Shown piece after piece: positions 1 through 64,000 of a DNA stretch of 64,000 nt. Each line of letters opens with the position of its first letter. The first letter of the stretch is position 1. The position numbers and the translations under genes are program-made. A model generated the notes under the pieces. That model saw nothing but the letters and a program-made list of their open reading frames with translations, had not been told where the DNA came from and ran no database searches. This stretch comes from Candidatus Saccharibacteria bacterium CPR2 (GTDB taxonomy: Bacteria > Patescibacteriota > Saccharimonadia > Saccharimonadales > QWHN01). The stretch covers positions 16,102 to 80,101 of the forward strand of contig QWHN01000005.1 in assembly GCA_021404905.1 (NCBI GenBank), given 5' to 3'.

Positions 1-36
1 GGTAAATATATATTTTGTGTAAGGGGAAAATCAGTA

Positions 37-2661
37 GTGAAAAAAGTTCTAGCTAAAATATTCGGTGACTTGCAAAGTAAAACTATAAAAAGATTGCGCA
101 AAAAAGTTGAACAAATTAACCATTTAAGCGAAAAATACTCTAAGTTCAGCGATGACGAATTAAAGGAAGAAATATCAAAATTAAAAGAAGCGATTCAGAG
201 CAAGAAAAAAACACTTGATGATTGCTTGGTAGATGTTTTCGCAATAGTAAGGGAAGCTGGAGAAAGGTCAACAGGTTTAAGGCCATTTGACGTTCAGTTG
301 ATTGGCGGCATGGTTCTTCATGAAGGCAATGTTGCTGAAATGAGAACTGGAGAAGGTAAAACGCTGGTTGCGACATTACCTGTTACCCTAAATGCTTTGG
401 AAAACAAAGGTGTTCATGTTGTTACGGTCAATGACTATCTTGCTCAGCGCGATGCCGGATGGATGGGTGGAATTTATAATATGCTGGGTTTAAGTGTCGG
501 CGTGATTATACCGGACGCGTCATTTATATACGACGTTGAATATCGCAATGAGGATCATGATGATGAGAGGTTTTTGCATTTAAGACCGTGTTCACGCCAG
601 GAAGCATATCAGGCAGATATTACCTATGGCACAAATAATGAATTTGGCTTTGATTATTTAAGAGACAATATGGTACGCGATGTCTCGCAGCTCAGGCAAA
701 GAAGCTTGAATTTTGCAATTGTCGACGAGGTTGATTCAATTCTTATCGATGAAGCACGAACACCTTTAATTATTTCCGCGCCAGCCATGAATAGCGGCAG
801 TAAATATGCTCAATTTGCTCAAATTGCCAGGAAACTTACGGAGGAAGATTATGAACTAGACGAGAAACGGCGAGCAGTCAGCATTAACGACGATGGAATT
901 GCCAAAGTTCAAAAAATGCTCAATGTTGATAATTTATATGCTCCTGAAAATGTTCAACTAATCTATCATTTAGATCAGGCTTTAAGAGCGCAAACTCTGT
1001 TTAAAAGGGACAGAGACTATATAGTTTCTGATGATGGCGAGGTAATAATTGTCGATGAATTTACCGGTAGGTTAATGCATGGCCGAAGATACAATGAAGG
1101 GCTTCATCAGGCAATCGAAGCAAAAGAGGGAGTTGAGGTTTTGCAGGAATCTATGACGCTTGCGACAATCAGCTTTCAAAACTATTTTCGTCTTTATAAA
1201 AAACTTGCTGGAATGACTGGAACCGCTAAAACCGAGGAAGAGGAATTTCACCAAATATATAAACTTGATGTTATTGAGATCCCAACAAACAAGTCTAGCG
1301 TCAGAACAGACAAGCCCGATAGGATTTATAAAAACGAAAAAGGAAAATTCAGCGCGCTGGTTAAAGATGTGAAAGCTCTGCATGAAAAAGGGCAGCCGGT
1401 TTTGATCGGTACAGTCTCGATTGAAAAAAACGAAAAATTATCATATCTCTTGAGAAAATCAGGCATACCGCATCAGGTTTTAAACGCAAAGAACAATGAA
1501 GGCGAAGCAGCGATAATCGCCAAAGCAGGTCGGATAGGTGCTGTAACTCTAGCGACCAATATTGCCGGGCGTGGAACAGACATTGTGCTGGAAGAAGGAG
1601 TTACGAAACTGGGCGGACTTATGGTACTTGGTTCGGAGAGGCACGAGTCGAGAAGAATAGATAATCAGCTAAGAGGTAGATGCGGCCGACAGGGTGACCC
1701 AGGCGTAACTCAGTTTTATGTTTCCGCTGAGGATGAGTTAATGCGTATATTCGGCGGAGAAAGAGTTGCTTCATTAATGGAAAGGCTGGGAGTTGATGAC
1801 GAGACTCCAATAGAAAACAGGGCTGTCAGTAAAGCGCTAGAGAATGCACAGAAGAAAGTCGAGAGCTTTAACTTTGACAGCCGAAAGCACGTGGTCCAAT
1901 TTGACGATGTAATGAACCGCCACCGCAAGGCAATATATACACTAAGAAGAACTGTTCTTGAGAACAAAGAAATCGAGACAAATATAAAAGAGATGATTAA
2001 CGGAGAGATTGAATCTCTAAGCGTCGACCAAACACAATCAGAACAAGAATTCATTACCCAAATAAATTCTGTGTTTCCACTTGAAGAAAAGTACGCCAGA
2101 AAGTTAAGAAAAGCACAACCAGCAAAAAGAGCTAACGAACTCGAAAAAGTCGTGGCTGAAATGTATAAAGATAAAAAAGAGATTTTTTCATCAGAAATTT
2201 TCCATGCCATAGAAAGAGAAATTTATTTGCAGGTTCTTGATACTCATTGGATGGGGCATCTTGAAAATATGGATCATTTGAGAGAAGGAATCAACTTGAG
2301 GTCAATTGGGCAAAAGGATCCTTTGGTTGAATATAGACGTGAAGGTCAAAGAATGTTTGAGATAATGCAGGCAAATATTAGGAATGAGGCTGTAAAGCTA
2401 TTATTTCACGCTGTGCCAAGAGTTGAAGAACCTGTTGAGGGTCCGATTGAGACTGAACTAACCAAAGCAGCCCGTCACTCTACAGAATTGGGCGCAGGTA
2501 AAGCGACGAGCGGGGTTAAGGAATTAACTAAAAAAGACCAAACAACCCGATTACCAGAAGATAATAAAGATAATATTGAACAAAAGAAAAAATCCGGTAA
2601 AAAGCAACAGCTTAGAAAAAAACGAAAACAGCAACGTCAGAATAGAAAAAAGAGAAAGTAA
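37..2661 (+). CDS. secA: Preprotein translocase ATPase SecA
   Basis: 874-aa ORF with GTG start. SecA motor motifs MRTGEGKTLVATLP (Walker A), DEVDSILIDEARTPLIIS (Walker B) and TNIAGRGTDI. The C-terminus is a Lys/Arg-rich tail. Confidence 0.95.
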   Translation: MKKVLAKIFGDLQSKTIKRLRKKVEQINHLSEKYSKFSDDELKEEISKLKEAIQSKKKTLDDCLVDVFAIVREAGERSTGLRPFDVQLIGGMVLHEGNVAEMRTGEGKTLVATLPVTLNALENKGVHVVTVNDYLAQRDAGWMGGIYNMLGLSVGVIIPDASFIYDVEYRNEDHDDERFLHLRPCSRQEAYQADITYGTNNEFGFDYLRDNMVRDVSQLRQRSLNFAIVDEVDSILIDEARTPLIISAPAMNSGSKYAQFAQIARKLTEEDYELDEKRRAVSINDDGIAKVQKMLNVDNLYAPENVQLIYHLDQALRAQTLFKRDRDYIVSDDGEVIIVDEFTGRLMHGRRYNEGLHQAIEAKEGVEVLQESMTLATISFQNYFRLYKKLAGMTGTAKTEEEEFHQIYKLDVIEIPTNKSSVRTDKPDRIYKNEKGKFSALVKDVKALHEKGQPVLIGTVSIEKNEKLSYLLRKSGIPHQVLNAKNNEGEAAIIAKAGRIGAVTLATNIAGRGTDIVLEEGVTKLGGLMVLGSERHESRRIDNQLRGRCGRQGDPGVTQFYVSAEDELMRIFGGERVASLMERLGVDDETPIENRAVSKALENAQKKVESFNFDSRKHVVQFDDVMNRHRKAIYTLRRTVLENKEIETNIKEMINGEIESLSVDQTQSEQEFITQINSVFPLEEKYARKLRKAQPAKRANELEKVVAEMYKDKKEIFSSEIFHAIEREIYLQVLDTHWMGHLENMDHLREGINLRSIGQKDPLVEYRREGQRMFEIMQANIRNEAVKLLFHAVPRVEEPVEGPIETELTKAARHSTELGAGKATSGVKELTKKDQTTRLPEDNKDNIEQKKKSGKKQQLRKKRKQQRQNRKKRK

Positions 2662-2679
2662 CCTGGCAGGAATAACATA

Positions 2680-3963
2680 GTGAAGCACACAGTTAATGAA
2701 CTAAAATTAGTAAACGGGACCAGAGGTTTATTGATTAACGTGCCAGATGCTTCGGTAATGTCGTTTGATTTTCAGTTTCGAGCCGGATATTATCTCGTCC
2801 CGAAAGTGAAATGGGAAGCGCCGCACATTATGGAACACATGATGTTTGGGGCTAATGCGCGCTACGAAAAGGCACGGACATTCCAGGCAGAATTTGAAAA
2901 AAACGGCGCTTATGCTAATGCGTCTACGAGTACATATTCTGTTCATTATTTAGCAGAATGCGCCGATTTTGAATGGGATAGGATACTAGAGTTAATTGGT
3001 CTTGCTCTTGGTACGCCAAAGTTTGTTGAACACGAATTTAAATCTGAATATGGCAACGTAAAAGATGAACTTGCCGGATATCTTACTAATTATTTCAGAG
3101 AGCTTAACCTCAAGCTTCAAAAACAAATGGGATTGCTTATTGAAACAGATCAGGAAAGACTGCAATTAATGAGTTCCGTAAAGCCTCTCGACATCAGAAG
3201 CCATTATAAAACTACACATTTTAGTGACAATATGAGGTTTGTAATCGCTGGCCAGGTTAAAAAAAGAGAAAACGAAATTAAAAAAGTAGTAGAAGATAGT
3301 TTCAAACTTAAGCGGGGCGAGCGCAAGGAATTGCCATTTGAAACACCAGTTTGTCTAGAAAAAGTGTTTTATATTCCTAACAAAACTGTCGACAGCATAC
3401 ATTTTATCCTTGAGATAATGACACCCAAGAGGCTTGGTATCGAGCAAAGAGACGCTCTTCATCTATTGAATACTATGCTAACGGCGACTCTGCACTCTTT
3501 GATTTTAGGTGAAGCACGAGAGAGAGGATTAGTCTATAATATGGGCTCAAATTATTCGCTGGCTAATAATTTTAGTAGCTGGTGGTTTGGCGGCAAAGTC
3601 ATGAAACAAAATAGCGAAGCACTCTTTAATATTATGATTAAGGAATTACAAAAAGTTTTGCGTGGAGAGATCAAAAATAGCGACATTGAGGCAGCGAAAC
3701 AATATTCGCTTGGGAGGTTTCAACGCGGCACCCAGACGGTAGGTGCTTTAGCGGGCAGTTATAGTGGCGAATACTTTTTTAATGAAACAATAGAAGATTA
3801 TTTTAAAATTCCGGAGCGAATAAAATCTGTAACTAAAGCATCAATCATCAGTGTTGCCAGGGAAATATTTGCACAAAATATTTGGGGGCTAGGAATTTTG
3901 GGAAATTGCGGGCAGACTCACGTAGAAAAACTGCATAAAGAGATAAGCGTACTTTGGAAATAG
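2680..3963 (+). CDS. M16 family (pitrilysin/insulinase-like) zinc peptidase
   Basis: 427-aa ORF with GTG start. Inverted zinc motif HxxEH is present as HIMEH near the N-terminus. Two-lobed length is typical of M16. Confidence 0.75.
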   Translation: MKHTVNELKLVNGTRGLLINVPDASVMSFDFQFRAGYYLVPKVKWEAPHIMEHMMFGANARYEKARTFQAEFEKNGAYANASTSTYSVHYLAECADFEWDRILELIGLALGTPKFVEHEFKSEYGNVKDELAGYLTNYFRELNLKLQKQMGLLIETDQERLQLMSSVKPLDIRSHYKTTHFSDNMRFVIAGQVKKRENEIKKVVEDSFKLKRGERKELPFETPVCLEKVFYIPNKTVDSIHFILEIMTPKRLGIEQRDALHLLNTMLTATLHSLILGEARERGLVYNMGSNYSLANNFSSWWFGGKVMKQNSEALFNIMIKELQKVLRGEIKNSDIEAAKQYSLGRFQRGTQTVGALAGSYSGEYFFNETIEDYFKIPERIKSVTKASIISVAREIFAQNIWGLGILGNCGQTHVEKLHKEISVLWK

Positions 3964-3966
3964 ATT

Positions 3967-5265
3967 ATGTGGAATGATAAACATGTAGCTATAGCGGGGT
4001 TTGGGATCGAAGGCCAGTCTGTTTTAAAATTCCTCCGGCGAAGCGGTGTGAAAAAAGTAACCATACTTGATGAGTCTGGCAAAGTTAATATAACAGGAAT
4101 AAGCGACGTCGATACTATTACTGGTCAAAATGCTTTTAGTAATTTATCTGAATTTGATGTTGTATTCCGTTCACCGAGCATCAATCCGCGAAGATTGGAC
4201 CATAAAAACGTCACTTCTTCTACTCAAGTTTTTTTTCAGTATGCCAACGCTAAAATAATTGGTGTAACCGGCAGTAAGGGTAAGGGGACTACGGCAACTT
4301 TGATCTATGAAATACTAAAAGCAAGCAGCATCACCGCACATTTGATTGGCAACATTGGTATACCCGCGCTTGATGTTTTGCAGGACATTAACCAGCAGGA
4401 TGTGGTTGTATTTGAGCTATCCAGCTTCCAACTATGGGATCTTGAAAACAGCCCGGAGATTGCTGTTGTATTGATGGTAGAGCCGGAACATTTGGATATC
4501 CATGACAACTTAGATGATTATATAGCTGCGAAATCAAATATAACGGCTCATCAAAGAAATGAAGATTTTGTGACTTATCATCCAGGCAATAAATATAGTC
4601 AAGAAATTGCCTTAAAAAGTTCTGGCAGGAAAGTTAAATACCTTACACCCCAAGGAGCATATGTCGAAAACGGCGTAATTAAAATAGATCAACAAGAAAT
4701 TTTGAATGTAAATCAGCTAAGACTAATAGGAACTCATAACTTGGAAAATATTTGTGCGGCAGTTACGGCTTCATGGCAAATTACAAAAGATATTAATGCC
4801 ATAAGAAAAGTGCTATCTAACTTTTCCGGCCTAAAACACAGGCTGGAATATATTGCCAGCACCGATGGCGTGAAGTATTACAATGATTCGATCGGCACAA
4901 CGCCGACCTCTGCCATTGCGGCCATAAGTGCTTTTAGCGCGCCAGTCATAGCAATAATGGGTGGTTCTAGCAAAGGCCATGATTATAGTCTGATGGCAGA
5001 AAAAATGGCTCACCTCAATAATTTAAAAAGAGTGATTTTGATCGGCCAAACGGCAGATAGTATTGCCAGGAATTTAAGAAAATCTGGTTTTGATCAAGGC
5101 AAAATTAGCCGAGTTGACTCTTTACAAGAGGCAGTTAACTTAGCGCGAGACTGCGCGGATAGCGGAGAGATTGTGGTACTGGCGCCAGCAGCAGCGAGTT
5201 TCGATATGTTTAAAAATTACCAAGATAGAGGAGAACAATTTATAAAGGCTGTACAAAATTTATGA
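3967..5265 (+). CDS. murD: UDP-N-acetylmuramoylalanine--D-glutamate ligase
   Basis: 432 aa. N-terminal Rossmann-like VAIAGFGIEGQS and Mur-ligase P-loop GVTGSKGKGTT. Length and layout are typical of MurD. Confidence 0.85.
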   Translation: MWNDKHVAIAGFGIEGQSVLKFLRRSGVKKVTILDESGKVNITGISDVDTITGQNAFSNLSEFDVVFRSPSINPRRLDHKNVTSSTQVFFQYANAKIIGVTGSKGKGTTATLIYEILKASSITAHLIGNIGIPALDVLQDINQQDVVVFELSSFQLWDLENSPEIAVVLMVEPEHLDIHDNLDDYIAAKSNITAHQRNEDFVTYHPGNKYSQEIALKSSGRKVKYLTPQGAYVENGVIKIDQQEILNVNQLRLIGTHNLENICAAVTASWQITKDINAIRKVLSNFSGLKHRLEYIASTDGVKYYNDSIGTTPTSAIAAISAFSAPVIAIMGGSSKGHDYSLMAEKMAHLNNLKRVILIGQTADSIARNLRKSGFDQGKISRVDSLQEAVNLARDCADSGEIVVLAPAAASFDMFKNYQDRGEQFIKAVQNL

Positions 5266-6110
5266 ACGACGGAATTCATTATAAAGATGGGGATTGGCTT
5301 AGAGCAAAGGATATGAATCTTTCGGTGTTTGATTTATCTGTAACCAGAGGAATTGCAGTTTTTGATTACCTTCGCACATACAACAAAAAACCATTTATGC
5401 TAAGGCAGCATTATCAAAGGCTAATAAACTCCGCCGGAGTTTTAAATATTGATATTGATTTTAAATTTGAAGAAATAACCTCAATTATTAATAAAGGCAT
5501 AAAGAAAAATAGCACCTACGACGAGTTTGGCATTAGGATGATTATTACTGCCGGCACTAGCCCGAAACAAGGTTCATTGTTGCCAGGTAAACCTGTGTTA
5601 ATAATACTTTTTGAGGAGTTTGAAGATCCGCCACAAGCTTGGTATGAGAATGGTTTAAGACTAAAAACTATTAATTCAGTTCGTATTTTGCCCAGCGCTA
5701 AAACGGCGGATTACAAGCTGGCATTTATTGGAATGAATAAAGCCAGGGAAAGCGGGATGGACGACGTCCTTTATGTAGATGAAAATAATTGCATTTTGGA
5801 ATCGTCAACCAGTAATATCTTCTGTGTTAAAAATAGTGTTTTGTTTACACCAAAGCTTGATGTGCTTGGCGGGATAACAAGAGGCTTGGTTATAGAAATT
5901 GCTAAGCAAATTAATGTTAAAGTTGAGGAAAATTGTATCAGCCTAGATAATGCTCTGGAGTCTGAGGAAATTTTTGCGACGGCAACCAACAAGGAAATTG
6001 TGCCAGTAGGCTATATTAATAATAGTAAAATAGGTGATCGTATGCCCGGTGGAATTACACAAAAATTACATAGTGAGCTAAAGAAATATATCGATAAAGT
6101 CTCTAGTTAG
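5262..6110 (+). CDS. Fold-type IV PLP aminotransferase (D-amino-acid / branched-chain aminotransferase family)
   Basis: 282 aa. Class IV aminotransferase pattern (SAKTADYKLAF, ESSTSNIFCVKNSVLFTP, GITRG). The start overlaps the murD stop (ATGA). Confidence 0.7.
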   Translation: MNDGIHYKDGDWLRAKDMNLSVFDLSVTRGIAVFDYLRTYNKKPFMLRQHYQRLINSAGVLNIDIDFKFEEITSIINKGIKKNSTYDEFGIRMIITAGTSPKQGSLLPGKPVLIILFEEFEDPPQAWYENGLRLKTINSVRILPSAKTADYKLAFIGMNKARESGMDDVLYVDENNCILESSTSNIFCVKNSVLFTPKLDVLGGITRGLVIEIAKQINVKVEENCISLDNALESEEIFATATNKEIVPVGYINNSKIGDRMPGGITQKLHSELKKYIDKVSS

Positions 6111-6121
6111 GTCATATAGTT

Positions 6122-7213
6122 ATGCTGGAAGAAATCAAAAAAAGAATAGATGCACTCATTGGAAAAATAGAAAGCGCTTGGGATAAACTGAATGTAAATC
6201 AAAAAATTGAGAATTCCGCGCAGATCTCTAATTTAATGCAAGAAAGTGATTTTTGGAATGACAGCGTAGAAGCTCAAAAAGTAGCTAAAAAACAAGCCCA
6301 AATCGAAAATCAAATCAAACCCTGGATAGAAATACGCGAAAAAATAAACGAAATAAGAGAATTGGCAAAGCTTAACGATTCCTCACTGGCTGTTGAGATA
6401 GAAGGTCAGGTTAAAATCCTGGAAGATGAATTTGAAAAACTTGAGTACAATCTTCTTCTGAGGGGCAAATACGACGAGAATGATGCCATAATTTCAATTC
6501 ATGCTGGTGCCGGTGGAACGGACGCCCAAGACTGGTCACAGATGCTGGAGCGTATGTATATTCGCTGGGCTGAAGCGCAGAAAAATGAGGTAAAAATAAT
6601 TGACGAGTCGCCAGGCGAAGAAGCGGGAATTAAGAGTGCAACAATGAGTATTTCCGGCCCGTATGCGTATGGAAAATTAAAAGGGGAGCGTGGGGTACAC
6701 CGTCTGGTACGCTTGAGTCCATTTAATGCCGATCATCTGAGGCAGACTTCATTTGCTTTAGTAGAAATATTGCCTCAAATCGAAGAACCAGACGAAGTTA
6801 AAATTGATGAAAAAGATTTAAAAATTGACGTATTTAGAGCTGGCGGGCACGGTGGTCAATCAGTTAATACGACGGATTCAGCAGTTCGCATCACACACAT
6901 ACCAACTAGCATCAACGTATCAATACAAAACGAGCGTTCCCAACTTCAAAACAAAGAAACCGCTCTTAAAGTATTGCGTTCCAAATTAGCTCAACTTGCT
7001 GAAGAACAGCACAAAGAAACGATTGCCGAGCTCAAAGGCCCAACAAAAGAAGCTGCGTGGGGCAACCAGATACGAAACTACGTTATGCATCCCTATACTT
7101 TAGTGAAAGACACACGCATAAAATACGAGGAAAAAGACGTACAAAAAGTACTTGACGGAAAAATCGACGGCTTTATCGAGGCTTTCTTAAGAGCACAGAT
7201 AGGCAAAGATTAA
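6122..7213 (+). CDS. prfB: Peptide chain release factor 2
   Basis: 363 aa. SPF tripeptide (LSPFNAD) specific to RF2 and GGQ motif (RAGGHGGQSVNTTDSAVRITHIPT). Single uninterrupted frame. Confidence 0.9.
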   Translation: MLEEIKKRIDALIGKIESAWDKLNVNQKIENSAQISNLMQESDFWNDSVEAQKVAKKQAQIENQIKPWIEIREKINEIRELAKLNDSSLAVEIEGQVKILEDEFEKLEYNLLLRGKYDENDAIISIHAGAGGTDAQDWSQMLERMYIRWAEAQKNEVKIIDESPGEEAGIKSATMSISGPYAYGKLKGERGVHRLVRLSPFNADHLRQTSFALVEILPQIEEPDEVKIDEKDLKIDVFRAGGHGGQSVNTTDSAVRITHIPTSINVSIQNERSQLQNKETALKVLRSKLAQLAEEQHKETIAELKGPTKEAAWGNQIRNYVMHPYTLVKDTRIKYEEKDVQKVLDGKIDGFIEAFLRAQIGKD

Positions 7214-7251
7214 CATTATATCTAAACTAGTTATGTTAAAATAGTCTGCGT

Positions 7252-7935
7252 ATGATATTGCTTGATAGGGTTACTAAAAAGTACTCGAAGAAATCCCCGG
7301 ATGCGTTAACGAGTGTTAGCCTTCATGTAGAGCCAAAAGAGTTTGTTATAGTGGTAGGAACCAGCGGGGCAGGGAAATCTACTCTAATGAAACTATTAAC
7401 GAGAGAAGAAAAACCCACTTCAGGAAAAATAATAGTTGGCGGGATCGACTATGACCGACTCAAGGATCGCGACATTCCGCGTCTGCGACGTAAAATTGGC
7501 GTGGTCTTTCAAGATTTCAAATTATTGCCAAACAGAACTGTTTTTGAAAATGTTGCTTTTGCCCTTGAAATTGTGGGAATGAGCAAAGCCGAAATAAACC
7601 ATACGGTTCCCAAAGTACTTGATTTAGTGGGGTTAAAAGGAAAAGAAAAGCAATTTCCTGATGAACTTTCTGGCGGTGAAAGACAAAGAGTTGCTATTGC
7701 CCGGGCAGTTGTGCGCCAGCCAAAAATACTTATTGCCGACGAACCAACGGGCAATCTTGACCCAAAGCACGCTTGGGATATTGTGAACTTACTTCTAAAA
7801 ATAAATCGTTACGGAACAACGGTGTTGCTCACCACTCACAACCAGGAAATTGTCAATAAATTAAAACGCCGCGTTATTACCATCAAGGACGGAACTATTG
7901 TACAGGATCGTGCAAAGGGCGGGTATAAAGAATGA
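7252..7935 (+). CDS. ftsE: Cell division ABC ATPase FtsE
   Basis: 227 aa. Walker A GTSGAGKST, ABC signature LSGGERQR, Walker B ILIADEPTGNLD. Immediately followed by ftsX. Confidence 0.9.
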   Translation: MILLDRVTKKYSKKSPDALTSVSLHVEPKEFVIVVGTSGAGKSTLMKLLTREEKPTSGKIIVGGIDYDRLKDRDIPRLRRKIGVVFQDFKLLPNRTVFENVAFALEIVGMSKAEINHTVPKVLDLVGLKGKEKQFPDELSGGERQRVAIARAVVRQPKILIADEPTGNLDPKHAWDIVNLLLKINRYGTTVLLTTHNQEIVNKLKRRVITIKDGTIVQDRAKGGYKE

Positions 7936-8864
7936 AACACAAATTTATATCTTTAATGCGAATTTTACACGCAGGGGCGCGAAATTTTATACGTAATGCT
8001 TGGCTTTCTACCGCAGCGACGGCTGTTATGGTAGTAACTCTGACAGTTTTGCTCGGAGCAATTGCGATCAACATGGCCCTCAATGACACAATTGATGACA
8101 TTGCTTCGAATATAACCCTCTCAGTTTATCTTAAAGATAACACCGATTCATCAAGCCGCGATAAACTGCAAGAAAAGTTAGAGGGGGACGCAAATGTCAA
8201 AGGAGTTGAATATGTTTCCAAACAGCGAGCTCTTGATTTGTTTCGCGAATGGAATAAAGATAATCCCGAACTGCTTGAAGGTTTGTCTATAACGGATAAT
8301 GCCTTGCCGGCGTCTTTAGAGGTTAAAGTTCATGACTTATCAAGAATTGAAAACGTGGGCACAATTGCTAAAAGTGATGAATTTTCAGATATTGTCGAAA
8401 GTACGAGCATCGAAAAAGAACGGCATCAAAAATCAATTGACACTTTTGCCGGCGCACAGAATTTTATTACAATCTCAAGTCTTATAACCGCTGGAGTTTT
8501 CGCGGCGATCTCAGTATTAATAATATTTAACACGATTCGTATGGCAGTATTTACTCGTTCTCAAGAAATCGAAATCATGAAATTAATTGGTGCTACGCCC
8601 GGTTATATTCGCGGGCCGTTTCTGTTTGAATCATCTCTTTATGGCGCTATTGCCGGGATTTTAAGTTTTGTGGCGGTTTACAGCGCATTGCTCGCCCTTG
8701 GCCCCAAAGCCGATTCACAAAAACTATTATTTGGCCCAACGGTAAGTTTCTTTGCTCATAACTGGCTCTTAGTACTGCTCGGGACGGTGTCTGCGGGTGT
8801 AATTGTCGGATATATTTCCAGCTCTTTGGCGCTATTTAGGTATTTGCGCCTTAAGAAGTGGTAG
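7932..8864 (+). CDS. ftsX: Cell division permease-like protein FtsX
   Basis: 310 aa. N-terminal TM, a large extracytoplasmic loop, then three C-terminal TM helices. 4-nt overlap with ftsE. Confidence 0.85.
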   Translation: MKHKFISLMRILHAGARNFIRNAWLSTAATAVMVVTLTVLLGAIAINMALNDTIDDIASNITLSVYLKDNTDSSSRDKLQEKLEGDANVKGVEYVSKQRALDLFREWNKDNPELLEGLSITDNALPASLEVKVHDLSRIENVGTIAKSDEFSDIVESTSIEKERHQKSIDTFAGAQNFITISSLITAGVFAAISVLIIFNTIRMAVFTRSQEIEIMKLIGATPGYIRGPFLFESSLYGAIAGILSFVAVYSALLALGPKADSQKLLFGPTVSFFAHNWLLVLLGTVSAGVIVGYISSSLALFRYLRLKKW

Positions 8865-8902
8865 CCTCTGTTGACTAGCTTAAGCGCATAGGAGTATATT
8901 AG

Positions 8903-10042
8903 ATGTTGGTAATGTCTAATTTTATAAAACAAAAATACTGTAAATTTTTACTATTGTCTCTGGCCGTCGTGATCAGCCTGGTATTTAGCGTCGTGCCTTT
9001 CTTAAGTGTGAGAGCTGTAACCATTGATGAGCTCAATGCTCAGGCTCGTGAAATAGAAAATAAGATTAAGGTGAACGAAGAACACCTTGGTGTCTTGGCC
9101 GAAAGAGCAAGCACCCTGGAAGAAAAACTAAATCAATTAAGGGCACAAATAGCCGAGATTAATACCCAAATAGAAAATACAACCAACAAGATAAATGTTT
9201 TGGAGGAAGAGCTGGCAAAAACTGAGAAGGAGTTGAATCGTCAGAAAGATATTCTGAAAAATAACATCAGGACACTTTACAAGCAGGGCAATATATCAAC
9301 CGTGCAGTTGCTTGCCTCAACGGACAGTTACGCCGATTTTGTTAATGAGCAAGAATATCTTGAGAGGCTAAAACTTGGTGTACAGGAATCGGCAGATAAA
9401 GTTGCCAAACTAAAGAAAGAAATAGAAGCCAAAAAGACTGAGCAGGAAGAACTGCGAGAGCAGCAAAAAGCTCAGCGGGAATTAGCACAGCGCAACAAAG
9501 ACGAACAAGATACATTACTGGCACAAACAAGAGGAGAGGAAGTCGAATATAAACGAGTTACCGAAGAACTTCAAAATCAACAAGCCGCAGTCTATGCCCA
9601 AATTGTAGCCAGGAGCCGTGTTTTAACTGGTGTTGGTACAGGCAATTATCCTTGGGCAGATTATCGAGAAGGAAGCTGGACTCATGCTGGATCATGCACT
9701 TATGGAGACGATATAGATCCTTGGAAATATTGCTACAGACAATGCACTTCATTCGCTGCATGGAGATTATACGCGTCTGGCAGGCAGGCACCTGTGGGTT
9801 ATGGCAACGCTAATAATTGGGGGTATATTGCTGCTGCCAATGGGATCCCTACGGGCGGCACGCCCAAAGTAGGTGCCATAGCGGTTTGGGGCGGGGCTGA
9901 AGGACACGTTGCGTATGTTGAGGAGGTTTACGGAGATGGACAGGCAAGAATTAGCGAGTATAACGCCGTTCCGGCTTTGCAAGGACGATATTCTGAGAGG
10001 ATAATTTCTCCAGGTGATCCATACATTTATATTTATTTTTAG
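8903..10042 (+). CDS. Secreted coiled-coil + CHAP-domain peptidoglycan hydrolase (PcsB-like)
   Basis: 379 aa. Signal/anchor helix, about 200 aa of heptad-rich E/K/Q/L coiled coil, and a C-terminal CHAP domain with catalytic Cys (QCTSFAAWRL) and His (GHVAYVEEV). GGAG lies 8 nt upstream of the ATG. Confidence 0.75.
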   Translation: MLVMSNFIKQKYCKFLLLSLAVVISLVFSVVPFLSVRAVTIDELNAQAREIENKIKVNEEHLGVLAERASTLEEKLNQLRAQIAEINTQIENTTNKINVLEEELAKTEKELNRQKDILKNNIRTLYKQGNISTVQLLASTDSYADFVNEQEYLERLKLGVQESADKVAKLKKEIEAKKTEQEELREQQKAQRELAQRNKDEQDTLLAQTRGEEVEYKRVTEELQNQQAAVYAQIVARSRVLTGVGTGNYPWADYREGSWTHAGSCTYGDDIDPWKYCYRQCTSFAAWRLYASGRQAPVGYGNANNWGYIAAANGIPTGGTPKVGAIAVWGGAEGHVAYVEEVYGDGQARISEYNAVPALQGRYSERIISPGDPYIYIYF

Positions 10043-10070
10043 TTTAGAATAGTTTAGAGGAGAAATTTAT

Positions 10071-11276
10071 TTGAGATCTAAAAACAGTAGTTTTTTTAGT
10101 ATAAAAAGCAACATTATTTTTTCGTTGGTATTAGTTGCTGTTATTAGTTTTTCTCTCGGAACTCGGTTTGATGAGATTAAAGCCAAAGTGCTTCATCAGT
10201 CTAGTAAGCAAAATTCAAGTCTTCCAAGTGAGCTTGACTATAGTTCAGTTAGCGAGCTGTACCAAATTTTAAAAAGTAAATTTGACGGGGAACTTAGCGA
10301 AGAAAAATTACTTGATGGTCTGAAGCATGGGCTGGCTGAAGCGTCAGGTGATCCGTACACTGTTTTCTTAAATCAAGACGAGGCGAAAGAATTTAGCAAT
10401 GAATTAAACGGTGAATTTACAGGAATCGGTGCAGAGCTGGGTAAGCGCAACGACCAGATAGTTATAATTGCACCGCTTGATGGTTATCCAGCTCAAAAAG
10501 CAGATTTAAGACCAAATGATGCCATAATCGGCATTAACGGCGAAGCAACGGTGGGAATGTCTATTGAAGAAGCGGTGTCTAAAATAAGAGGCGAAAAAGG
10601 CACGGACGTTACGCTCAATATTCAGCGCGCTGGAAATCGCTTTGATGTAACAATCACCAGAGATGTAATTGTTGTTCCCAGTGTCAGGCACGAAATTATC
10701 AGTGGGAAAATAGGATATTTAAGAATTACCAGATTTGCCGAAGACACAACAAGTTTGGCGAGTAAAGCCGTTAGTGATATGAAATCTCAGGGCATTAACT
10801 CTGTAATTTTGGATCTGCGCAATAATGGCGGAGGATATCTGGAGGGAGCGGTAGACATTGCAGGGCTTTGGTTGAACAACAAAGTTGTTGTAGAGCAACG
10901 TCAAGGAGATAAAGTTACAGATACGCTCAAATCGGGGAATTCAGCTCCGCTAGAAGGAGTAAACACGGTAGTTCTGATAAATGAAGGAAGTGCCAGCGCA
11001 AGCGAAATTGTTGCCGGTGCATTGCAAGATTATGGTGCTGCGAAACTGGTTGGTGTTACCAGTTTTGGTAAAGGCAGCGTTCAATCTCTTGAGTCACTAA
11101 GTAATGGCGGAAAATTAAAGGTCACTATTGCACGTTGGTTTACGCCCAACGGACGCAATATCGATGATGAAGGCATAAAGCCCGATACTGAAGTAAAACT
11201 TGAAGAGAAAGATTATGAAGCTGATCGCGACCCCCAAAAAGACAAAGCGATAGAAATGCTCGGAACTAGCAATTAG
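10071..11276 (+). CDS. S41 carboxy-terminal processing peptidase with PDZ domain
   Basis: 401 aa with TTG start. N-terminal TM, PDZ-like segment (GIGAELG...PLDGYPAQKADLRPNDAIIGING) and S41 catalytic region (NEGSASASEIVAGAL, FGKGSVQ). Confidence 0.85.
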   Translation: MRSKNSSFFSIKSNIIFSLVLVAVISFSLGTRFDEIKAKVLHQSSKQNSSLPSELDYSSVSELYQILKSKFDGELSEEKLLDGLKHGLAEASGDPYTVFLNQDEAKEFSNELNGEFTGIGAELGKRNDQIVIIAPLDGYPAQKADLRPNDAIIGINGEATVGMSIEEAVSKIRGEKGTDVTLNIQRAGNRFDVTITRDVIVVPSVRHEIISGKIGYLRITRFAEDTTSLASKAVSDMKSQGINSVILDLRNNGGGYLEGAVDIAGLWLNNKVVVEQRQGDKVTDTLKSGNSAPLEGVNTVVLINEGSASASEIVAGALQDYGAAKLVGVTSFGKGSVQSLESLSNGGKLKVTIARWFTPNGRNIDDEGIKPDTEVKLEEKDYEADRDPQKDKAIEMLGTSN

Positions 11277-11311
11277 GAACTAGGAAATAGAAAATAGAAA
11301 TTAGGAGATAG
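11270..11311. repeat. Heptamer array, TAG-arm only (caattag gaactag gaaatag aaaatag aaattag gagatag)
   Basis: Six phased 7-bp units ending in TAG. The first unit contains the stop codon of the S41 protease gene. The word family matches the arrays at 46.3, 51.1, 53.9, 59.5 and 61.2 kb. Confidence 0.7.
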
Positions 11312-11487
11312 TTAAAAGTCATCAAGTTTATAAGGTTATAAAGTGTTTTCTGAAGTTTATTAATTTGAGATTTGTTTGAAATTTGAGATTTGTATTTTGG
11401 AATTTATGTCCCACATCTATACTTCCATATTGCCTTTTAGCCCTGTCTTGATTAATATATACCTCATAGTATTGTGATTGGGAGGTT

Positions 11488-13092
11488 ATGGCTCGCAAAG
11501 AAACTCGGTTTATATTTGTAACCGGAGGAGTTCTCTCTGGTTTAGGAAAGGGGATTACAGCCGCATCTATCGGTACCATCCTTAAATCACGCGGCCTCTC
11601 AGTAAACATTCAGAAATTAGATCCGTATTTAAATGTAGACGCCGGAACGCTAAATCCGACAGAACATGGTGAATGCTTTGTAACTAAAGACGGGGCAGAA
11701 ACTGATCTTGATCTGGGCCATTACGAGAGATTTTTGGATATTGAACTTACTCAAAAAAGTTCAGTCATGAGCGGACGAATTTTGCGTGATCTCATTCAAG
11801 ATGAGCGCGAAGGCAAATACCTTGGGAAGACTGTTCAACTAGTACCACATTTTACTAATGCCATCCAGGAGAGAATTGTAGATGCGGCAGAGGATTTTGA
11901 TGTACATATAGTAGAAATTGGCGGTACAGTGGGAGATTATGAAAGCCCGCCTTTTTTTGAGGCAATTAGACAACTGGCAAACAAAGTCGGTAGAAACAAA
12001 TGCGCTTTCGTTCATGTTGTGTATTTGCCATATTTAGGAACAAGCAAAGAAATAAAAACCAAGCCAGCTCAAAATGCAACCCGTGATTTACGCGCAGTAG
12101 GAATAGTTCCGGATATTTTAGTGGCAAGAAGCGAGGAAAAACCAGGCAACGGAAATCTTATTCGTAAATTAAGCATATTCTGCGGTGTTGATGAAGAAGC
12201 TATAGCCTTACTGCCAAACGCTAAGTCGGTCTATGAGGTGCCACTGACACTCGAGCATACGGGCATAGGCAATGTCATACTAAAAAAACTTGGGCTTAAG
12301 CAAAAGAAACCAAACTTAAAAGAGTGGACGGAATTTATTAATAGCCTGAAAGAGCTGCACGAGCGCAAATTGAAAATTGGGGTCATTGCTAAGTATATGG
12401 ATAATGACGACACTTATCGCTCTGTATTTGAAGCTTTAATTAGCGCCGGGTATAAACACGGAGTAGACGTAGATATCAAATGGATAGATTCAGAAGAACT
12501 AGAATCGGAATCTCCCAGTAAGCTTCTTGGCCACCTGGACGGGATTCTCGTCCCAGGAGGTTTTGGCAGCCGAGGGCTAGAAGGAAAAATTAAAGCCGCG
12601 ACCTATGCTTTGAAGAAACAAATTCCTTATTTGGGTTTATGTTTAGGGATGCAAGTTGGCGCTGTGGCATTTGCCAGGGAAATCGGCTTAAAAGACGCTC
12701 ATACTCTCGAAGCAGAGCCAAACACAAAGGATCCTATCATTTACATAATGGAGGGCCAGGAAGCACTGGCCGGCACAGGTGGGACTATGAGACTTGGAGA
12801 TTATGAATGCGTATTAGTAAAAGGCACCAAAGTGCAAAAATTATATAAGACAAAGAAAGTGCTTGAAAGGCACAGACACAGGTATGAGTTTAATAATGAA
12901 TATAGAAATAGGTTTGAAAAAAACGGCATGATAGTTGCCGGCCATTCTCCAGATGGAAATCTGGTTGAGATAATAGAGCATAAAAATCATCCGTTTTTTG
13001 TTGGCTGTCAGTTCCATCCGGAATTTAAATCCCGACCTCAACGTCCGCACCCATTATTTGAAGGATTCATAGCTCGTTGCAAATCGGGCTAA
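11488..13092 (+). CDS. pyrG: CTP synthase
   Basis: 534 aa. N-terminal synthetase domain (FVTGGVLSGLGKGI) and C-terminal glutamine amidotransferase with GLCLGMQ and HRHRYE motifs. Confidence 0.95.
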   Translation: MARKETRFIFVTGGVLSGLGKGITAASIGTILKSRGLSVNIQKLDPYLNVDAGTLNPTEHGECFVTKDGAETDLDLGHYERFLDIELTQKSSVMSGRILRDLIQDEREGKYLGKTVQLVPHFTNAIQERIVDAAEDFDVHIVEIGGTVGDYESPPFFEAIRQLANKVGRNKCAFVHVVYLPYLGTSKEIKTKPAQNATRDLRAVGIVPDILVARSEEKPGNGNLIRKLSIFCGVDEEAIALLPNAKSVYEVPLTLEHTGIGNVILKKLGLKQKKPNLKEWTEFINSLKELHERKLKIGVIAKYMDNDDTYRSVFEALISAGYKHGVDVDIKWIDSEELESESPSKLLGHLDGILVPGGFGSRGLEGKIKAATYALKKQIPYLGLCLGMQVGAVAFAREIGLKDAHTLEAEPNTKDPIIYIMEGQEALAGTGGTMRLGDYECVLVKGTKVQKLYKTKKVLERHRHRYEFNNEYRNRFEKNGMIVAGHSPDGNLVEIIEHKNHPFFVGCQFHPEFKSRPQRPHPLFEGFIARCKSG

Positions 13093-13112
13093 GATCATGT
13101 AGCATAAGTGCT

Positions 13113-13508
13113 ATGAGCGATCAGGCTAAGAGAAGAATATTGTTGGTTGAAGATGACAGGGGACTTGCGAGTGTTTACACTACACGTTTGGAAGCAGAAG
13201 GTTTTGATGTTCGTCACGTAGCAGATGGTGAGAATGCTCTCTCAGAAGCATTAGATTATAAACCAGATTTAATTCTTCTTGATATCATGATGCCTAAAAT
13301 TAGCGGATTTGATGTATTGGATATTATGAGAAATACGCCTGAAACTTCGAAAATAAAGGTTATCATGCTCACAGCTTTGTCTCAGGCGAAAGATAAAGAA
13401 AAAGCAGAAAAATTAGGCGTGGACGATTATTTAGTGAAATCTCAAGTTGTTATCGCAGATGTTATCGAACGTGTTAAATATCATCTTGGAATTACAACAA
13501 ATAATTAA
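13113..13508 (+). CDS. Stand-alone receiver-domain response regulator (CheY-like)
   Basis: The ATG at 13113 gives MSDQAKRRILLVEDD. The track's TTG at 13077 would overlap pyrG. REC motifs LLVEDD, LILLDIMMP and MLTA...K are present, with no output domain. Paralogous to the N-terminus of the 47134-48609 gene. Confidence 0.85.
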   Translation: MSDQAKRRILLVEDDRGLASVYTTRLEAEGFDVRHVADGENALSEALDYKPDLILLDIMMPKISGFDVLDIMRNTPETSKIKVIMLTALSQAKDKEKAEKLGVDDYLVKSQVVIADVIERVKYHLGITTNN

Positions 13509-13715
13509 ACCTCTTAAAATAAAACAGTAATTATATTTTTATAATCCCCTGGTTTATTAGAGTTTTAGCCTACTTAGAATAAAAGTTTGCTATATATCAA
13601 ATTTTATTACTTTAATGCAACTATATTTATATGAAACAATTTATATTGACAGGAGGCAACAATAGTGCTAGTGTTTAAGATGTGTATATAACGTTAAATT
13701 AAAATAAAAATAAAC

Positions 13716-14324
13716 ATGGAAACATTATCAGTCGAGTCACAAGAAAATAGTCATAGGGATAGAATAAAAATTAGAGAAGAAATCTTTGCTCCGCCTGCCA
13801 TGAGCCCACCCGAATCTGCTTGGGGTGGGAAGGGCAGAGAGGCGATAGATGAGGGTACTATCCGCTCAGCCATGCATACTATGGCAGAGGTGTTAGGAAA
13901 CGATGCTTCACCGATTTCTAAAATATTACGAGAACATGCAAATAAAATTAGCGGGGGTATAGAACCTAGCCCAAACTTGTTGATGGGGAATATGGTTGAA
14001 GATGTGCGTACAAATCCAGATCTGAGAATAGAAATAGCAAGAGCGACTCTTGAGAGCATAGAAGAGCATATATCCCTGTTCCCAGACAGAATTAGGAGAA
14101 ATACTGAAAAGCTGCCCGGTTTAACAGGCTATCCTGAAAGAGTAACAAGTCGAGAGTATGTAGCTCTTTTATGTTTATCAATGCTTGATGGTACATTTCA
14201 AAACGATAGAGTTCCTAAGTCAGATAATATTCAATACGATCAAGAGTATGGTAGTGTTGAATCAGGCCAACATCGTGCTTCAGCTGAAATGCTATTGTTT
14301 GGGCGCTTAGATTTAGATAATTAA
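13716..14324 (+). CDS. Hypothetical protein (orphan)
   Basis: 202-aa ORF after a 207-bp AT-rich spacer. No motif recognised and no obvious SD sequence. Coding status rests on ORF length and composition only. Confidence 0.45.
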   Translation: METLSVESQENSHRDRIKIREEIFAPPAMSPPESAWGGKGREAIDEGTIRSAMHTMAEVLGNDASPISKILREHANKISGGIEPSPNLLMGNMVEDVRTNPDLRIEIARATLESIEEHISLFPDRIRRNTEKLPGLTGYPERVTSREYVALLCLSMLDGTFQNDRVPKSDNIQYDQEYGSVESGQHRASAEMLLFGRLDLDN

Positions 14325-14593
14325 ATGACACTGACTTCAGTGCGGGGTTCTGTTTTACCGGTAAAACGGCGGATTTTGGTTTTACGGAAAGCAACTTCGC
14401 CAGCTTTAGTGGCATAAATGGTATAATCGCGGCCCATTTTTGTACCTGGTCCTGAAATTTTTGTGCGTCCAACCTGGCGGACAATAACTGATCCGGCAGT
14501 TACTTTTTCACCGCCAAAAGCTTTAACGCCCAGCCGTTGTCCGGGGGAGTCATGTACGTTTTTACTGGAGCCACCTGCTTTAGTTTTTGACAT
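14321..14593 (-). CDS. rpmA: 50S ribosomal protein L27
   Basis: 90 aa. MSKTKAGGSSKNVHDSPGQRLGVK...GSVIVRQVG matches the conserved bL27 N-terminus. Confidence 0.95.
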   Translation of the reverse strand: MSKTKAGGSSKNVHDSPGQRLGVKAFGGEKVTAGSVIVRQVGRTKISGPGTKMGRDYTIYATKAGEVAFRKTKIRRFTGKTEPRTEVSVI

Positions 14594-15775
14594 TTACTTC
14601 CTTTTCATAACCAAAAGCTCTCGTCCAACAACTTGATTAAATCTTCTATAAATTAGGTCGTTGTTGTTAGCGTGAGAAAAACTCAGACGAGTATATCCTA
14701 AACTCTCGAGGCGGTCAACTGTTTTAAGGTGTAATAGCTTATTTTTTGACCACCAAACCGGCACCGCCAAGCATAGTCGCGCGCCAGATTTTAACTGATC
14801 ACAGACGTTAAGCAGAAATTTCTCTAAAATTTCATCTACTTGCGTCTTAATTATTTCAATTTCTTTTTCTCCCGGAAAAACTCGTAATGGCGGCCCAAGA
14901 TATATTTCGCTGGCTATATGTTGAATTGGTGATTTATGTTCGGGTTCTAACTTGAGTTTAGTCGCGTCTGCTACTGAAAGCGAATATTGCATGCTACGAT
15001 TGTGTCCATAATTTTTTTTCAGCCAATTAAGATTAACATTGGCATACTCAACCATGCGTGGATCGATATCACTTCCATAAACGTCAATGTTCATTAAAAG
15101 TGCTTCTTGAAGTAACACGCCGGTGCCACAAAACGGATCCCAAAGAATGCCAAATTCTTTTACGCCGGAGAGATTAATCATAATTTGTGCTAATTTTGGG
15201 GGCAGCATGCCAACTCTGGCGTCGCGTTTTGGCCGGCCATGGTCTCGTTTGCTGTAAAAATTAATATTTTGAATTGCCACTGTTTGACATAAAACTAATT
15301 GATTACGGTTAAATGCTGCGATAATTTCGAGATTCGGCGATTGGTCCAGATTGTTGTGAAGCACCTGGGCGCTGCTAAGCTGAGATTTGCCTGACCCAAC
15401 AATGCGGATATTCGTTTTATAAGATTTGCGAAAATTGTGTTTGAATTCAATCATTTTATTTTGGAGGATTTTTGCAGAAACTTTTACCCCATAAACACTT
15501 ATCCCGACATTACATTTGGCATCTACATTCTTTACCTTTTCTGTAAAAATCTTTTCAATTATTGGCCAAGCTTCCTCAAAATTTTTTACCGAAGCCTGTT
15601 TTAAAACCAATGCGATTTTTTGACTGCCGCCAAGCCTGGTGATACTAGGCTCAGTATCTAAATCAACGAGTGCAATGTCTTTACCAAAGCTGGCTAAACT
15701 ATTAGCTCCATAAACACTTTCAAGTTCCGCCAAAGACAACTTAGGCTGCCTGCCCAAAACAAACGCGTATTTCAT
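14594..15775 (-). CDS. SAM-dependent RNA methyltransferase, Trm11/Trm14/RlmL-like (putative)
   Basis: 393 aa. Class I methyltransferase motif I region LWDPFCGTGVLLQEA followed by GSDIDP. The N-terminal half could be a THUMP-like RNA-binding module. Abuts rpmA with no spacer. Confidence 0.55.
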   Translation of the reverse strand: MKYAFVLGRQPKLSLAELESVYGANSLASFGKDIALVDLDTEPSITRLGGSQKIALVLKQASVKNFEEAWPIIEKIFTEKVKNVDAKCNVGISVYGVKVSAKILQNKMIEFKHNFRKSYKTNIRIVGSGKSQLSSAQVLHNNLDQSPNLEIIAAFNRNQLVLCQTVAIQNINFYSKRDHGRPKRDARVGMLPPKLAQIMINLSGVKEFGILWDPFCGTGVLLQEALLMNIDVYGSDIDPRMVEYANVNLNWLKKNYGHNRSMQYSLSVADATKLKLEPEHKSPIQHIASEIYLGPPLRVFPGEKEIEIIKTQVDEILEKFLLNVCDQLKSGARLCLAVPVWWSKNKLLHLKTVDRLESLGYTRLSFSHANNNDLIYRRFNQVVGRELLVMKRK

Positions 15776-15853
15776 TAATTTTAATTATACTGATTTAACT
15801 TAAAAATACTGCATCCATCTGGAATTTAATTGAAGTAGGGTATACTAAAAGCG

Positions 15854-16864
15854 ATGAAATGGAAGGTAATCTTTAACATCGGTGCCTTGTTCGCGCTTGG
15901 AGTTGTAATTTATGTTGCCCGGGATGATATTTCATCAGCACTGGCTAATTTGAAGAACGTGAATATAGCAATAGTTCTACTCATGATACCAATCCAATTG
16001 TTTAGCTATCACGCTGTCGCAAAATTTTATTTGGAGTATTTTAGAGCGCTTGGCCACAACGCAAGCTACAAAGGTTTGTATCGAATTTGTCTGGAGTTAA
16101 ATTTTGTGAATCAAGCGTTTCCGAGCGGGGGAATATCCGGCGTCTCTTATTTGTCTTATAGATTGAAACATCATGGAATATCTTACGCTAAATCTACGTT
16201 GGCGCAGATTGCGCGCTTCGGACTCATTTTTGTCTCATACCAATTTTTATTAATTTTTGGATGGCTTGTACTATTTTTTCGAGGTAAAGCATCTGATTTA
16301 ACTTTATTTATAACATTTGCAATTGGATTCGGGCTTATTTCGATAACACTGCTTGGCATATTTATTATCAGCGATAAAAAGCGAATTAATAACTTTACCA
16401 CTTGGCTTGCAAGGGTTGTAAATAGAATTTTGTATATTTTTAGGCCCAGGCACCCCGAAACAATCAGAATTACAAAGGTAAAAGAAGTTTTTAGCGAACT
16501 TCATGAAGACTATGTGAAGCTACGCAATAATAAGGAAAAACTATATACTCCGATTTATTACGCTTTTTTGGCGAATGTTGCTGAAGTGGCCACTATTTAT
16601 GTTGTATATGTGGCGTTTGGGCAATGGGTAAATGTAGGCGCAGTCATAATTGCTTATGCTCTAGCGAATCTGGCTGGCGCCATTGCCATTTTGCCAGGCG
16701 GGATAGGCGTGTATGAAAGTATGATGGCTATAGTTATGGTTAGCGCCGGTGTCCCTGCGGGAATTAGCGTGTCAGTGACTATCATGTACCGAATCCTTAA
16801 TATGGTATTTTTCCTGCCGGTAGGTTATGTGCTCTACGCCAACGCACTTAGAAAAAATACTTGA
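15854..16864 (+). CDS. Polytopic membrane protein, UPF0104 / lysyl-PG-synthase-TM-like (flippase-like) family
   Basis: 336 aa with about 8 hydrophobic helices. The N-terminus and spacing resemble the UPF0104 family. Family assignment is from memory, not from a search. Confidence 0.5.
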   Translation: MKWKVIFNIGALFALGVVIYVARDDISSALANLKNVNIAIVLLMIPIQLFSYHAVAKFYLEYFRALGHNASYKGLYRICLELNFVNQAFPSGGISGVSYLSYRLKHHGISYAKSTLAQIARFGLIFVSYQFLLIFGWLVLFFRGKASDLTLFITFAIGFGLISITLLGIFIISDKKRINNFTTWLARVVNRILYIFRPRHPETIRITKVKEVFSELHEDYVKLRNNKEKLYTPIYYAFLANVAEVATIYVVYVAFGQWVNVGAVIIAYALANLAGAIAILPGGIGVYESMMAIVMVSAGVPAGISVSVTIMYRILNMVFFLPVGYVLYANALRKNT

Positions 16865-16873
16865 CTTAGTGAA

Positions 16874-18046
16874 ATGGAAAACCTTGTACTTAGCGTAACC
16901 GAATTTATAACGTTAATTAATCAGACTCTCGAGTATGCCTACCCTGTAGTGTATGTAGAGGGCGAGGTTTCTGAATTTCGTATCAGCAAAAATAAATGGG
17001 TTTATTTTAATCTAAAGGATGACGAGTCTAAGGTTCAGTGTTTTGCGTCTGTATACAGCCTATCTACGGTTGTTGAAGATGGAATGAAATTACGGGTAAA
17101 GGGCTTGCCAAAACTTCACAATAAATATGGGTTTAGCATAAATGTTTCCGGTCTAAAGCCAGTTGGGGAGGGGAGTTTAAAAAAAGCTTTTGAGCTTCTT
17201 AAAAATAAACTTGAAAAAGAAGGTTTGTTTGCCCCTGAACGCAAAAGACCTCTGCCAACATATCCAGAAACTGTTGGCATAATAAGCTCCGAGCAGGCAG
17301 CAGGCTACGCGGATTTCATTAAAATTGTTAACAAAAGGTGGATAGGTGTTGACTTTAAGTTTATTGATGTGCAGGTTCAAGGGGAGCCAGCCGTCAGTGA
17401 CATTGTATCTGCCATAGAAACTTTCAATCGATTGCCCCAGTTGCCTCAAGTTTTGGTAATAATTCGCGGCGGTGGGAGTCTTGATGATTTGCAGGCTTTT
17501 AATACAGAGCCGGTTGCGAGGTCAATATCTTCCAGCAGAGTTCCGATATTAACGGGCGTGGGGCATGAAGTTGACGTAACACTTGCAGATTTGGCAGCTG
17601 ATGTGAGAGCGTCAACACCTAGCAATGCCGCGGAAATTCTTGTTCCGGATATGAGAGATGTATCAATACAGGTTAATAGTTCTTTTGCCGGCATTAGAGC
17701 GAAATTTGACCATCGTATAAAGGAATTAAATTTTAAAATCGAGCATTTAGAAAATACCTTGTTGCGTTATATCAATAATCCTCTTGAGAGAATTAATGAA
17801 TTAAATTCTCGTTTAACTTCTGGACATGAGAGAATGATTAAGTACATTTCCGATCAACTTCAAAATTTTGGTAATCTTTTAAATACTTTTAACCCAAGAG
17901 CGGTACTAAAACGCGGGTATAGTATAGTTCGGTCAAATAACTCTCTGATCAGAAGTGGTAATAATGTGAAAGTGGGCGATGAACTCGTGGTAGAATTAAT
18001 CGACGCGATAATAAAATCAGGAGTCATTAGTGTCACAAAAAAATAA
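16874..18046 (+). CDS. xseA: Exodeoxyribonuclease VII large subunit
   Basis: 390 aa. N-terminal OB-fold segment (VYVEGEVSEFRISKNKWVYFNLKD), central catalytic region (IRGGGSLDDLQAFN, GVGHEVD), and xseB immediately downstream. Confidence 0.85.
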   Translation: MENLVLSVTEFITLINQTLEYAYPVVYVEGEVSEFRISKNKWVYFNLKDDESKVQCFASVYSLSTVVEDGMKLRVKGLPKLHNKYGFSINVSGLKPVGEGSLKKAFELLKNKLEKEGLFAPERKRPLPTYPETVGIISSEQAAGYADFIKIVNKRWIGVDFKFIDVQVQGEPAVSDIVSAIETFNRLPQLPQVLVIIRGGGSLDDLQAFNTEPVARSISSSRVPILTGVGHEVDVTLADLAADVRASTPSNAAEILVPDMRDVSIQVNSSFAGIRAKFDHRIKELNFKIEHLENTLLRYINNPLERINELNSRLTSGHERMIKYISDQLQNFGNLLNTFNPRAVLKRGYSIVRSNNSLIRSGNNVKVGDELVVELIDAIIKSGVISVTKK

Positions 18047-18251
18047 AGTTTCAAATTTTTCTGAGCTGATGAATGAGCTTGAAGAAATAGTTTCCTGGTT
18101 TGAAGAATCAGATGTAGATTTAGATGAAGGCTTGAAAAAGTTCGAGAGAGGTGCTCAAATAGTTGACGTGCTAAAAAAACGCCTAAAAGAAGCATCAAAC
18201 AAAGTAACCAAAATTCAGGCAAAATATAATTCAAGCTCAGAAACAGAATAA
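18030..18251 (+). CDS. xseB: Exodeoxyribonuclease VII small subunit
   Basis: 73 aa with GTG start overlapping the xseA end. FSELMNELEEIV...DVDLDEGLKKFERG is typical of XseB. Confidence 0.8.
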   Translation: MSQKNKVSNFSELMNELEEIVSWFEESDVDLDEGLKKFERGAQIVDVLKKRLKEASNKVTKIQAKYNSSSETE

Positions 18252-18275
18252 TAAATGAGAATTAGTATATAAATT

Positions 18276-18779
18276 ATGACCCCGACTATATTACTTTTGG
18301 TGGCCTTGATTTTACCTTTCTTTATTGTGATAGTAAGCGGCGCGCCTTATCTTCCTACACGCAGGCGGCAAGTAGAGCAGGCGCTGGATATGCTTAAACT
18401 CAAACCTGGCCAAACATTACTTGAACTTGGTTGTGGCGACGGCATAGTAATTGTGATTGCGGCAAAGAGAGGAATTAAAGTTATAGGATATGAAGTTAAT
18501 CCGTTCTTGTGGTTTATTGCCTGGGTTAGGACAAGAAAATACAGGAAACAAGTACAGGTTTATTGGGGAGACTTCTGGAGCAAACCTTTTCCGAGCAGCA
18601 CAGACGCTGTCTATGTATTTTTAATAGATCATTTCATGGGTCGACTTCATAAAAAATTACTTAGCGAAATAAAAAAATGTAAGAAATGTATTAAGGTTGC
18701 CAGCTATACATTCAGTATTCCAGATAAAAAACCCGAGGAGCAAAAGGGAGCAATATATCTCTACAAATATTCACCGTAG
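18276..18779 (+). CDS. Small class I SAM-dependent methyltransferase with N-terminal membrane helix
   Basis: 167 aa. Motif I LLELGCGDGIV. The N-terminal 20 aa are hydrophobic. Confidence 0.6.
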   Translation: MTPTILLLVALILPFFIVIVSGAPYLPTRRRQVEQALDMLKLKPGQTLLELGCGDGIVIVIAAKRGIKVIGYEVNPFLWFIAWVRTRKYRKQVQVYWGDFWSKPFPSSTDAVYVFLIDHFMGRLHKKLLSEIKKCKKCIKVASYTFSIPDKKPEEQKGAIYLYKYSP

Positions 18780-18819
18780 TCAGTTTGCATATTACTTATG
18801 CTTTAGATAACATTTAACT

Positions 18820-19536
18820 ATGCCTCCGCAAACGAATTCAAATTCATCTCCTATGCAGCCGCCTATAGGAACACCCCATATGGGGCCTAAAATAAAAAAA
18901 TCTCGATCAATGAATCTGCTGCTAATCCCGGTTGTTGTACTTCTTGTGTTGACCCTGGCTTTAGCTGGTTTTGGCTTTTGGGCTTATGCAAATTATGTTG
19001 ATCATAAAAATAACGTTCAGGAAAAAGTCGAGGCTGCGGTTAAAGAGTCCAATGACGCTTTGCAAAAAAAACTGGAAAATGAATTTCTCGAAAAAGAGAA
19101 AGAACCATATAAGGTTTATGAGTCTCCCGGCGAGCTTGGTAGCGTGAGAATTACATATCCTAAAACCTGGAGCGCTTTTATGGATGAAAAAATAAGGGGG
19201 ACTGTTGCCCTTGACGGGTATTTGCATCCCGGCACGGTTAAGTCAGATAATTCCGGCTTAAAATATGCTCTGAGAGTTGAAATATTGAACAGAGAATACA
19301 GCAAAGAAGTCTCTGATTATCAAAAGAAGGCAGATAAAGGAGAGGTAAAAGCTTCAAACATACAGGTATCAGGAGTGGCAGGAGTTCGTTTTGACGGAAC
19401 AATAGAAAAAGATGTGCAAGGAGCAATAATTTTAATTCCGACTAGGGACAAAGTATTAAAGGTTTGGACTGAATCAACTGAATATCTGTCTGATTATAAC
19501 GAAGTAATTTTGAAAAATCTTAGTTTCACGCCTTAG
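18820..19536 (+). CDS. Hypothetical membrane-anchored protein
   Basis: 238 aa. Pro/Ser-rich N-terminus, one TM (LLLIPVVVLLVLTLALAGFGFWAY), then a soluble domain with no motif recognised. Confidence 0.5.
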   Translation: MPPQTNSNSSPMQPPIGTPHMGPKIKKSRSMNLLLIPVVVLLVLTLALAGFGFWAYANYVDHKNNVQEKVEAAVKESNDALQKKLENEFLEKEKEPYKVYESPGELGSVRITYPKTWSAFMDEKIRGTVALDGYLHPGTVKSDNSGLKYALRVEILNREYSKEVSDYQKKADKGEVKASNIQVSGVAGVRFDGTIEKDVQGAIILIPTRDKVLKVWTESTEYLSDYNEVILKNLSFTP

Positions 19537-19612
19537 TTTATTAATTTTTTAGCTTTCTTCATAAATGTTTTCTTTAACTCCCTTATTTAGTGGAGTAAAA
19601 TTGTAACTATAT

Positions 19613-20344
19613 ATGAAGAAGAGGGTAGATGGTTCTTATTTGATGCGCGATCAGCATTCCTTGCGGCTAGTTGTAGCTGCGGCACATGAATTAAAAACAC
19701 CGTTAACGTTAATCAGCAACCTTGCGTCTGTTATTAGCAAGCAAAATAATGGTGGAGCGATAAATCAGGACCATATTGATAGAATTGAAATGTCTAGTGA
19801 TCGGCTCCTGAGGCTGATTGACTCAATATTACTGGGCGGTGAAGTGGGGCAAGGTCAGAGCGAGCTAACACTTGAGCCTATCTGTGTACCAAAAATAATA
19901 GAAGATGTTGTGCATGAAATAAGTCCTTTGGCCCGAGCATATGATCATAAAATTGAAATCACATCGCACAAACCTTCTTATTTGGCAGTAGCTAATAAAG
20001 AAGCGCTATTTCAAGTTTTATATAACCTGTTTGATAACGCCATAAAATACTCACATTCAAAAACTATAGTTAAAATTGAAACCAGAAATTATCAGGAAAA
20101 AATTCGTATTAACGTAAGTGATGAGGGGGCGAGCATAGGATCAAGAGAACTTAAAAGAATGTTCCGTATGTTTGGCAGAGTGCGTCAGCCTATCAATAAC
20201 TATGCCGGCAGTAGTGGGCTTGGACTTTATATATCCAGTCAACTGGTTGATTCGATGAATGGTCAAATGGGAGTAAATAAGTTGGAAAACGGCAGCTGTT
20301 TTTTCGTATCTTTACCGCGTAGCATGCAAACACAATTACTGTAA
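19613..20344 (+). CDS. Minimal soluble histidine kinase (DHp + HATPase only)
   Basis: 243 aa. H-box AAAHELKTPLT, N-box LFDNAIKY and G-boxes DEGASI / GSSGLGL. No TM or sensor domain. Confidence 0.8.
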   Translation: MKKRVDGSYLMRDQHSLRLVVAAAHELKTPLTLISNLASVISKQNNGGAINQDHIDRIEMSSDRLLRLIDSILLGGEVGQGQSELTLEPICVPKIIEDVVHEISPLARAYDHKIEITSHKPSYLAVANKEALFQVLYNLFDNAIKYSHSKTIVKIETRNYQEKIRINVSDEGASIGSRELKRMFRMFGRVRQPINNYAGSSGLGLYISSQLVDSMNGQMGVNKLENGSCFFVSLPRSMQTQLL

Positions 20345-20358
20345 TAAAAGCGTTGTTT

Positions 20359-20739
20359 ATGGCAAAAATTTTATTAATTGAAGATGATATGTGGCTTGCG
20401 GAGCTTTACATTAGCGAGCTAAAAAATTCCGGGCATGAAATTTTCCATGCGCGTACAGCCCAGGAAAGCATGGATCTTTTAGATGAAAATAACGCAGAAA
20501 TTATACTACTAGACATAATGTTGCCAGAGCACAACGGCATAGAAGTTTTGCATGAGTTACAGTCGTATGAAGATTGGAATGACATTCCGGTTGTGTTGCT
20601 AAGTACTATATCGCCTCAACAATTTCGGCTCTCTCAAAAACAATGGGAAGAATACGGAGTTGTTAAATATCTGTATAAACCTCAGGTGAAACCAAATGAT
20701 TTGGCGCTGATAATCGAAGGCCTAGTAGCTGATGAATAA
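20359..20739 (+). CDS. Stand-alone receiver-domain response regulator
   Basis: The ATG at 20359 gives MAKILLIEDD. REC fold only (ILLDIMLP, VLLST...YLYKP), no output domain. Confidence 0.8.
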   Translation: MAKILLIEDDMWLAELYISELKNSGHEIFHARTAQESMDLLDENNAEIILLDIMLPEHNGIEVLHELQSYEDWNDIPVVLLSTISPQQFRLSQKQWEEYGVVKYLYKPQVKPNDLALIIEGLVADE

Positions 20740-21418
20740 ATATCAGACCAAAGCAATAATAGTTCGCAGAATTGATTATGGAGAGGCAGACCGTATTGTT
20801 ACTTTCGTGACAGAGGGTAACGGCATGGTTAGTGCATTGGCTAAAGGAGTTCGTAAGTTATCAAGCAAGCTTGCCGGAGGACTGGAACTGTTTTCTATAA
20901 GCAACGTAACTTTTTTAAAAGGCAGGGGAGAACTTGAGAGAGTTATATCTACGCGTCTTGAGAAACATTTTGGAGAAATCATTAAAGATTATGACAGGAC
21001 AAAATTGGCCTATGATATTTTAAAAAAAACGGCTAAGCGTTTTGAGCATGACAAAACTGATGACGGCTATAAATTGTTGGAACTTAGTCTGAACCAGCTA
21101 AATGATCGCGATATAAATTTACATGTAATTGAACTATGGTTTTATCTAAATCTATTAAAAATTTATGGCCATCAGCCAAATGTTGATCGTGATGGTTCGG
21201 GTAATCCACTAAAAGAAAAAGGGACATACGATTTTGACATAGAACACGGAGCTTTTGTCGCCAAAAGTAATGGTTACTACGAGGCTAATCACATAAAAAC
21301 CGTGCGGTTATTACTAGACAGACTTCCGGTTCAGATAACTAGCATCAATGGTATTAGTGAAAAATCTGGAGAAATTCTGCCAGTTATCAGAAGATTTTCA
21401 GATTTTTGGTTGCATTAA
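20732..21418 (+). CDS. recO: DNA repair protein RecO
   Basis: 228 aa. N-terminal OB-fold pattern (KAIIVRRIDYGEADRIVTFVTEGNG...ALAKGVRK) is typical of RecO. Confidence 0.8.
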   Translation: MNKYQTKAIIVRRIDYGEADRIVTFVTEGNGMVSALAKGVRKLSSKLAGGLELFSISNVTFLKGRGELERVISTRLEKHFGEIIKDYDRTKLAYDILKKTAKRFEHDKTDDGYKLLELSLNQLNDRDINLHVIELWFYLNLLKIYGHQPNVDRDGSGNPLKEKGTYDFDIEHGAFVAKSNGYYEANHIKTVRLLLDRLPVQITSINGISEKSGEILPVIRRFSDFWLH

Positions 21419-21468
21419 TTCAAAATCATTTTTTGCATTTTTAATCTGTTAACATTACACTTAAATTC

Positions 21469-22803
21469 ATGAATAATAAAAAGCCTTCTTTGGAAGATAT
21501 TGTTTCGCTTTGTAAAAGGCGGGGGTTTATATATCAGGGTTCGGAAATATATGGAGGTTTAGCCGGAACGTGGGATTATGGTCCGCTTGGGGTACAGCTA
21601 AAAAGAAACATTACAAATCTTTGGTGGAAAACATTTGTTGAGGATCGCGAAGATATGTATGGCGTCGATGCGTCAATTTTAATGAACCAAAAAGTTTGGC
21701 AGGCTAGTGGCCACACGGAAACATTTGCTGATCCAATGATAGTTTGTAAAGAGTGTGGGCAGGCTTACCGCGAAGATCATTTAGACTACGCAAAACCATG
21801 TATAAAATGTGGCAGTAAAGATTCTTACGGTGCCGCTCGTCCGTTCAACATGATGTTCAAAACCAACGTTGGCCCAATTGAAAACGAAAGCTCTATAAGT
21901 TATTTAAGACCAGAAACAGCTCAGGGTATTTTTACTAATTATAAAAACATCGTTGATAATTTTTATCCGGATATTCCTTTTGGCATTGCACAAATTGGCA
22001 AGGCATTTCGTAATGAAATATCTCCCCGTGACTTTGTGTTTCGTTCGCGCGAATTCGAACAGATGGAAATTGAATTTTTCGTGCATCCAGACAATTGGCA
22101 AGAATGGTTTGAACGTTGGTTGGAATTAATTCGTGGATTTTTGGCTATGCTTTCGATTCCTTCACGCAGCTACCATGAGGTTGAAGTTGAAGAAAAAGAA
22201 AGAGCGCACTATAGCAAGAGGACTGTGGATTTCGATTTTGATTACCCTCATAAGAGTGATGAGTTATTAGGATTGGCATATCGCACAGATTTTGATTTGA
22301 CCAACATCCAAAAAGCAACTGGAAAAAGTATGGAGTATCGCCCTAAAGATAATAGTAGGCCATTTGTGCCTCATGTAATAGAACCAAGCTTTGGAGTTGA
22401 AAGGTTAATAATGGCGGTTCTAACCAGTGCTTACGCAGAAGATGAAGTGGGAGGTGAAAAACGTGTGTTCCTGAGACTGCCGGAAAATATAGCGCCAGTC
22501 AAGATTGCAGTTTTTCCACTACTTAAAAACAAACCGGAATTAATCGAAAAAGCTAGGGAAGTATACAAAATGTTGAAGAAAAACGTTGCTGTTATGCCTG
22601 GGCTTCAAAGCCTTGGCGAAGTAGCCTGGGATGATAACGGCAACATTGGCAAACGCTACCGTCGCCAAGATGAAATCGGCACGCCAAAGTGCGTTACTAT
22701 CGATTTTGACACTTTAGAAAACGATACCGTAACCGTAAGAGATCGCGATACGACCAAACAAGCCAGAGTCAAAATAGACGAATTAATAACTTCACTAGAA
22801 TAG
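21469..22803 (+). CDS. glyQS: Glycine--tRNA ligase (homodimeric class II type)
   Basis: 444 aa. RRGFIYQGSEIYGGLAGTWDYGPLG, FRNEISPR and GVERL motifs, plus a C-terminal anticodon-binding domain. Confidence 0.9.
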   Translation: MNNKKPSLEDIVSLCKRRGFIYQGSEIYGGLAGTWDYGPLGVQLKRNITNLWWKTFVEDREDMYGVDASILMNQKVWQASGHTETFADPMIVCKECGQAYREDHLDYAKPCIKCGSKDSYGAARPFNMMFKTNVGPIENESSISYLRPETAQGIFTNYKNIVDNFYPDIPFGIAQIGKAFRNEISPRDFVFRSREFEQMEIEFFVHPDNWQEWFERWLELIRGFLAMLSIPSRSYHEVEVEEKERAHYSKRTVDFDFDYPHKSDELLGLAYRTDFDLTNIQKATGKSMEYRPKDNSRPFVPHVIEPSFGVERLIMAVLTSAYAEDEVGGEKRVFLRLPENIAPVKIAVFPLLKNKPELIEKAREVYKMLKKNVAVMPGLQSLGEVAWDDNGNIGKRYRRQDEIGTPKCVTIDFDTLENDTVTVRDRDTTKQARVKIDELITSLE

Positions 22804-22811
22804 GCTCGGCT

Positions 22812-23285
22812 CTATAAGTAATTAAATATTTTTGTTTTCTTGGAATTTATATCATTTTCGATGTTGGTTTCGGATAGGAACTTAGGCAAGATGAAATTAT
22901 TCTTTGGATCTATAAAATCAATATTAGCAATCTCAGTTTCCCCATGAGTTGTTTTTGATAAATCAATTTTTCGGTAGTCTTCGGGGTTTTCTACATTAAA
23001 GAAAAATTCAATATATTCGTAAGTTCCGTCATTGTATTGTTGAACGTAAAGAAGATCCCCAACAGTTGGTTCTATGCCTGTTTCTTCTACCATCTCGCGT
23101 TTTATACAACTGAGTATATCTTCTTCGGGATCAAGTTTGCCCCCCGGAGTACTCCAAAACTCGTTTATTTTTCCGTTTTGTTCACTATGTATTTGTCTGG
23201 CGCACAACAATCTACCATTAAGGAAGCACACTCCTCTTGCGGTAACGAGCCTTTTTACTTGCATAGGTAGAATGATACCACACAA
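22812..23285 (-). CDS. NUDIX hydrolase
   Basis: 157 aa. Nudix box GGKLDPEEDILSCIKREMVEETGI. The true start may be the internal Met (MQVKRL). Confidence 0.8.
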   Translation of the reverse strand: MCGIILPMQVKRLVTARGVCFLNGRLLCARQIHSEQNGKINEFWSTPGGKLDPEEDILSCIKREMVEETGIEPTVGDLLYVQQYNDGTYEYIEFFFNVENPEDYRKIDLSKTTHGETEIANIDFIDPKNNFILPKFLSETNIENDINSKKTKIFNYL

Positions 23286-23329
23286 TAAAACTTACAAGAT
23301 GTTATTATTTAAGCGTTATAATTTTCATA

Positions 23330-24120
23330 TTGATGAATATATTTTTAAAAATAAAAAATTGGTTAAATAAAATACCTCCTAAGTATCAAGTGCATATCAG
23401 CGTAGTTTTTATCTGTGGGTTTTTCCTGATATTTGGGGCAGTAGGGATCAAATATGCCGGCGGTAATATAATGCGTAACCTGGTTCCGTATGAAGAACCA
23501 GAAGGTTATAGTCAAATTGATATTCCTCCGGAAAAAAGTAGAGCGACTGAAGAGAACCAAAGCTCTGAGAATGAAGAAAACAGTGGCGGGCAGAATCAGA
23601 AAAAAAATACATCTACTAATTCGTCAGGACTTTCCGGATCCTCTGGCGCTGGCACATATAATGGGTCAAACGAAAGCAGTCAGACTCAGAATCAAAACAT
23701 TAGTACTGATCCTATTATTCACAGTAATAGCTCAAGCATTGCCTATGTTAATAATTTAAGATCCCAAGTTGGAGCCGGCACTTTAACAGAAGATAGTGTT
23801 TTAAATCAAAATGCGAAAAATTACGCGCTTTATTTAGCAAACAATTGTTTAGACTTGACCCATCAAGATTTAAAAACCCTTTTCTCGGGTCAAAGCTTGG
23901 AAACGGAGCCGCTATTACGGCATATGCTGAAAATTTGGCTACCGCTTGGGGGTATAGCGACAACATTAGCCAGATGCTAAATATGCTAAAAGATTCCCCA
24001 AGCCACTATGCGAATATGGTCAGTTCACAGATGCAGTATATCGGTATTTCAATAGTTGAATCTGGCAACGTAAACTGCAAAGATCACTTTTATATGGTTC
24101 AGCATTTTGCTCGTGGTTAA
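23330..24120 (+). pseudogene. Secreted CAP/SCP (YkwD-like) domain protein split by a frameshift
   Basis: Two overlapping ORFs (23330-23980 and 23845-24120). The first carries a TM anchor, a Ser/Asn/Gln-rich linker and the N-terminal half of a CAP domain (NNLRSQVGAGTL...AKNYALYLA...LTH). The second carries the C-terminal half (AYAENLA...SPSHYANMV...YIGISIVES...YMVQHFA). The frame change maps near the A5-C3-T4 run at 23872-23883. Confidence 0.6.
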
Positions 24121-24207
24121 GAGGTATCGCTATATATCTCAGAATATTGTATAATCATATTATCAAATATAATATACACTTAAAAAATACGTCGGAAGCA
24201 AAATATA

Positions 24208-24846
24208 ATGAGACAAACTCCGCCAGACATAACTCCAAAAGCTGAAAGAGAAGCTTGCGGCGAAATAATTGACCTCATTCCGAAATCAGTCGATGTTTCT
24301 TTTTTCAATAATTATTTGGAGCATGTTTTAAACGGAAAGCGCATGGCTAGAGCCACACAATTAAATCCTGCCAAACAGGGCGGTATTAGAGTTTCTCGTC
24401 GTGATATCGTAATTCAAAATGATACACGTACAGAGGAAAGTTGTGCGGCTTATGAACAACAATTTACAGTTGTTTTACGCGAATTGATTATTTATGGTGG
24501 GCATAAACATGAGTTAACCCGTGCCATCCAAAGTGATAAAAGCGGTAATATAATGGGCAGGATTGAACTGGCAGAGCTGTCTGACGACGGATACGCAAGA
24601 CCCAAACGTCCGAGTGATTTGGCAATCAGGAAAATACTTGGAAAGCGGTATTCTGATAATACGCAACGTCGAAATGAACTAATAGAGGGTTTTGGCCTTG
24701 AGGAAATGTTTTCCCCGTATGATATAGATAATGGGCCGGTCGGGATAACAAACGACCCTAACAGCGCCGAAATTTCAGAAGTATTAAAAATCATAGCGTG
24801 TCTTAACAGGGAAGGTACGTTTCAACAAACACAATTAACGGCTTAA
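24208..24846 (+). CDS. Hypothetical protein (orphan)
   Basis: 212-aa ORF. No motif recognised. Confidence 0.45.
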   Translation: MRQTPPDITPKAEREACGEIIDLIPKSVDVSFFNNYLEHVLNGKRMARATQLNPAKQGGIRVSRRDIVIQNDTRTEESCAAYEQQFTVVLRELIIYGGHKHELTRAIQSDKSGNIMGRIELAELSDDGYARPKRPSDLAIRKILGKRYSDNTQRRNELIEGFGLEEMFSPYDIDNGPVGITNDPNSAEISEVLKIIACLNREGTFQQTQLTA

Positions 24847-24873
24847 AATAATTATTAAAATTTTTAAGATGAT

Positions 24874-25434
24874 ATGATTAAGATAATGAACAAAAACGGA
24901 AGCAAAAATAAAAATAACAACTACGCTTTCATTGATGGGCAAAATTTGCATTCAGGTGTGTCGAGTCTTGGGTGGAAAGTCGATTATAAAAAATTCCGTG
25001 AGTATCTTCGTGATGAATTTGGCGTAGTAAAAGCATTTTTATTTATTGGTTTCATGGAGGAAAATCAGGATTTATATAATGCGCTTCAGGACGCGGGCTT
25101 TATACTGTTTTTCAAACCAATTCTTAGACACCACGATGATGCTGTAAAAGGCAATATTGATACTGAATTAGTGCTGCATGTAATGATCGAACTAGGCAAT
25201 TATAACCAGGCAGTAATTGTTAGCGGGGACGGTGACTTCGTGAGTTTAGTCAGGCATCTCATTAGTATAAATAAATTACGAGCGCTAATAATCCCGAATA
25301 AAGAGGGGATGTCGTCTTTATACAAGAGGATCCCGGAAAACGAACAAAATAAATATTTTGTTTATGTTAATGAAGTGCGCGGAAAAATTGGCTTCAAAAA
25401 CAAAAAAATATTTGGCAAAAACCATAAAAATTGA
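24874..25434 (+). CDS. NYN/LabA-like (PIN-related) domain protein, putative ribonuclease
   Basis: 186 aa. YAFIDGQNL near the N-terminus and VSGDGDF later are characteristic acidic motifs of the NYN/LabA (DUF88) fold. Confidence 0.7.
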   Translation: MIKIMNKNGSKNKNNNYAFIDGQNLHSGVSSLGWKVDYKKFREYLRDEFGVVKAFLFIGFMEENQDLYNALQDAGFILFFKPILRHHDDAVKGNIDTELVLHVMIELGNYNQAVIVSGDGDFVSLVRHLISINKLRALIIPNKEGMSSLYKRIPENEQNKYFVYVNEVRGKIGFKNKKIFGKNHKN

Positions 25435-25503
25435 CAAACTAAAATCCTTATGCTAACGTAGGGATCAGCGTTAAGCTTAAATTAAAATAAAAAAGGAGAG
25501 GTT

Positions 25504-25746
25504 ATGGATTTTGATAACAACAATCCTGTAACTAATGACGATGACCAGCAAGACGTGCAAGGTCAACAGGGTGTTCCAGCTGAAGGTGGAGACTCTAGCG
25601 TCCCAACTGAACCATCTCAAGATGCTGGTGGTGACGTAGGTGGTGGAGATTCAGCTCCAGTATCCGAAGATGGTGACGATCAGGGATCTGACGTCGGTGC
25701 TGAGCCATCTAGTGACAACGAAAACGACCAGTCTCAACAAGTTTGA
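25504..25746 (+). CDS. Extremely acidic small protein (80 aa, no basic residues)
   Basis: ATG preceded by AAAGGAGAGG and followed by a strong intrinsic terminator. 16 Asp + 5 Glu and no Lys/Arg/His. Low-complexity D/G/Q/S/P composition. Confidence 0.6.
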   Translation: MDFDNNNPVTNDDDQQDVQGQQGVPAEGGDSSVPTEPSQDAGGDVGGGDSAPVSEDGDDQGSDVGAEPSSDNENDQSQQV

Positions 25747-25770
25747 TCACACAACTCATAACAACAAATA

Positions 25771-25806
25771 AAAGCCCTCTTTAAAGAGGGCTTTTATTAT
25801 TTTTTA
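25771..25806 (+). terminator. Rho-independent terminator
   Basis: Perfect palindrome gccctctttaaagagggc (25774-25791) followed by ttttattatttttt. Confidence 0.8.
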
Positions 25807-25874
25807 TTACGGTTATCTATTTGTTTTTCTTTGGGGAAAGGTAAAAAAGCTTAAAATCTAGTACACTACTACGT

Positions 25875-27125
25875 ATGAGTTTAAAAAAAATAAAATACTG
25901 GGGGGCTAGTACCTCTGCTCATCAAGTTGAAGGAAATAATCACAATCAATGGTCAATATGGGAGCTTGCAAGTGCTAATGAGCTGTCAAAATCTGCGCCA
26001 AAACGTTATGGCTGGTTAGAGAATTGGGCAGAGATAAGCAAAGAAGCTCAAGATCCAAACAATTACGTCTCTGGCGTCTCGGCGGATCATTATCGTTTAT
26101 ATAAAGAAGACTTTGATTTAGCAAAAAAATTAAATTTCAATGCATTTCGTTTTAGTATTGAGTGGTCACGTATAGAGCCTGAAGAAGGTAAGTGGGACGA
26201 ATCTGCAATTGAATATTACAAAAATTATGTAAGAGAACTTCGGGCAAGAAACTTTGAACCATTCGTGACTCTTTTTCATTTTACTCTTCCAGATTGGTTT
26301 GCCGAAAAAGGAGGTTTCTTATATTCAAAAAATATTGTGTATTTTACCAGGTTTGTAGAAAAAATTATTTCAGAAGTAAAAGACGTTACCTATATTACAA
26401 CTATAAACGAGCCTGGGGTCTATACTTTTATGAGCTATATGAATGGCAAATGGCCTCCTCAGGAAAAATCAAGAATAAAAACCTTATCCTTGATAATTAA
26501 CCTGGCATCAGCACACAAAAAAGCGTACAAGATCATTAAAAAGATTAATCCAAATTGCAAAATTGGAATTAGTAAAAACTATTCTTACTTTTATACTCAT
26601 AACAACAGCCTGGAAGAAAAAATTATGGTCAAAGCGTTAGATTATCTCAGTAACTTGTGGTTTTTGAATAGAGTAAAGAAACACGAAGATTTTATCGGTA
26701 TAAATTTTTACTTTAGCAATCGCATTTCTGGGTTCAGGGTAAGAAACCCAAACAGCAAAGTCAATGACTTGGGCTGGGATATGAAACCACAAAATTTATA
26801 CCAAATTCTAGTTCGTCTACATTCAAAATATGCAAAACCTATTTTTATTACCGAAAGTGGTGTTGCAGATAGAAAAGACGTACACAGAAAATGGTGGATT
26901 CAACAATCATTAAAAGCCATTGATAAAGCCATTGCTCAGGGAGTGGAGGTGGGTGGATATTTGCATTGGAGTTTGCTAGATAATTTCGAGTGGGCGGACG
27001 GTTTTTGGCCAAGATTCGGTTTGATAGAAGTTGATTATAAAACCCTTCAAAGAAAACCGCGCCCAAGCGCACTATGGTATGGTGAATTTATAAGTAAAAT
27101 TGTAAATACCAAAGAGTTAAAGTAG
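25875..27125 (+). CDS. Glycoside hydrolase family 1 (beta-glucosidase-like)
   Basis: 416 aa. GH1 acid/base TINEPG and nucleophile ITESG motifs. N-terminal WGASTSAHQVEG. Confidence 0.9.
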   Translation: MSLKKIKYWGASTSAHQVEGNNHNQWSIWELASANELSKSAPKRYGWLENWAEISKEAQDPNNYVSGVSADHYRLYKEDFDLAKKLNFNAFRFSIEWSRIEPEEGKWDESAIEYYKNYVRELRARNFEPFVTLFHFTLPDWFAEKGGFLYSKNIVYFTRFVEKIISEVKDVTYITTINEPGVYTFMSYMNGKWPPQEKSRIKTLSLIINLASAHKKAYKIIKKINPNCKIGISKNYSYFYTHNNSLEEKIMVKALDYLSNLWFLNRVKKHEDFIGINFYFSNRISGFRVRNPNSKVNDLGWDMKPQNLYQILVRLHSKYAKPIFITESGVADRKDVHRKWWIQQSLKAIDKAIAQGVEVGGYLHWSLLDNFEWADGFWPRFGLIEVDYKTLQRKPRPSALWYGEFISKIVNTKELK

Positions 27126-27683
27126 CTGGAATGTATGAACAATTTCATAAGTTCGAGGGGCTTTGTTTAAGAACATGTGGATTTGTTGAAAATTTACCTT
27201 AAGTGGCAAATCAAAATAATTTTGCGTATTTCTGATGAGCCTCTTAAGGCTTTGATCGGCAAACTGCTTATAAGGCTTTGTTTGTATTAAAGTTATGTGA
27301 GGTGTAAATTCCTGCTTAATATGCCCGTCAACCGTAGATTGAATATCTAAATTGTCTATTAGAGATTCGTGTGTCGTCCTTAAAACCCCGACTTTATCGC
27401 TAAGGGCAATATGCAAAACACGATTATTAAAGTGATTAATAGTGTTTAATGTTGCTGAAAATGATTTTAATTTTGAGTTGATATCTTTTAGCCTTTGCAA
27501 TGATTCAGATAAACTCAGTTCGTTGAGTACATTTGGCGGCACTAGCGTAATGTGAGGAATAATAGGCCGCATGTATATGTCTTTATCTATAAACTGTGTT
27601 TGATATCTGCTGATTAGGCTTGAGATTGGCTCAGGAATACTTAGCCCTATAAAGTATCTGTTTTTTTCTTGATATTTATTCAT
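27117..27683 (-). CDS. 2H phosphoesterase family protein (2'-5' RNA ligase / LigT-ThpR-like)
   Basis: 188 aa with two H-x-T-x motifs (PHITLVPP and PHITLIQT) at the expected spacing. Confidence 0.75.
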   Translation of the reverse strand: MNKYQEKNRYFIGLSIPEPISSLISRYQTQFIDKDIYMRPIIPHITLVPPNVLNELSLSESLQRLKDINSKLKSFSATLNTINHFNNRVLHIALSDKVGVLRTTHESLIDNLDIQSTVDGHIKQEFTPHITLIQTKPYKQFADQSLKRLIRNTQNYFDLPLKVNFQQIHMFLNKAPRTYEIVHTFQLL

Positions 27684-27900
27684 CTCTCATACGTTTCCAG
27701 TCTTAGATATCAGTATACTCCAATCAAAAATGCGTGGAACCTTTGGCTACAAGACCACTAAATACAATCAGCAGTTGTGTTACGTACGACAAATGAAACA
27801 CTAGATGTCGTGTTAAGTTTTTTGGGATGACATGGAATTCCACATTTGTGTGGAAAACTAAGCATAAAATTGTTATGACAAATACTAAATTACTATAGAC

Positions 27901-27950
27901 GTGGGTAGTTGTGGGTAGTAATATAGTTCTCAGTGGGTAGCCGTGGGTAG
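27901..27950 (+). promoter_or_regulatory. Probable MraZ operator: four GTGGGTAG direct repeats
   Basis: GTGGGTAG at 27901, 27911, 27933 and 27943 (spacings 10, 22, 10 bp), 66-115 bp upstream of the mraZ ATG. Confidence 0.7.
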
Positions 27951-28015
27951 CCCAACAAACAAAAGGCCACCACACGCGAAAACAAAAATAACCACTAACT
28001 TAACAAATAACACCT

Positions 28016-28381
28016 ATGACCACTATAGATTATTTTGAACGCAAGCTTGATGAAAAGCGCAGACTGACAATTCCAGCTGAGCTTCGTCATGAATTTGCGG
28101 GCAGAGAGGTGGTCTTAACGCGTGGCTTCAAAAACTATCTACATCTCTACACCCAAGAAACCTGGGAGCAGAAAGTAGAACCTCGCTTAAAAGGAGATGT
28201 CCTGAGCGAGGAAGTTGCCGACCTCAATGTACAATTTCGTTTGGGAAAAGTTACAGCCCAGATGGATGATAAGCAGGGAAGGGTAACTATTGAGCAGCAT
28301 TTACTGGATTATGCCGGAATCGACAAATCCGTAATTGCTGTACGCGTAGGTGATTACTGGCGCCTTATGCCGGGTTCTTAG
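28016..28381 (+). CDS. mraZ: Transcriptional regulator MraZ
   Basis: 121 aa. Duplicated SpoVT/AbrB-like halves with LDEKRRLTIP and MDDKQGRVTI. First gene of the dcw cluster. Confidence 0.85.
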   Translation: MTTIDYFERKLDEKRRLTIPAELRHEFAGREVVLTRGFKNYLHLYTQETWEQKVEPRLKGDVLSEEVADLNVQFRLGKVTAQMDDKQGRVTIEQHLLDYAGIDKSVIAVRVGDYWRLMPGS

Positions 28382-28690
28382 AAAAAAGACCTCTTAGCTT
28401 AAGGCTTTAGTAGAAGCACATTAACATTTTACATAACAAAAAGAACGAACAGTTCGAGGTCAGCTAACTGGCAATCAGCAGGTGGCAATTAGGGATAACC
28501 ACCTCACAAACCCTTGTACATTCTTTAGAAAAAACATCTCCCAAAAAAACTCCACCTCACACATAAGTCTCTCATGGATCTATCTAATGGACTTTAGAGA
28601 ATTTCTTCGCAAATTCTTTACACCACAACAATTCCATTAGTTTTTAAAACAAAAACACTACAAAAAAACAAACAGCTGATTGCTGGTTAG

Positions 28691-29599
28691 GTGACCTTAA
28701 ACAAATATCCACCACACCAACTCCATAAACCGGTACTTTTAAAGCAGGCTACAATTCTACTAAAGCCGATCAAGGGCGAAAAATATCTCGACCTAACGGC
28801 AGGTTTTGGCGGCCATGCCAAAGAAGTACTGGAAAAAGTCGGCAATGGGAAAAATCTAACCCTAGTCGACCGTGATCTGGTAGCTATATCAGCTCTTGAT
28901 TCTTTTAGAAAGCTGGGAGCAGAAGTTATCCATGATAGTTTTTATGCTGCTGTAACAAAGCTGCGAAAAGAGAATAGAACATTCGATATGGTTATGCTGG
29001 ATCTGGGTGTGTCGTCACCGCAACTAGATAGTCCCGAGCGCGGATTTAGTTTCAGCCGGAATAGCAAGCTGGACATGCGCATGGACGCGTCGCAGAAACT
29101 TTCTGCGCTGGAAATAGTTAACGAATGGCCTGTCGATAAAATTGCCAGTATCATTCAAAACTATAGCGAAGATCCTTTTGCCCGCGCCATTGCCCGTGCC
29201 ATTGTCGATTCACGGCCGCACGAATCTACGAAGCGACTCGCGGATGTCATTTCAAGAGCTGTTCGGAGCAGGGTAGGGGGTTCAAGATCTAGGATCCATC
29301 CTGCAACGCGTACCTTTCAAGCACTAAGAATCGCTGTCAACGATGAGCTTGGGCAACTTGAAAAAACATTGCCGATGTTGCCTGATCTTATGAAAATTGG
29401 CGGAAGGCTGGTAATTATTAGCTTTCATTCCTTGGAAGATAGAATTGCGAAAAATTTTCTTCAGGAGGAATCCAGTTCCGGATACGAAAGCAGATTAAAA
29501 TTACTCGCTAAACGTCCAATTAGCGGTTCAGAATACGACGCATCAAATCCGCGGGCGCGAAGTGCAAAGCTTCGCGGCGCAGTGAAAATAAAAACGTAA
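28691..29599 (+). CDS. rsmH: 16S rRNA (cytosine1402-N4)-methyltransferase
   Basis: 302 aa with GTG start. HKPVLL, DLTAGFGGH, DLGVSSPQLD and SFHSLEDR motifs. Confidence 0.9.
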   Translation: MTLNKYPPHQLHKPVLLKQATILLKPIKGEKYLDLTAGFGGHAKEVLEKVGNGKNLTLVDRDLVAISALDSFRKLGAEVIHDSFYAAVTKLRKENRTFDMVMLDLGVSSPQLDSPERGFSFSRNSKLDMRMDASQKLSALEIVNEWPVDKIASIIQNYSEDPFARAIARAIVDSRPHESTKRLADVISRAVRSRVGGSRSRIHPATRTFQALRIAVNDELGQLEKTLPMLPDLMKIGGRLVIISFHSLEDRIAKNFLQEESSSGYESRLKLLAKRPISGSEYDASNPRARSAKLRGAVKIKT

Positions 29600-29700
29600 A
29601 AAAAGAAAGGAGCACTTAAAAACTATGCCTATCAAAGTTAGAAGTAGCTCCCGAACGTACAAAGTTCAGGTTCGCGTAACCTAGACTTTTGTAGCAAAGA

Positions 29701-29732
29701 GAGATCGGTCTATAAAAATTTAGACCGATCTC
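29701..29732. other. Perfect 12-bp stem-loop in the rsmH-ftsL spacer
   Basis: gagatcggtcta / taaaaatt / tagaccgatctc. No U-tract on either strand, so it is not a canonical terminator. Confidence 0.6.
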
Positions 29733-29771
29733 ATCGGGCGAAAAATAAAAACAAAAAAGGTAAAAACATTT

Positions 29772-30113
29772 ATGTCATTCCAAACAGTAGCTATTAGACA
29801 ACGCTCATGGCGCCGCAATCAAAACACAGAGAGATTCCAAAGTTATGAAAAAAAATTTGGTCCCGTATCAAACGCTTTGATGATGGCGATATTAATTTGT
29901 GTACTGGGCTTGCTTTATTTAACCCAGGTAACAAAAACCAGCAGCTATGGTTATAAAATAAATGAGTTGACAACTAAAAAAGCTCAGCTGGAAGATGAGA
30001 ATCGGGCACTGCAGGTTGAAGCAGCAAGACTACAAGCGCTAGACAGAGTTAAAAATAGTGATGTTGCAAAAAACTTAGTAACACCTTCAGGTGTTACTTA
30101 CACAAACCCGTAA
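29772..30113 (+). CDS. ftsL: FtsL-like cell division protein
   Basis: 113 aa. Basic N-terminus, single TM (ALMMAILICVLGLLYL), then a short coiled coil. Sits at the position between rsmH and ftsI. Confidence 0.6.
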   Translation: MSFQTVAIRQRSWRRNQNTERFQSYEKKFGPVSNALMMAILICVLGLLYLTQVTKTSSYGYKINELTTKKAQLEDENRALQVEAARLQALDRVKNSDVAKNLVTPSGVTYTNP

Positions 30114-30125
30114 AAATATCTATCG

Positions 30126-31880
30126 ATGGTTCCCAGTTCTCAAACACCAACTATTTATTGGCGTAGCCGCATTTTATATGTTGTCTTGGCTTTATTTGGC
30201 GCAATCTTTTTTCTGAGACTTGGATACATACAAATACTACAAAATAAACACTACCAAGTTATAGCCCAGGAAGAACATGAGAAAAAATTTGCTGTTCCTT
30301 CAGAGAGAGGGGAGATATATTTAAAGGATGGCGACAAACAAGTGCCACTTGTATTGAATGAAACTGTGTTTACAGTTTTTGCAGACCCTCGGTTTATTGA
30401 GAACGTTGATTCTACCGCTGCGAGTATTGCGGAAGTCATTGGCGGTAATATTAGCGACTATAAAGCGAAATTATCAGATAAGGACACTGCTTATACGGTT
30501 CTTGGAAGACGAATTTCGCGGGAAAAAGCGCTAATCCTGGAGGAAAAACAACTAAAAGGGGTTGGTTTACAAGAGGGTTCACAAAGAGTGTATCCCGAGG
30601 GTAATCTTGCGAATCAGATTTTAGGATTTGTAAATGACGAAGGCAATGGCCAATATGGTATTGAGGAGTATTTAAACACAGAGTTGAAAGGCAAGGACGG
30701 ACTTTTGAAAGCAATAACTGACGTTCGGGGAGTTCCTTTGCCAACTGGTGAAGATAATATTGTCAGGCCCCCAGAAAAAGGAGCTGATATTATACTTACA
30801 ATTGACCGCAACATCCAAAGAGCCGTTCAGGATGCTTTGAAAAAAGGCGTTGAAAACAGCAAAGGAGACTCTGGCAGCGCAATTGTAATGGACCCAAACA
30901 CAGGAGCAATAAAAGCTATGGCTAACTATCCAGACTATGAACCGGCAAAATATGGTGATGTTCCTCAAGATAAATATAGCGTATTTCAAAATGCCACCGT
31001 GAATGAAAGTTATGAAGCAGGCTCTGTAGTGAAGGTGTTTACAATGGCCTCAGGGCTGAATGAAAGGGCAGTCACCAAAGATATGACTTACTATGATTCT
31101 GGTTCAGTTGAAGTTGATGGTTGGAAGATAGAAAATGCTGGCGGTTCTGGTGGAAAAACTCGAACTATGCTTGACGTAATATCGCATTCTGTGAACACTG
31201 GGGTTGTATTTGTCTTAAAGCAATTGGGCGGCGGGGAAATAAATGAAAAATCGAGGAATATTTTATACGATTATTTCACAAGAAAATTTGGATTGGGCTC
31301 AAATACTGGAATTGAACAGGCGGATGAAGATCCCGGCGTAATCAATGGACCAAATACTGGAGAAGGGGATAATATACGCTATGCCAATATGACATTCGGG
31401 CAAGGTATGCGAACGACGATGGTTCAAATGGCAGCGGCGTTTTCATCCTTAATAAACGGGGGAACTTATTACAAACCCTATTTGGTAGAAAGTAAAACGA
31501 TTAACGATAAAACTAACTATATTGAACCGCAGTCTCTTAGACCAGATTTAATATCAGCAGATGCTCAAAATCAGCTAAAGGATATGATGCGCGAAGTTAT
31601 GGTCGTTGGAGGCGGCTATAAAGCCAGAAGGGCCGGATATATTTTGGGAGGTAAAACTGGCACTGCTCAAATACCGGATGAAAACGGCCAGTATACTAAA
31701 AAGGAAGAAATCGGATCATTTATTGGCTATGGCGCCGGCAAGACTCCGCAGTATGTAATTATGACGCGCGTCAACAAACCTAAAATTGCCGGTTATGCTG
31801 GTACGGAGGCTGCATCGCCGATATTTGCCGATATTTCTGATTATTTAATTGGATATTATAAGATAGCTCCGGTTGAGTAG
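30126..31880 (+). CDS. ftsI: Class B penicillin-binding protein / peptidoglycan D,D-transpeptidase
   Basis: 584 aa. N-terminal TM, PBP dimer domain, and transpeptidase motifs SxxK (SVVK), SxN (SVN) and KTG (KTGTA). Confidence 0.85.
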   Translation: MVPSSQTPTIYWRSRILYVVLALFGAIFFLRLGYIQILQNKHYQVIAQEEHEKKFAVPSERGEIYLKDGDKQVPLVLNETVFTVFADPRFIENVDSTAASIAEVIGGNISDYKAKLSDKDTAYTVLGRRISREKALILEEKQLKGVGLQEGSQRVYPEGNLANQILGFVNDEGNGQYGIEEYLNTELKGKDGLLKAITDVRGVPLPTGEDNIVRPPEKGADIILTIDRNIQRAVQDALKKGVENSKGDSGSAIVMDPNTGAIKAMANYPDYEPAKYGDVPQDKYSVFQNATVNESYEAGSVVKVFTMASGLNERAVTKDMTYYDSGSVEVDGWKIENAGGSGGKTRTMLDVISHSVNTGVVFVLKQLGGGEINEKSRNILYDYFTRKFGLGSNTGIEQADEDPGVINGPNTGEGDNIRYANMTFGQGMRTTMVQMAAAFSSLINGGTYYKPYLVESKTINDKTNYIEPQSLRPDLISADAQNQLKDMMREVMVVGGGYKARRAGYILGGKTGTAQIPDENGQYTKKEEIGSFIGYGAGKTPQYVIMTRVNKPKIAGYAGTEAASPIFADISDYLIGYYKIAPVE

Positions 31881-31919
31881 GATATGGAATATAGGTGATA
31901 CAATAAGGGGTAGCGAATT

Positions 31920-32957
31920 ATGGATATTTTTAACATTAAATACTTTAGCAATGAAGCTGTTAACACCATAATGTTGGGAACTTTAGCATTCTCTTTATCT
32001 ATGTTAATAACGCCGATTTACACAACCTTTGCTTATCGTTATAAGCTATGGAAAAAACCGCGCCAAAGTACTTTAACAGGTGAGGCAGCTAAGGTTTTTA
32101 CTAAACTGCACAAAGCCAAGCATCGCCGGCACATTCCAACTATGGCGGGTTTAATATTCTTACTTTCAATTGTAATCGTAACCGTATTTTATAACTTTAA
32201 CCGTCAGCAGACTTGGTTGCCTCTAGCGGCGACTATAGGCGCCGGGATGATTGGATTTGTAGATGATATTATCAATCTTCGAGGTGTAGGGAAGGGGATC
32301 GCTGGACTCAATTCGAAGATAAAATTTCTGTCCATACTAATAGTTGCCGGTATAGGTGGGTGGTATTTTTACTTTAAGCTCGGATATGATACGTTCAATA
32401 TTCCATTTGCAGGCGAGGTAAATATAGGTTGGCTATTAATTCCGCTGTTTATGCTAGTAGTAGTATCAACTGCTAATGCCGTAAATATCACTGACGGGTT
32501 AGACGGGCTCGCTGGTGGATTATTAACAAGCGCGTTTTTGGTTTATGCATTAATTGCATTTTTACAAGGCAACTATGGAATAGCCGGGTTTTGCGTGACA
32601 ATTGTGGGAGCATTACTATCTTATGTTTGGTTTAACATATATCCAGCAAGATTTTTTATGGGAGACATTGGGTCTTTTGCGCTTGGCACAGCACTGGGAG
32701 TAGTCGCTATGCTAACTGATACGCTGGTTTTATTGCCAGTTATTGGAATAGTATTTGTCATAGAAGCTGGCTCAAGCTTGATCCAGGTTCTTTCCAAAAA
32801 AATATTAGGCCGAAAAATTTTTCAAAGCGCCCCGATTCATCATCATTTTGAGGCTATAGGATGGCCAGAGACTAAGGTCACAATGAGATTCTGGCTGATT
32901 GGCCAAATGGCCGGTGTTCTTGGCTTAATTATCGCCTTAATTGGGGGGCTGGTATGA
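31920..32957 (+). CDS. mraY: Phospho-N-acetylmuramoyl-pentapeptide transferase
   Basis: 345 aa polytopic protein. NAVNITDGLDGLA, MGDIGS and PIHHHFE motifs. Confidence 0.9.
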   Translation: MDIFNIKYFSNEAVNTIMLGTLAFSLSMLITPIYTTFAYRYKLWKKPRQSTLTGEAAKVFTKLHKAKHRRHIPTMAGLIFLLSIVIVTVFYNFNRQQTWLPLAATIGAGMIGFVDDIINLRGVGKGIAGLNSKIKFLSILIVAGIGGWYFYFKLGYDTFNIPFAGEVNIGWLLIPLFMLVVVSTANAVNITDGLDGLAGGLLTSAFLVYALIAFLQGNYGIAGFCVTIVGALLSYVWFNIYPARFFMGDIGSFALGTALGVVAMLTDTLVLLPVIGIVFVIEAGSSLIQVLSKKILGRKIFQSAPIHHHFEAIGWPETKVTMRFWLIGQMAGVLGLIIALIGGLV

Positions 32958-34171
32958 GTTATTCGCAGCGAGGGTCGCTGAGTTTGCCTTTCAGGCGGCA
33001 TCGTCCTGATTACGGCATTATTTTAATTACAGGAATTCTTATATTGCTGGGGCTAATATTAATCTATTCTATAAGTCCCGCGCTTCAGCAGAGGTCGCAG
33101 GAACCAATTAGTGAATATCATTTTATTTATCGCCAGCTTGCGTTTATAGGAATAGGGTTGGTTGTGTTTATGCTAAGCGCTAAACTTCCGTTAAGAGTGT
33201 GGCGTGATTTATTACCGGTGTTGGTAATATTATCTATTTTATCTTTGCTGCTGTTGCCAATAATAGGCACAGAAGCTAATGGCGCCAAACGCTGGATTGA
33301 TATTGGCTGGTTCTGGTTTCAGCCGGCTGAGCTTGTAAAATTTACCATGATAATATATTTGGCGAATTTTTTAAGCGAAAGAACCAGATTGGAGAAAATT
33401 AACGATCGCAGCCATACTATTTGGCCGTTTTTGTTTGTGTTGCTGGGGGTAGGTTTATTCGTGGTAATACTGCAAAAAGACTTAGGAACGATGATCTCAA
33501 TAGTTTTTATCGCACTTACTATGCTTTATATGAGCGGAGTAAAAGTGCGCGATTTCCTGACCATTTGCGCGGCGCTTGTTGGTTTAGGAATTGGCGCAGT
33601 GATAATGTTTCCGCATCGCCTCAGTAGAATAACAGCATTTTTACACCCGGAGGATAATACCGAAAGTACAAGTTATCACATAAACCAAGCATTGATTGCT
33701 ATCGGCAGCGGCGGATGGTTGGGTAGGGGACTGGGCAAAAGCGTGCAGGTTTTTGGATATTTGCCAGAACCTGCCAACGACTCAATTTTCGCGATACTGG
33801 CAGAAAAATTTGGGTTTATCGGATCCGTATTCGTTTTATTTTTATACGGCGCTTTATTCGTAAAAATATTAAGAATTATTCCGCGCTCGCCAAATCAATT
33901 TACATGTTTAATTACTAGTGGTGTTTTTGCCTGGCTCTTTGGCCATGTTGTTATAAATATCGGGGCAATGATCGGAATATTGCCTTTAACTGGTATAACA
34001 CTGCCATTTATTAGTTTGGGCGGTTCCAGTATGGTATTTATCTTAGGCGGCTTAGGTATCGTATTTAATATCTCGAGATTTACTGATCTAAGTCCTGTTG
34101 TAAAAGGAGGCAAGTCATATGAGAGTACTGCTCTGCGGGGGAGGCACGGGCGGCCACGTTATGCCGCTTAG
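32954..34171 (+). CDS. ftsW: SEDS-family peptidoglycan glycosyltransferase FtsW/RodA
   Basis: 405 aa with about 10 TM helices. QPAELVKF, NDSIFA and TGITLPFISLGGSS motifs. Confidence 0.85.
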   Translation: MSYSQRGSLSLPFRRHRPDYGIILITGILILLGLILIYSISPALQQRSQEPISEYHFIYRQLAFIGIGLVVFMLSAKLPLRVWRDLLPVLVILSILSLLLLPIIGTEANGAKRWIDIGWFWFQPAELVKFTMIIYLANFLSERTRLEKINDRSHTIWPFLFVLLGVGLFVVILQKDLGTMISIVFIALTMLYMSGVKVRDFLTICAALVGLGIGAVIMFPHRLSRITAFLHPEDNTESTSYHINQALIAIGSGGWLGRGLGKSVQVFGYLPEPANDSIFAILAEKFGFIGSVFVLFLYGALFVKILRIIPRSPNQFTCLITSGVFAWLFGHVVINIGAMIGILPLTGITLPFISLGGSSMVFILGGLGIVFNISRFTDLSPVVKGGKSYESTALRGRHGRPRYAA

Positions 34172-35315
34172 TGCTATAGCCGATGAATTAAAAGAACATG
34201 ACTCTGACAATAAACTAATATTTGTCGGCCAGCGTGGAGATAAATTTGCCAGTAATTTAGCCGGTAATCCGAGTATCGACAGAGCTAAAATGATAATGGC
34301 AGGCAAATTTCGACGTTATGCCGGTGTCCCCTGGTGGCGACAAATCCTGGATATACCAACGTTATTACTCAATATTCGTGATGCCTTGCTGGTAATTATC
34401 GGTTTTTTCCAATCTTTAGTCATAGTTGCGTCAGAAAAACCAGACATTGTTTTTATAAAAGGGGGTTTTGTAGGCGTACCTGTTGGTTTTGCTGCCGGCT
34501 TACTTGGCAAGAAAATTATTACGCATGACTCTGATGCATACCCAGGGCTTGCCAACAGAATTATCGGACATTGGGTTTCTATCCACACAGTCGGCATGCC
34601 TCCTGAATATTATAATTATGATAAGAGTAAAACTGTAAGAGTCGGCATTCCCGTTGCGGATGTTTTTCAAAAAGTTGACGCCAGGCAACAGCATGAGTTA
34701 AAGAGAAAACTAGGCTTTAACGAAAATATGACCCTACTGCTTGTTACTGGAGGGTCTCAGGGTGCCAAAAACGTAAATGATATAATTACAAACTCAGCCA
34801 AAGAGATACTGAGTTTAGATAATATCGAGATCGCTCATGTAGCTGGGAGTTCAAATTATGATGAGGTCATCGATAAAATAGACAATACACTGGATAAAAA
34901 CGAACGCGGTAATTACCACATATTTCCTTACATAAAGGGGAATATGCACGAATATAGTGGGGCTGCCGACATTATTATTTCAAGAGGCGGCTCAGCAATA
35001 GCAGAATTTGCCGCTCAGCAAAAACCGGTGATAATTATTCCTAATCCTATGTTAGCGGGGGATCATCAGTCGATAAATGCTAAAATTTATAATGAAGCCA
35101 AAGCTACTATGGTGGTTGATGAAGAAAAAGCTAAAAAACAACCTCAACTGGTTGTAGGAAAAATAAAAGAATTACTGGACTCACCTCAACTTCGCCAAAG
35201 GCTTGCAGGTAATTTATGTAAATTTTTTAAAACTGATGCCACTAAAGAAATAGTTAAAATTATCGAAAATACAAATAATAGAAAAGAAAACAATGAAGAT
35301 CCAAAGACCCCGTAA
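34119..35315 (+). CDS. murG: UDP-GlcNAc:lipid I N-acetylglucosaminyltransferase
   Basis: 398 aa. N-terminal G-loop CGGGTGGHVMP, plus TGGSQGA and SRGGSAIAE. The 5' end overlaps the ftsW 3' end by 53 nt. Confidence 0.85.
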   Translation: MRVLLCGGGTGGHVMPLSAIADELKEHDSDNKLIFVGQRGDKFASNLAGNPSIDRAKMIMAGKFRRYAGVPWWRQILDIPTLLLNIRDALLVIIGFFQSLVIVASEKPDIVFIKGGFVGVPVGFAAGLLGKKIITHDSDAYPGLANRIIGHWVSIHTVGMPPEYYNYDKSKTVRVGIPVADVFQKVDARQQHELKRKLGFNENMTLLLVTGGSQGAKNVNDIITNSAKEILSLDNIEIAHVAGSSNYDEVIDKIDNTLDKNERGNYHIFPYIKGNMHEYSGAADIIISRGGSAIAEFAAQQKPVIIIPNPMLAGDHQSINAKIYNEAKATMVVDEEKAKKQPQLVVGKIKELLDSPQLRQRLAGNLCKFFKTDATKEIVKIIENTNNRKENNEDPKTP

Positions 35316-36186
35316 CCCTTTGTTAAAACAGAAACGCTTTTCTGAATATGACTATTCAAAAGTAGTTAATAAGCACGACAAATCTTTTAAGTCATCTCGT
35401 CCAGAAAATAACATTGCTCGCCATAAAAGGAAACCGGTCTTTGGTTTTATAACGCGTTCTTTATTGCTGATAATATTTTTATTTGTAATTTATATGGCAA
35501 CCACAGTAAAAAATATTGATATTGCAATAATAGAAGAAGGGCCTAACAATACTGCCAGCGTAAAAAACGATTCTGGCCAACAGATGTCTGACTATCTTGG
35601 TTGGTTTGAAAAACGGCTTAATTCTAAAATTTGGGGCAAAAACATACTTTTTATGAACGAAGCCGAGATGTTAGAGGATTTTACCGCTGATAACTTATTA
35701 GTTAAAAGCGCTTCATTTGGCTTTAATTATGCAAGTGGCAGTCTCAAAGTAAATGTTCAACCAAGAGAACCAATGGCAAGATATTCCACTAGCGATAAAA
35801 TCCTGATTCTAGATAATGAAGGATTTGCATTCTCAGATAATGCCAATAATTATAACAACTTGCCATTAATAAAAGATGAAGCTCAATTTGGAGGAATACT
35901 TGGCAAACAAGCAATCGATACTAATACGGCTTTGTATATAAACCAATTTAGCAGTTTATCTAGTGAGCGTTCTTTAAATGTTGAATACTTTGTCATACCT
36001 CAAGCAATACGTGAGGTGTATATTAAATTTTCAAGCAATAAATACATAATAAAAACTCACATGGACATGGGGCCGGAAGCTTCTCTTAATGCCTATGAGA
36101 AGGCACTAGGCTATGTTGCTTCATCCGGGATTAATGTTAGTGAATATATTGACCTAAGAGTAGAAGGAAAAGCAATATATAAATAA
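35293..36186 (+). CDS. FtsQ/DivIB-like cell division protein (putative)
   Basis: 297 aa. Basic cytoplasmic N-terminus, one TM (LLLIIFLFVIYMATT), then an extracytoplasmic domain. Call is based on position after murG and topology, not on a recognised motif. Confidence 0.5.
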   Translation: MKIQRPRNPLLKQKRFSEYDYSKVVNKHDKSFKSSRPENNIARHKRKPVFGFITRSLLLIIFLFVIYMATTVKNIDIAIIEEGPNNTASVKNDSGQQMSDYLGWFEKRLNSKIWGKNILFMNEAEMLEDFTADNLLVKSASFGFNYASGSLKVNVQPREPMARYSTSDKILILDNEGFAFSDNANNYNNLPLIKDEAQFGGILGKQAIDTNTALYINQFSSLSSERSLNVEYFVIPQAIREVYIKFSSNKYIIKTHMDMGPEASLNAYEKALGYVASSGINVSEYIDLRVEGKAIYK

Positions 36187-36867
36187 GAAGAACAGGCAGT
36201 GGGGCAGTGCAATTTAAGAGCTTGGCATTTAGTGGGCTTGTTAATATTTATTTAAAAAATGCACACTGTATGTTTATTTATAAGACTAATAAAAATTTGT
36301 GAGAAATCTAACAATCCTGCTCTCTTCCAAAGTTCGCATTTTGTTCTCTCTGAATGTTTGGATACTGAATAAACTATATAAATACATAATAAAATATCTA
36401 TGTCAAATTGTAAGAGAATAGTGAAGTGGGGTAATAATCAACGTGCCATGTCAAATGCAAAAAATGCAACAACTGTGGATAAACCATAGGCACTTTATGT
36501 ATTTAGACAATGTGCACTCAATACCAATGCAATAAATAAAAATATATTTAATTAGTGGCAACGAAAGCTTAAAATAGTAAATTTTATGTTGGTATATCAG
36601 TCTAGCCCCCTACTACAAAGGTATGAGACTTCATAAACAGGACGCATATAACAAGACGTAAAATATACATTGTGCGACATGCTGTCGATGTGTATTTATA
36701 CCCTCTACAGTCCATATTGTCTGGTTAAATTTACTTATGAATTTTGTATTTTTAATAATTTTTATACCGCTACTTTCTTTTTGTTGGTCTAAAAGATTTT
36801 TATGTTGCTGGTATTTCTTATTAATTATTTACAACAGCCTATAATTAAAAGTACGAGAAATGTACGA

Positions 36868-39342
36868 TTAACGTAATTTTATTTCTGTTTCTTGGATTAT
36901 TGTGCCACTTTTCTTTATTTGAGTTGTATTCTCGCGTATTTTATTATTTTTGTGAGGGTTTCTGTGTTGGTCCGCTTTTCTTTTAGGTATTGACGAAGAA
37001 TCCCCTACTTTATTGTGTGTACTGAGTGTTGTGCGCTTAATGTGTTCTTCCACCTCGCTGCGAGATCTTGCAAACTTTTTTCTGGAATGCTCAATAATAT
37101 TCTGGCTATGGTCTATTTGGGGGGACGGTATGTCTAAAGTAGTAGCTGAGAAGGCAGGAGTTTTTTCCCCGCTAATAGATAGCGCTGCTACAAGATGTCG
37201 ATTGTGAAGCTGGATCAAGTCTTGAGCGTCAAATTGAGGCTCAAAGTATTTTTGCAGTATTGTCGCATCATCTGCTCCGACCCTAAAGGACACCAGGGAA
37301 CCGACATTGCCAAATACGGCATCTCTAACAATTGGGGTCATCTGAGCAACGTATTGATTAGCTATGGTTAGGTTTAGCCCATACTTCCTAGCTTCAGAAA
37401 GGATCACCGCAAATGAATCAGTCGCAAAATTTTGGAACTCATCGACATATAAATAAAAAGGTCTTCTTTCTTCTAGTCTTGCTATGTTTGCCCGGCTCAT
37501 TGCGGCGAGTTGGATCTTTGTTACCATGAGTGCACCTAAAATAGCTGCGTTATCCTCGCCTACAAGTCCTCTTGAGAGGTTTACAATTAAAATTTTACCC
37601 TCATCCATAATTTTTCTAATATTGAAGCTGGATTTTGATTGACCAACAATATTTCTAATCATGGGGTTGGCTGTAAATGCTCCAACTTTATTTAATACCG
37701 GAGCTACAGCTTCAGCGGCAAATTTATCGTTCCAACTAGCAAATTCTGTAACCCAGAAATTGCGTACAACGGGATCATCTATAGTTCTAATAACCTTTGC
37801 GCGGAAATCTTTTTCCGTAAGCATTCTGGTTATGTCAAGCATTGTGGTGTTAGGATGATCCAGCAGGGCTAAAATAGTGTATCGCAAAATGTATTCCAAT
37901 CTTGGCCCCCAAGATTCGAACATTCGTTTTAAAACACCAACTAACTCTGAAGAAATGTGGTTCTTGAGTGATTCATCAGTTATTTCAAGCGGATTAAATC
38001 CTATAGGATAAGCCGTATCTGCCGGGTTGAAATATAAAACGTCGTTAATTCTATGTGCCGGGATATATTTGAGAATATCGGTCGCGTAATCTCCATGAGG
38101 ATCAATGACGGCAAACCCCTGATTATGAAATACGTCAGATAGTGTTAGGAGTTCGAGCAACCCGGACTTACCTACTCCAGTTTGCCCAATAATGTACAAA
38201 TGCCTGCCTCTGTCGTTCCTCCTTAGACCAAATTGCGCATTTGACCCCCTAAAATTGGTAACTCCAAACGGAGATATCTCCTCATCAGATGCACCACTTA
38301 AAATCGGAAGGGTTGCCGGCGGTTCCGCAGTCTTGCTTGTTGCCCATATAATATTCGGTGTTTCAACTGATGTGTGCGGTAAGTGATAAAGACTGGCTAG
38401 CTCTTCAATATTTAGTATCCTGCCGTCGTTTAAGAAAAATCTTGCCTGATATTCACTAAGTTTGTTCGGAGAAAATGATCTGGATTTCTCAACAATACGA
38501 TTTAAGTTGGTTGAGTTAAACTGCTTAAAACTTCCAATCATGGCCTGCATACGAAGTTTAGCGGTACGTTCGTCATTACCCAAGTAAACAATCCGTATTT
38601 TAACTTGGTAACCTAATTTTGTAGTTTTTTCTTGAACTGCTTGGATTCTACTCCTGTCTCTTTCTGAAAGTTCAGGCGCAGCGGATTTTGCCGAAGCTTC
38701 AGTGGGTGCTCGCCAAAGAGCCAGCAGCCCGTGTGTTAGGGCTCCAACAAAATTGCTGGAACCGTTACCCAAAAATCCCCCGCCATTTTTAATTAAGTTT
38801 ATAAATCTTTGTCCCTTTTTATGCCAACTATCATCAACTGGTCGGGCTAGTATTTGTATCCATAGTTCTTCGTCCTCTTGTTCTAATTTTGCCAGGGTGG
38901 CGGTAATTCCCGCCAACGGGTCCACTTCAAAGTTTGGGAAAGTTTTTATAGGCAAAACCTCATTATCTCCTAGAGTGAGTTCTGTGGTATAAGCTACTGA
39001 TTGGTTGATGTTTCTTGCCGCGTAGTCATCTTTTATTTCATATATTTGTACAGTCGGGTATTGAGCGTATATTTGGCCTTCAACAAAGTTTTGTAAATGT
39101 TGAGGCGTCCAGACATAAAAGTGGATTCTGTGTCCAATTGAAACTATCTCGAAAGAAATATGCTCCTGCAAGGTCCCTTCTTGGATTAATTCTCGCTTTG
39201 GCCTTAAAATTCCATGCAGCGCTGCAAACATTTGTTCCGCAGCTAACTCTTTTTTATCATTGGTACGGGGTACCTCAAGCATGAGTAAGGTGTAATCCGT
39301 TTCTTTTATATGCCGGCTGCGCCGACTGTTTTGCCAGGTCAT
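36868..39342 (-). CDS. Soluble TraD/VirD4/TraG-like (type IV coupling protein-like) P-loop ATPase with a large N-terminal domain of unknown function
   Basis: 824 aa. Walker A IIGQTGVGKSG and Walker B FYLYVDEFQNF, with C-terminal region similarity to FtsK/HerA-clade T4CP ATPases. No N-terminal hydrophobic helices. Confidence 0.65.
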   Translation of the reverse strand: MTWQNSRRSRHIKETDYTLLMLEVPRTNDKKELAAEQMFAALHGILRPKRELIQEGTLQEHISFEIVSIGHRIHFYVWTPQHLQNFVEGQIYAQYPTVQIYEIKDDYAARNINQSVAYTTELTLGDNEVLPIKTFPNFEVDPLAGITATLAKLEQEDEELWIQILARPVDDSWHKKGQRFINLIKNGGGFLGNGSSNFVGALTHGLLALWRAPTEASAKSAAPELSERDRSRIQAVQEKTTKLGYQVKIRIVYLGNDERTAKLRMQAMIGSFKQFNSTNLNRIVEKSRSFSPNKLSEYQARFFLNDGRILNIEELASLYHLPHTSVETPNIIWATSKTAEPPATLPILSGASDEEISPFGVTNFRGSNAQFGLRRNDRGRHLYIIGQTGVGKSGLLELLTLSDVFHNQGFAVIDPHGDYATDILKYIPAHRINDVLYFNPADTAYPIGFNPLEITDESLKNHISSELVGVLKRMFESWGPRLEYILRYTILALLDHPNTTMLDITRMLTEKDFRAKVIRTIDDPVVRNFWVTEFASWNDKFAAEAVAPVLNKVGAFTANPMIRNIVGQSKSSFNIRKIMDEGKILIVNLSRGLVGEDNAAILGALMVTKIQLAAMSRANIARLEERRPFYLYVDEFQNFATDSFAVILSEARKYGLNLTIANQYVAQMTPIVRDAVFGNVGSLVSFRVGADDATILQKYFEPQFDAQDLIQLHNRHLVAALSISGEKTPAFSATTLDIPSPQIDHSQNIIEHSRKKFARSRSEVEEHIKRTTLSTHNKVGDSSSIPKRKADQHRNPHKNNKIRENTTQIKKSGTIIQETEIKLR

Positions 39343-39393
39343 GTAAATTCGCTTATGCGTCAGGAATTTTGAAATAAGTTCCGAAGGCTTAAT

Positions 39394-40440
39394 TTAAGAT
39401 TGATTAGCCAAATCGTAAGTCGCTTTAGCTGTACGTTTAAACTGAGGTTTACCTTGAAGATTTAATAAAATAGTAGTTTCTTTAACCTGGCGATGTTTTA
39501 ACACTCTTTTAACAATTTCGTCTCTGTGTAAGGGCCCTTTTTCTTTGCGCAGTACATCAGAAATAATATCGGCCACTGTGCCTCTTTTATAACCCCATTC
39601 ATCAAGAGCATATATGCCTCTTCCAATCAGCACGAAACGCTTGTCTTTTATCAATTCGTTATGAATGGCTTGAGTTGTCACATCCTTTCGTCTGAAATTT
39701 GATTCCTGGATTTTCTTTGATATCTCGCTAAAGTGTAGTGGTTTGCCGGCTTGCTGTAAGACTACGTAAATTTTATCCCTTATATTTTTAGGGTTTACAG
39801 TTGGCCATTTGACAAGACCCCATTGTCCTTGCAGGCTTGCAAGCTTTTTTGACAACGATGCAAGAGCTTGTATGTGACTGGGATGTTCATATGAAAGTTG
39901 TTGATATAACTCCTCAACCGTACAGGGCTTACCGTTTTTTGAAACTGCTTCAACGATCTCTTCAACCTTCTTTTTAAGTTCTTCCTCTTCAAAATATTCG
40001 GTTATTGCTACACCCTGATAATAATTATCATTTTCCTCAAGTAGCGTAAGATGAGGCGCTAAAGTCGCAAGTAAAGTTACGTGTGCCTGTTCTCTGCCGG
40101 TATTTTCGCTGCTGACTCGCGCAGTTAGATCTTCGATGCGCGCAACGCGTCCAAGTTCGTGTAAGTGCATAATAAACTGTTTTTCAACTTTACTAATGTG
40201 TGGAAGCTTATCTTCATCGGCAAATGCTTTGAGTCGTGCCAAAATTGCTTTCTCAAGCTGTCTTACTCTTTCTCGGGTAATTCCCAGCAATTCGCCAATT
40301 TGTTCTAGGGTTTCTCGTCTATCATATAAACCAAAGCGGCGCGCAATAATCTCACGCTCACGCTCACGATCAATGGTATCTAGAATGTCTTTAACTGCGC
40401 TTTTAATATCCATATTACTTTGGTTTTCTGTCTTATTCAT
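39394..40440 (-). CDS. Sigma-70 region-4-like HTH protein with C-terminal winged-helix (HARE-HTH-like) repeats
   Basis: The ATG at 40440 is preceded by GAAGGAAGG (the track's upstream start is less likely). RRFGLYDRRETLEQIGELLGITRERVRQLEKAILARLK is a sigma70_r4-type HTH. C-terminal segments (LHFSEISKKI...RFVLIGRGIYALDEWGY) resemble HARE-HTH. Confidence 0.6.
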   Translation of the reverse strand: MNKTENQSNMDIKSAVKDILDTIDREREREIIARRFGLYDRRETLEQIGELLGITRERVRQLEKAILARLKAFADEDKLPHISKVEKQFIMHLHELGRVARIEDLTARVSSENTGREQAHVTLLATLAPHLTLLEENDNYYQGVAITEYFEEEELKKKVEEIVEAVSKNGKPCTVEELYQQLSYEHPSHIQALASLSKKLASLQGQWGLVKWPTVNPKNIRDKIYVVLQQAGKPLHFSEISKKIQESNFRRKDVTTQAIHNELIKDKRFVLIGRGIYALDEWGYKRGTVADIISDVLRKEKGPLHRDEIVKRVLKHRQVKETTILLNLQGKPQFKRTAKATYDLANQS

Positions 40441-40569
40441 ACAACCTTCCTTCGAAGTTCTAGGCCCTAAGAAATTATATGATAACACAATATAAGAATA
40501 GAGTCAAACTTCTTGTATTGATGTAGCAATTATAGCATTTAATGGACGCAGAATGAAATAGGTTGTGGA

Positions 40570-42882
40570 TTATTTTCCGACTGTTTTTTGGTTTTTTAGA
40601 GCTCTTTTTTCTGTTTTTAATTGCGCTTTAGTTAATAAATTTTTTGCCTGTTCTAAATTAATATCTCTTGGGGTGATTTCTTTAGGGATACGCGCGTTAG
40701 TTGTCCCATCTGTAACATATGGTCCATAACGCCCATGTTTTACTTGTATAGAGTCTTCCTTAAACTCCTTAATGACACCGCTTTTAGTAGAACTCGCTCC
40801 ATGTTTTATTTTGTCAATGGCTTGTTCTCGCGTGATTTTAAATAATTCATCCGAGCCTATTGATACATAAGAAGCGCCATGTTTTATGTATGGCCCGTAT
40901 GGCCCAACATCTACTAGTACTTGCTCCCCTGAGTCGGTTTTGCCTAACTTTCTTGGTAAGGTAAACATTTTTAGCGCTTCTTCCAACTCGACCTCTTCGA
41001 GTGAACTTCCTGGCGGCATAGGTGCAAATTCTGGCTTTGAATCGTCATCACCTCCATTACCTCTTTGCAGTACTGGCCCAAAACGTCCAAATTTGGCAAA
41101 TACCGGCAGTTTACTTTTGGGGTCTACTCCCAATTCCCTTGCTCCAGACACTTCTGCTCGAGGCACTTTCTCTGATTTAACTACAGTGCTATGGAACGGT
41201 TTATAAAATAACTTGATAGTGTTTTGCCATTCCTTTTTCCCCATGGCTATATCGTCAAATTCTTCCTCTATTTGAGCTGTGAAATCATAATCTACTATGT
41301 CGGAGAAATGTTTTGACAGAAAGTCATTTACAATTTTTCCAATATCTGTCGGAATGATTTTACCTCTGTTACTGCCTGTATTAATTTCTTCTATTTTTTC
41401 TGATATTTTATTGCCCTTTAAGGTTATAACTGATATCTCAGTTGACTTGCCTTCAAATTCTCCTTTTTGTACGTAACCACGCGTGTGAATCGTAGATATT
41501 GTTGGCGCATAAGTACTTGGACGGCCGATTCCAAGCTCTTCAAGTTTTTTAACTAGAGACGCTTCTGTGTATCTTGCTGGAGGCTTGGTTTGAGTTTCTG
41601 TAGCGACCGATTCATGCAGTTTTAAATTGTCCCCTATGCTCACGCTTGGCAATAGAAATTCTTTCAGAGTACTTTTATCGTAGATTCTCAGAAAACCGTC
41701 AAATATAATTACTTCGCCTTTAGCGATGAACATATATTCCTTGCTACCGCAGTCTATATCTATTTGAGTTTTTTGAACCTTTGCTGGAGCCATTTGAGAA
41801 GCTACTGTGCGTTGATAAATCAACCGGTAAAGTTTCTTTTGTTTTTCATCTGTTCCCGCATCTGTAACATTAAATCTGGTCGGCCTAATTGCTTCGTGTG
41901 CTTCCTGGGCAAGTTGATTCTTGGTCTTAAAAGTTCTTACTTGAACATAATTACTGCCAAACTCCGATTCTATGTGTTTCTTTATGGCTGCAAGGGCGCT
42001 TTTTGCAAGATTAAGCGAATCTGTTCGCATATAAGTTATATGACCATTTTCGTATAACTTTTGTGCCAAGGTCATGGTTTGTTTTACGGAATAACCGAGC
42101 TTTCGACTGGCTTCCTGCTGCAGAGTTGAGGTTATAAATGGAGGCGACGGATTTCTGACCCCTGGTTTTTGCTCGATGTTTTTTATGGTGACATGCGCTC
42201 TCTTAATGTCATTGAATAGATCTTTAACTGATTTGAGGCTGTCGATTTTCTTGTTAAGTTCTGAGGGTATAGCTTGGTTACTATTTGTTTTAAACTCAGC
42301 CGTTACCTTGTAAGCAGTTTCGGGTTTAAAATTTTCGATTTCCCTTTCCCGCTCAACAATTAACCTAACTGCTACAGATTGGACTCTGCCCGCGGAGAGC
42401 TTTGGCCTGACCTTTTTCCACAGTAGGGGCGACAATTCGTACCCTACCAAACGGTCTAAAACCCTTCGTGCTTGCTGGGCATTTACTAGATTTGAATCAA
42501 GTTTACGAGGCTTTTTTATGGCTTTTAATATTGCGTCTTTCGTAATTTCATGAAATACAATTCTCTTTGCCTCTGAACTTTTAAGACCTAATACTTTCAA
42601 TATGTGCCAGGCAATTGCTTCTCCTTCGCGGTCTTCATCGGTAGCTAGCCATATATTTGGGGATTTTTTTGCTGATTTAACCAGTTTTTCTGCCACTTTA
42701 GCTTTGTCGAGCGGAATGGCGTAATCTGGTTTGAAATCATTTTTTATATCTATGGACATGCCCTTTTTTGGCAAATCACGGATATGCCCATAGCTTGAAA
42801 CAACTTCGTAATCCGGGCCGAGAAATTTGGATATTGTTTTTGCTTTTGCAGGAGACTCTACTATTACTAAATTTTGGCTCAT
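40570..42882 (-). CDS. topA: DNA topoisomerase I
   Basis: The ATG at 42882 gives MSQNLVIVESPAKAKTI (Toprim) and avoids overlap with dprA. ATDEDREGEAI and catalytic Tyr region ITYMRTDS. C-terminal repeats lack Cys4 zinc ribbons. Confidence 0.9.
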   Translation of the reverse strand: MSQNLVIVESPAKAKTISKFLGPDYEVVSSYGHIRDLPKKGMSIDIKNDFKPDYAIPLDKAKVAEKLVKSAKKSPNIWLATDEDREGEAIAWHILKVLGLKSSEAKRIVFHEITKDAILKAIKKPRKLDSNLVNAQQARRVLDRLVGYELSPLLWKKVRPKLSAGRVQSVAVRLIVEREREIENFKPETAYKVTAEFKTNSNQAIPSELNKKIDSLKSVKDLFNDIKRAHVTIKNIEQKPGVRNPSPPFITSTLQQEASRKLGYSVKQTMTLAQKLYENGHITYMRTDSLNLAKSALAAIKKHIESEFGSNYVQVRTFKTKNQLAQEAHEAIRPTRFNVTDAGTDEKQKKLYRLIYQRTVASQMAPAKVQKTQIDIDCGSKEYMFIAKGEVIIFDGFLRIYDKSTLKEFLLPSVSIGDNLKLHESVATETQTKPPARYTEASLVKKLEELGIGRPSTYAPTISTIHTRGYVQKGEFEGKSTEISVITLKGNKISEKIEEINTGSNRGKIIPTDIGKIVNDFLSKHFSDIVDYDFTAQIEEEFDDIAMGKKEWQNTIKLFYKPFHSTVVKSEKVPRAEVSGARELGVDPKSKLPVFAKFGRFGPVLQRGNGGDDDSKPEFAPMPPGSSLEEVELEEALKMFTLPRKLGKTDSGEQVLVDVGPYGPYIKHGASYVSIGSDELFKITREQAIDKIKHGASSTKSGVIKEFKEDSIQVKHGRYGPYVTDGTTNARIPKEITPRDINLEQAKNLLTKAQLKTEKRALKNQKTVGK

Positions 42883-42925
42883 GGCAAAAAGCTTACTGGT
42901 ATGAACAAAATATAGCAAGTGGTTG

Positions 42926-43783
42926 TTATCGTAATGCCCATTTTCCTCCACCTATGCACGACACTACACCCTTAATTTCAAGCATTGTCAAAATATTGTT
43001 CACTAAAGTTATATCAGATTCTAACAATTGGGATAGTTCGTCTACATCTCTTGCTTGGTCAATAAGCAATTTTATTACCATTGCTTCTTCCGGGTTGTCT
43101 GCCATGGCTCTTTCTTTTGATATGTTTGCAACAGAAAACCCAAGTGTCTGAGTGACATCTTCCGAGTTACTAACTAGTGTTGCGCCGATTCTGATTAAAT
43201 TATTTGTACCGGCACTTAGCGGACTTGTAATATTCCCCGGGACTGACATAACGGCGCGGTTTTGCTCTAAAGCAAACCTGGCTGTCGTAAGCGAACCACT
43301 TTTTTGAGCAGCTTCAGTCACTATTATTCCAACTGCCAAGCCAGAGATTATTCGATTACGCGCGAGAAAATGATGCTTTAGTGTTTGAGTGCCTTTAGGA
43401 TTTTCGCTAACAATAGCTCCACCTTGATTAATGATTTCTTTCGCGAGCTGCGTATGGCATGCGGGATAAATTCTATCAAGTCCATTTGCTAGTACGGCAA
43501 TAGTCTTTCCTCCTGCATCGATAGCTCCTTTGTGAGCCATACTGTCTATTCCAAGAGCAAGACCGCTAATTATGGTACATCCCGCTTTAGCTAAATCATA
43601 AGCCAATTGATATGTAATATCCCTGCCGTATTTGGTAGCTTTGCGCGCGCCTACTATAGCGACAGGATTGGTAACATCAGTCAAGCCACGGCCTACACCG
43701 TACAGAATTTTGGGAGGATCAGGAATCTCTGTTAATAATTTTGAATAATCTGGATATTTATATTCGAGGATATTGTAATTCAT
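42926..43783 (-). CDS. dprA: DNA processing protein DprA (Smf)
   Basis: 285 aa. Rossmann-like DprA core (VAIVGARKAT.YG, SGLALGIDSMAHKGA) and a C-terminal winged-helix-like tail. Confidence 0.9.
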   Translation of the reverse strand: MNYNILEYKYPDYSKLLTEIPDPPKILYGVGRGLTDVTNPVAIVGARKATKYGRDITYQLAYDLAKAGCTIISGLALGIDSMAHKGAIDAGGKTIAVLANGLDRIYPACHTQLAKEIINQGGAIVSENPKGTQTLKHHFLARNRIISGLAVGIIVTEAAQKSGSLTTARFALEQNRAVMSVPGNITSPLSAGTNNLIRIGATLVSNSEDVTQTLGFSVANISKERAMADNPEEAMVIKLLIDQARDVDELSQLLESDITLVNNILTMLEIKGVVSCIGGGKWALR

Positions 43784-43804
43784 TAAAAAAGATTATAAAA
43801 AGTA

Positions 43805-43833
43805 TTGACACTAAACATATTTCGTGTTAGATT
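43805..43833 (+). promoter_or_regulatory. Sigma-70-type promoter candidate (TTGACA-17 nt-TAGATT)
   Basis: Consensus -35 TTGACA at 43805-43810, a 17-nt spacer, and -10-like TAGATT at 43828-43833. Points into an ORF-poor structured region. Confidence 0.45.
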
Positions 43834-43839
43834 ACTTGA

Positions 43840-44205
43840 CTGGTAAGCATTATCATTGCTTACGCACATTTTACACCAATACCCCCATTTTAACAGATTT
43901 CTCTTTCTCTGAAAGAGGAACTGTTAGGTTGCTTGCAACGTGCGTCATCGTGAAGTATCTACCCTCCACTTTACAATCAACGCGTATTTGTTCTTTAAAG
44001 AGTAAATAAAGTTGTTGCAAGTAAACTAACCCCTTTAATCTCCCCCGACGGGGATTATCCCTTGTTATCAAGAGTAAGTCCTTTATTGGATGGCCTTTGG
44101 CCGGCTCCACACACACCTAGAGTGGTCGCTTTACTCTCGGGTGGGTGATTAAAGGGTTTTATCAAGGCTCAGTGGTGCCCACCCCCGCTGAGCCTTGATT
44201 TTTTT
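43840..44205 (+). ncRNA. Candidate structured ncRNA of unknown class (about 365 nt)
   Basis: Bounded by the promoter candidate and a strong intrinsic terminator. Local hairpins at 43843-43863 and 43901-43917. Nested long-range helices 44031-44040:44147-44156 (10 bp) and 44071-44077:44131-44137 (7 bp). No convincing ORF. Confidence 0.45.
44161..44205 (+). terminator. Rho-independent terminator
   Basis: 12-bp stem atcaaggctcag / ctgagccttgat (44161-44172 : 44188-44199) followed by a T7 run. Confidence 0.8.
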
Positions 44206-44211
44206 GAATAA

Positions 44212-44361
44212 TTTTCAGCGCTATATAACGTCGCCCTGTCTACTGGCAAAAGCCAGCAGCTCTGGCGACTCTTCGTCAGGAGCTGCGTTACTCTTTCGCA
44301 GTACTTCTGTGTACAGCTTCAGTCCGTTACTCGCTCCTTCCTTGTATATAGCTGCTGAAAA
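44212..44361. ncRNA. Candidate structured RNA element closed by a 16-bp helix (strand undetermined)
   Basis: ttttcagcgctatata (44212-44227) pairs with tatatagctgctgaaaa (44345-44361) with one bulge. Internal hairpins include ctggc-aaaa-gccag, ctgcg-ttactcttt-cgcag and gtac-ttctgt-gtac. Confidence 0.3.
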
Positions 44362-44455
44362 TCACCCAAAAACGATTAAAAAGCTAAATTACCCCCTTCT
44401 CTTATACAACACCTACATCTATCACAAAACACAAAGTATTCAAGATAAATTTTTC

Positions 44456-45019
44456 TTAGACTGTAATTTTTGCTTCTAAAGGAAAATCGTTGTTGATAAA
44501 ATTCCCTATAAGTTTATAGCTTGCCGAAATGACTTTGTGTAAATTTTCTTCCTCGGCTTTCGTAAATCGGGAGAGCACGAAATCACTGCTCTCGCGTTTT
44601 TCTGTCTCGGCATTTCGGATGCCAACTCTGATTCTGTAAAAATCATCTCCTATCGTACTGATTATAGACTCAATACCATTATGGCCTGCGCTTCCTCCCG
44701 AAAATTTGGTCTTAACAATACCAAATGGAATATCCAATTCATCATGTATCACTAGGACATTTTTATTTTCTATTTTGAAAAATTGTTTCACGGCAAGCAC
44801 CGATTCCCCGCTGAGATTCATAAAAGTCATTGGTTTTATGAAAATTATTTTCTCGTTATTTACATTTTGCTCAGTGTAAGCGGCCTTTAGTTTTGGTTTC
44901 TCCTTGAATTCATCCAGAGAATTTTGCTTGGCAAAATAATCGATAGCCATAAACCCGGTGTTGTGGCGAGTATGTTCGTATTCTTTGCCAGGATTTCCGA
45001 GACCGACAATAAGCTTCAC
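44456..45019 (-). CDS. pth: Peptidyl-tRNA hydrolase
   Basis: 187 aa. MKLIVGLGNPGKEYEHTRHNTGF and GHNG motifs. Confidence 0.9.
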   Translation of the reverse strand: MKLIVGLGNPGKEYEHTRHNTGFMAIDYFAKQNSLDEFKEKPKLKAAYTEQNVNNEKIIFIKPMTFMNLSGESVLAVKQFFKIENKNVLVIHDELDIPFGIVKTKFSGGSAGHNGIESIISTIGDDFYRIRVGIRNAETEKRESSDFVLSRFTKAEEENLHKVISASYKLIGNFINNDFPLEAKITV

Positions 45020-46326
45020 TGTTTATCTCCTTCTCTAAAAGAAAACATTACCGGCGTGCCTTCATAACCAAATTCTTCCCGAAAAGTTCGCTCTAAATAT
45101 CTTTTATATGACCAATGAAGCAGTTTTAAATTTGACCCATAAATTACAAACCATGGCGGATTTGTGTCGGTTTGTACTGCATATCGCAACTTTGGGTAAG
45201 TATTTTTTAACCCTGCGGGCGGATGTTTGGATACTGCCGAAGACAACCATTTGTTCAGCTTAACTGTTTTTACTTTTTGAGCTCGGGTTTTAACGATATC
45301 CAGCGCAACATCATAGAGTGAAGTGACATTTTGACCAGTTACCGAACTTGTAAAAACAAGCGATGCCCAAGGTACAAAATCGAATTCGTATTTTATTTGT
45401 TTTGCCATTTCATCTCTAGTAAAAGCGTCCTTCTCTACTAGATCCCATTTGCTGATGACGAGCGCCAAACCCCTGCCCGATTCTTTTACCATGCCGGCGA
45501 TTTTTTGATCCAGGTGAGTGCCGAGTTCGACCGCATCGATTAAAAGTAGACAAACATCCGATGATTCTATAGCTTCTAGCGTACGAATTACGCTAAAATG
45601 CTCTACTCCTCTATCAATTTTGCTGCTTCTTCTAATACCGGCTGTGTCGCGCAGACGTATGTTTTGTCCATGATAACGTACCGTAGCTTCATTTACATCT
45701 CTAGTTGTGCCAGAAATGCTCGATACAATAGCCTGCTGTTTTTTCGCAAGCGTATTGAAAAGGAATGATTTCCCTACATTTGGCCTGCCCACAAGAGATA
45801 TGGTTATTACATCTTCTTTTTTGGGAATATGCTTCGGAATAACTTCTATCAATGAATTAAGCACATCTTCTATGCCTTTGTTGTGCAAGGCCGAAACCGG
45901 CACTATATTCTTGATGCCAAATTTTACCAAGTGATCCAGACTACTGCCACCCAGTTTATCAATTTTATTGGCTATTAAAATGACCGGCTTTTTAGTTTTT
46001 AGGGCGCTTCTTGAAATTGCGCGATCTTCTTCATTCATACCAGAGGTAGCTTCAACAACCACCAAAATAACGTCTGCCGATGATTCGGCTTGGGCAATTT
46101 GTTCTTGGATTGTTGCCTCAAACTCATCTTCAGGCTCTTTAAGGCCAGCGGTGTCAACAACCCAAAATTCGTGGTTTTCCCAGCTGGTTTTGCGGTATAT
46201 GGCATCTCTTGTGGTACCGGGTTCTTTTGCAACAATGGCATCACGCCGGGCAACGAAACGATTAAATAGACTCGACTTGCCAACATTTGCCCGCCCCACA
46301 ATAGCCACAATTGGTAATTTGCTCAT
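45016..46326 (-). CDS. der: Ribosome-associated GTPase Der (EngA)
   Basis: 436 aa with tandem GTPase domains (GRANVGKSSLFN / DTAG; GRPNVGKSFLFN / DTAG) and a KH-like C-terminus. Confidence 0.9.
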   Translation of the reverse strand: MSKLPIVAIVGRANVGKSSLFNRFVARRDAIVAKEPGTTRDAIYRKTSWENHEFWVVDTAGLKEPEDEFEATIQEQIAQAESSADVILVVVEATSGMNEEDRAISRSALKTKKPVILIANKIDKLGGSSLDHLVKFGIKNIVPVSALHNKGIEDVLNSLIEVIPKHIPKKEDVITISLVGRPNVGKSFLFNTLAKKQQAIVSSISGTTRDVNEATVRYHGQNIRLRDTAGIRRSSKIDRGVEHFSVIRTLEAIESSDVCLLLIDAVELGTHLDQKIAGMVKESGRGLALVISKWDLVEKDAFTRDEMAKQIKYEFDFVPWASLVFTSSVTGQNVTSLYDVALDIVKTRAQKVKTVKLNKWLSSAVSKHPPAGLKNTYPKLRYAVQTDTNPPWFVIYGSNLKLLHWSYKRYLERTFREEFGYEGTPVMFSFREGDKQ

Positions 46327-46342
46327 GAGAACAGTATAGCGT

Positions 46343-46444
46343 ACAGAAATTAGAAAACAGCAATTAGGAAACAGAAAATAGTATATTTTTAAAAACTAAT
46401 TCCTATTTTCTAATTGCCAATTCCTATTTCCCAATTGCTATCTC
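46343..46444. repeat. Heptamer-array palindromic element (copy A)
   Basis: Left arm acagaaa ttagaaa acagcaa ttaggaa acagaaa. AT-rich centre containing the 32-nt core (46373-46404). Right arm ctaattc ctatttt ctaattg ccaattc ctatttc ccaattg ctatctc. The last three units lie inside the 3' end of the pseudouridine synthase CDS. Confidence 0.8.
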
Positions 46445-47110
46445 TCTGTGCTCTCCGCTTTCCAGGCCATTTATCTTATATGGTCCGAATTGGATGCGAT
46501 GCAACTTAACAACCTCATATCCCAGGGCAGAAAAAGTTCTTCTAATTTGACGATTGCGGCCTTCGCGCATGTATACGAGAAATTTGGTGTTTTTGATTTT
46601 TTCGCTAAAATTTTTTGACGCTTTAAGTTTAAATCTGCTCAAACCATCTCCAATTTCCACACCATCTTCGATTTCATCTTTGTGTGTTGTGGACAGTGGT
46701 TTATCAAGCTCAACTTCATACACTTTTTCTTTTGCGAATTTTGGGTGTGTTAATTGGTACGCTAAATCTCCATCATCAGTAAGAAGTATCAAGCCGGTAG
46801 AATTTTTGTCGAGTCTTCCAACGGTTTTTAGTCTTTTATACTTATCTGGCAGAAGTTTATAGACTGTAGGAGTGTCTCCTTGGGTGTTTCTACTGCAAAC
46901 ATAACCTTCTGGCTTGTTGAACAATAAATATGTGTGTTTCTTTAGGGGTTTGACAGTTCCCCCGTCGACTTCTACTGGTTGATTAATATTTACTTGCGCC
47001 CCAAGTTTGACAACATTTCCATCAATAATAACCCTGCCTTTTTCAATCAGATTATCTGCTTCGCGTCTGGATATTCCTAGTGAATTTGCTAAAAATTTGT
47101 TTAATCTCAT
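46424..47110 (-). CDS. Pseudouridine synthase, RsuA/RluB family, with N-terminal S4 domain
   Basis: 228 aa. S4 domain MRLNKFLANSLGISRREADNLIEKGRV. Catalytic motif GRLDKNSTGLILLTDDG. Confidence 0.85.
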   Translation of the reverse strand: MRLNKFLANSLGISRREADNLIEKGRVIIDGNVVKLGAQVNINQPVEVDGGTVKPLKKHTYLLFNKPEGYVCSRNTQGDTPTVYKLLPDKYKRLKTVGRLDKNSTGLILLTDDGDLAYQLTHPKFAKEKVYEVELDKPLSTTHKDEIEDGVEIGDGLSRFKLKASKNFSEKIKNTKFLVYMREGRNRQIRRTFSALGYEVVKLHRIQFGPYKINGLESGEHREIAIGK

Positions 47111-47133
47111 TATCTGAAATAATACCAGACGGC

Positions 47134-48609
47134 TTAAAGAGCAATGTCTTCAGGTCGTACCTGATCGTTCTGTGTGGAATTGTTTGATTGAGCCGTATTT
47201 TCATCTGATTGATCAGAAACGGGAGAGCCAGGTGTAATAGTTTGACCCGGTGTCATTTGTTGCTGTCTCTCCTGGTAGCTGTCGCCGCCATCAGCCATAT
47301 ATGAATGTATTTGATTCTCAACCTCAGATTTTTCCTGAGCCGCAGGTTCGCTTAGACCGCCATCTATGGCTTGATGTGATTCGTCAGCTTGCTGTTGTTT
47401 TTCCAATTCTCTGCGAGCCAGTTCTTTAAGATCTGGTTTTTGAGTCGGGTCATTAATTGGTTGAATAACTTTCTTTTTTCGTGATGGTGAATCTGGAATG
47501 TCAAAATTCAACTCTGTTGAACTTCTATCCTCATCTTCATCATTAGTAGTATCCATACCATTTTGTGCTACATTGCTATCCGTATCTTCGACTTGAATTT
47601 GCAACCTTCCGGGCTGCTCAGTAGGAGTTATTACTGCAGAATCAGTTGTAGAGCCACTTTGAATATTCGCATCACCTTGACTGGCAGCGTTAATATTAGG
47701 CGCATCACTTGCTTTATTAACTTGTGTTGATTGAACGTCATTTGATGACGAGCTAGAAGTGACTGTATTTTGGTTTGGTTCCGGTCTTGGCGGAGGTGGT
47801 GGGGGCACATGTAGTCGCTCCCCCACTGGCTCCGTCGGAGCCTTTCTGACGGATACCGTTGCTCGTGCGGGGGGCGGGGTTATGTCAATCCCCGCCTCAG
47901 GTTTTGGGCTGGAGTACCCTCCTGGAGCAGTTTCATTTGTTGGGGGTTGTGGCTTTTGAGGAGTAGTTAACTGTGATTGTGAAGTTGGATCGACTTGGGG
48001 TTGAGCCGGCGGCTGAGTATTATCTACCTGAACTGTTTGAGTTGTATTTGCAATGTCAGGTTGAACTACACTCGCTGCTGGTACTGCTTGAGTTGTTTCA
48101 GTAGTAGCTTGCGAGGCAGGACCAGCAGGTGTAGTGCTTGGCTGTGAAGTTGCAACACTTGGGCTGGGCGTAGATACAGGAACTGTGGGTTGTTCTGCTG
48201 CTACTGGCTGAGGAACGGCCGCGGGTGTTTGAGCCGAATTGCTACCTTCAAGAACCTCATGGACTGTATTAACTACATCTTCTAAAGTGACCTGTGATTT
48301 TACTAAATATTTGTTTGCACCTAAATTCTCGCCGCGCTGTCTGTCTGATTCTTGGCTAAGGGCTGTCATCATAATAACTTTAGTGTCTTTGGTCTCTGGG
48401 GTGGTGCGTAATATATCCAAAACATCAAAGCCACTAATTTTAGGCATCATTACATCGAGAATTATTAGGTCTGGTTCTTCTTTAACAACTGATGCCAGTG
48501 CTTGTTCGCCGTCTGATACAGATACTATTTCGTAGCCTTCTGCCTGAAGTCGAGCTCCGTAAATTTCCCGCAGGTTTTCGTCGTCTTCAACCAGCATTAT
48601 TTTCGTCAT
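47134..48609 (-). CDS. Receiver-domain protein with a C-terminal low-complexity Pro/Thr/Gln/Ser-rich extension of about 370 aa
   Basis: 491 aa. Residues 1-120 form a REC domain (IMLVEDD, LIILDVMMPKISGFDVLD, MMTA...KYLVK). The remainder has no recognisable fold (for example PPPPPPRPEP and runs of T/S/Q/P/A/V). Confidence 0.8.
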   Translation of the reverse strand: MTKIMLVEDDENLREIYGARLQAEGYEIVSVSDGEQALASVVKEEPDLIILDVMMPKISGFDVLDILRTTPETKDTKVIMMTALSQESDRQRGENLGANKYLVKSQVTLEDVVNTVHEVLEGSNSAQTPAAVPQPVAAEQPTVPVSTPSPSVATSQPSTTPAGPASQATTETTQAVPAASVVQPDIANTTQTVQVDNTQPPAQPQVDPTSQSQLTTPQKPQPPTNETAPGGYSSPKPEAGIDITPPPARATVSVRKAPTEPVGERLHVPPPPPPRPEPNQNTVTSSSSSNDVQSTQVNKASDAPNINAASQGDANIQSGSTTDSAVITPTEQPGRLQIQVEDTDSNVAQNGMDTTNDEDEDRSSTELNFDIPDSPSRKKKVIQPINDPTQKPDLKELARRELEKQQQADESHQAIDGGLSEPAAQEKSEVENQIHSYMADGGDSYQERQQQMTPGQTITPGSPVSDQSDENTAQSNNSTQNDQVRPEDIAL

Positions 48610-48668
48610 AGTACCTCCATTCTATCGGGAAATATAATTTTTTACCATAACCTTATTTTTACTACATA

Positions 48669-50366
48669 TTACACGCTTTGTTCAATATCTGAAAGTGGGC
48701 TCATAGAGGCAGCTTCTCGTTTCATTAGGTCTTGAGCTTTTTGAGTGCTTAGTCTGGGCAGAGAAACATAAAACTTACTGCCCTTGCCCAATCTAGAGTC
48801 TACCCAGATTTTCCCACCAAAAAGCTCGACAATTTTACGACAGATAAATAGGCCAAGCCCCGTTCCGCCAATTTGTCTGGTTGCGGAGTTGTCAACTCTA
48901 TAGAACTTCTCAAAAAGATGCGGAATATCTTCTGCTGGGATTCCTGGCCCGGTATCTTCTACCGTAACAAGAACGTTTTGCTCATCTGCCCTCAAACCAA
49001 TAACTATCTTTCCTTCCTCGGTGTATTTAACGGCGTTATCAAACAGATTAGTTATGATTTCACGCAGGCGATCAGGGTCTACGTGCGCATAATAAACCGG
49101 CATGAGGGCTTGTTGGGAAGTAGCCATGTTATCATCGCCAAATTGATATTCAACTTTCAGCCCTTTCTTTTCGGCTGTGAACCGCACATCTTGGGTAACT
49201 TGTTCGAGGAAAGCACTTATGTCAGTAACCTTTGGATGGCTGATTAGTCGTCCGTCTTCTGATTTGGCCGCTGTCAACAGGTCCTGGAACAGTTTGCCAA
49301 GATGCTGAGTTGATGAATGAGCTTTTTCAAGATATTCTCTGGCTTTGGTATCAATATTCACGACATTTGGGTTCATAGCAAGGGAGAGATAACCTTCAAT
49401 CGCGGCTACTGGAGTACGCATTTCATGAGATGCGGTAGAAATAAACTCGGCTCTTTGTTGTTGCTCGGATTTTTCCTGGCTTATGTCTCGAAAAACAACT
49501 ATAACGGCGTTGGCTTCATTGTCAAAATTCTGGATTGGTGAAATTGTTATAGAAAGCGAAACAATTTTGTTTGAGCGCGAGTTTAGATTAAATTTATTGC
49601 TGGATACAGGTTGCTTCTGTTGAAACACTTCAATCAGAGGATCTACTTGAAGCGGTTTGTTTTTATCATCAACAAACTTCATTATCGACCGATAATCCAG
49701 CCCCAAAGCCTCCTCGACTTTCCAACCAGTTATTTCCTGGGCGGCTGGATTAAACAGTTTAATTTTATAGTCAGTGTCTACAACGATCACGCCGTCCGCC
49801 ATGGCGCTAATTAAAATATCGGCTTTGCTTTTTTCATGCGCCAAAGAACTCATCAAGCCTTCAACTGATCCTTTTTCTGTTTTCTTTTGACCCTGATTAC
49901 TCCAAATTATTAAACTGGCAATAAATGTAATCTGAACCATAATCACTCTGATAATGTTGTCTCTTAAATCTCCATGAGCGGTGAAAATACCAAGAACAAA
50001 TAGTAAATAATACGCATCCGTGCCAACTATTAAAGGGACTAATACTGCCCAACCGAACATTCCCGTTAGCATGATTATCAAATACCATAACCCTATATAG
50101 GGCGATCCTACGCCGCCAGTAGCATATATTTGCCAGGAAACCATGGAAAACAGAAGCGAGTAACTAATAATTGCGCCAACCCAGAATCTCAGGCGTACCG
50201 CATATTTGTAGAGAAAGAGGCCAAATATCGCGGTTATTAACCCCAAGATTGCCGTCCCCGGGGTAACACCAAAATTTAGTTGGTCCTGCAAGCCAGGGAA
50301 AACAAATTGCAGCAGTAAATATGATACAAAAAATACACTGCCCACCACTGTAGTAATGGTGTTCAA
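48669..50366 (-). CDS. Membrane sensor histidine kinase (multi-TM + PAS + HisKA + HATPase)
   Basis: 565 aa with TTG start. About 5-6 N-terminal TM helices, a PAS-like segment, H-box STASHEMRTPV, N-box LFDNAVKY, and G-boxes DTGPGI / GTGLGL. Confidence 0.85.
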   Translation of the reverse strand: MNTITTVVGSVFFVSYLLLQFVFPGLQDQLNFGVTPGTAILGLITAIFGLFLYKYAVRLRFWVGAIISYSLLFSMVSWQIYATGGVGSPYIGLWYLIIMLTGMFGWAVLVPLIVGTDAYYLLFVLGIFTAHGDLRDNIIRVIMVQITFIASLIIWSNQGQKKTEKGSVEGLMSSLAHEKSKADILISAMADGVIVVDTDYKIKLFNPAAQEITGWKVEEALGLDYRSIMKFVDDKNKPLQVDPLIEVFQQKQPVSSNKFNLNSRSNKIVSLSITISPIQNFDNEANAVIVVFRDISQEKSEQQQRAEFISTASHEMRTPVAAIEGYLSLAMNPNVVNIDTKAREYLEKAHSSTQHLGKLFQDLLTAAKSEDGRLISHPKVTDISAFLEQVTQDVRFTAEKKGLKVEYQFGDDNMATSQQALMPVYYAHVDPDRLREIITNLFDNAVKYTEEGKIVIGLRADEQNVLVTVEDTGPGIPAEDIPHLFEKFYRVDNSATRQIGGTGLGLFICRKIVELFGGKIWVDSRLGKGSKFYVSLPRLSTQKAQDLMKREAASMSPLSDIEQSV

Positions 50367-50509
50367 ACGGCTATACCACTTTGGAGATACTTCGAGAAAT
50401 AGCTTAATAGACTTAATCCGTTTCTTTTTTCAACCATTACCATTATGGCGCCATTATATTTGTTTTTCAATTTAATAAATGTCTGTTTCACGAAACGCGG
50501 GCATTCACG

Positions 50510-50584
50510 TGGTGACCCCTAGGAGAGTCGAACTCCTGTTTTCAGGATGAGAACCTGATGTCCTAACCACTAGACGAAGGGGCC
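50510..50584 (-). tRNA. tRNA-Glu (anticodon CTC), CCA encoded
   Basis: Manual cloverleaf: acceptor GGCCCCT/AGGGGTC, D arm GTCT-AGTGGTTA-GGAC, anticodon arm TCAGG-TTCTCAT-CCTGA, T arm AGGAG-TTCGACT-CTCCT, discriminator A + CCA. 75 nt. Confidence 0.9.
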
Positions 50585-50634
50585 CCTTGTCGGAGGAATT
50601 TGCTTAGGAATTCTAACACAGCCTCTGTTAACCC

Positions 50635-51018
50635 TCAACTAGTGGCGGGACTCATTTGGCCAATGATTTCCACCAGCATGCGCGGGGTGAGATCTGCCTT
50701 AATTAAGTAGCCATCGGCCAAGCGTTCCATGGCTGTACGGCTATCTTCATCCTGGTCAAAATTGGTCAGCACTAATATTTTGCTGTTCGGGAGTTTATTC
50801 CCCTCTTTACCGCGCAGCTCCTGTAGGATTTCTACGCCAGTTTTTTCCGGCAACATTAAGTCAAGTAAAACGTAATCGTATATTCCAGTTTGAGCTTTCT
50901 TTAAACCTTCCGGCCCGTTCGGTACGACTTCTATGTCATAACCCGCTTTTACCAATGAGCGTTGGTACATCTCGCCTATAAAACGGTCGTCCTCGATACA
51001 TAAGATCTTGTGTGCCAT
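50635..51018 (-). CDS. Stand-alone receiver-domain response regulator
   Basis: The ATG at 51018 gives MAHKILCIEDD. The track's upstream extension reads through the heptamer array and is unlikely. REC motifs VLLDLMLP and VLTN...YLIK are present, with no output domain. Confidence 0.8.
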   Translation of the reverse strand: MAHKILCIEDDRFIGEMYQRSLVKAGYDIEVVPNGPEGLKKAQTGIYDYVLLDLMLPEKTGVEILQELRGKEGNKLPNSKILVLTNFDQDEDSRTAMERLADGYLIKADLTPRMLVEIIGQMSPATS

Positions 51019-51044
51019 GCTGGTATCAAGTATACAGGAAACGG

Positions 51045-51192
51045 GAAATAGCAAATAGCAATTGGGAAATAGAGATTGGAAACTAGAAACTAGCAATTAG
51101 AAAATAGAAATTAGGAATAAGTAGAAAGAGCGCATCGTTTTTCAAATCCTATTTTCCAGTTCCCAGTTCCCAATTCCTAATTTCTATTCTCT
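51045..51192. repeat. Heptamer-array palindromic element (copy C)
   Basis: Left arm of 12 phased units (caaatag caattgg gaaatag agattgg aaactag aaactag caattag aaaatag aaattag gaataag ...). A 15-nt centre. Right arm aaatcct attttcc agttccc agttccc aattcct aatttct attctct. Fills the HK-stop to RR-start spacer. Confidence 0.8.
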
Positions 51193-52717
51193 ACTTGCGG
51201 TACATCGCATGGTTTTTAATCCAGCCATGCGAGCTGCGGACTATACCCTTTTCTGGTTGTTCCAGTTTATTGGCTACCGAAGCAAACGTCGGTACTAAAA
51301 ATCCAAAAGTTGAGCCCTCCCCTTCCTTAGAACTCACATATATTTGGCCGCCATGCGCATCAATAATGGCTTTTGATAAATACAGCCCAAGACCAGTGCC
51401 GCCTACGGCTCCTTTGGTACGGTGAGACCGGTAAAATTTCTTGAATAAATTACCAATTACGGATGATGGAATACCAATGCCACGATCTTGAACAATTACC
51501 TCTACCTGGTCGCCTCGTTGTCTTAGCTCAACGACAATTTCGCCGCCTTCATAACTGTATTTGATCGCGTTGTCTACTAAATTATTTAGCACCTCGGTAA
51601 TTCCTACTTTGTCTATGGCTACGGTGGGCAGATTTTGCGGACTTTTTAAGATAATCTTACGATTTAGGGCAGTTGCTCTTAAGCCAATTTCGTCTACAGT
51701 TTCTTTGGTAGTTGAGATAATATCTTCTTCCTTAATAAAAAGCTTTAACTCGTTTTGGTCCACACGGGACACATTTAATATGTTGTTGACATAAGTAGCC
51801 AGTTGATTAGCCGAGAGGACTACCTTGGAAAGAAGCCCTTTTTGTTCATCATTAGCTACACTATTCAGCTCATCGCTAAGCACATCTAGATACCCGCGTA
51901 TCACTGTAATCGGACCTCTGAGCTCATGTGCTGCCAAAGCAACAAAGCTAAGCTGATTTTCATCTTCACTATATGAACCGGTTTTATCTGTGAATACCAA
52001 AACGACTTCTTGATTCAGACTGTCATTTTTACTGTAATGCGCTACTAAATCTATATAACGCACCTGATTTTTTGAGCTTAACTTTACACGGTTCCAAATG
52101 CGTTTGTCGTGCACCTTATTTTGTCTGGAAGATTCGAGCCAACTTTTATAATCACCTTCACCCTGAAAATCCAAATTCACTATTCTTTCAAAAGGCACCC
52201 CAATTGATTCGGATTGCTCGCTGCCGATAAATTCAAGAGCTTCTTTATTAGCAAAAGCCAGACTTTGGTTGTTATCAAGAATCATTACTGCAACTGGCAG
52301 TTTGTTAAGGATAGACTCAATATATCTGGCATTGCTATTACTTGTTTGCGATTCAGCTTCCTTGCTTTTGACAAGTTTATAAATATTATCAGTAAGTTTT
52401 TCTATTAATTCACGGCCAAGCAACGTGCCCTTGATTGTTAGTGTCTGCGCGCTTTCTTCGGGCGCCAGGATATTGGCTATAACTTTAGTCAGAACATCTA
52501 TTGGTTCGATGATAAAGGTTTGTAAAAAATAGACCAGGATTGAACCAACAAATGTTGAAACGCCAAAAGCTATGATTGAGGTGATTTCTATTGAAATGTC
52601 GAAATATATATTTAGTAATAACCACGTTAATGTCCCTGATGCAGCCACAATTCCGTACGACAAGAACATCACCCATGAGATGTGTGCTCTAAGTTGGCGA
52701 ATTAAATCTTTCTGCAT
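51191..52717 (-). CDS. Membrane sensor histidine kinase (2 TM + PAS-like + HisKA + HATPase)
   Basis: 508 aa. H-box LAAHELRGPIT, N-box LVDNAIKY, and G-boxes DRGIGI / GTGLGL. Confidence 0.85.
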   Translation of the reverse strand: MQKDLIRQLRAHISWVMFLSYGIVAASGTLTWLLLNIYFDISIEITSIIAFGVSTFVGSILVYFLQTFIIEPIDVLTKVIANILAPEESAQTLTIKGTLLGRELIEKLTDNIYKLVKSKEAESQTSNSNARYIESILNKLPVAVMILDNNQSLAFANKEALEFIGSEQSESIGVPFERIVNLDFQGEGDYKSWLESSRQNKVHDKRIWNRVKLSSKNQVRYIDLVAHYSKNDSLNQEVVLVFTDKTGSYSEDENQLSFVALAAHELRGPITVIRGYLDVLSDELNSVANDEQKGLLSKVVLSANQLATYVNNILNVSRVDQNELKLFIKEEDIISTTKETVDEIGLRATALNRKIILKSPQNLPTVAIDKVGITEVLNNLVDNAIKYSYEGGEIVVELRQRGDQVEVIVQDRGIGIPSSVIGNLFKKFYRSHRTKGAVGGTGLGLYLSKAIIDAHGGQIYVSSKEGEGSTFGFLVPTFASVANKLEQPEKGIVRSSHGWIKNHAMYRK

Positions 52718-53781
52718 TAGTTATATGTAACTGACTTCTCTGGCGGAAGTGCTACAACCCAGGCTTGACCGGCATTGAGAGATATCTCCGCGCCGGCAGC
52801 ATCTAAGAACTTATACTGTTCAAAAGCGCCGGGTTTTTGCCATGTGCCAGTGGTGAGAGTGCCGTCCTGAAAGATAAGTAATTCGCCTGAACCTGCTGTT
52901 GGCATCTTTAAATGTCCATCTGCCATAACACTTTGTGGGATCTTCATGACTATAACAACTTTAGGGTTTATTTGTTTGCCGGACTCTCTGTCCTTATGCG
53001 CATTGCCGGCCAAGCTGCGCAGATAACTGTTCGAAGCCTGGTCGTAAGTATAGCTTGATGCGTAATACTGGCTGGAGATATTAATCGAGATGTTCGAAGC
53101 GTTTGGCGCCGGTGAAGGCGTATCAGCTTTTCGTGTCCAAGGTGTAAATTTGCTTTCCTGAAAACCCAGTTCATTCATTAAAGCATCCAGGAGGTCGCTA
53201 GTCGTATACATATTGTGCGGTGCGTATCTGTCGCTGGCACGATAGAATGATCCGGCGTGAGAGAATTGGTCGAGATCTTTCATGCTGGCGCTACGAGCAT
53301 ACTGCAAAGCTTCCGGACTTCCACCTACGTGTGCAACGGCCGCGTCAAATGTTTTTCCCCACTCCAGAAAATATGGCCTTAATGATCTAACTGGCCCAAA
53401 CAACGCGGGTCTTGCTTCTTGGTAAAGGGCTAAATGGCGCGTGATTCCACCCTCGGCGATTGCTTCAAACACTACCCCGGCTTCTTGAAGGCCAGATTGC
53501 GGCCTGGCGTCAGGACTATTTTCGATTACAATCCCTTTAACGGGGCGTTTTGCTAAGTCGGGAGACACTTCAACTCCCGTCAGGGGAGATTTTTCCAGTT
53601 TTATAGTAGGCTCGCTAGTGCTGGTCGCATTTGGGTCTGTGCGGCTGACTTCTTTACTGTTTTTTAACCATATAGCGGTAATTAAAATACCCAAAAAAAC
53701 TACCAGGATGGTGCTCGATACTAACAAAACTTTTTTGTTTTTCTTGGCCCAGTCAAAAAAACGGGCTAAGCGTTTTTTCAT
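52717..53781 (-). CDS. DUF3048-family secreted/anchored protein (YerB-like)
   Basis: 354 aa. N-terminal TM, then VIENSPDARPQSGLQEAGVVFEAIAEGGITRHLALY, which resembles the DUF3048 signature. Assignment is from memory. Confidence 0.6.
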   Translation of the reverse strand: MKKRLARFFDWAKKNKKVLLVSSTILVVFLGILITAIWLKNSKEVSRTDPNATSTSEPTIKLEKSPLTGVEVSPDLAKRPVKGIVIENSPDARPQSGLQEAGVVFEAIAEGGITRHLALYQEARPALFGPVRSLRPYFLEWGKTFDAAVAHVGGSPEALQYARSASMKDLDQFSHAGSFYRASDRYAPHNMYTTSDLLDALMNELGFQESKFTPWTRKADTPSPAPNASNISINISSQYYASSYTYDQASNSYLRSLAGNAHKDRESGKQINPKVVIVMKIPQSVMADGHLKMPTAGSGELLIFQDGTLTTGTWQKPGAFEQYKFLDAAGAEISLNAGQAWVVALPPEKSVTYN

Positions 53782-53832
53782 ACATATGAGTATCTCGAAT
53801 TAACCCGTTTTTATCAAGAGGCTTACGGTTGT

Positions 53833-54045
53833 ATAACTTTTAACTATTTCCCAATTCCTAGTTTTCATTTGCCATTTACCAATTACCAATCATTGTCTCA
53901 ATAAAGCATTTATCATTGATAAAAATATCTCATTAGTTAACTGACTAAATGAATGGCAACTGGTAAATGATAAGTGGTAAGTCTTTATACGAGCTTGATA
54001 GCTTTTAACTAATTCCTAGTTGCTGATTCCCAATTGCTAATCGCT
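53833..54045. repeat. Heptamer-array palindromic element (copy D, variant word set)
   Basis: Left arm ctatttc ccaattc ctagttt tcatttg ccattta ccaatta ccaatca. Right arm gaatggc aactggt aaatgat aagtggt. A 21-nt module gagcttgatagcttttaacta follows, then aattcct agttgct gattccc aattgct aatcgct, which lies inside the gltX 3' end. Confidence 0.75.
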
Positions 54046-55511
54046 ATATTCAGGCGCCTTATGGTCGTTTCTTTACCTAAAACGGCCAGGGTCTCAGCTA
54101 GAGGAGGGCTAAAGGGTGCCCAAGTGGTAGCGATTCGAACGAGGCTAAATAAAACACCCGGTTTTTGAGAAGTTTGTTGCAATAAATTATTTAAGCTATC
54201 AGTTAGACCCGCAATGCTAAAGTCACTTTGTTCCAAAGCGTCAATGGTTTGTTTCAACAGGGCTTTTATCTCGTCCATAGAAAATCGGCTAAGCTGTTTA
54301 TTATTTTTGATAAGTTCCAAATCTATGGGCTGATCCTCAAAAAAGAACTTAGTCAATTGGGGAAGTTCGTCAAAATGCTTTAGTCGTTCTTGAACCAGCT
54401 TTAAAACCTGGGTTTTATAGGCGTTGTCAAATTTGCCTGCTGCTTCCGGCCAAAACTTGGCACCGGTTTCTAATCCCTGATTTTTAATTGTCTCGAAAAG
54501 TTGCTCGATACTTTTAGAACGAATGTGGTGCCCGTTTAGCCAACTAAGTTTTTCCGGCTCGAACCTGGCGGGAGATTTTTGGATTCTCTCTATAGAAAAT
54601 GCATTTAAGATTTCATCAATGCTATAAACTTCCTGATTTGTGCCGTCATTCCAACCGAGTGATGACAGGAAATTAAACACGGCTTCCTTTAGGTAACCTT
54701 GGTCACGATATTCCAACACCGACATTGCCCCTTCGCGCTTTGATAACTTTTTCCCGCCGTTCTTCCCAAGTACTGGCGGTAGTGTGATAAATTTTGGCGG
54801 TTGCCAGCCAAGGGCGTCATAAACCGATAAAAATTTTGGCATTGAAGATATAAACTCCTCGCCTCTTATAACATGAGTGATTTTCATTTCGTAGTCGTCC
54901 ACAATGTGAGCGAAGTTGTAAGTCGGAAAACCGTCAGCTTTGATTAGGATAAAATCATCCAATGCCTCCGGGCCGGCAGAAAGCTTGCCCCGGACTTCAT
55001 CCTGCCATGAGTAAGGTTTAACCTCAGGGACTTTAAGGCGCAATGGTTTTGTCTCGTCCCATTCAATACTTTTATCTGAAAATTCAGGGCGATAATCCCT
55101 AAATAAAAAAGGCTTGTTGCTATTTTTTGATTGCCCCCGAAACTCTTCTAACTGTTCTTGGGTGTATGGATCAGGATAAGCATGCCCGGCTTCAAGTAAT
55201 TGTCTGGCATATTTTTTATATATGTCTAGTCTTTGAGATTGAAAATATGGGCTATTTTCACCGCCGACATCCGGACCTTCATGCCATTCAAGCCCAAGCC
55301 ACTTCAGCGACTCTTTAATTTGCTCAACCGCGCCTTTAACCTCGCGTTTTTTATCTGTGTCTTCGATTCTTAAAATAAAATCGCCATTATTTTGCTTGGC
55401 TATAATCCAGGCAAAGAGCGCTGTTCTAATCGCGCCGACATGAAGCATGCCGGTAGGACTGGGCGCAAAACGGGTTCGGACACTCATTACCAACATAGTA
55501 TCTTCTAACAT
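54009..55511 (-). CDS. gltX: Glutamate--tRNA ligase
   Basis: About 490-500 aa. HIGH-type motif PSPTGMLHVG and KMSKS-type KLSKR. The start may be the Met of MSVRTRFAPSP (55487). Confidence 0.9.
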   Translation of the reverse strand: MLEDTMLVMSVRTRFAPSPTGMLHVGAIRTALFAWIIAKQNNGDFILRIEDTDKKREVKGAVEQIKESLKWLGLEWHEGPDVGGENSPYFQSQRLDIYKKYARQLLEAGHAYPDPYTQEQLEEFRGQSKNSNKPFLFRDYRPEFSDKSIEWDETKPLRLKVPEVKPYSWQDEVRGKLSAGPEALDDFILIKADGFPTYNFAHIVDDYEMKITHVIRGEEFISSMPKFLSVYDALGWQPPKFITLPPVLGKNGGKKLSKREGAMSVLEYRDQGYLKEAVFNFLSSLGWNDGTNQEVYSIDEILNAFSIERIQKSPARFEPEKLSWLNGHHIRSKSIEQLFETIKNQGLETGAKFWPEAAGKFDNAYKTQVLKLVQERLKHFDELPQLTKFFFEDQPIDLELIKNNKQLSRFSMDEIKALLKQTIDALEQSDFSIAGLTDSLNNLLQQTSQKPGVLFSLVRIATTWAPFSPPLAETLAVLGKETTIRRLNIAISNWESATRN

Positions 55512-55556
55512 GAATTGCTATTCAAGTTAAATTTGATTACAATACTTGATCAGAGA

Positions 55557-56288
55557 ATGTCTATGCCTCCAAAAATTGTTTACCCTCAAAAAGATAATAA
55601 TACCGACCATCCAACCCCTAATGAAATATATGACAACGCGAATAGAAACAGTCCTCAAGATTATTCTGAGATTACTGAACCGGGTAAGATTACCAAATTT
55701 TTGACAAAATCTATTTTTGTGAAATTGTATTATTTCAATTTTTTTGGACTTTTGTTCTGGGTTTTATTATTAATCTTTACACTTATTCTTACAGTCATAA
55801 TTAATTCCACTCAAACTCTTACGGAAAATGCAATTAATGCAATTCATGGTTTGCTATGGGGAGGTCAATTTTTTTGGTTAGCTCTGGAGCTTTCATTAAT
55901 GCTATCCGGGGTATTAATATTTAAAAACAATATTAAATTATTACAATCAAATCGAAAATGTGTACCTAAAGTGGTTAAATTTGTTGGTGCGCTTTGGGGG
56001 CTTACACTTTTGGTCGGGATATTTATTACTGGGCATGTATTGTTCTCGAATACAGATTTTATTAATTCTGTATTAGCACTGGGTATCGTGTCTGTAGTAT
56101 TTTTTATGTTTTGGCTTTATGCCGTAAATGTGCTAATTAACCGCATACTTAAGCGAATAGACAGTCAGCGCCCTTTTAATTTAATAACAACAATGCTTAC
56201 ACTAATTTTTGAAACTTTAATAATATTTTTTGGTTATATAATTATTACCATCACCGCTACAATTGTGGATCCACCTGATTCAGGCTAA
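55557..56288 (+). CDS. Hypothetical polytopic membrane protein
   Basis: The ATG at 55557 gives MSMPPKIVYPQ. About 6 hydrophobic helices. No motif recognised. Confidence 0.5.
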   Translation: MSMPPKIVYPQKDNNTDHPTPNEIYDNANRNSPQDYSEITEPGKITKFLTKSIFVKLYYFNFFGLLFWVLLLIFTLILTVIINSTQTLTENAINAIHGLLWGGQFFWLALELSLMLSGVLIFKNNIKLLQSNRKCVPKVVKFVGALWGLTLLVGIFITGHVLFSNTDFINSVLALGIVSVVFFMFWLYAVNVLINRILKRIDSQRPFNLITTMLTLIFETLIIFFGYIIITITATIVDPPDSG

Positions 56289-56304
56289 AAAATCCAACAT
56301 TACT

Positions 56305-57150
56305 ATGAGTGCAATTTCAATCACATCGAGATATGCAAAAATCAATTCACTTGTAAAAATGACCCGACCGCAAAACATGCGATTCACAGTAGCCGTCTAT
56401 ATAGTAAGCGGAGCGGTTTTTGGTTTATCTACAATAGCTATAATCCTTGGTTCGTTAATTTATTTTCTGCTTTATGGTTTGGCCACCATTATTAATAACA
56501 TAAGAGATGTTGAAGTCGATAAGCTAAATAAAACGAACAATCCCTTAGCAAAAGGCAATGTAAGCATACAAGAGGTAAAAGTTCTTTTTTCAATTTACCT
56601 TTTGGGTTTAATTATCATCCAGTTACTTCTTCCACAACCTGAAACATTGATATTTGCGCTTACTTTACTGTTTTTTAGTTTAATATATTCTTGGAAAGTA
56701 ACAGATATTCAATCAAGGGGTTTGATTGCGACGATATTACTCTCGCTTATGTATTCAGGTTCTCCCGTATTATTAGCAGGTATATATTCTGGGTATTTTC
56801 CTCTATTTCAAGCATGTGTCTTGGGTCTTCTAACCACTGCCGGTCTACTCGCTAAGGATTATAAAGACATAAAAGGTGATAAGTTGCATGGCAAGCTTAC
56901 CCCATTGGTTCGATATGGTGAAAAAACAGTTAGAACAATTGCTTATACCGTAGGAATAATAGCTTTAATTTTTGTATTTTACTCAAATTCTATGAATTTA
57001 GCAGTATATATTACTTTATCCACTTTTTATTTAAGTAGTGCCTACTGGCTACATAAAAATAAAGCGCATAATAATCTAATTAAGATATTGCATCAGACAT
57101 CTGTGGTATTTTTGGTAGTTTTTTATCTTCAAGGTGAATTTTTAAAATAA
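56305..57150 (+). CDS. UbiA-family prenyltransferase
   Basis: The ATG at 56305 gives MSAISITSRY. Polytopic, with first Asp-rich motif NNIRDVEVD (NxxxDxxxD) and second KDYKDIKGD. Confidence 0.75.
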   Translation: MSAISITSRYAKINSLVKMTRPQNMRFTVAVYIVSGAVFGLSTIAIILGSLIYFLLYGLATIINNIRDVEVDKLNKTNNPLAKGNVSIQEVKVLFSIYLLGLIIIQLLLPQPETLIFALTLLFFSLIYSWKVTDIQSRGLIATILLSLMYSGSPVLLAGIYSGYFPLFQACVLGLLTTAGLLAKDYKDIKGDKLHGKLTPLVRYGEKTVRTIAYTVGIIALIFVFYSNSMNLAVYITLSTFYLSSAYWLHKNKAHNNLIKILHQTSVVFLVVFYLQGEFLK

Positions 57151-57157
57151 ACTAAGA

Positions 57158-58255
57158 TTATAGGCTGGCGGCGATTTTTACGATTTGCTCACTGTTTAAG
57201 CTTGAGTCTCCCTCTATCGTGTACCACACGCCACCATTCACCCATGTTGCGCTTGAACCGTTATAAACGTAAATTGTCAGCCCTCGTTCTTTATAGGTCT
57301 GGTAGAGCTGATGCTCTTTGGCTACAAAATTGTCAAATAAACTCCTTGAGTCCCAGCCGCTGGATTTTTGGATAATCGAATATTTGCGTTCATCTGTGTT
57401 TGTATTAAACCCGATTGTAATTTGCCCAGCGCTATAAGATATGGGTCCGCTAAAAGCAAATCCGGTAGGCGTATATCCGGGCATCTTGGCATTAAATCCC
57501 GCCCTGGAGGCGGCTACTCTCATGGATAAATTAGGGATATTCAGATAAGTTATATAACCCGCCAACAAAACTACGCTTGTAAAAGTAGCCAAACCTGTAA
57601 CCAACTTTGGCCGGGAGCGCAATTTTTTAAAAATTTTTGGCTGCTTTTTTGAAGTATTTTTTTGTGTTTTTGAACTAATACGAGCTGGCTTAGCTTTGCT
57701 CATTTGCTCTTTAATAAGCTCGTTTTTTAGTACTTTTGCTGGCTTGGATGTGGTGGCAGTGCTTTGTTGTTGCGGGGTAATATTCTGAACGGTTTGGCTG
57801 TGCTTTGCGAAACCAATTAGGGAGAGATCTTGGCCAAATTTTGAAATGGCATTACTCAGACTATATTTTTTAGCTCGTCTTTCTCTGAGTTTTGCTTCGT
57901 GTGAGTTGATCACCAAACCAGAATGTTTTTCGGGTTGGATGATTGATCTTGAAACACTCTTTGATTCTACGCGAGGATGCGCCTGGGGTTTTTTTAGAAT
58001 TTGTCTTTGCAGCGTCTCGGAACGTTTGGTTTTTTTATGAACTTTACTTGCAAGTGGTGTGGGGTGGCTTCTTTGTTTTGTTTTTACTGGTCCAGAGTTT
58101 TTAGGGCGCACAAAACCATCAATTGTTTTTTTATGTTGGTTATGTGATTGTTTTGCGTGCGTTTTGATATCTTGATTATTTACCAACTCTCCGGTGTTGG
58201 CATCATAAACCCGACCGTTGATAACGACTGTATTGTGTTTTTTTGAGCGATCCAT
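57158..58255 (-). CDS. Hypothetical bitopic protein: basic K/Q/S-rich cytoplasmic region, one TM, C-terminal DUF4367-like domain
   Basis: 365 aa. TM helix LVTGLATFTSVVLLAGYITYL. The C-terminal beta-rich domain assignment is tentative. Confidence 0.45.
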   Translation of the reverse strand: MDRSKKHNTVVINGRVYDANTGELVNNQDIKTHAKQSHNQHKKTIDGFVRPKNSGPVKTKQRSHPTPLASKVHKKTKRSETLQRQILKKPQAHPRVESKSVSRSIIQPEKHSGLVINSHEAKLRERRAKKYSLSNAISKFGQDLSLIGFAKHSQTVQNITPQQQSTATTSKPAKVLKNELIKEQMSKAKPARISSKTQKNTSKKQPKIFKKLRSRPKLVTGLATFTSVVLLAGYITYLNIPNLSMRVAASRAGFNAKMPGYTPTGFAFSGPISYSAGQITIGFNTNTDERKYSIIQKSSGWDSRSLFDNFVAKEHQLYQTYKERGLTIYVYNGSSATWVNGGVWYTIEGDSSLNSEQIVKIAASL

Positions 58256-58351
58256 AGACCTAACTTAACGCCCCCGTAAGATGCTTATGTGTATTTATCT
58301 TAGCAATTGTTTTGCTGGTTCACAACCTGTATTAATGGTTAAAAATTTAGT

Positions 58352-59362
58352 TTATAGCCCCAGCAAACTACGTTTATATTCATCCAGATGGCTCAAGGCG
58401 TAGTATGTTCCTTTGGCGTTGCAAAGCAAAGGGTCTTGGGCCATAAAGCACGGTGTGTTTAGTTTTCTGGACAAATATTCTTCAATGCCATTGAGCTGCG
58501 CCACTCCTCCGCTGAGTACAATACCTTGACCGACAATGTCGCTGACTACATCAGGCGGGGTTCTTTCAATCGCGTTGCGCACAGCAAGAATTATTCTGTC
58601 AAAGACGCCTTCAAGGTGTGGCCTTAAATCTCTACCTTTAACATCGACGCTTTTTGGCAACGAGTCAGACAAATTACGGCCGCGAACTGTCATTTTTTGG
58701 TCATCAAATTCATCGTGAACCGCGCCAATCTTTAGTTTGGTTTCTTCGGCTGTATTCAAACCTATATGCATATTATGGGTCCGTCGAAAATATCTGGTTA
58801 TTGCCTCGTCCATTGCTTTGCCGCCAACCCTCACAGCCTCTTTGGTGACTATTCCTCCTAAAGACAGGACTGCTATTTCAGTCGTACCACTGCCTATATC
58901 GACAATCATATGGCCCTTTGGCTCAATAACGGGAATAGATGCGCCTAAAGCTGCCGCTACCGGTGAATAGATTAGAAATACGTTTTGGATTCCTGCTTCA
59001 TGTCCAACGTCTAGAACAGCCCGCTGCTCCGTAGAAGTTGCACTAACAGAGACGGTGATCATGGCTTCAGGCTTCTGAATATGAAAGCGCCCAATAGCCT
59101 TTTGCACAAAATTTCGAAGCATTTGTTCGGCTGCGCCAAAATCCGCGATGACACCGTTTTGCAAAGGATAATATGCCTCAAGTTGCTCCGGTGTGCGTCC
59201 CAGCATGTCTATCGCGTCAAGCCCAACGGCAACAATTTTGTCATTCTCAGTATTTTTGGCCACAACGCTAGGTTCATCAACAATTATCCCTTTACGAGGT
59301 ATGTAAATTCGAGTTCTGGATGTTCCCAGATCTATACCAATTTTTTTACTGAAGATTGCCAT
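58352..59362 (-). CDS. mreB: Rod shape-determining actin homologue MreB
   Basis: 336 aa. IGIDLGTSRT, VDIGSGTTEIAV and LSGGVAQLNG actin-fold motifs. Confidence 0.9.
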   Translation of the reverse strand: MAIFSKKIGIDLGTSRTRIYIPRKGIIVDEPSVVAKNTENDKIVAVGLDAIDMLGRTPEQLEAYYPLQNGVIADFGAAEQMLRNFVQKAIGRFHIQKPEAMITVSVSATSTEQRAVLDVGHEAGIQNVFLIYSPVAAALGASIPVIEPKGHMIVDIGSGTTEIAVLSLGGIVTKEAVRVGGKAMDEAITRYFRRTHNMHIGLNTAEETKLKIGAVHDEFDDQKMTVRGRNLSDSLPKSVDVKGRDLRPHLEGVFDRIILAVRNAIERTPPDVVSDIVGQGIVLSGGVAQLNGIEEYLSRKLNTPCFMAQDPLLCNAKGTYYALSHLDEYKRSLLGL

Positions 59363-59402
59363 TTGTAATACCTTAGCACAGGTTAGCCATGAGGCACCAC
59401 AA

Positions 59403-59705
59403 GAATTGGGAAATGGGAACTAGCAATTGGGAATTAGGAACTAGAAACTGGAAATTAGAAAATAGTATATTTTTAAAAAACTAATTCCTAGTTTCTAACT
59501 CCTAATTCCTATTTTTAACTTTATGAACTTGATAACTTTTAACTAGATTCCAGATTCCAGATTCCAGATTCCAGATTCCAGCTTCTAGATTCTAGCTTCT
59601 ATTTCCCAATTCCCAATTTCTATTTCCTAATTGCTGTTTCCTAATTTCTATACTCTATACGTCATACTGCATACTTCATACTCTATTTCCTAATTCCCGT
59701 TTCAT
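59403..59705. repeat. Heptamer-array element (copy E): hairpin part plus a 23-unit one-sided array including (AGATTCC)x5
   Basis: Nine purine-arm units at 59403-59465 (gaattgg gaaatgg gaactag caattgg gaattag gaactag aaactgg aaattag aaaatag). Core at 59457-59489. Five pyrimidine-arm units at 59481-59515. Module gaacttgataacttttaacta at 59525-59545. 23 phased heptamers at 59545-59705. Confidence 0.85.
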
Positions 59706-61162
59706 TGTTTTTCAACAACAAGATTAACCCTTTGAATTATTGTTTCTGTTGCGCTTGCGGGAGGAGCGACTGTATATATATTTTCAAAATCGTGGTCAAA
59801 GAAAACATCAAACCTTGGGTCGATTGGCACAATCTCCACTAAATTTGCCCCGTCAAATTCAAAGATCAACAGCTTGTTTGATTGGTCTTGGAGCATCAAT
59901 CGGTGCCCATCCATCCACTCGGCAAGTACGTTTTCCGCTAAAGGACGGTCAACTGCGAATTGGTAAGTTTTGTCATACTCGATGTCATAAACCGTAAACT
60001 TAGACCCATTTTGCAAACTAACAAACTGAGAATTATTAGAAAATGATGCCATTTGCGGTTTCTCGCTCGAAATAGTTCTAAACGGCTTTGGCTTTTCGCC
60101 TTCCTTGGTATCAAATGGGTTTTTGTAGATATAAGTCATATTAGTTGGAGAGTCTGTGATCGCCAGATATTCGTCACCGTCATATTTTTCCATTCTCATA
60201 AAATATTTTTCATTAGGGGCAACATCTCTTATCTCCATGGTTTTACCGTCTTTTAGAATACTAGCCCGAATCGTACCACTGTCTTTGAGTTCATGAATCA
60301 ATAAAACGGCTTTGTCTCCATAAACTCTGTAATACAGAACATGCTCCATTAGGGAGCTGGATATGGTTTTTTTATCAAGGTCAATGAGCCTTAGAGATTT
60401 ATCAACGAGGGCATATAATTGATTATTCGAACCTCCCAGAAACTGGATGTTATCAAGGGGCAAGCCAAACTCACGGGAAATGTTGCGGCTTGTCTCGGGT
60501 TTGGTGCGATCAAATACGATAAATTCGTTAATATCCCCGTTTTTATGGTTTAGCAAAATAACTTTATTATCCTGTGCCCATTCGATAATTTTTAGGTCGC
60601 CCAGCTTGCCGTCTTTTTTAGTAAACACTTCTTCGGGCAAGACAACGTTTTTTATAGGTCTTTCGATTTTATCTACTTCAATTTGATCATAAATTGGTTT
60701 ATCGGAAGAATTACGCACCAAGAGCCAAAATTTATCTAAACTTTGGCTGGCATCATTTACTTTTGGATATGTAAATTGCGTGGCAGCAAGAATCTGCTCT
60801 GGGAATAACTTTGGATAGTACACCCACATCACTTCTTCACCCTTTAATTCGACATTTTTTGACCAGGAACGGTAACCATCTCGCTTTAATTCGAGTTTGT
60901 ATTCGCCGGCCGGCAGGGCCAGTTTCCCTGGGGTCGTGTCGTTCTCGGCTTTATCGTTAATAAAAATCTGCGCTGGTTTTGGTCCCGCATCAACAAGTAT
61001 TAATCCGTTTTGTATCAATGTGCCGGTATTCCTATCAATATCGTAGCCTTTAGCGGCAAACACGATAAAAATGGTTGCGATAGCTGCTAACGCACCGCCG
61101 AGCGCATATAATAGTAAACGAATGGTTGAGCGCACTCTTTCAGATTGAAAGTCTATAAACAT
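59702..61162 (-). CDS. PEGA-domain membrane-anchored protein
   Basis: 486 aa. N-terminal TM and a PEGA-type beta-sandwich (PKPAQIFINDKAENDTTPGKLALPAGEYKLELKRDGYRSWSKNVEL). The long C-terminal region is not assigned. Confidence 0.6.
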   Translation of the reverse strand: MFIDFQSERVRSTIRLLLYALGGALAAIATIFIVFAAKGYDIDRNTGTLIQNGLILVDAGPKPAQIFINDKAENDTTPGKLALPAGEYKLELKRDGYRSWSKNVELKGEEVMWVYYPKLFPEQILAATQFTYPKVNDASQSLDKFWLLVRNSSDKPIYDQIEVDKIERPIKNVVLPEEVFTKKDGKLGDLKIIEWAQDNKVILLNHKNGDINEFIVFDRTKPETSRNISREFGLPLDNIQFLGGSNNQLYALVDKSLRLIDLDKKTISSSLMEHVLYYRVYGDKAVLLIHELKDSGTIRASILKDGKTMEIRDVAPNEKYFMRMEKYDGDEYLAITDSPTNMTYIYKNPFDTKEGEKPKPFRTISSEKPQMASFSNNSQFVSLQNGSKFTVYDIEYDKTYQFAVDRPLAENVLAEWMDGHRLMLQDQSNKLLIFEFDGANLVEIVPIDPRFDVFFDHDFENIYTVAPPASATETIIQRVNLVVEKQ

Positions 61163-61207
61163 ATGAAAATAATAAAATTGTTACGCATATAGTATAGCTG
61201 ATAGATA

Positions 61208-61346
61208 CTGGGAAATGGTAATTAGCAATTAGCAATTAGGAACTAGGAATTAGTTTTTAAAAATATACTATTTTCTATTTCCTAATTGCTGTTTCCTAAT
61301 TTCTATACTCTATTTCCCAATTCCAAATTGCTAGTTCCTATTTCCC
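61208..61346. repeat. Heptamer-array palindromic element (copy F)
   Basis: Purine arm actggga aatggta attagca attagca attagga actagga. Core at 61245-61276 is the exact reverse complement of 46373-46404. Pyrimidine arm has 11 units (ctatttt ctatttc ctaattg ctgtttc ctaattt ctatact ctatttc ccaattc caaattg ctagttc ctatttc). Confidence 0.85.
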
Positions 61347-61360
61347 GGAAGCTGGGCTTC

Positions 61361-62425
61361 CTAAAAGATTCCATCCCAAATTCGTTGCCATAAACTTGGT
61401 GCGCTGCCTGGAACTTGGGAATCAATTTCTTTGGGCAGTTGTGTTTCTGTTGCGGTTGCGCTTAGCGGATCGGGTACGATTTGCTCTGCTTGAACAACCA
61501 GTCTTCTCCAGCTTGTACCGGGAGGCGTGCATGTAATTAGCGATGTGATAGGCCTGTCGGCAGTTTGAATTAAGGAAAAATCATTTGGAGCAACAATTTG
61601 TTTATTAAATACCTTATAGATGTATCGTTTACTGCCATAATGAATTACAAATGTGTCTCCTACTTCCAGTCTATCAAGTAAAACAAAGGCAAATTTATAC
61701 TTTCCGGAGTTGAAGAAGTTGTTACTTGAATGGCCGACTATGACGTTATTGCCAATTTGGCCGGGGAGCGCGCTTTCTCCGTAATGGACTACACCGCCCT
61801 CCAAAGCCTTTTGGATTTTACCTTCATCATAAGACTTTTCATCATAAACAACCGGCACATCCACATTTATTTTAGGAATGACAATCTTGGGCGCGCTGCT
61901 AACTGGAATTTCGGCATTTGGATCTAAAATTACAGGAGTGTTGAATTCTTTACCAGGGCTGATGTAGGACTTAACTTGCCCGATAACAATATGATTATAG
62001 TTAAGTGTTAAGAAGATAAAACCCACTACTCCGGCAATTAGTAAAGGTTTACCGTGTTTTTTCCTAAACGACTTTGTTTGGGGACCCAGTTTTGAAACAA
62101 TATGTTTTTTTGCTTGGGCAACTGACGTTAGTCTAGTTTTATGGCTTTTATGATGGGTTGGGTGGGCATAACCAACTTGTTTTGAATGCAATCCTTCATG
62201 TTGGCTGGTTGCGGCTTGCGAAGCGCGGTGATAACGTTGCCATTCGGCATGCTTTTGCTCATCAGTTAAGCTATGGTACCATCTCTCGTATGCTGCACGA
62301 TCAACTTTGGGGTCTGGTCTATCATTTGGAAATGCGCCATGGTGTTCTTGAAAATTCGCATCATGATGCCCAGAAGATGGTAAATGGAATTGATTATGTT
62401 TTGAATTCATAAAAAATCTAAGCAA
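61361..62425 (-). CDS. Sortase-family transpeptidase with His-rich N-terminal extension
   Basis: 354 aa. TM helix (LLIAGVVGFIFLTL), catalytic His region NVIVGHSS, catalytic Cys motif LITCTPPG and downstream Arg (RRLVV). 16 His in the first 108 residues. Confidence 0.75.
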   Translation of the reverse strand: MLRFFMNSKHNQFHLPSSGHHDANFQEHHGAFPNDRPDPKVDRAAYERWYHSLTDEQKHAEWQRYHRASQAATSQHEGLHSKQVGYAHPTHHKSHKTRLTSVAQAKKHIVSKLGPQTKSFRKKHGKPLLIAGVVGFIFLTLNYNHIVIGQVKSYISPGKEFNTPVILDPNAEIPVSSAPKIVIPKINVDVPVVYDEKSYDEGKIQKALEGGVVHYGESALPGQIGNNVIVGHSSNNFFNSGKYKFAFVLLDRLEVGDTFVIHYGSKRYIYKVFNKQIVAPNDFSLIQTADRPITSLITCTPPGTSWRRLVVQAEQIVPDPLSATATETQLPKEIDSQVPGSAPSLWQRIWDGIF

Positions 62426-62528
62426 CTTAATGCCCTTTAAACAGTATTATAGTACAATTATCTGTAGTCTTCGTACAGATAGGCTTAAGTAGTGTATGGT
62501 TGCTTAAATAGCTAACATGGGTATATCC

Positions 62529-62606
62529 GGGCGAGTGGCGGAATTGGCAGACGCGCTGGACTCCCACCTACGTTGCAAAACTACGGTGGGCAGGCAAAAT
62601 CCGTGG
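62529..62606 (+). pseudogene. Degenerate partial copy of tRNA-Leu (5' half) with a 32-nt insert at the anticodon position
   Basis: 29 nt at 62535-62563 are identical to 62634-62662 of the intact tRNA-Leu (D arm to anticodon-loop CTC). A 32-nt insert follows at 62564-62595, then AAAATCC matching the 3' side of the anticodon loop and stem. No T arm or 3' acceptor. Confidence 0.55.
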
Positions 62607-62627
62607 TATATTACAGCAAAAAGTATT

Positions 62628-62716
62628 GCCGAGGTGGCGGAATTGGCAGACGCGCTGGACTCAAAATCCAGTGAGAGTAAAATCTCGTGTGGGTTCGACT
62701 CCCACTCTCGGCACCA
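62628..62716 (+). tRNA. tRNA-Leu (anticodon CAA), CCA encoded
   Basis: Manual cloverleaf: acceptor GCCGAGG/TCTCGGC, anticodon arm CTGGA-CTCAAAA-TCCAG, long variable arm TGAGAGTAAAATCTCGT, T arm GTGGG-TTCGACT-CCCAC, A + CCA. 89 nt. Confidence 0.9.
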
Positions 62717-62721
62717 AAATT

Positions 62722-63516
62722 TTAATACTCGTTGTTTGATGCGCAAAATATGCCTGTTGTAATCGCCTCGAAGGGTTTGCCAGGGTTTTGGAGCCAGAAG
62801 ACTGAAGAGAGGGTTGCTGTTTTTACCTGCCAGTCATCTAATTGGGTCGAATGTTTTGTTGCGCTCACCTTGCCGCCCCGGGCAACCAACACTTGATTGT
62901 TGTGTTTAGTAACGATAATTATTGAGTTTAACGATGTAAACTCGGCCAGAATATCCGCTAATGCTTGAACCGGCATAGTCGAAATAACCGGCTTTGGATA
63001 TCTTATCTGTTTAAATAATTGCTGAAGTTGAGAAAAATTTGGCACCAAGCAGGTATTATTACGAGTTACAATAAAATCGACCTCTGTAGATATTAGCTGC
63101 AGACTATCACCGCTTAAAGTTATTTGTTGATTTAATTGCTTCAAAATATCCAGGACTAAAGTGCTGGTTTCGCTGTTTTTACCTATATCTCCTGGCAGTA
63201 AAATCCCATTAGCATCGTTCGCCAGGCTGATTATTTCTTGCGTCGCTTCGCGGGAAATTTCACTGGTTTTGGTGGAAGGAACAAAAACCTGGCCTTTAAA
63301 ACTATCCTGCAGTAAAGGTTTCAGGCTATCGGGCAGTACAACCCTAGCTTCGCCAACTCCAGCCTGATTAACATTAGCGAATGCCGTTGAAATAAGATTA
63401 AAAGAATTTTTATTACCGCCAATGAGTAAAATTTTTCCAGCTAATTTTTTGTTTTCGGGTCGAGACCACAAAATATCAGGAAAGAGCGGTTCTTTATTTT
63501 GCCAGGTCAAGCTCAT
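62722..63516 (-). CDS. YjeF C-terminal / carbohydrate-kinase-like protein (possible NAD(P)HX dehydratase family), divergent
   Basis: 264 aa. GKILLIGGNKNSF...AGVGEARVVLPDS resembles the YjeF_C N-terminal pattern, but the C-terminal Gly-rich motif is not evident. Confidence 0.35.
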   Translation of the reverse strand: MSLTWQNKEPLFPDILWSRPENKKLAGKILLIGGNKNSFNLISTAFANVNQAGVGEARVVLPDSLKPLLQDSFKGQVFVPSTKTSEISREATQEIISLANDANGILLPGDIGKNSETSTLVLDILKQLNQQITLSGDSLQLISTEVDFIVTRNNTCLVPNFSQLQQLFKQIRYPKPVISTMPVQALADILAEFTSLNSIIIVTKHNNQVLVARGGKVSATKHSTQLDDWQVKTATLSSVFWLQNPGKPFEAITTGIFCASNNEY

Positions 63517-64000
63517 ATTTACCGTTTTTGTAATTTAGCTCGTAAATAACATTTTTCCGCTCAACGATAACTTTCCATTTTTGGCTCAGGGCGTGTGCGA
63601 ACAGCTCTTTATCTGGGTTAAATGCGATTGGATTTTCAACCATTTCCAGGATCGGTATATCTGATGAGCTATCTCCAATACCATAACTATCTTTAAATTC
63701 CAGATTATGTTTAGTTACAATTTTCCTAAGAATTTTTTCCTTGTAACTGCTTGCCAAAAACCTTTCTCCTGTAAACCGGTTATTGCTGTGTTTGTATTCT
63801 GTGCCAACCCATTCATCAAATTTATACTGCTGGGCAATATGCGAAATTAATTCTTTATGCGAGCCGGAAATTGCTATAAGAAAATAATTTTGCTTTTTAA
63901 GTGCGTATATGAGATCGCGGGTATAAGTGTAAATCTGCTCTTTGTATTCCCCTGCAATCTCGTCAACGATCTGGTGAAATTTGTCGACGGGGATATTCGG
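63494..64000 (-). CDS. HAD-superfamily (subfamily IB-like) hydrolase, 5'-truncated by the window edge
   Basis: The reading frame is open from 64000 down to the stop at 63494. My translation is PNIPVDKFHQIVDEIAGEYKEQ...YFLIAISGSHKELI...GDSSSDIPILEMVENPIAFNP. HAD motif II (ISGS) and motif IV (GDSSSD) are present. The track's Met at 63757 is actually an internal TTG-Leu. Confidence 0.7.
   Translation of the reverse strand, partial: PNIPVDKFHQIVDEIAGEYKEQIYTYTRDLIYALKKQNYFLIAISGSHKELISHIAQQYKFDEWVGTEYKHSNNRFTGERFLASSYKEKILRKIVTKHNLEFKDSYGIGDSSSDIPILEMVENPIAFNPDKELFAHALSQKWKVIVERKNVIYELNYKNGKYELDLAK

Follow-up and report, generated by a model that had tools for sequence, protein, structure and literature searches.

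The heptanucleotide repeats of heterocystous cyanobacteria were reportedly named short tandemly repeated repetitive sequences (STRR) by Mazel et al. in 1990, and the consensus units of STRR include CCCCAGT, TTGGTCA, and CAACAGT. REP units are 20 to 40 nt long, carry a conserved GTAG head, are moved by RAYT, and are not tandem heptamers; in enterobacteria, REP-type stem-loops act between co-directional genes. Heptamer repeats between genes occur in excess in many bacteria and have been attributed to slippage of the polymerase (PMC4692102; PMC4679880). Rehm et al. (2015) described GGGAATC repeats and heterogeneous (GGGANTN)n arrays in Xanthomonas and GGGGA(C/T)T repeats in Nostoc PCC 7120, the G-rich strand being mostly the coding strand just 3' of an open reading frame and some arrays occurring as inverted pairs (PMC4692102). 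These repeats vary widely in both length and sequence among close relatives, adjoin genes of all functional classes, and have been assigned no function; those of the Xanthomonas GGGAATC type form G-quadruplexes in vitro and are transcribed, and stability around the repeats was found to be increased (PMC4692102). Three tandem heptanucleotide repeats have been reported from Calothrix PCC 7601, as cited in PMC4692102, and in the work of Mrázek et al. (2007) on long simple sequence repeats (SSRs), as PMC4679880 relates it, heptanucleotides were the most abundant class in most genomes examined.

Two further systems are built from 7-nt units. MacGregor (2015) described TAACTGA direct repeats in marine Beggiatoaceae, cyanobacteria, and Bacteroidetes, for which a translational role was proposed and whose long arrays were suggested to have a part in gene rearrangement (PMC4679880). 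The P6b stem-loop of the Nostoc tRNA-Leu(UAA) intron is built from 7-nt motifs, TDNGATT or NNTGAGT (PMC4476775).

Here we analyze a heptamer array, A1, in the genome of Candidatus Saccharibacteria bacterium CPR2. The window, i.e., the whole stretch of DNA analyzed, is 64 kb long, and A1 lies in the 339-nt spacer between a PEGA-domain gene and mreB, beginning at the PEGA stop codon and ending about 180 nt short of the mreB start. The parts of this spacer are the following:

59399-59465, minus strand: A3, the pyrimidine arm (sense strand) adjoining the mreB 5' region
59466-59480, strand not assigned: loop TATATTTTTAAAAAA
59481-59520, minus strand: A2, the short purine arm of a local hairpin upstream of mreB
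59516-59544, minus strand: module M, TAGTTAAAAGTTATCAAGTTCATAAAG on the sense strand, a non-heptamer segment coming straight after the purine array
59545-59705, minus strand: A1, 23 in-phase heptamers with the unit pattern R-G-N-A-A-N-T, purine-rich on the sense (minus) strand
59545-59579, plus-strand reading: A1 sub-block (AGATTCC)x5
59580-59600, plus-strand reading: A1 sub-block AGCTTCT/AGATTCT/AGCTTCT
59601-59649, plus-strand reading: A1 sub-block of A[AT]TTCC[CT]-type units
59650-59684, plus-strand reading: A1 sub-block of ATACnnn units, followed by the three further units that end A1, the last one with the PEGA stop
59617-59658: 42-nt exact direct repeat inside A1, with its twin at 61272-61313 beyond the PEGA gene

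Recutting the array gave exactly the units that the original prediction had listed from the letters alone, for a length of 161 bases (23 x 7, the unit count being that of the window contig). On the plus strand, column 1 is A in 21 of the 23 units, column 6 is C in 19, and column 7 is C or T in all of them, and because these columns stay so constant, the phase is unbroken by any indel; read by position on the sense strand, G2 is found in 19/23 units, A4 in 18/23, and T7 in 21/23. Self-identity is 0.73 at lag 7, 0.69 at lag 14, and 0.59 at lag 21, versus about 0.2 to 0.3 at other lags, and 2,000 dinucleotide-preserving shuffles had a mean lag-7 identity of 0.30 (standard deviation, 0.035; maximum, 0.42); the claim that phase is never lost over 161 bp held on recomputation. 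Tandem Repeats Finder, the check that had been suggested, recovered several rows of period 7, 14, or 21 over the tract, one covering 59545-59592 with 6.9 copies and 92% matches and others at 59603-59618, 59610-59651, and 59647-59686. The PEGA stop codon (59702-59704) falls within the final unit (59699-59705), as had been read, and the placement of the array just past that stop and upstream of the hairpin preceding mreB agrees as well. The description of a graded, evolving tandem array also bears out, in that a perfect (AGATTCC)x5 block next to degenerate units fits slippage. The sense frames of A1 contain three to five stops apiece and at most 20 open codons, and the antisense frames at most 36; A1 is non-coding. 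As in long SSRs, its head-to-tail 7-nt units exceed chance, and the repeats are non-coding and dispersed, with six array-bearing spacers in 64 kb.

A1 is one member of a heptamer-array family that is specific to this lineage. The six spacers comprise about 885 nt of the window (1.4%), and all lie between co-directional housekeeping genes, often overlapping the upstream stop codon; coding sequence is touched only where an upstream gene ends, at its final codons or its stop. Apart from the PEGA-mreB spacer, the loci are as follows:

11257-11345, plus strand: purine array and M after the S41 peptidase gene, covering its stop
46334-46441, minus strand: hairpin element filling the rluB-like/der spacer (z = -8.2)
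51029-51200, minus strand: long heptamer hairpin in the histidine kinase/response-regulator spacer (z = -4.7)
53830-54046, minus strand: two units of purine array and M, with an internal hairpin, in the gltX/DUF3048 spacer
61206-61347, minus strand: heptamer palindrome from the sortase stop to the PEGA 5' region (z = -5.1), with arms at 61206-61253 and 61268-61346 and the loop at 61254-61267

Most members consist of a purine arm, a loop, and a pyrimidine arm and form long imperfect hairpins, which fold far beyond shuffles (z = -4.7 to -8.2). The S41 peptidase locus lacks a partner arm and is predicted to be unstructured (z = +0.7), and the array in the gltX/DUF3048 spacer runs over the final ~12 codons of gltX. 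Positions 61213-61313 and 46336-46436 are 89% identical over 101 nt, constituting a dispersed element of ~100 nt, and the 42-nt segment of A1 at 59617-59658 is 91% complementary to 46334-46377. The loop motif TATATTTTTAAAAAA recurs at 46382 and, reversed, at 61254 and therefore marks a dispersed hairpin element. Purine array and M occur together four times in the window, each time on the sense strand and upstream of a gene start, and the M copies at 11309 (plus strand), 53995 (minus strand), and 53830 (minus strand) come straight after purine arrays, as in the PEGA-mreB spacer. In 4/4 cases, the sense strand of an unpaired array in the window is the purine-rich one, but a fixed purine polarity with respect to transcription was dropped as a rule, since the gltX-DUF3048 spacer of L134, a relative at 81% identity, has the opposite polarity; that the opposite polarity is possible in a relative argues against a strictly strand-specific function.

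Module M is itself an AAGTTAT-type short-period repeat, and repeats like it give rise to hairpins at other sites, such as the rplB-rpsS spacer in L178. We rejected M as a sigma-70 promoter, as inspection of its four copies gave no acceptable -35/-10 pair at 16- to 18-nt spacing, and a consensus promoter scan of the spacer returned two weak sites that were not above shuffles. A metagenome scan with module M (TAGTTAAAAGYTATMMA) produced 120 mostly chance matches, the pattern being too short, and none came from the CPR2 organism.

The arrays of Rehm et al. resemble the A1 family in being perfect or heterogeneous 7-nt arrays that are dispersed genome-wide, strongly intergenic, and partly arranged as inverted pairs. 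The (GGAATCT)n of A1 is one base off the Xanthomonas (GGGAATC)n in cyclic register, and GGGAATT and GGGAAAT fit GGGANTN. However, the host here is a member of the Saccharibacteria (CPR), the units are less G-rich (mostly GG) with no predicted G-quadruplex, and most copies are long purine-loop-pyrimidine palindromes sharing a loop; the arrays here also coincide with an inversion and indels, whereas Rehm et al. found increased stability. STRR and long SSRs likewise are tandem heptamers at dispersed intergenic loci with intergrading sub-families and slippage as the proposed origin. With regard to STRR, the kind of repeat is alike but the sequence family is not: the units of A1 (GGAATCT, GGGAATT, AGGAAAT, AGAGTAT, etc.) are different and the phylum is another, and we did not assign A1 to the cyanobacterial family. 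TAACTGA repeats share with the A1 family intergenic arrays with other heptamers mixed in, repeat-free shorter spacers in relatives, and relatives' contigs that often stop within repeats (PMC4679880). In contrast to TAACTGA sets, which mostly have 2 to 6 copies a few nucleotides 5' of start codons (PMC4679880), A1 has 23 units that run from a stop codon and fall ~180 nt short of the next start. P6b, like the predicted A1-A3 stem, is a long RNA stem with both strands made of degenerate heptamers, and it lengthens or shortens by complete 7-nt units, at times in just one strand, so that the arms become asymmetric or side loops arise (PMC4476775); it is constrained by its group I intron context, whereas the heptamers here lie in intergenic spacers. 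The REP/BIME (REPIN) elements of proteobacteria are also dispersed imperfect palindromes in co-directional spacers and, like the family here, possible intercistronic stem-loops and rearrangement substrates. Full-text literature searches returned no earlier report of heptamer or tandem repeats in Saccharibacteria.

Several other classes were tried for A1 and set aside. A1 has no four tracts of three or more G's (its G-runs are GGG x3 and GG x8), and no G-quadruplex appears in the minimum free energy (MFE) structure under the ViennaRNA G-quadruplex model. A contingency locus does not suit an array that starts at the PEGA stop and ends ~180 nt before the mreB start; there is no unit-number polymorphism in the comparable part of A1, and arrays of this family adjoin unrelated housekeeping genes. 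Neither strand of 59300-59760 has a terminator-like site, the spacer stems being A+U-rich, 30 to 60 bp long, and without a U-tract. A CRISPR array is incompatible with a period of 7 nt and no spacers. In Rfam, two tRNAs alone reach the threshold in the whole window, and the hits within 59200-59900 were sub-threshold only and to long-hairpin families (miRNA precursors and WsnRNA46); they fell on the local hairpin and never on A1.

Within the PEGA-mreB spacer, A1 is 71 to 80% complementary to the mreB-proximal arm (59399-59468), in several registers 7 nt apart; for matches of 50 to 62 nt within 59562-59651, the figure is 72 to 80%. Because A3 spans ~70 nt and A1 161 nt, A1 is only partly matched by A3. 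The original prediction that A1 has no full-length complementary arm is not borne out as worded, since it plays down this complementarity to A3. The RNA of the whole spacer has a predicted MFE of -103.4 kcal/mol (z = -6.9), and the A2-A3 pairing is predicted at -34.7 kcal/mol. In the predicted ensemble, A3 and the middle of A1 are partners, about 50 base pairs being expected between A1 and the mreB-proximal arm, and A1 does not pair with the short local arm; (GGAAUCU)5 is predicted to self-fold into a G·U-containing hairpin. The mean unpaired probability of A1 is 0.31 by thermodynamic prediction, and keeping A1 unpaired is predicted to cost about 55 kcal/mol; this predicted fold contradicts the earlier picture of a single-stranded purine tract of about 160 nt in the mRNA. 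A1 is best explained as an arm of a composite imperfect palindrome that occupies the entire PEGA-mreB spacer.

Judged by alignment with relatives, the PEGA gene has been inverted in this lineage, with A1 at one junction. The original prediction noted neither this inversion junction nor the fact that such heptamer repeats form a class described before. Two features are concerned:

59702-61162, minus strand: PEGA coding sequence
59706-61244, minus strand: inverted segment, holding the PEGA coding sequence together with its upstream region and some 40 nt of heptamer arm

L134 positions 7910-9446 align reversed to window positions 61244-59706, and both flanks are collinear. In three distant Saccharibacteria, as in L134, PEGA is opposed to the DUF4367 and sortase genes, and because these genomes agree with L134, the orientation in the window is the derived one; the three carry no heptamer arrays at the PEGA locus. 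Of the two inversion junctions, one is occupied by A1 and the second by a heptamer hairpin, and module M falls exactly on the boundary at the mreB side. The 42-nt exact direct repeat (59617-59658 and 61272-61313) flanks PEGA, as is expected if 61268-61346 was once partnered by the reverse complement of A1. PEGA is adjacent to mreB in L134 as well, and no relatives of the PEGA protein were found in the GTDB species genomes.

Ten Logan short-read contigs encode an identical PEGA protein at 98.6 to 100% nucleotide identity, and the first 56 to 78 nt of A1, on the PEGA-proximal side, are unchanged in all ten; these contigs end before the distal two thirds of A1, and (AGATTCC)x5 was seen in the window alone. 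The eight proximal units showed no length polymorphism across the ten strains, and because these units are invariant, it is only the five perfect copies that suggest ongoing slippage. In the arm upstream of PEGA, the strains differ by whole-unit substitutions, and their coding sequences differ by 0.4 to 1.4%. In contigs whose MreB protein is identical (97.5 to 99.8% at the nucleotide level), homology with the window breaks off at 59509-59511, within A2, and the gene upstream of mreB is instead a PGI or MFS gene; these differing neighbors could in part be graph mis-joins through repeats. The site at which the window has two extra genes (55515-57150) is taken up by a heptamer hairpin in strain contig L255 and by a short spacer containing heptamer units in L134. 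The repeat family also occurs in L134, where orthologous spacers have arrays of other length, sequence, and even polarity, or none; its kinase/response-regulator spacer is without the hairpin, and its mreB hairpin folds no better than shuffles (z = 0.07). Differences in gene order and content among strains and species fall at the arrays, and this is a demonstrable genomic effect.

We consider it probable, at roughly 60%, that A1 is a non-coding heptanucleotide satellite arm that was moved beside A3 by palindrome recombination and has no sequence-specific function of its own. PEGA would formerly have been flanked by two heptamer palindromes, the first, whose loop held module M, reaching from mreB to the PEGA 5' end and the second from the PEGA 3' end to the sortase 3' end. 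Recombination between mutually inverted arms would then have flipped PEGA and exchanged the inner arms, and the arm once behind the PEGA stop would now adjoin M opposite A3, with complementarity only at the level of the family. Subsequent slippage may have generated the perfect (AGATTCC)x5 and let the array far outgrow its partner. If transcribed, A1 and the mreB-proximal arm would most likely form a long imperfect stem, and this stem could resemble REP-type intercistronic stem-loops in mRNA stability or processing, although any role of A1 at the RNA level is speculative. The inversion model leaves the extra loop and A2 between A3 and M unexplained. In a pattern scan, comparable arrays turned up in many further phyla, frequently as inverted pairs, a result that supports a general cause such as 7-nt polymerase slippage, not a lineage-specific function.

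Three alternatives seem unlikely. The first is that A1 is a cis-regulatory platform, bound as RNA or DNA by a protein in a 7-nt register, that controls the translation, stability, or transcription of mreB or PEGA. Binding proteins to be considered are S1, CsrA, cold-shock proteins (as for TAACTGA repeats), or a HutP-like oligomer; HutP binds UAG-N4-UAG. The register-specific conservation of G2, A4, and T7 on the sense strand (19/23, 18/23, and 21/23) would suit such a platform, as would U-R-G at 17/22 unit junctions (UAG at 10/22) and the four sense-strand combinations of purine array and M upstream of gene starts. In addition, Nostoc heptamers near starts or promoters altered recO/recF reporter expression (bioRxiv 10.1101/2022.06.06.494920), and TAACTGA repeats have been proposed as translational regulators (PMC4679880). 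However, A1 ends ~180 nt from the mreB start with a strong hairpin intervening, no candidate binding protein was identified, and the units vary widely inside one array. Furthermore, the genes flanking the arrays in the window are unrelated housekeeping genes, and there is no conserved regulon, because the arrays vary or are absent in L134 and are absent in distant Saccharibacteria.

A1 and its neighbors might instead be copies or fragments of a non-autonomous mobile element, MITE- or REP/REPIN-like, with a transposase elsewhere, which we find doubtful. Inverted arms and a shared loop, features of MITEs, are present at the family loci: a ~100-nt hairpin with a conserved loop (TATATTTTTAAAAA) and arms lies at 46336-46436 and 61213-61313 (89% identity), a variant copy lies at 59399-59520, and a 42-nt piece of the element sits inside A1. 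Presence and absence at orthologous sites of relatives point the same way. However, the four aligned copies have no visible target-site duplications or sharp ends, and no transposase, RAYT, or integrase was found beside any family locus or among the scanned proteins of the 64 kb. The arms are degenerate heptamers of variable number, a better fit to slippage than to copy-and-paste, and the family elements differ from REP/REPIN in being tandem heptamers with 40- to 90-nt arms.

Similarly improbable is a functional RNA structure, either a Rho-independent-like terminator or insulator or an mRNA 3'-end stabilizer, selected for its structure. The z scores of the spacer (-6.9) and of the family hairpins (-4.7 to -8.2) speak for structure, all loci lie between co-directional genes, and the related Xanthomonas GGGAATC repeats are transcribed and form G-quadruplexes in vitro (PMC4692102). 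However, any inverted repeat of one unit family folds well, one family member is unstructured (z = +0.7), and the mreB hairpin of L134 has a z of 0.07. No G+C-rich stem with a U-run behind it is present, and some loci lie within likely operons (kinase/response regulator and rluB/der). A variant invokes a two-quartet G-quadruplex formed by (GGAAUCU)5; the G-runs are mostly GG, and the G-quadruplex model gave none in the MFE structure.

We would give still less credit to the idea that the heptamer palindromes constitute a lineage-specific recombination system and/or that the purine arrays and M form a protein-binding platform in a 7-nt register. As a recombination system that rearranges the order and orientation of genes in a small, streamlined genome, with arrays swapped arm for arm between loci, they would cover the PEGA inversion, the differing mreB neighbors, and the gene-cassette indels; the platform variant supposes a putative oligomeric RNA- or DNA-binding protein co-ordinating many housekeeping operons.

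Lastly, it is highly improbable that A1, or its length and junction, is an artefact of metagenome assembly: each independent short-read contig retrieved breaks at repeat-rich regions, contigs with an identical MreB diverge upstream from within A2, and short-k assemblers could go astray at the perfect 35-nt periodic block and the 42-nt exact repeat, but the proximal 56 to 78 nt are identical across ten independent assemblies, A1 is degenerate enough for unique placement of 100- to 150-nt reads, the PEGA orientation is unambiguous for reads because the flanking inverted repeats are just 79 to 86% identical, and L134 shows PEGA-mreB adjacency and the same repeat family.

Genomes of the CPR are small and tightly packed, and a repeat family that fills entire spacers is therefore noteworthy. 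Because heptamer repeats are already known from other bacteria, the finding is modest and not surprising, and A1 alone reveals no new mechanism; the heptanucleotide repeats of cyanobacteria, Xanthomonas, and Beggiatoaceae are now extended to Saccharibacteria, with nearly the same unit sequence. In practice, since the arrays end each independent contig retrieved, they are a source of fragmented or mis-joined metagenome-assembled genomes. The arrays coincide with gene-order differences among strains and sister species, including the inversion of the cell-surface PEGA gene beside mreB, and they could be a main driver of structural evolution in this lineage.

The heptamer array at 59545-59705 (A1) is a non-coding heptanucleotide satellite arm, a member of a lineage-specific family of heptamer palindromes, and it stands at the junction of a derived inversion of the PEGA-domain gene. 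The PEGA-mreB spacer is 339 nt long, with the sense order A1, module M (a non-heptamer stretch), A2, loop, A3, and mreB leader. The features of this region are as follows:

61361-62425, minus strand: sortase
59702-61162, minus strand: PEGA-domain protein
59705→59545, sense minus: A1, heptamer array
59544→59516, sense minus: module M, TAGTTAAAAGTTATCAAGTTCATAAAG
59520→59481, sense minus: A2, short purine arm
59480→59466, sense minus: loop TTTTTTAAAAATATA, between A2 and A3
59465→59399, sense minus: A3, 67-nt pyrimidine arm, followed by the mreB leader
58352-59362, minus strand: MreB
57158-58255, minus strand: DUF4367 protein

Cutting A1 into 7-mers recovered exactly the 23 units listed in the original prediction, which also claimed an unbroken phase and a PEGA stop codon inside the last unit; both hold, with the stop at 59702-59704. 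On the plus strand, A fills column 1 in 21 of 23 units and C fills column 6 in 19/23, with a pyrimidine throughout (23/23) in column 7, so the 7-nt phase is never lost. Self-identity is 0.73 at lag 7, compared with 0.30±0.035 (maximum, 0.42) in dinucleotide-preserving shuffles (n=2000), and 0.69 and 0.59 at lags 14 and 21, with off-period lags at 0.2-0.3. Tandem Repeats Finder, proposed as a check, returned A1 as several period-7/14/21 rows. The sense (minus) strand is purine-rich, with the unit pattern R-G-N-A-A-N-T read from the PEGA stop toward mreB, and a recent expansion by slippage is the best reading of the perfect (AGATTCC)x5 block. Stops occur in every frame of both strands (longest open stretch, 20 codons sense and 36 antisense), and no Rfam family matched A1. 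No terminator-like sites were found at the A1 spacer, and promoter-like sites are no more frequent there than in shuffles.

Units of the A1 type were found in six spacers of the 64-kb window, totaling approximately 885 nt:

11257-11345: between S41 peptidase and pyrG
46334-46441: between rluB-like and der
51029-51200: between histidine kinase and response regulator
53830-54046: between gltX and DUF3048
59399-59705: between PEGA and mreB
61206-61347: between sortase and PEGA

All six spacers are flanked by co-directional housekeeping genes, and the arrays frequently overlap the upstream stop codon. Most are laid out as purine arm, loop, and pyrimidine arm, with fold z scores of -4.7 to -8.2 relative to shuffles, and an approximately 100-nt element carrying the loop TATATTTTTAAAAA occurs at both 46336-46436 and 61213-61313, the two copies sharing 89% identity. 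Module M, an AAGTTAT-type short-period repeat, directly follows each of the four purine arrays that have no adjacent partner arm; no structure was predicted for one such array with M at 11257-11400 (z = +0.7). Hairpins built from M-like sequences are also present in metagenome contigs of unrelated origin, such as in a spacer of L178 whose flanking genes look like rplB and rpsS from the adjoining sequence. In that low-GC contig, an AAGTTAT-type hairpin (TAGTTAAAAGTTATAAAGTTCATAAAG ... CTTTATAACTTTTAACT, 278-375) fills the spacer, and L135 and L189 carry similar hairpins, which points to a second family of short-period repeats, one related to module M. Two other inverted repeats were seen in the window. 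By eye, a small perfect G+C-rich hairpin (sense GGAAGC CCA GCTTCC, 61347-61360) separates the sortase stop from the heptamer palindrome. A contiguous inverted repeat at 25758-25807, whose two 25-nt arms show 88% complementarity (ATAACAACAAATAAAAGCCCTCTTT / AAAGAGGGCTTTTATTATTTTTTAT), has the core AAAGCCCTCTTT/AAAGAGGGCTTT with a T-rich run after it and, unlike the heptamer hairpins, resembles an ordinary bidirectional intrinsic terminator.

A1 had also been described as lacking a full-length complementary arm, and this part of the original prediction has to be corrected: A3 and 59562-59651 share 72-80% complementarity across 50-62 nt in several registers offset by 7 nt, with 50/70 matches in the best ungapped register. 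The whole spacer RNA has a predicted folding energy of -103.4 kcal/mol (z = -6.9), in which A3 is paired with the central part of A1 and (GGAAUCU)5 folds into a separate hairpin containing G·U pairs. The Boltzmann ensemble gives approximately 50 expected pairs between A3 and A1 and zero between A3 and A2, and the mean unpaired probability over A1 is 0.31. Barring A1 from pairing raises the spacer energy to -48.6 kcal/mol. By the predicted fold, the ensemble pairing, and this forced-unpaired energy, the proposed 160-nt single-stranded purine tract is not the expected state; if transcribed, A1 would probably be partly base-paired. These folds are equilibrium predictions, and a local A2:A3 hairpin (-34.7 kcal/mol) could be favored under co-transcriptional folding.

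A protein of Candidatus Saccharibacteria bacterium CPR2 matches the PEGA protein at 100% identity, and the identical protein is encoded in ten Logan short-read contigs at 98.6-100% nucleotide identity. The first 56-78 nt of A1 are unchanged in 10/10 of these contigs, so the third of A1 nearest PEGA is real and stable; the sequence of the distal part, including (AGATTCC)x5, comes from the window only. All ten contigs end inside A1, and the opposite end of each falls within the hairpin loop upstream of PEGA.

A relative with an 81% identical PEGA protein (Logan ERR4450749 contig, L011/L134) keeps the order gltX-DUF4367-mreB-PEGA-sortase with PEGA on the opposite strand from that in the window. 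By blastn, L134 7910-9446 aligns to window 61244→59706 in reverse, and both flanks are collinear. PEGA is likewise opposed to DUF4367 and sortase in three distant Saccharibacteria (L265-L267), so the window orientation is the derived one; no heptamer arrays occur in these L265-L267 spacers, and the arrays are therefore lineage-specific. The mreB-PEGA spacer of L011/L134 is one small palindrome consisting of a purine arm, M-like sequence, a pyrimidine arm, and the PEGA promoter region. In both genomes the pyrimidine arm accompanies the 5' end of PEGA (the window copy, 61206-61253, pairs with 61268-61346), and in the window module M remains on the mreB side, directly adjoined by A1. A 42-nt exact direct repeat lies on either side of PEGA (59617-59658 = 61272-61313).

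The simplest history that we infer is recombination between two palindromes. PEGA would ancestrally have been flanked by two heptamer palindromes, and recombination between their arms, which are inverted relative to each other, with the breaks falling close to the loops, would have flipped PEGA and exchanged the inner arms, leaving A1 as the reverse complement of an arm that once followed the PEGA stop. Under this model, the swap would explain why A1 is long, of one polarity, and abuts M, why it is complementary to A3 only at the family level, and why both inversion junctions are still palindromic; the 42-nt repeat would follow from A1 being the reverse complement of the former arm. The extra loop and A2 segment are left unaccounted for.

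Variation between strains also falls at the arrays. Logan contigs whose MreB protein is identical (97.5-99.8% at the nucleotide level) align with the window as far as 59509-59511, a point within A2, and no further. Upstream of the mreB hairpin, PEGA is replaced by a divergent PGI gene in six contigs from six sequencing runs (L255-L261 set) and by an MFS transporter gene in L256, and each contig has its own purine arm, including AGAGTAT-type units as in A1. These junctions reflect either rearrangement among strains at the heptamer hairpin or mis-joins in the assembly graph; some could be de Bruijn mis-joins, and the PGI junction recurs in all six runs. Between DUF4367 and gltX, a heptamer hairpin is present in L255, a strain contig of 97.5% identity, and L134 has a 120-nt spacer with heptamer units. 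The window instead carries two extra opposite-strand genes there (membrane protein and UbiA prenyltransferase, 55515-57150), absent from L134 and L255, with spacers of just 3 and 7 nt. The arm upstream of PEGA shows whole-unit substitutions between strains, and the CDS differs by 0.4-1.4%. Elsewhere, a 29-nt exact duplicate of the tRNA-Leu(CAA) 5' end (62535-62563 = 62634-62662; gene at 62628-62716) lies 99 nt upstream, within a part of the spacer (62487-62626) without a match in L134, and could be a scar of integration or excision at the tRNA. Gene strand changes from plus before 36.2 kb to minus after 36.9 kb (approximately 36186-36868), where cumulative GC skew peaks (approximately 36 kb), which looks like terminus-type convergence of replication.

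Tandem heptanucleotide repeats are an already established class. According to Mrázek et al. (2007), as cited in PMC4679880 and PMC4692102, heptanucleotides outnumber the other long SSR classes in most genomes, and polymerase slippage was proposed as the cause. Rehm et al. (PMC4692102) described intergenic arrays with GGGAATC/(GGGANTN)n units in Xanthomonas and GGGGA(C/T)T units in Nostoc, in which the G-rich sequence tends to be on the coding strand immediately after an ORF; they are transcribed, include some inverted pairs, vary among close relatives, and have no known function. The Xanthomonas (GGGAATC)n unit differs from the A1 (GGAATCT)n unit by one base. For TAACTGA repeats, MacGregor (PMC4679880) noted that contigs end within the repeat regions, that relatives have spacers that are shorter and lack the repeats, and that the repeats may play a part in rearrangement, and the P6b stem of the Nostoc trnL intron (PMC4476775) contains 7-nt motifs that change by whole units. 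A degenerate scan of GTDB species genomes for RGVAAHT x4 gave at least 120 matches; among those listed are cyanobacteria, Acidobacteriota, Bacteroidota, Clostridia, Planctomycetota, Desulfobacterota, and several Patescibacteria, including a Howlettbacteria genome, and many are inverted pairs. Also among the matches listed (L014-L133) are AATTGGG/AATTAGG/AATTAGC/AACTGGA-type arrays from many phyla, including genomes of 60-67% G+C, often as inverted pairs around G+C-rich hairpins (e.g., L023, L061, and L111). We found no description of such repeats in Saccharibacteria in the literature. An RNA role like that of REP, the intergenic palindromic repeats of proteobacteria, is a possibility for these arrays; their most defensible effects are genomic, as hot spots of recombination and slippage and as breakers of assemblies.
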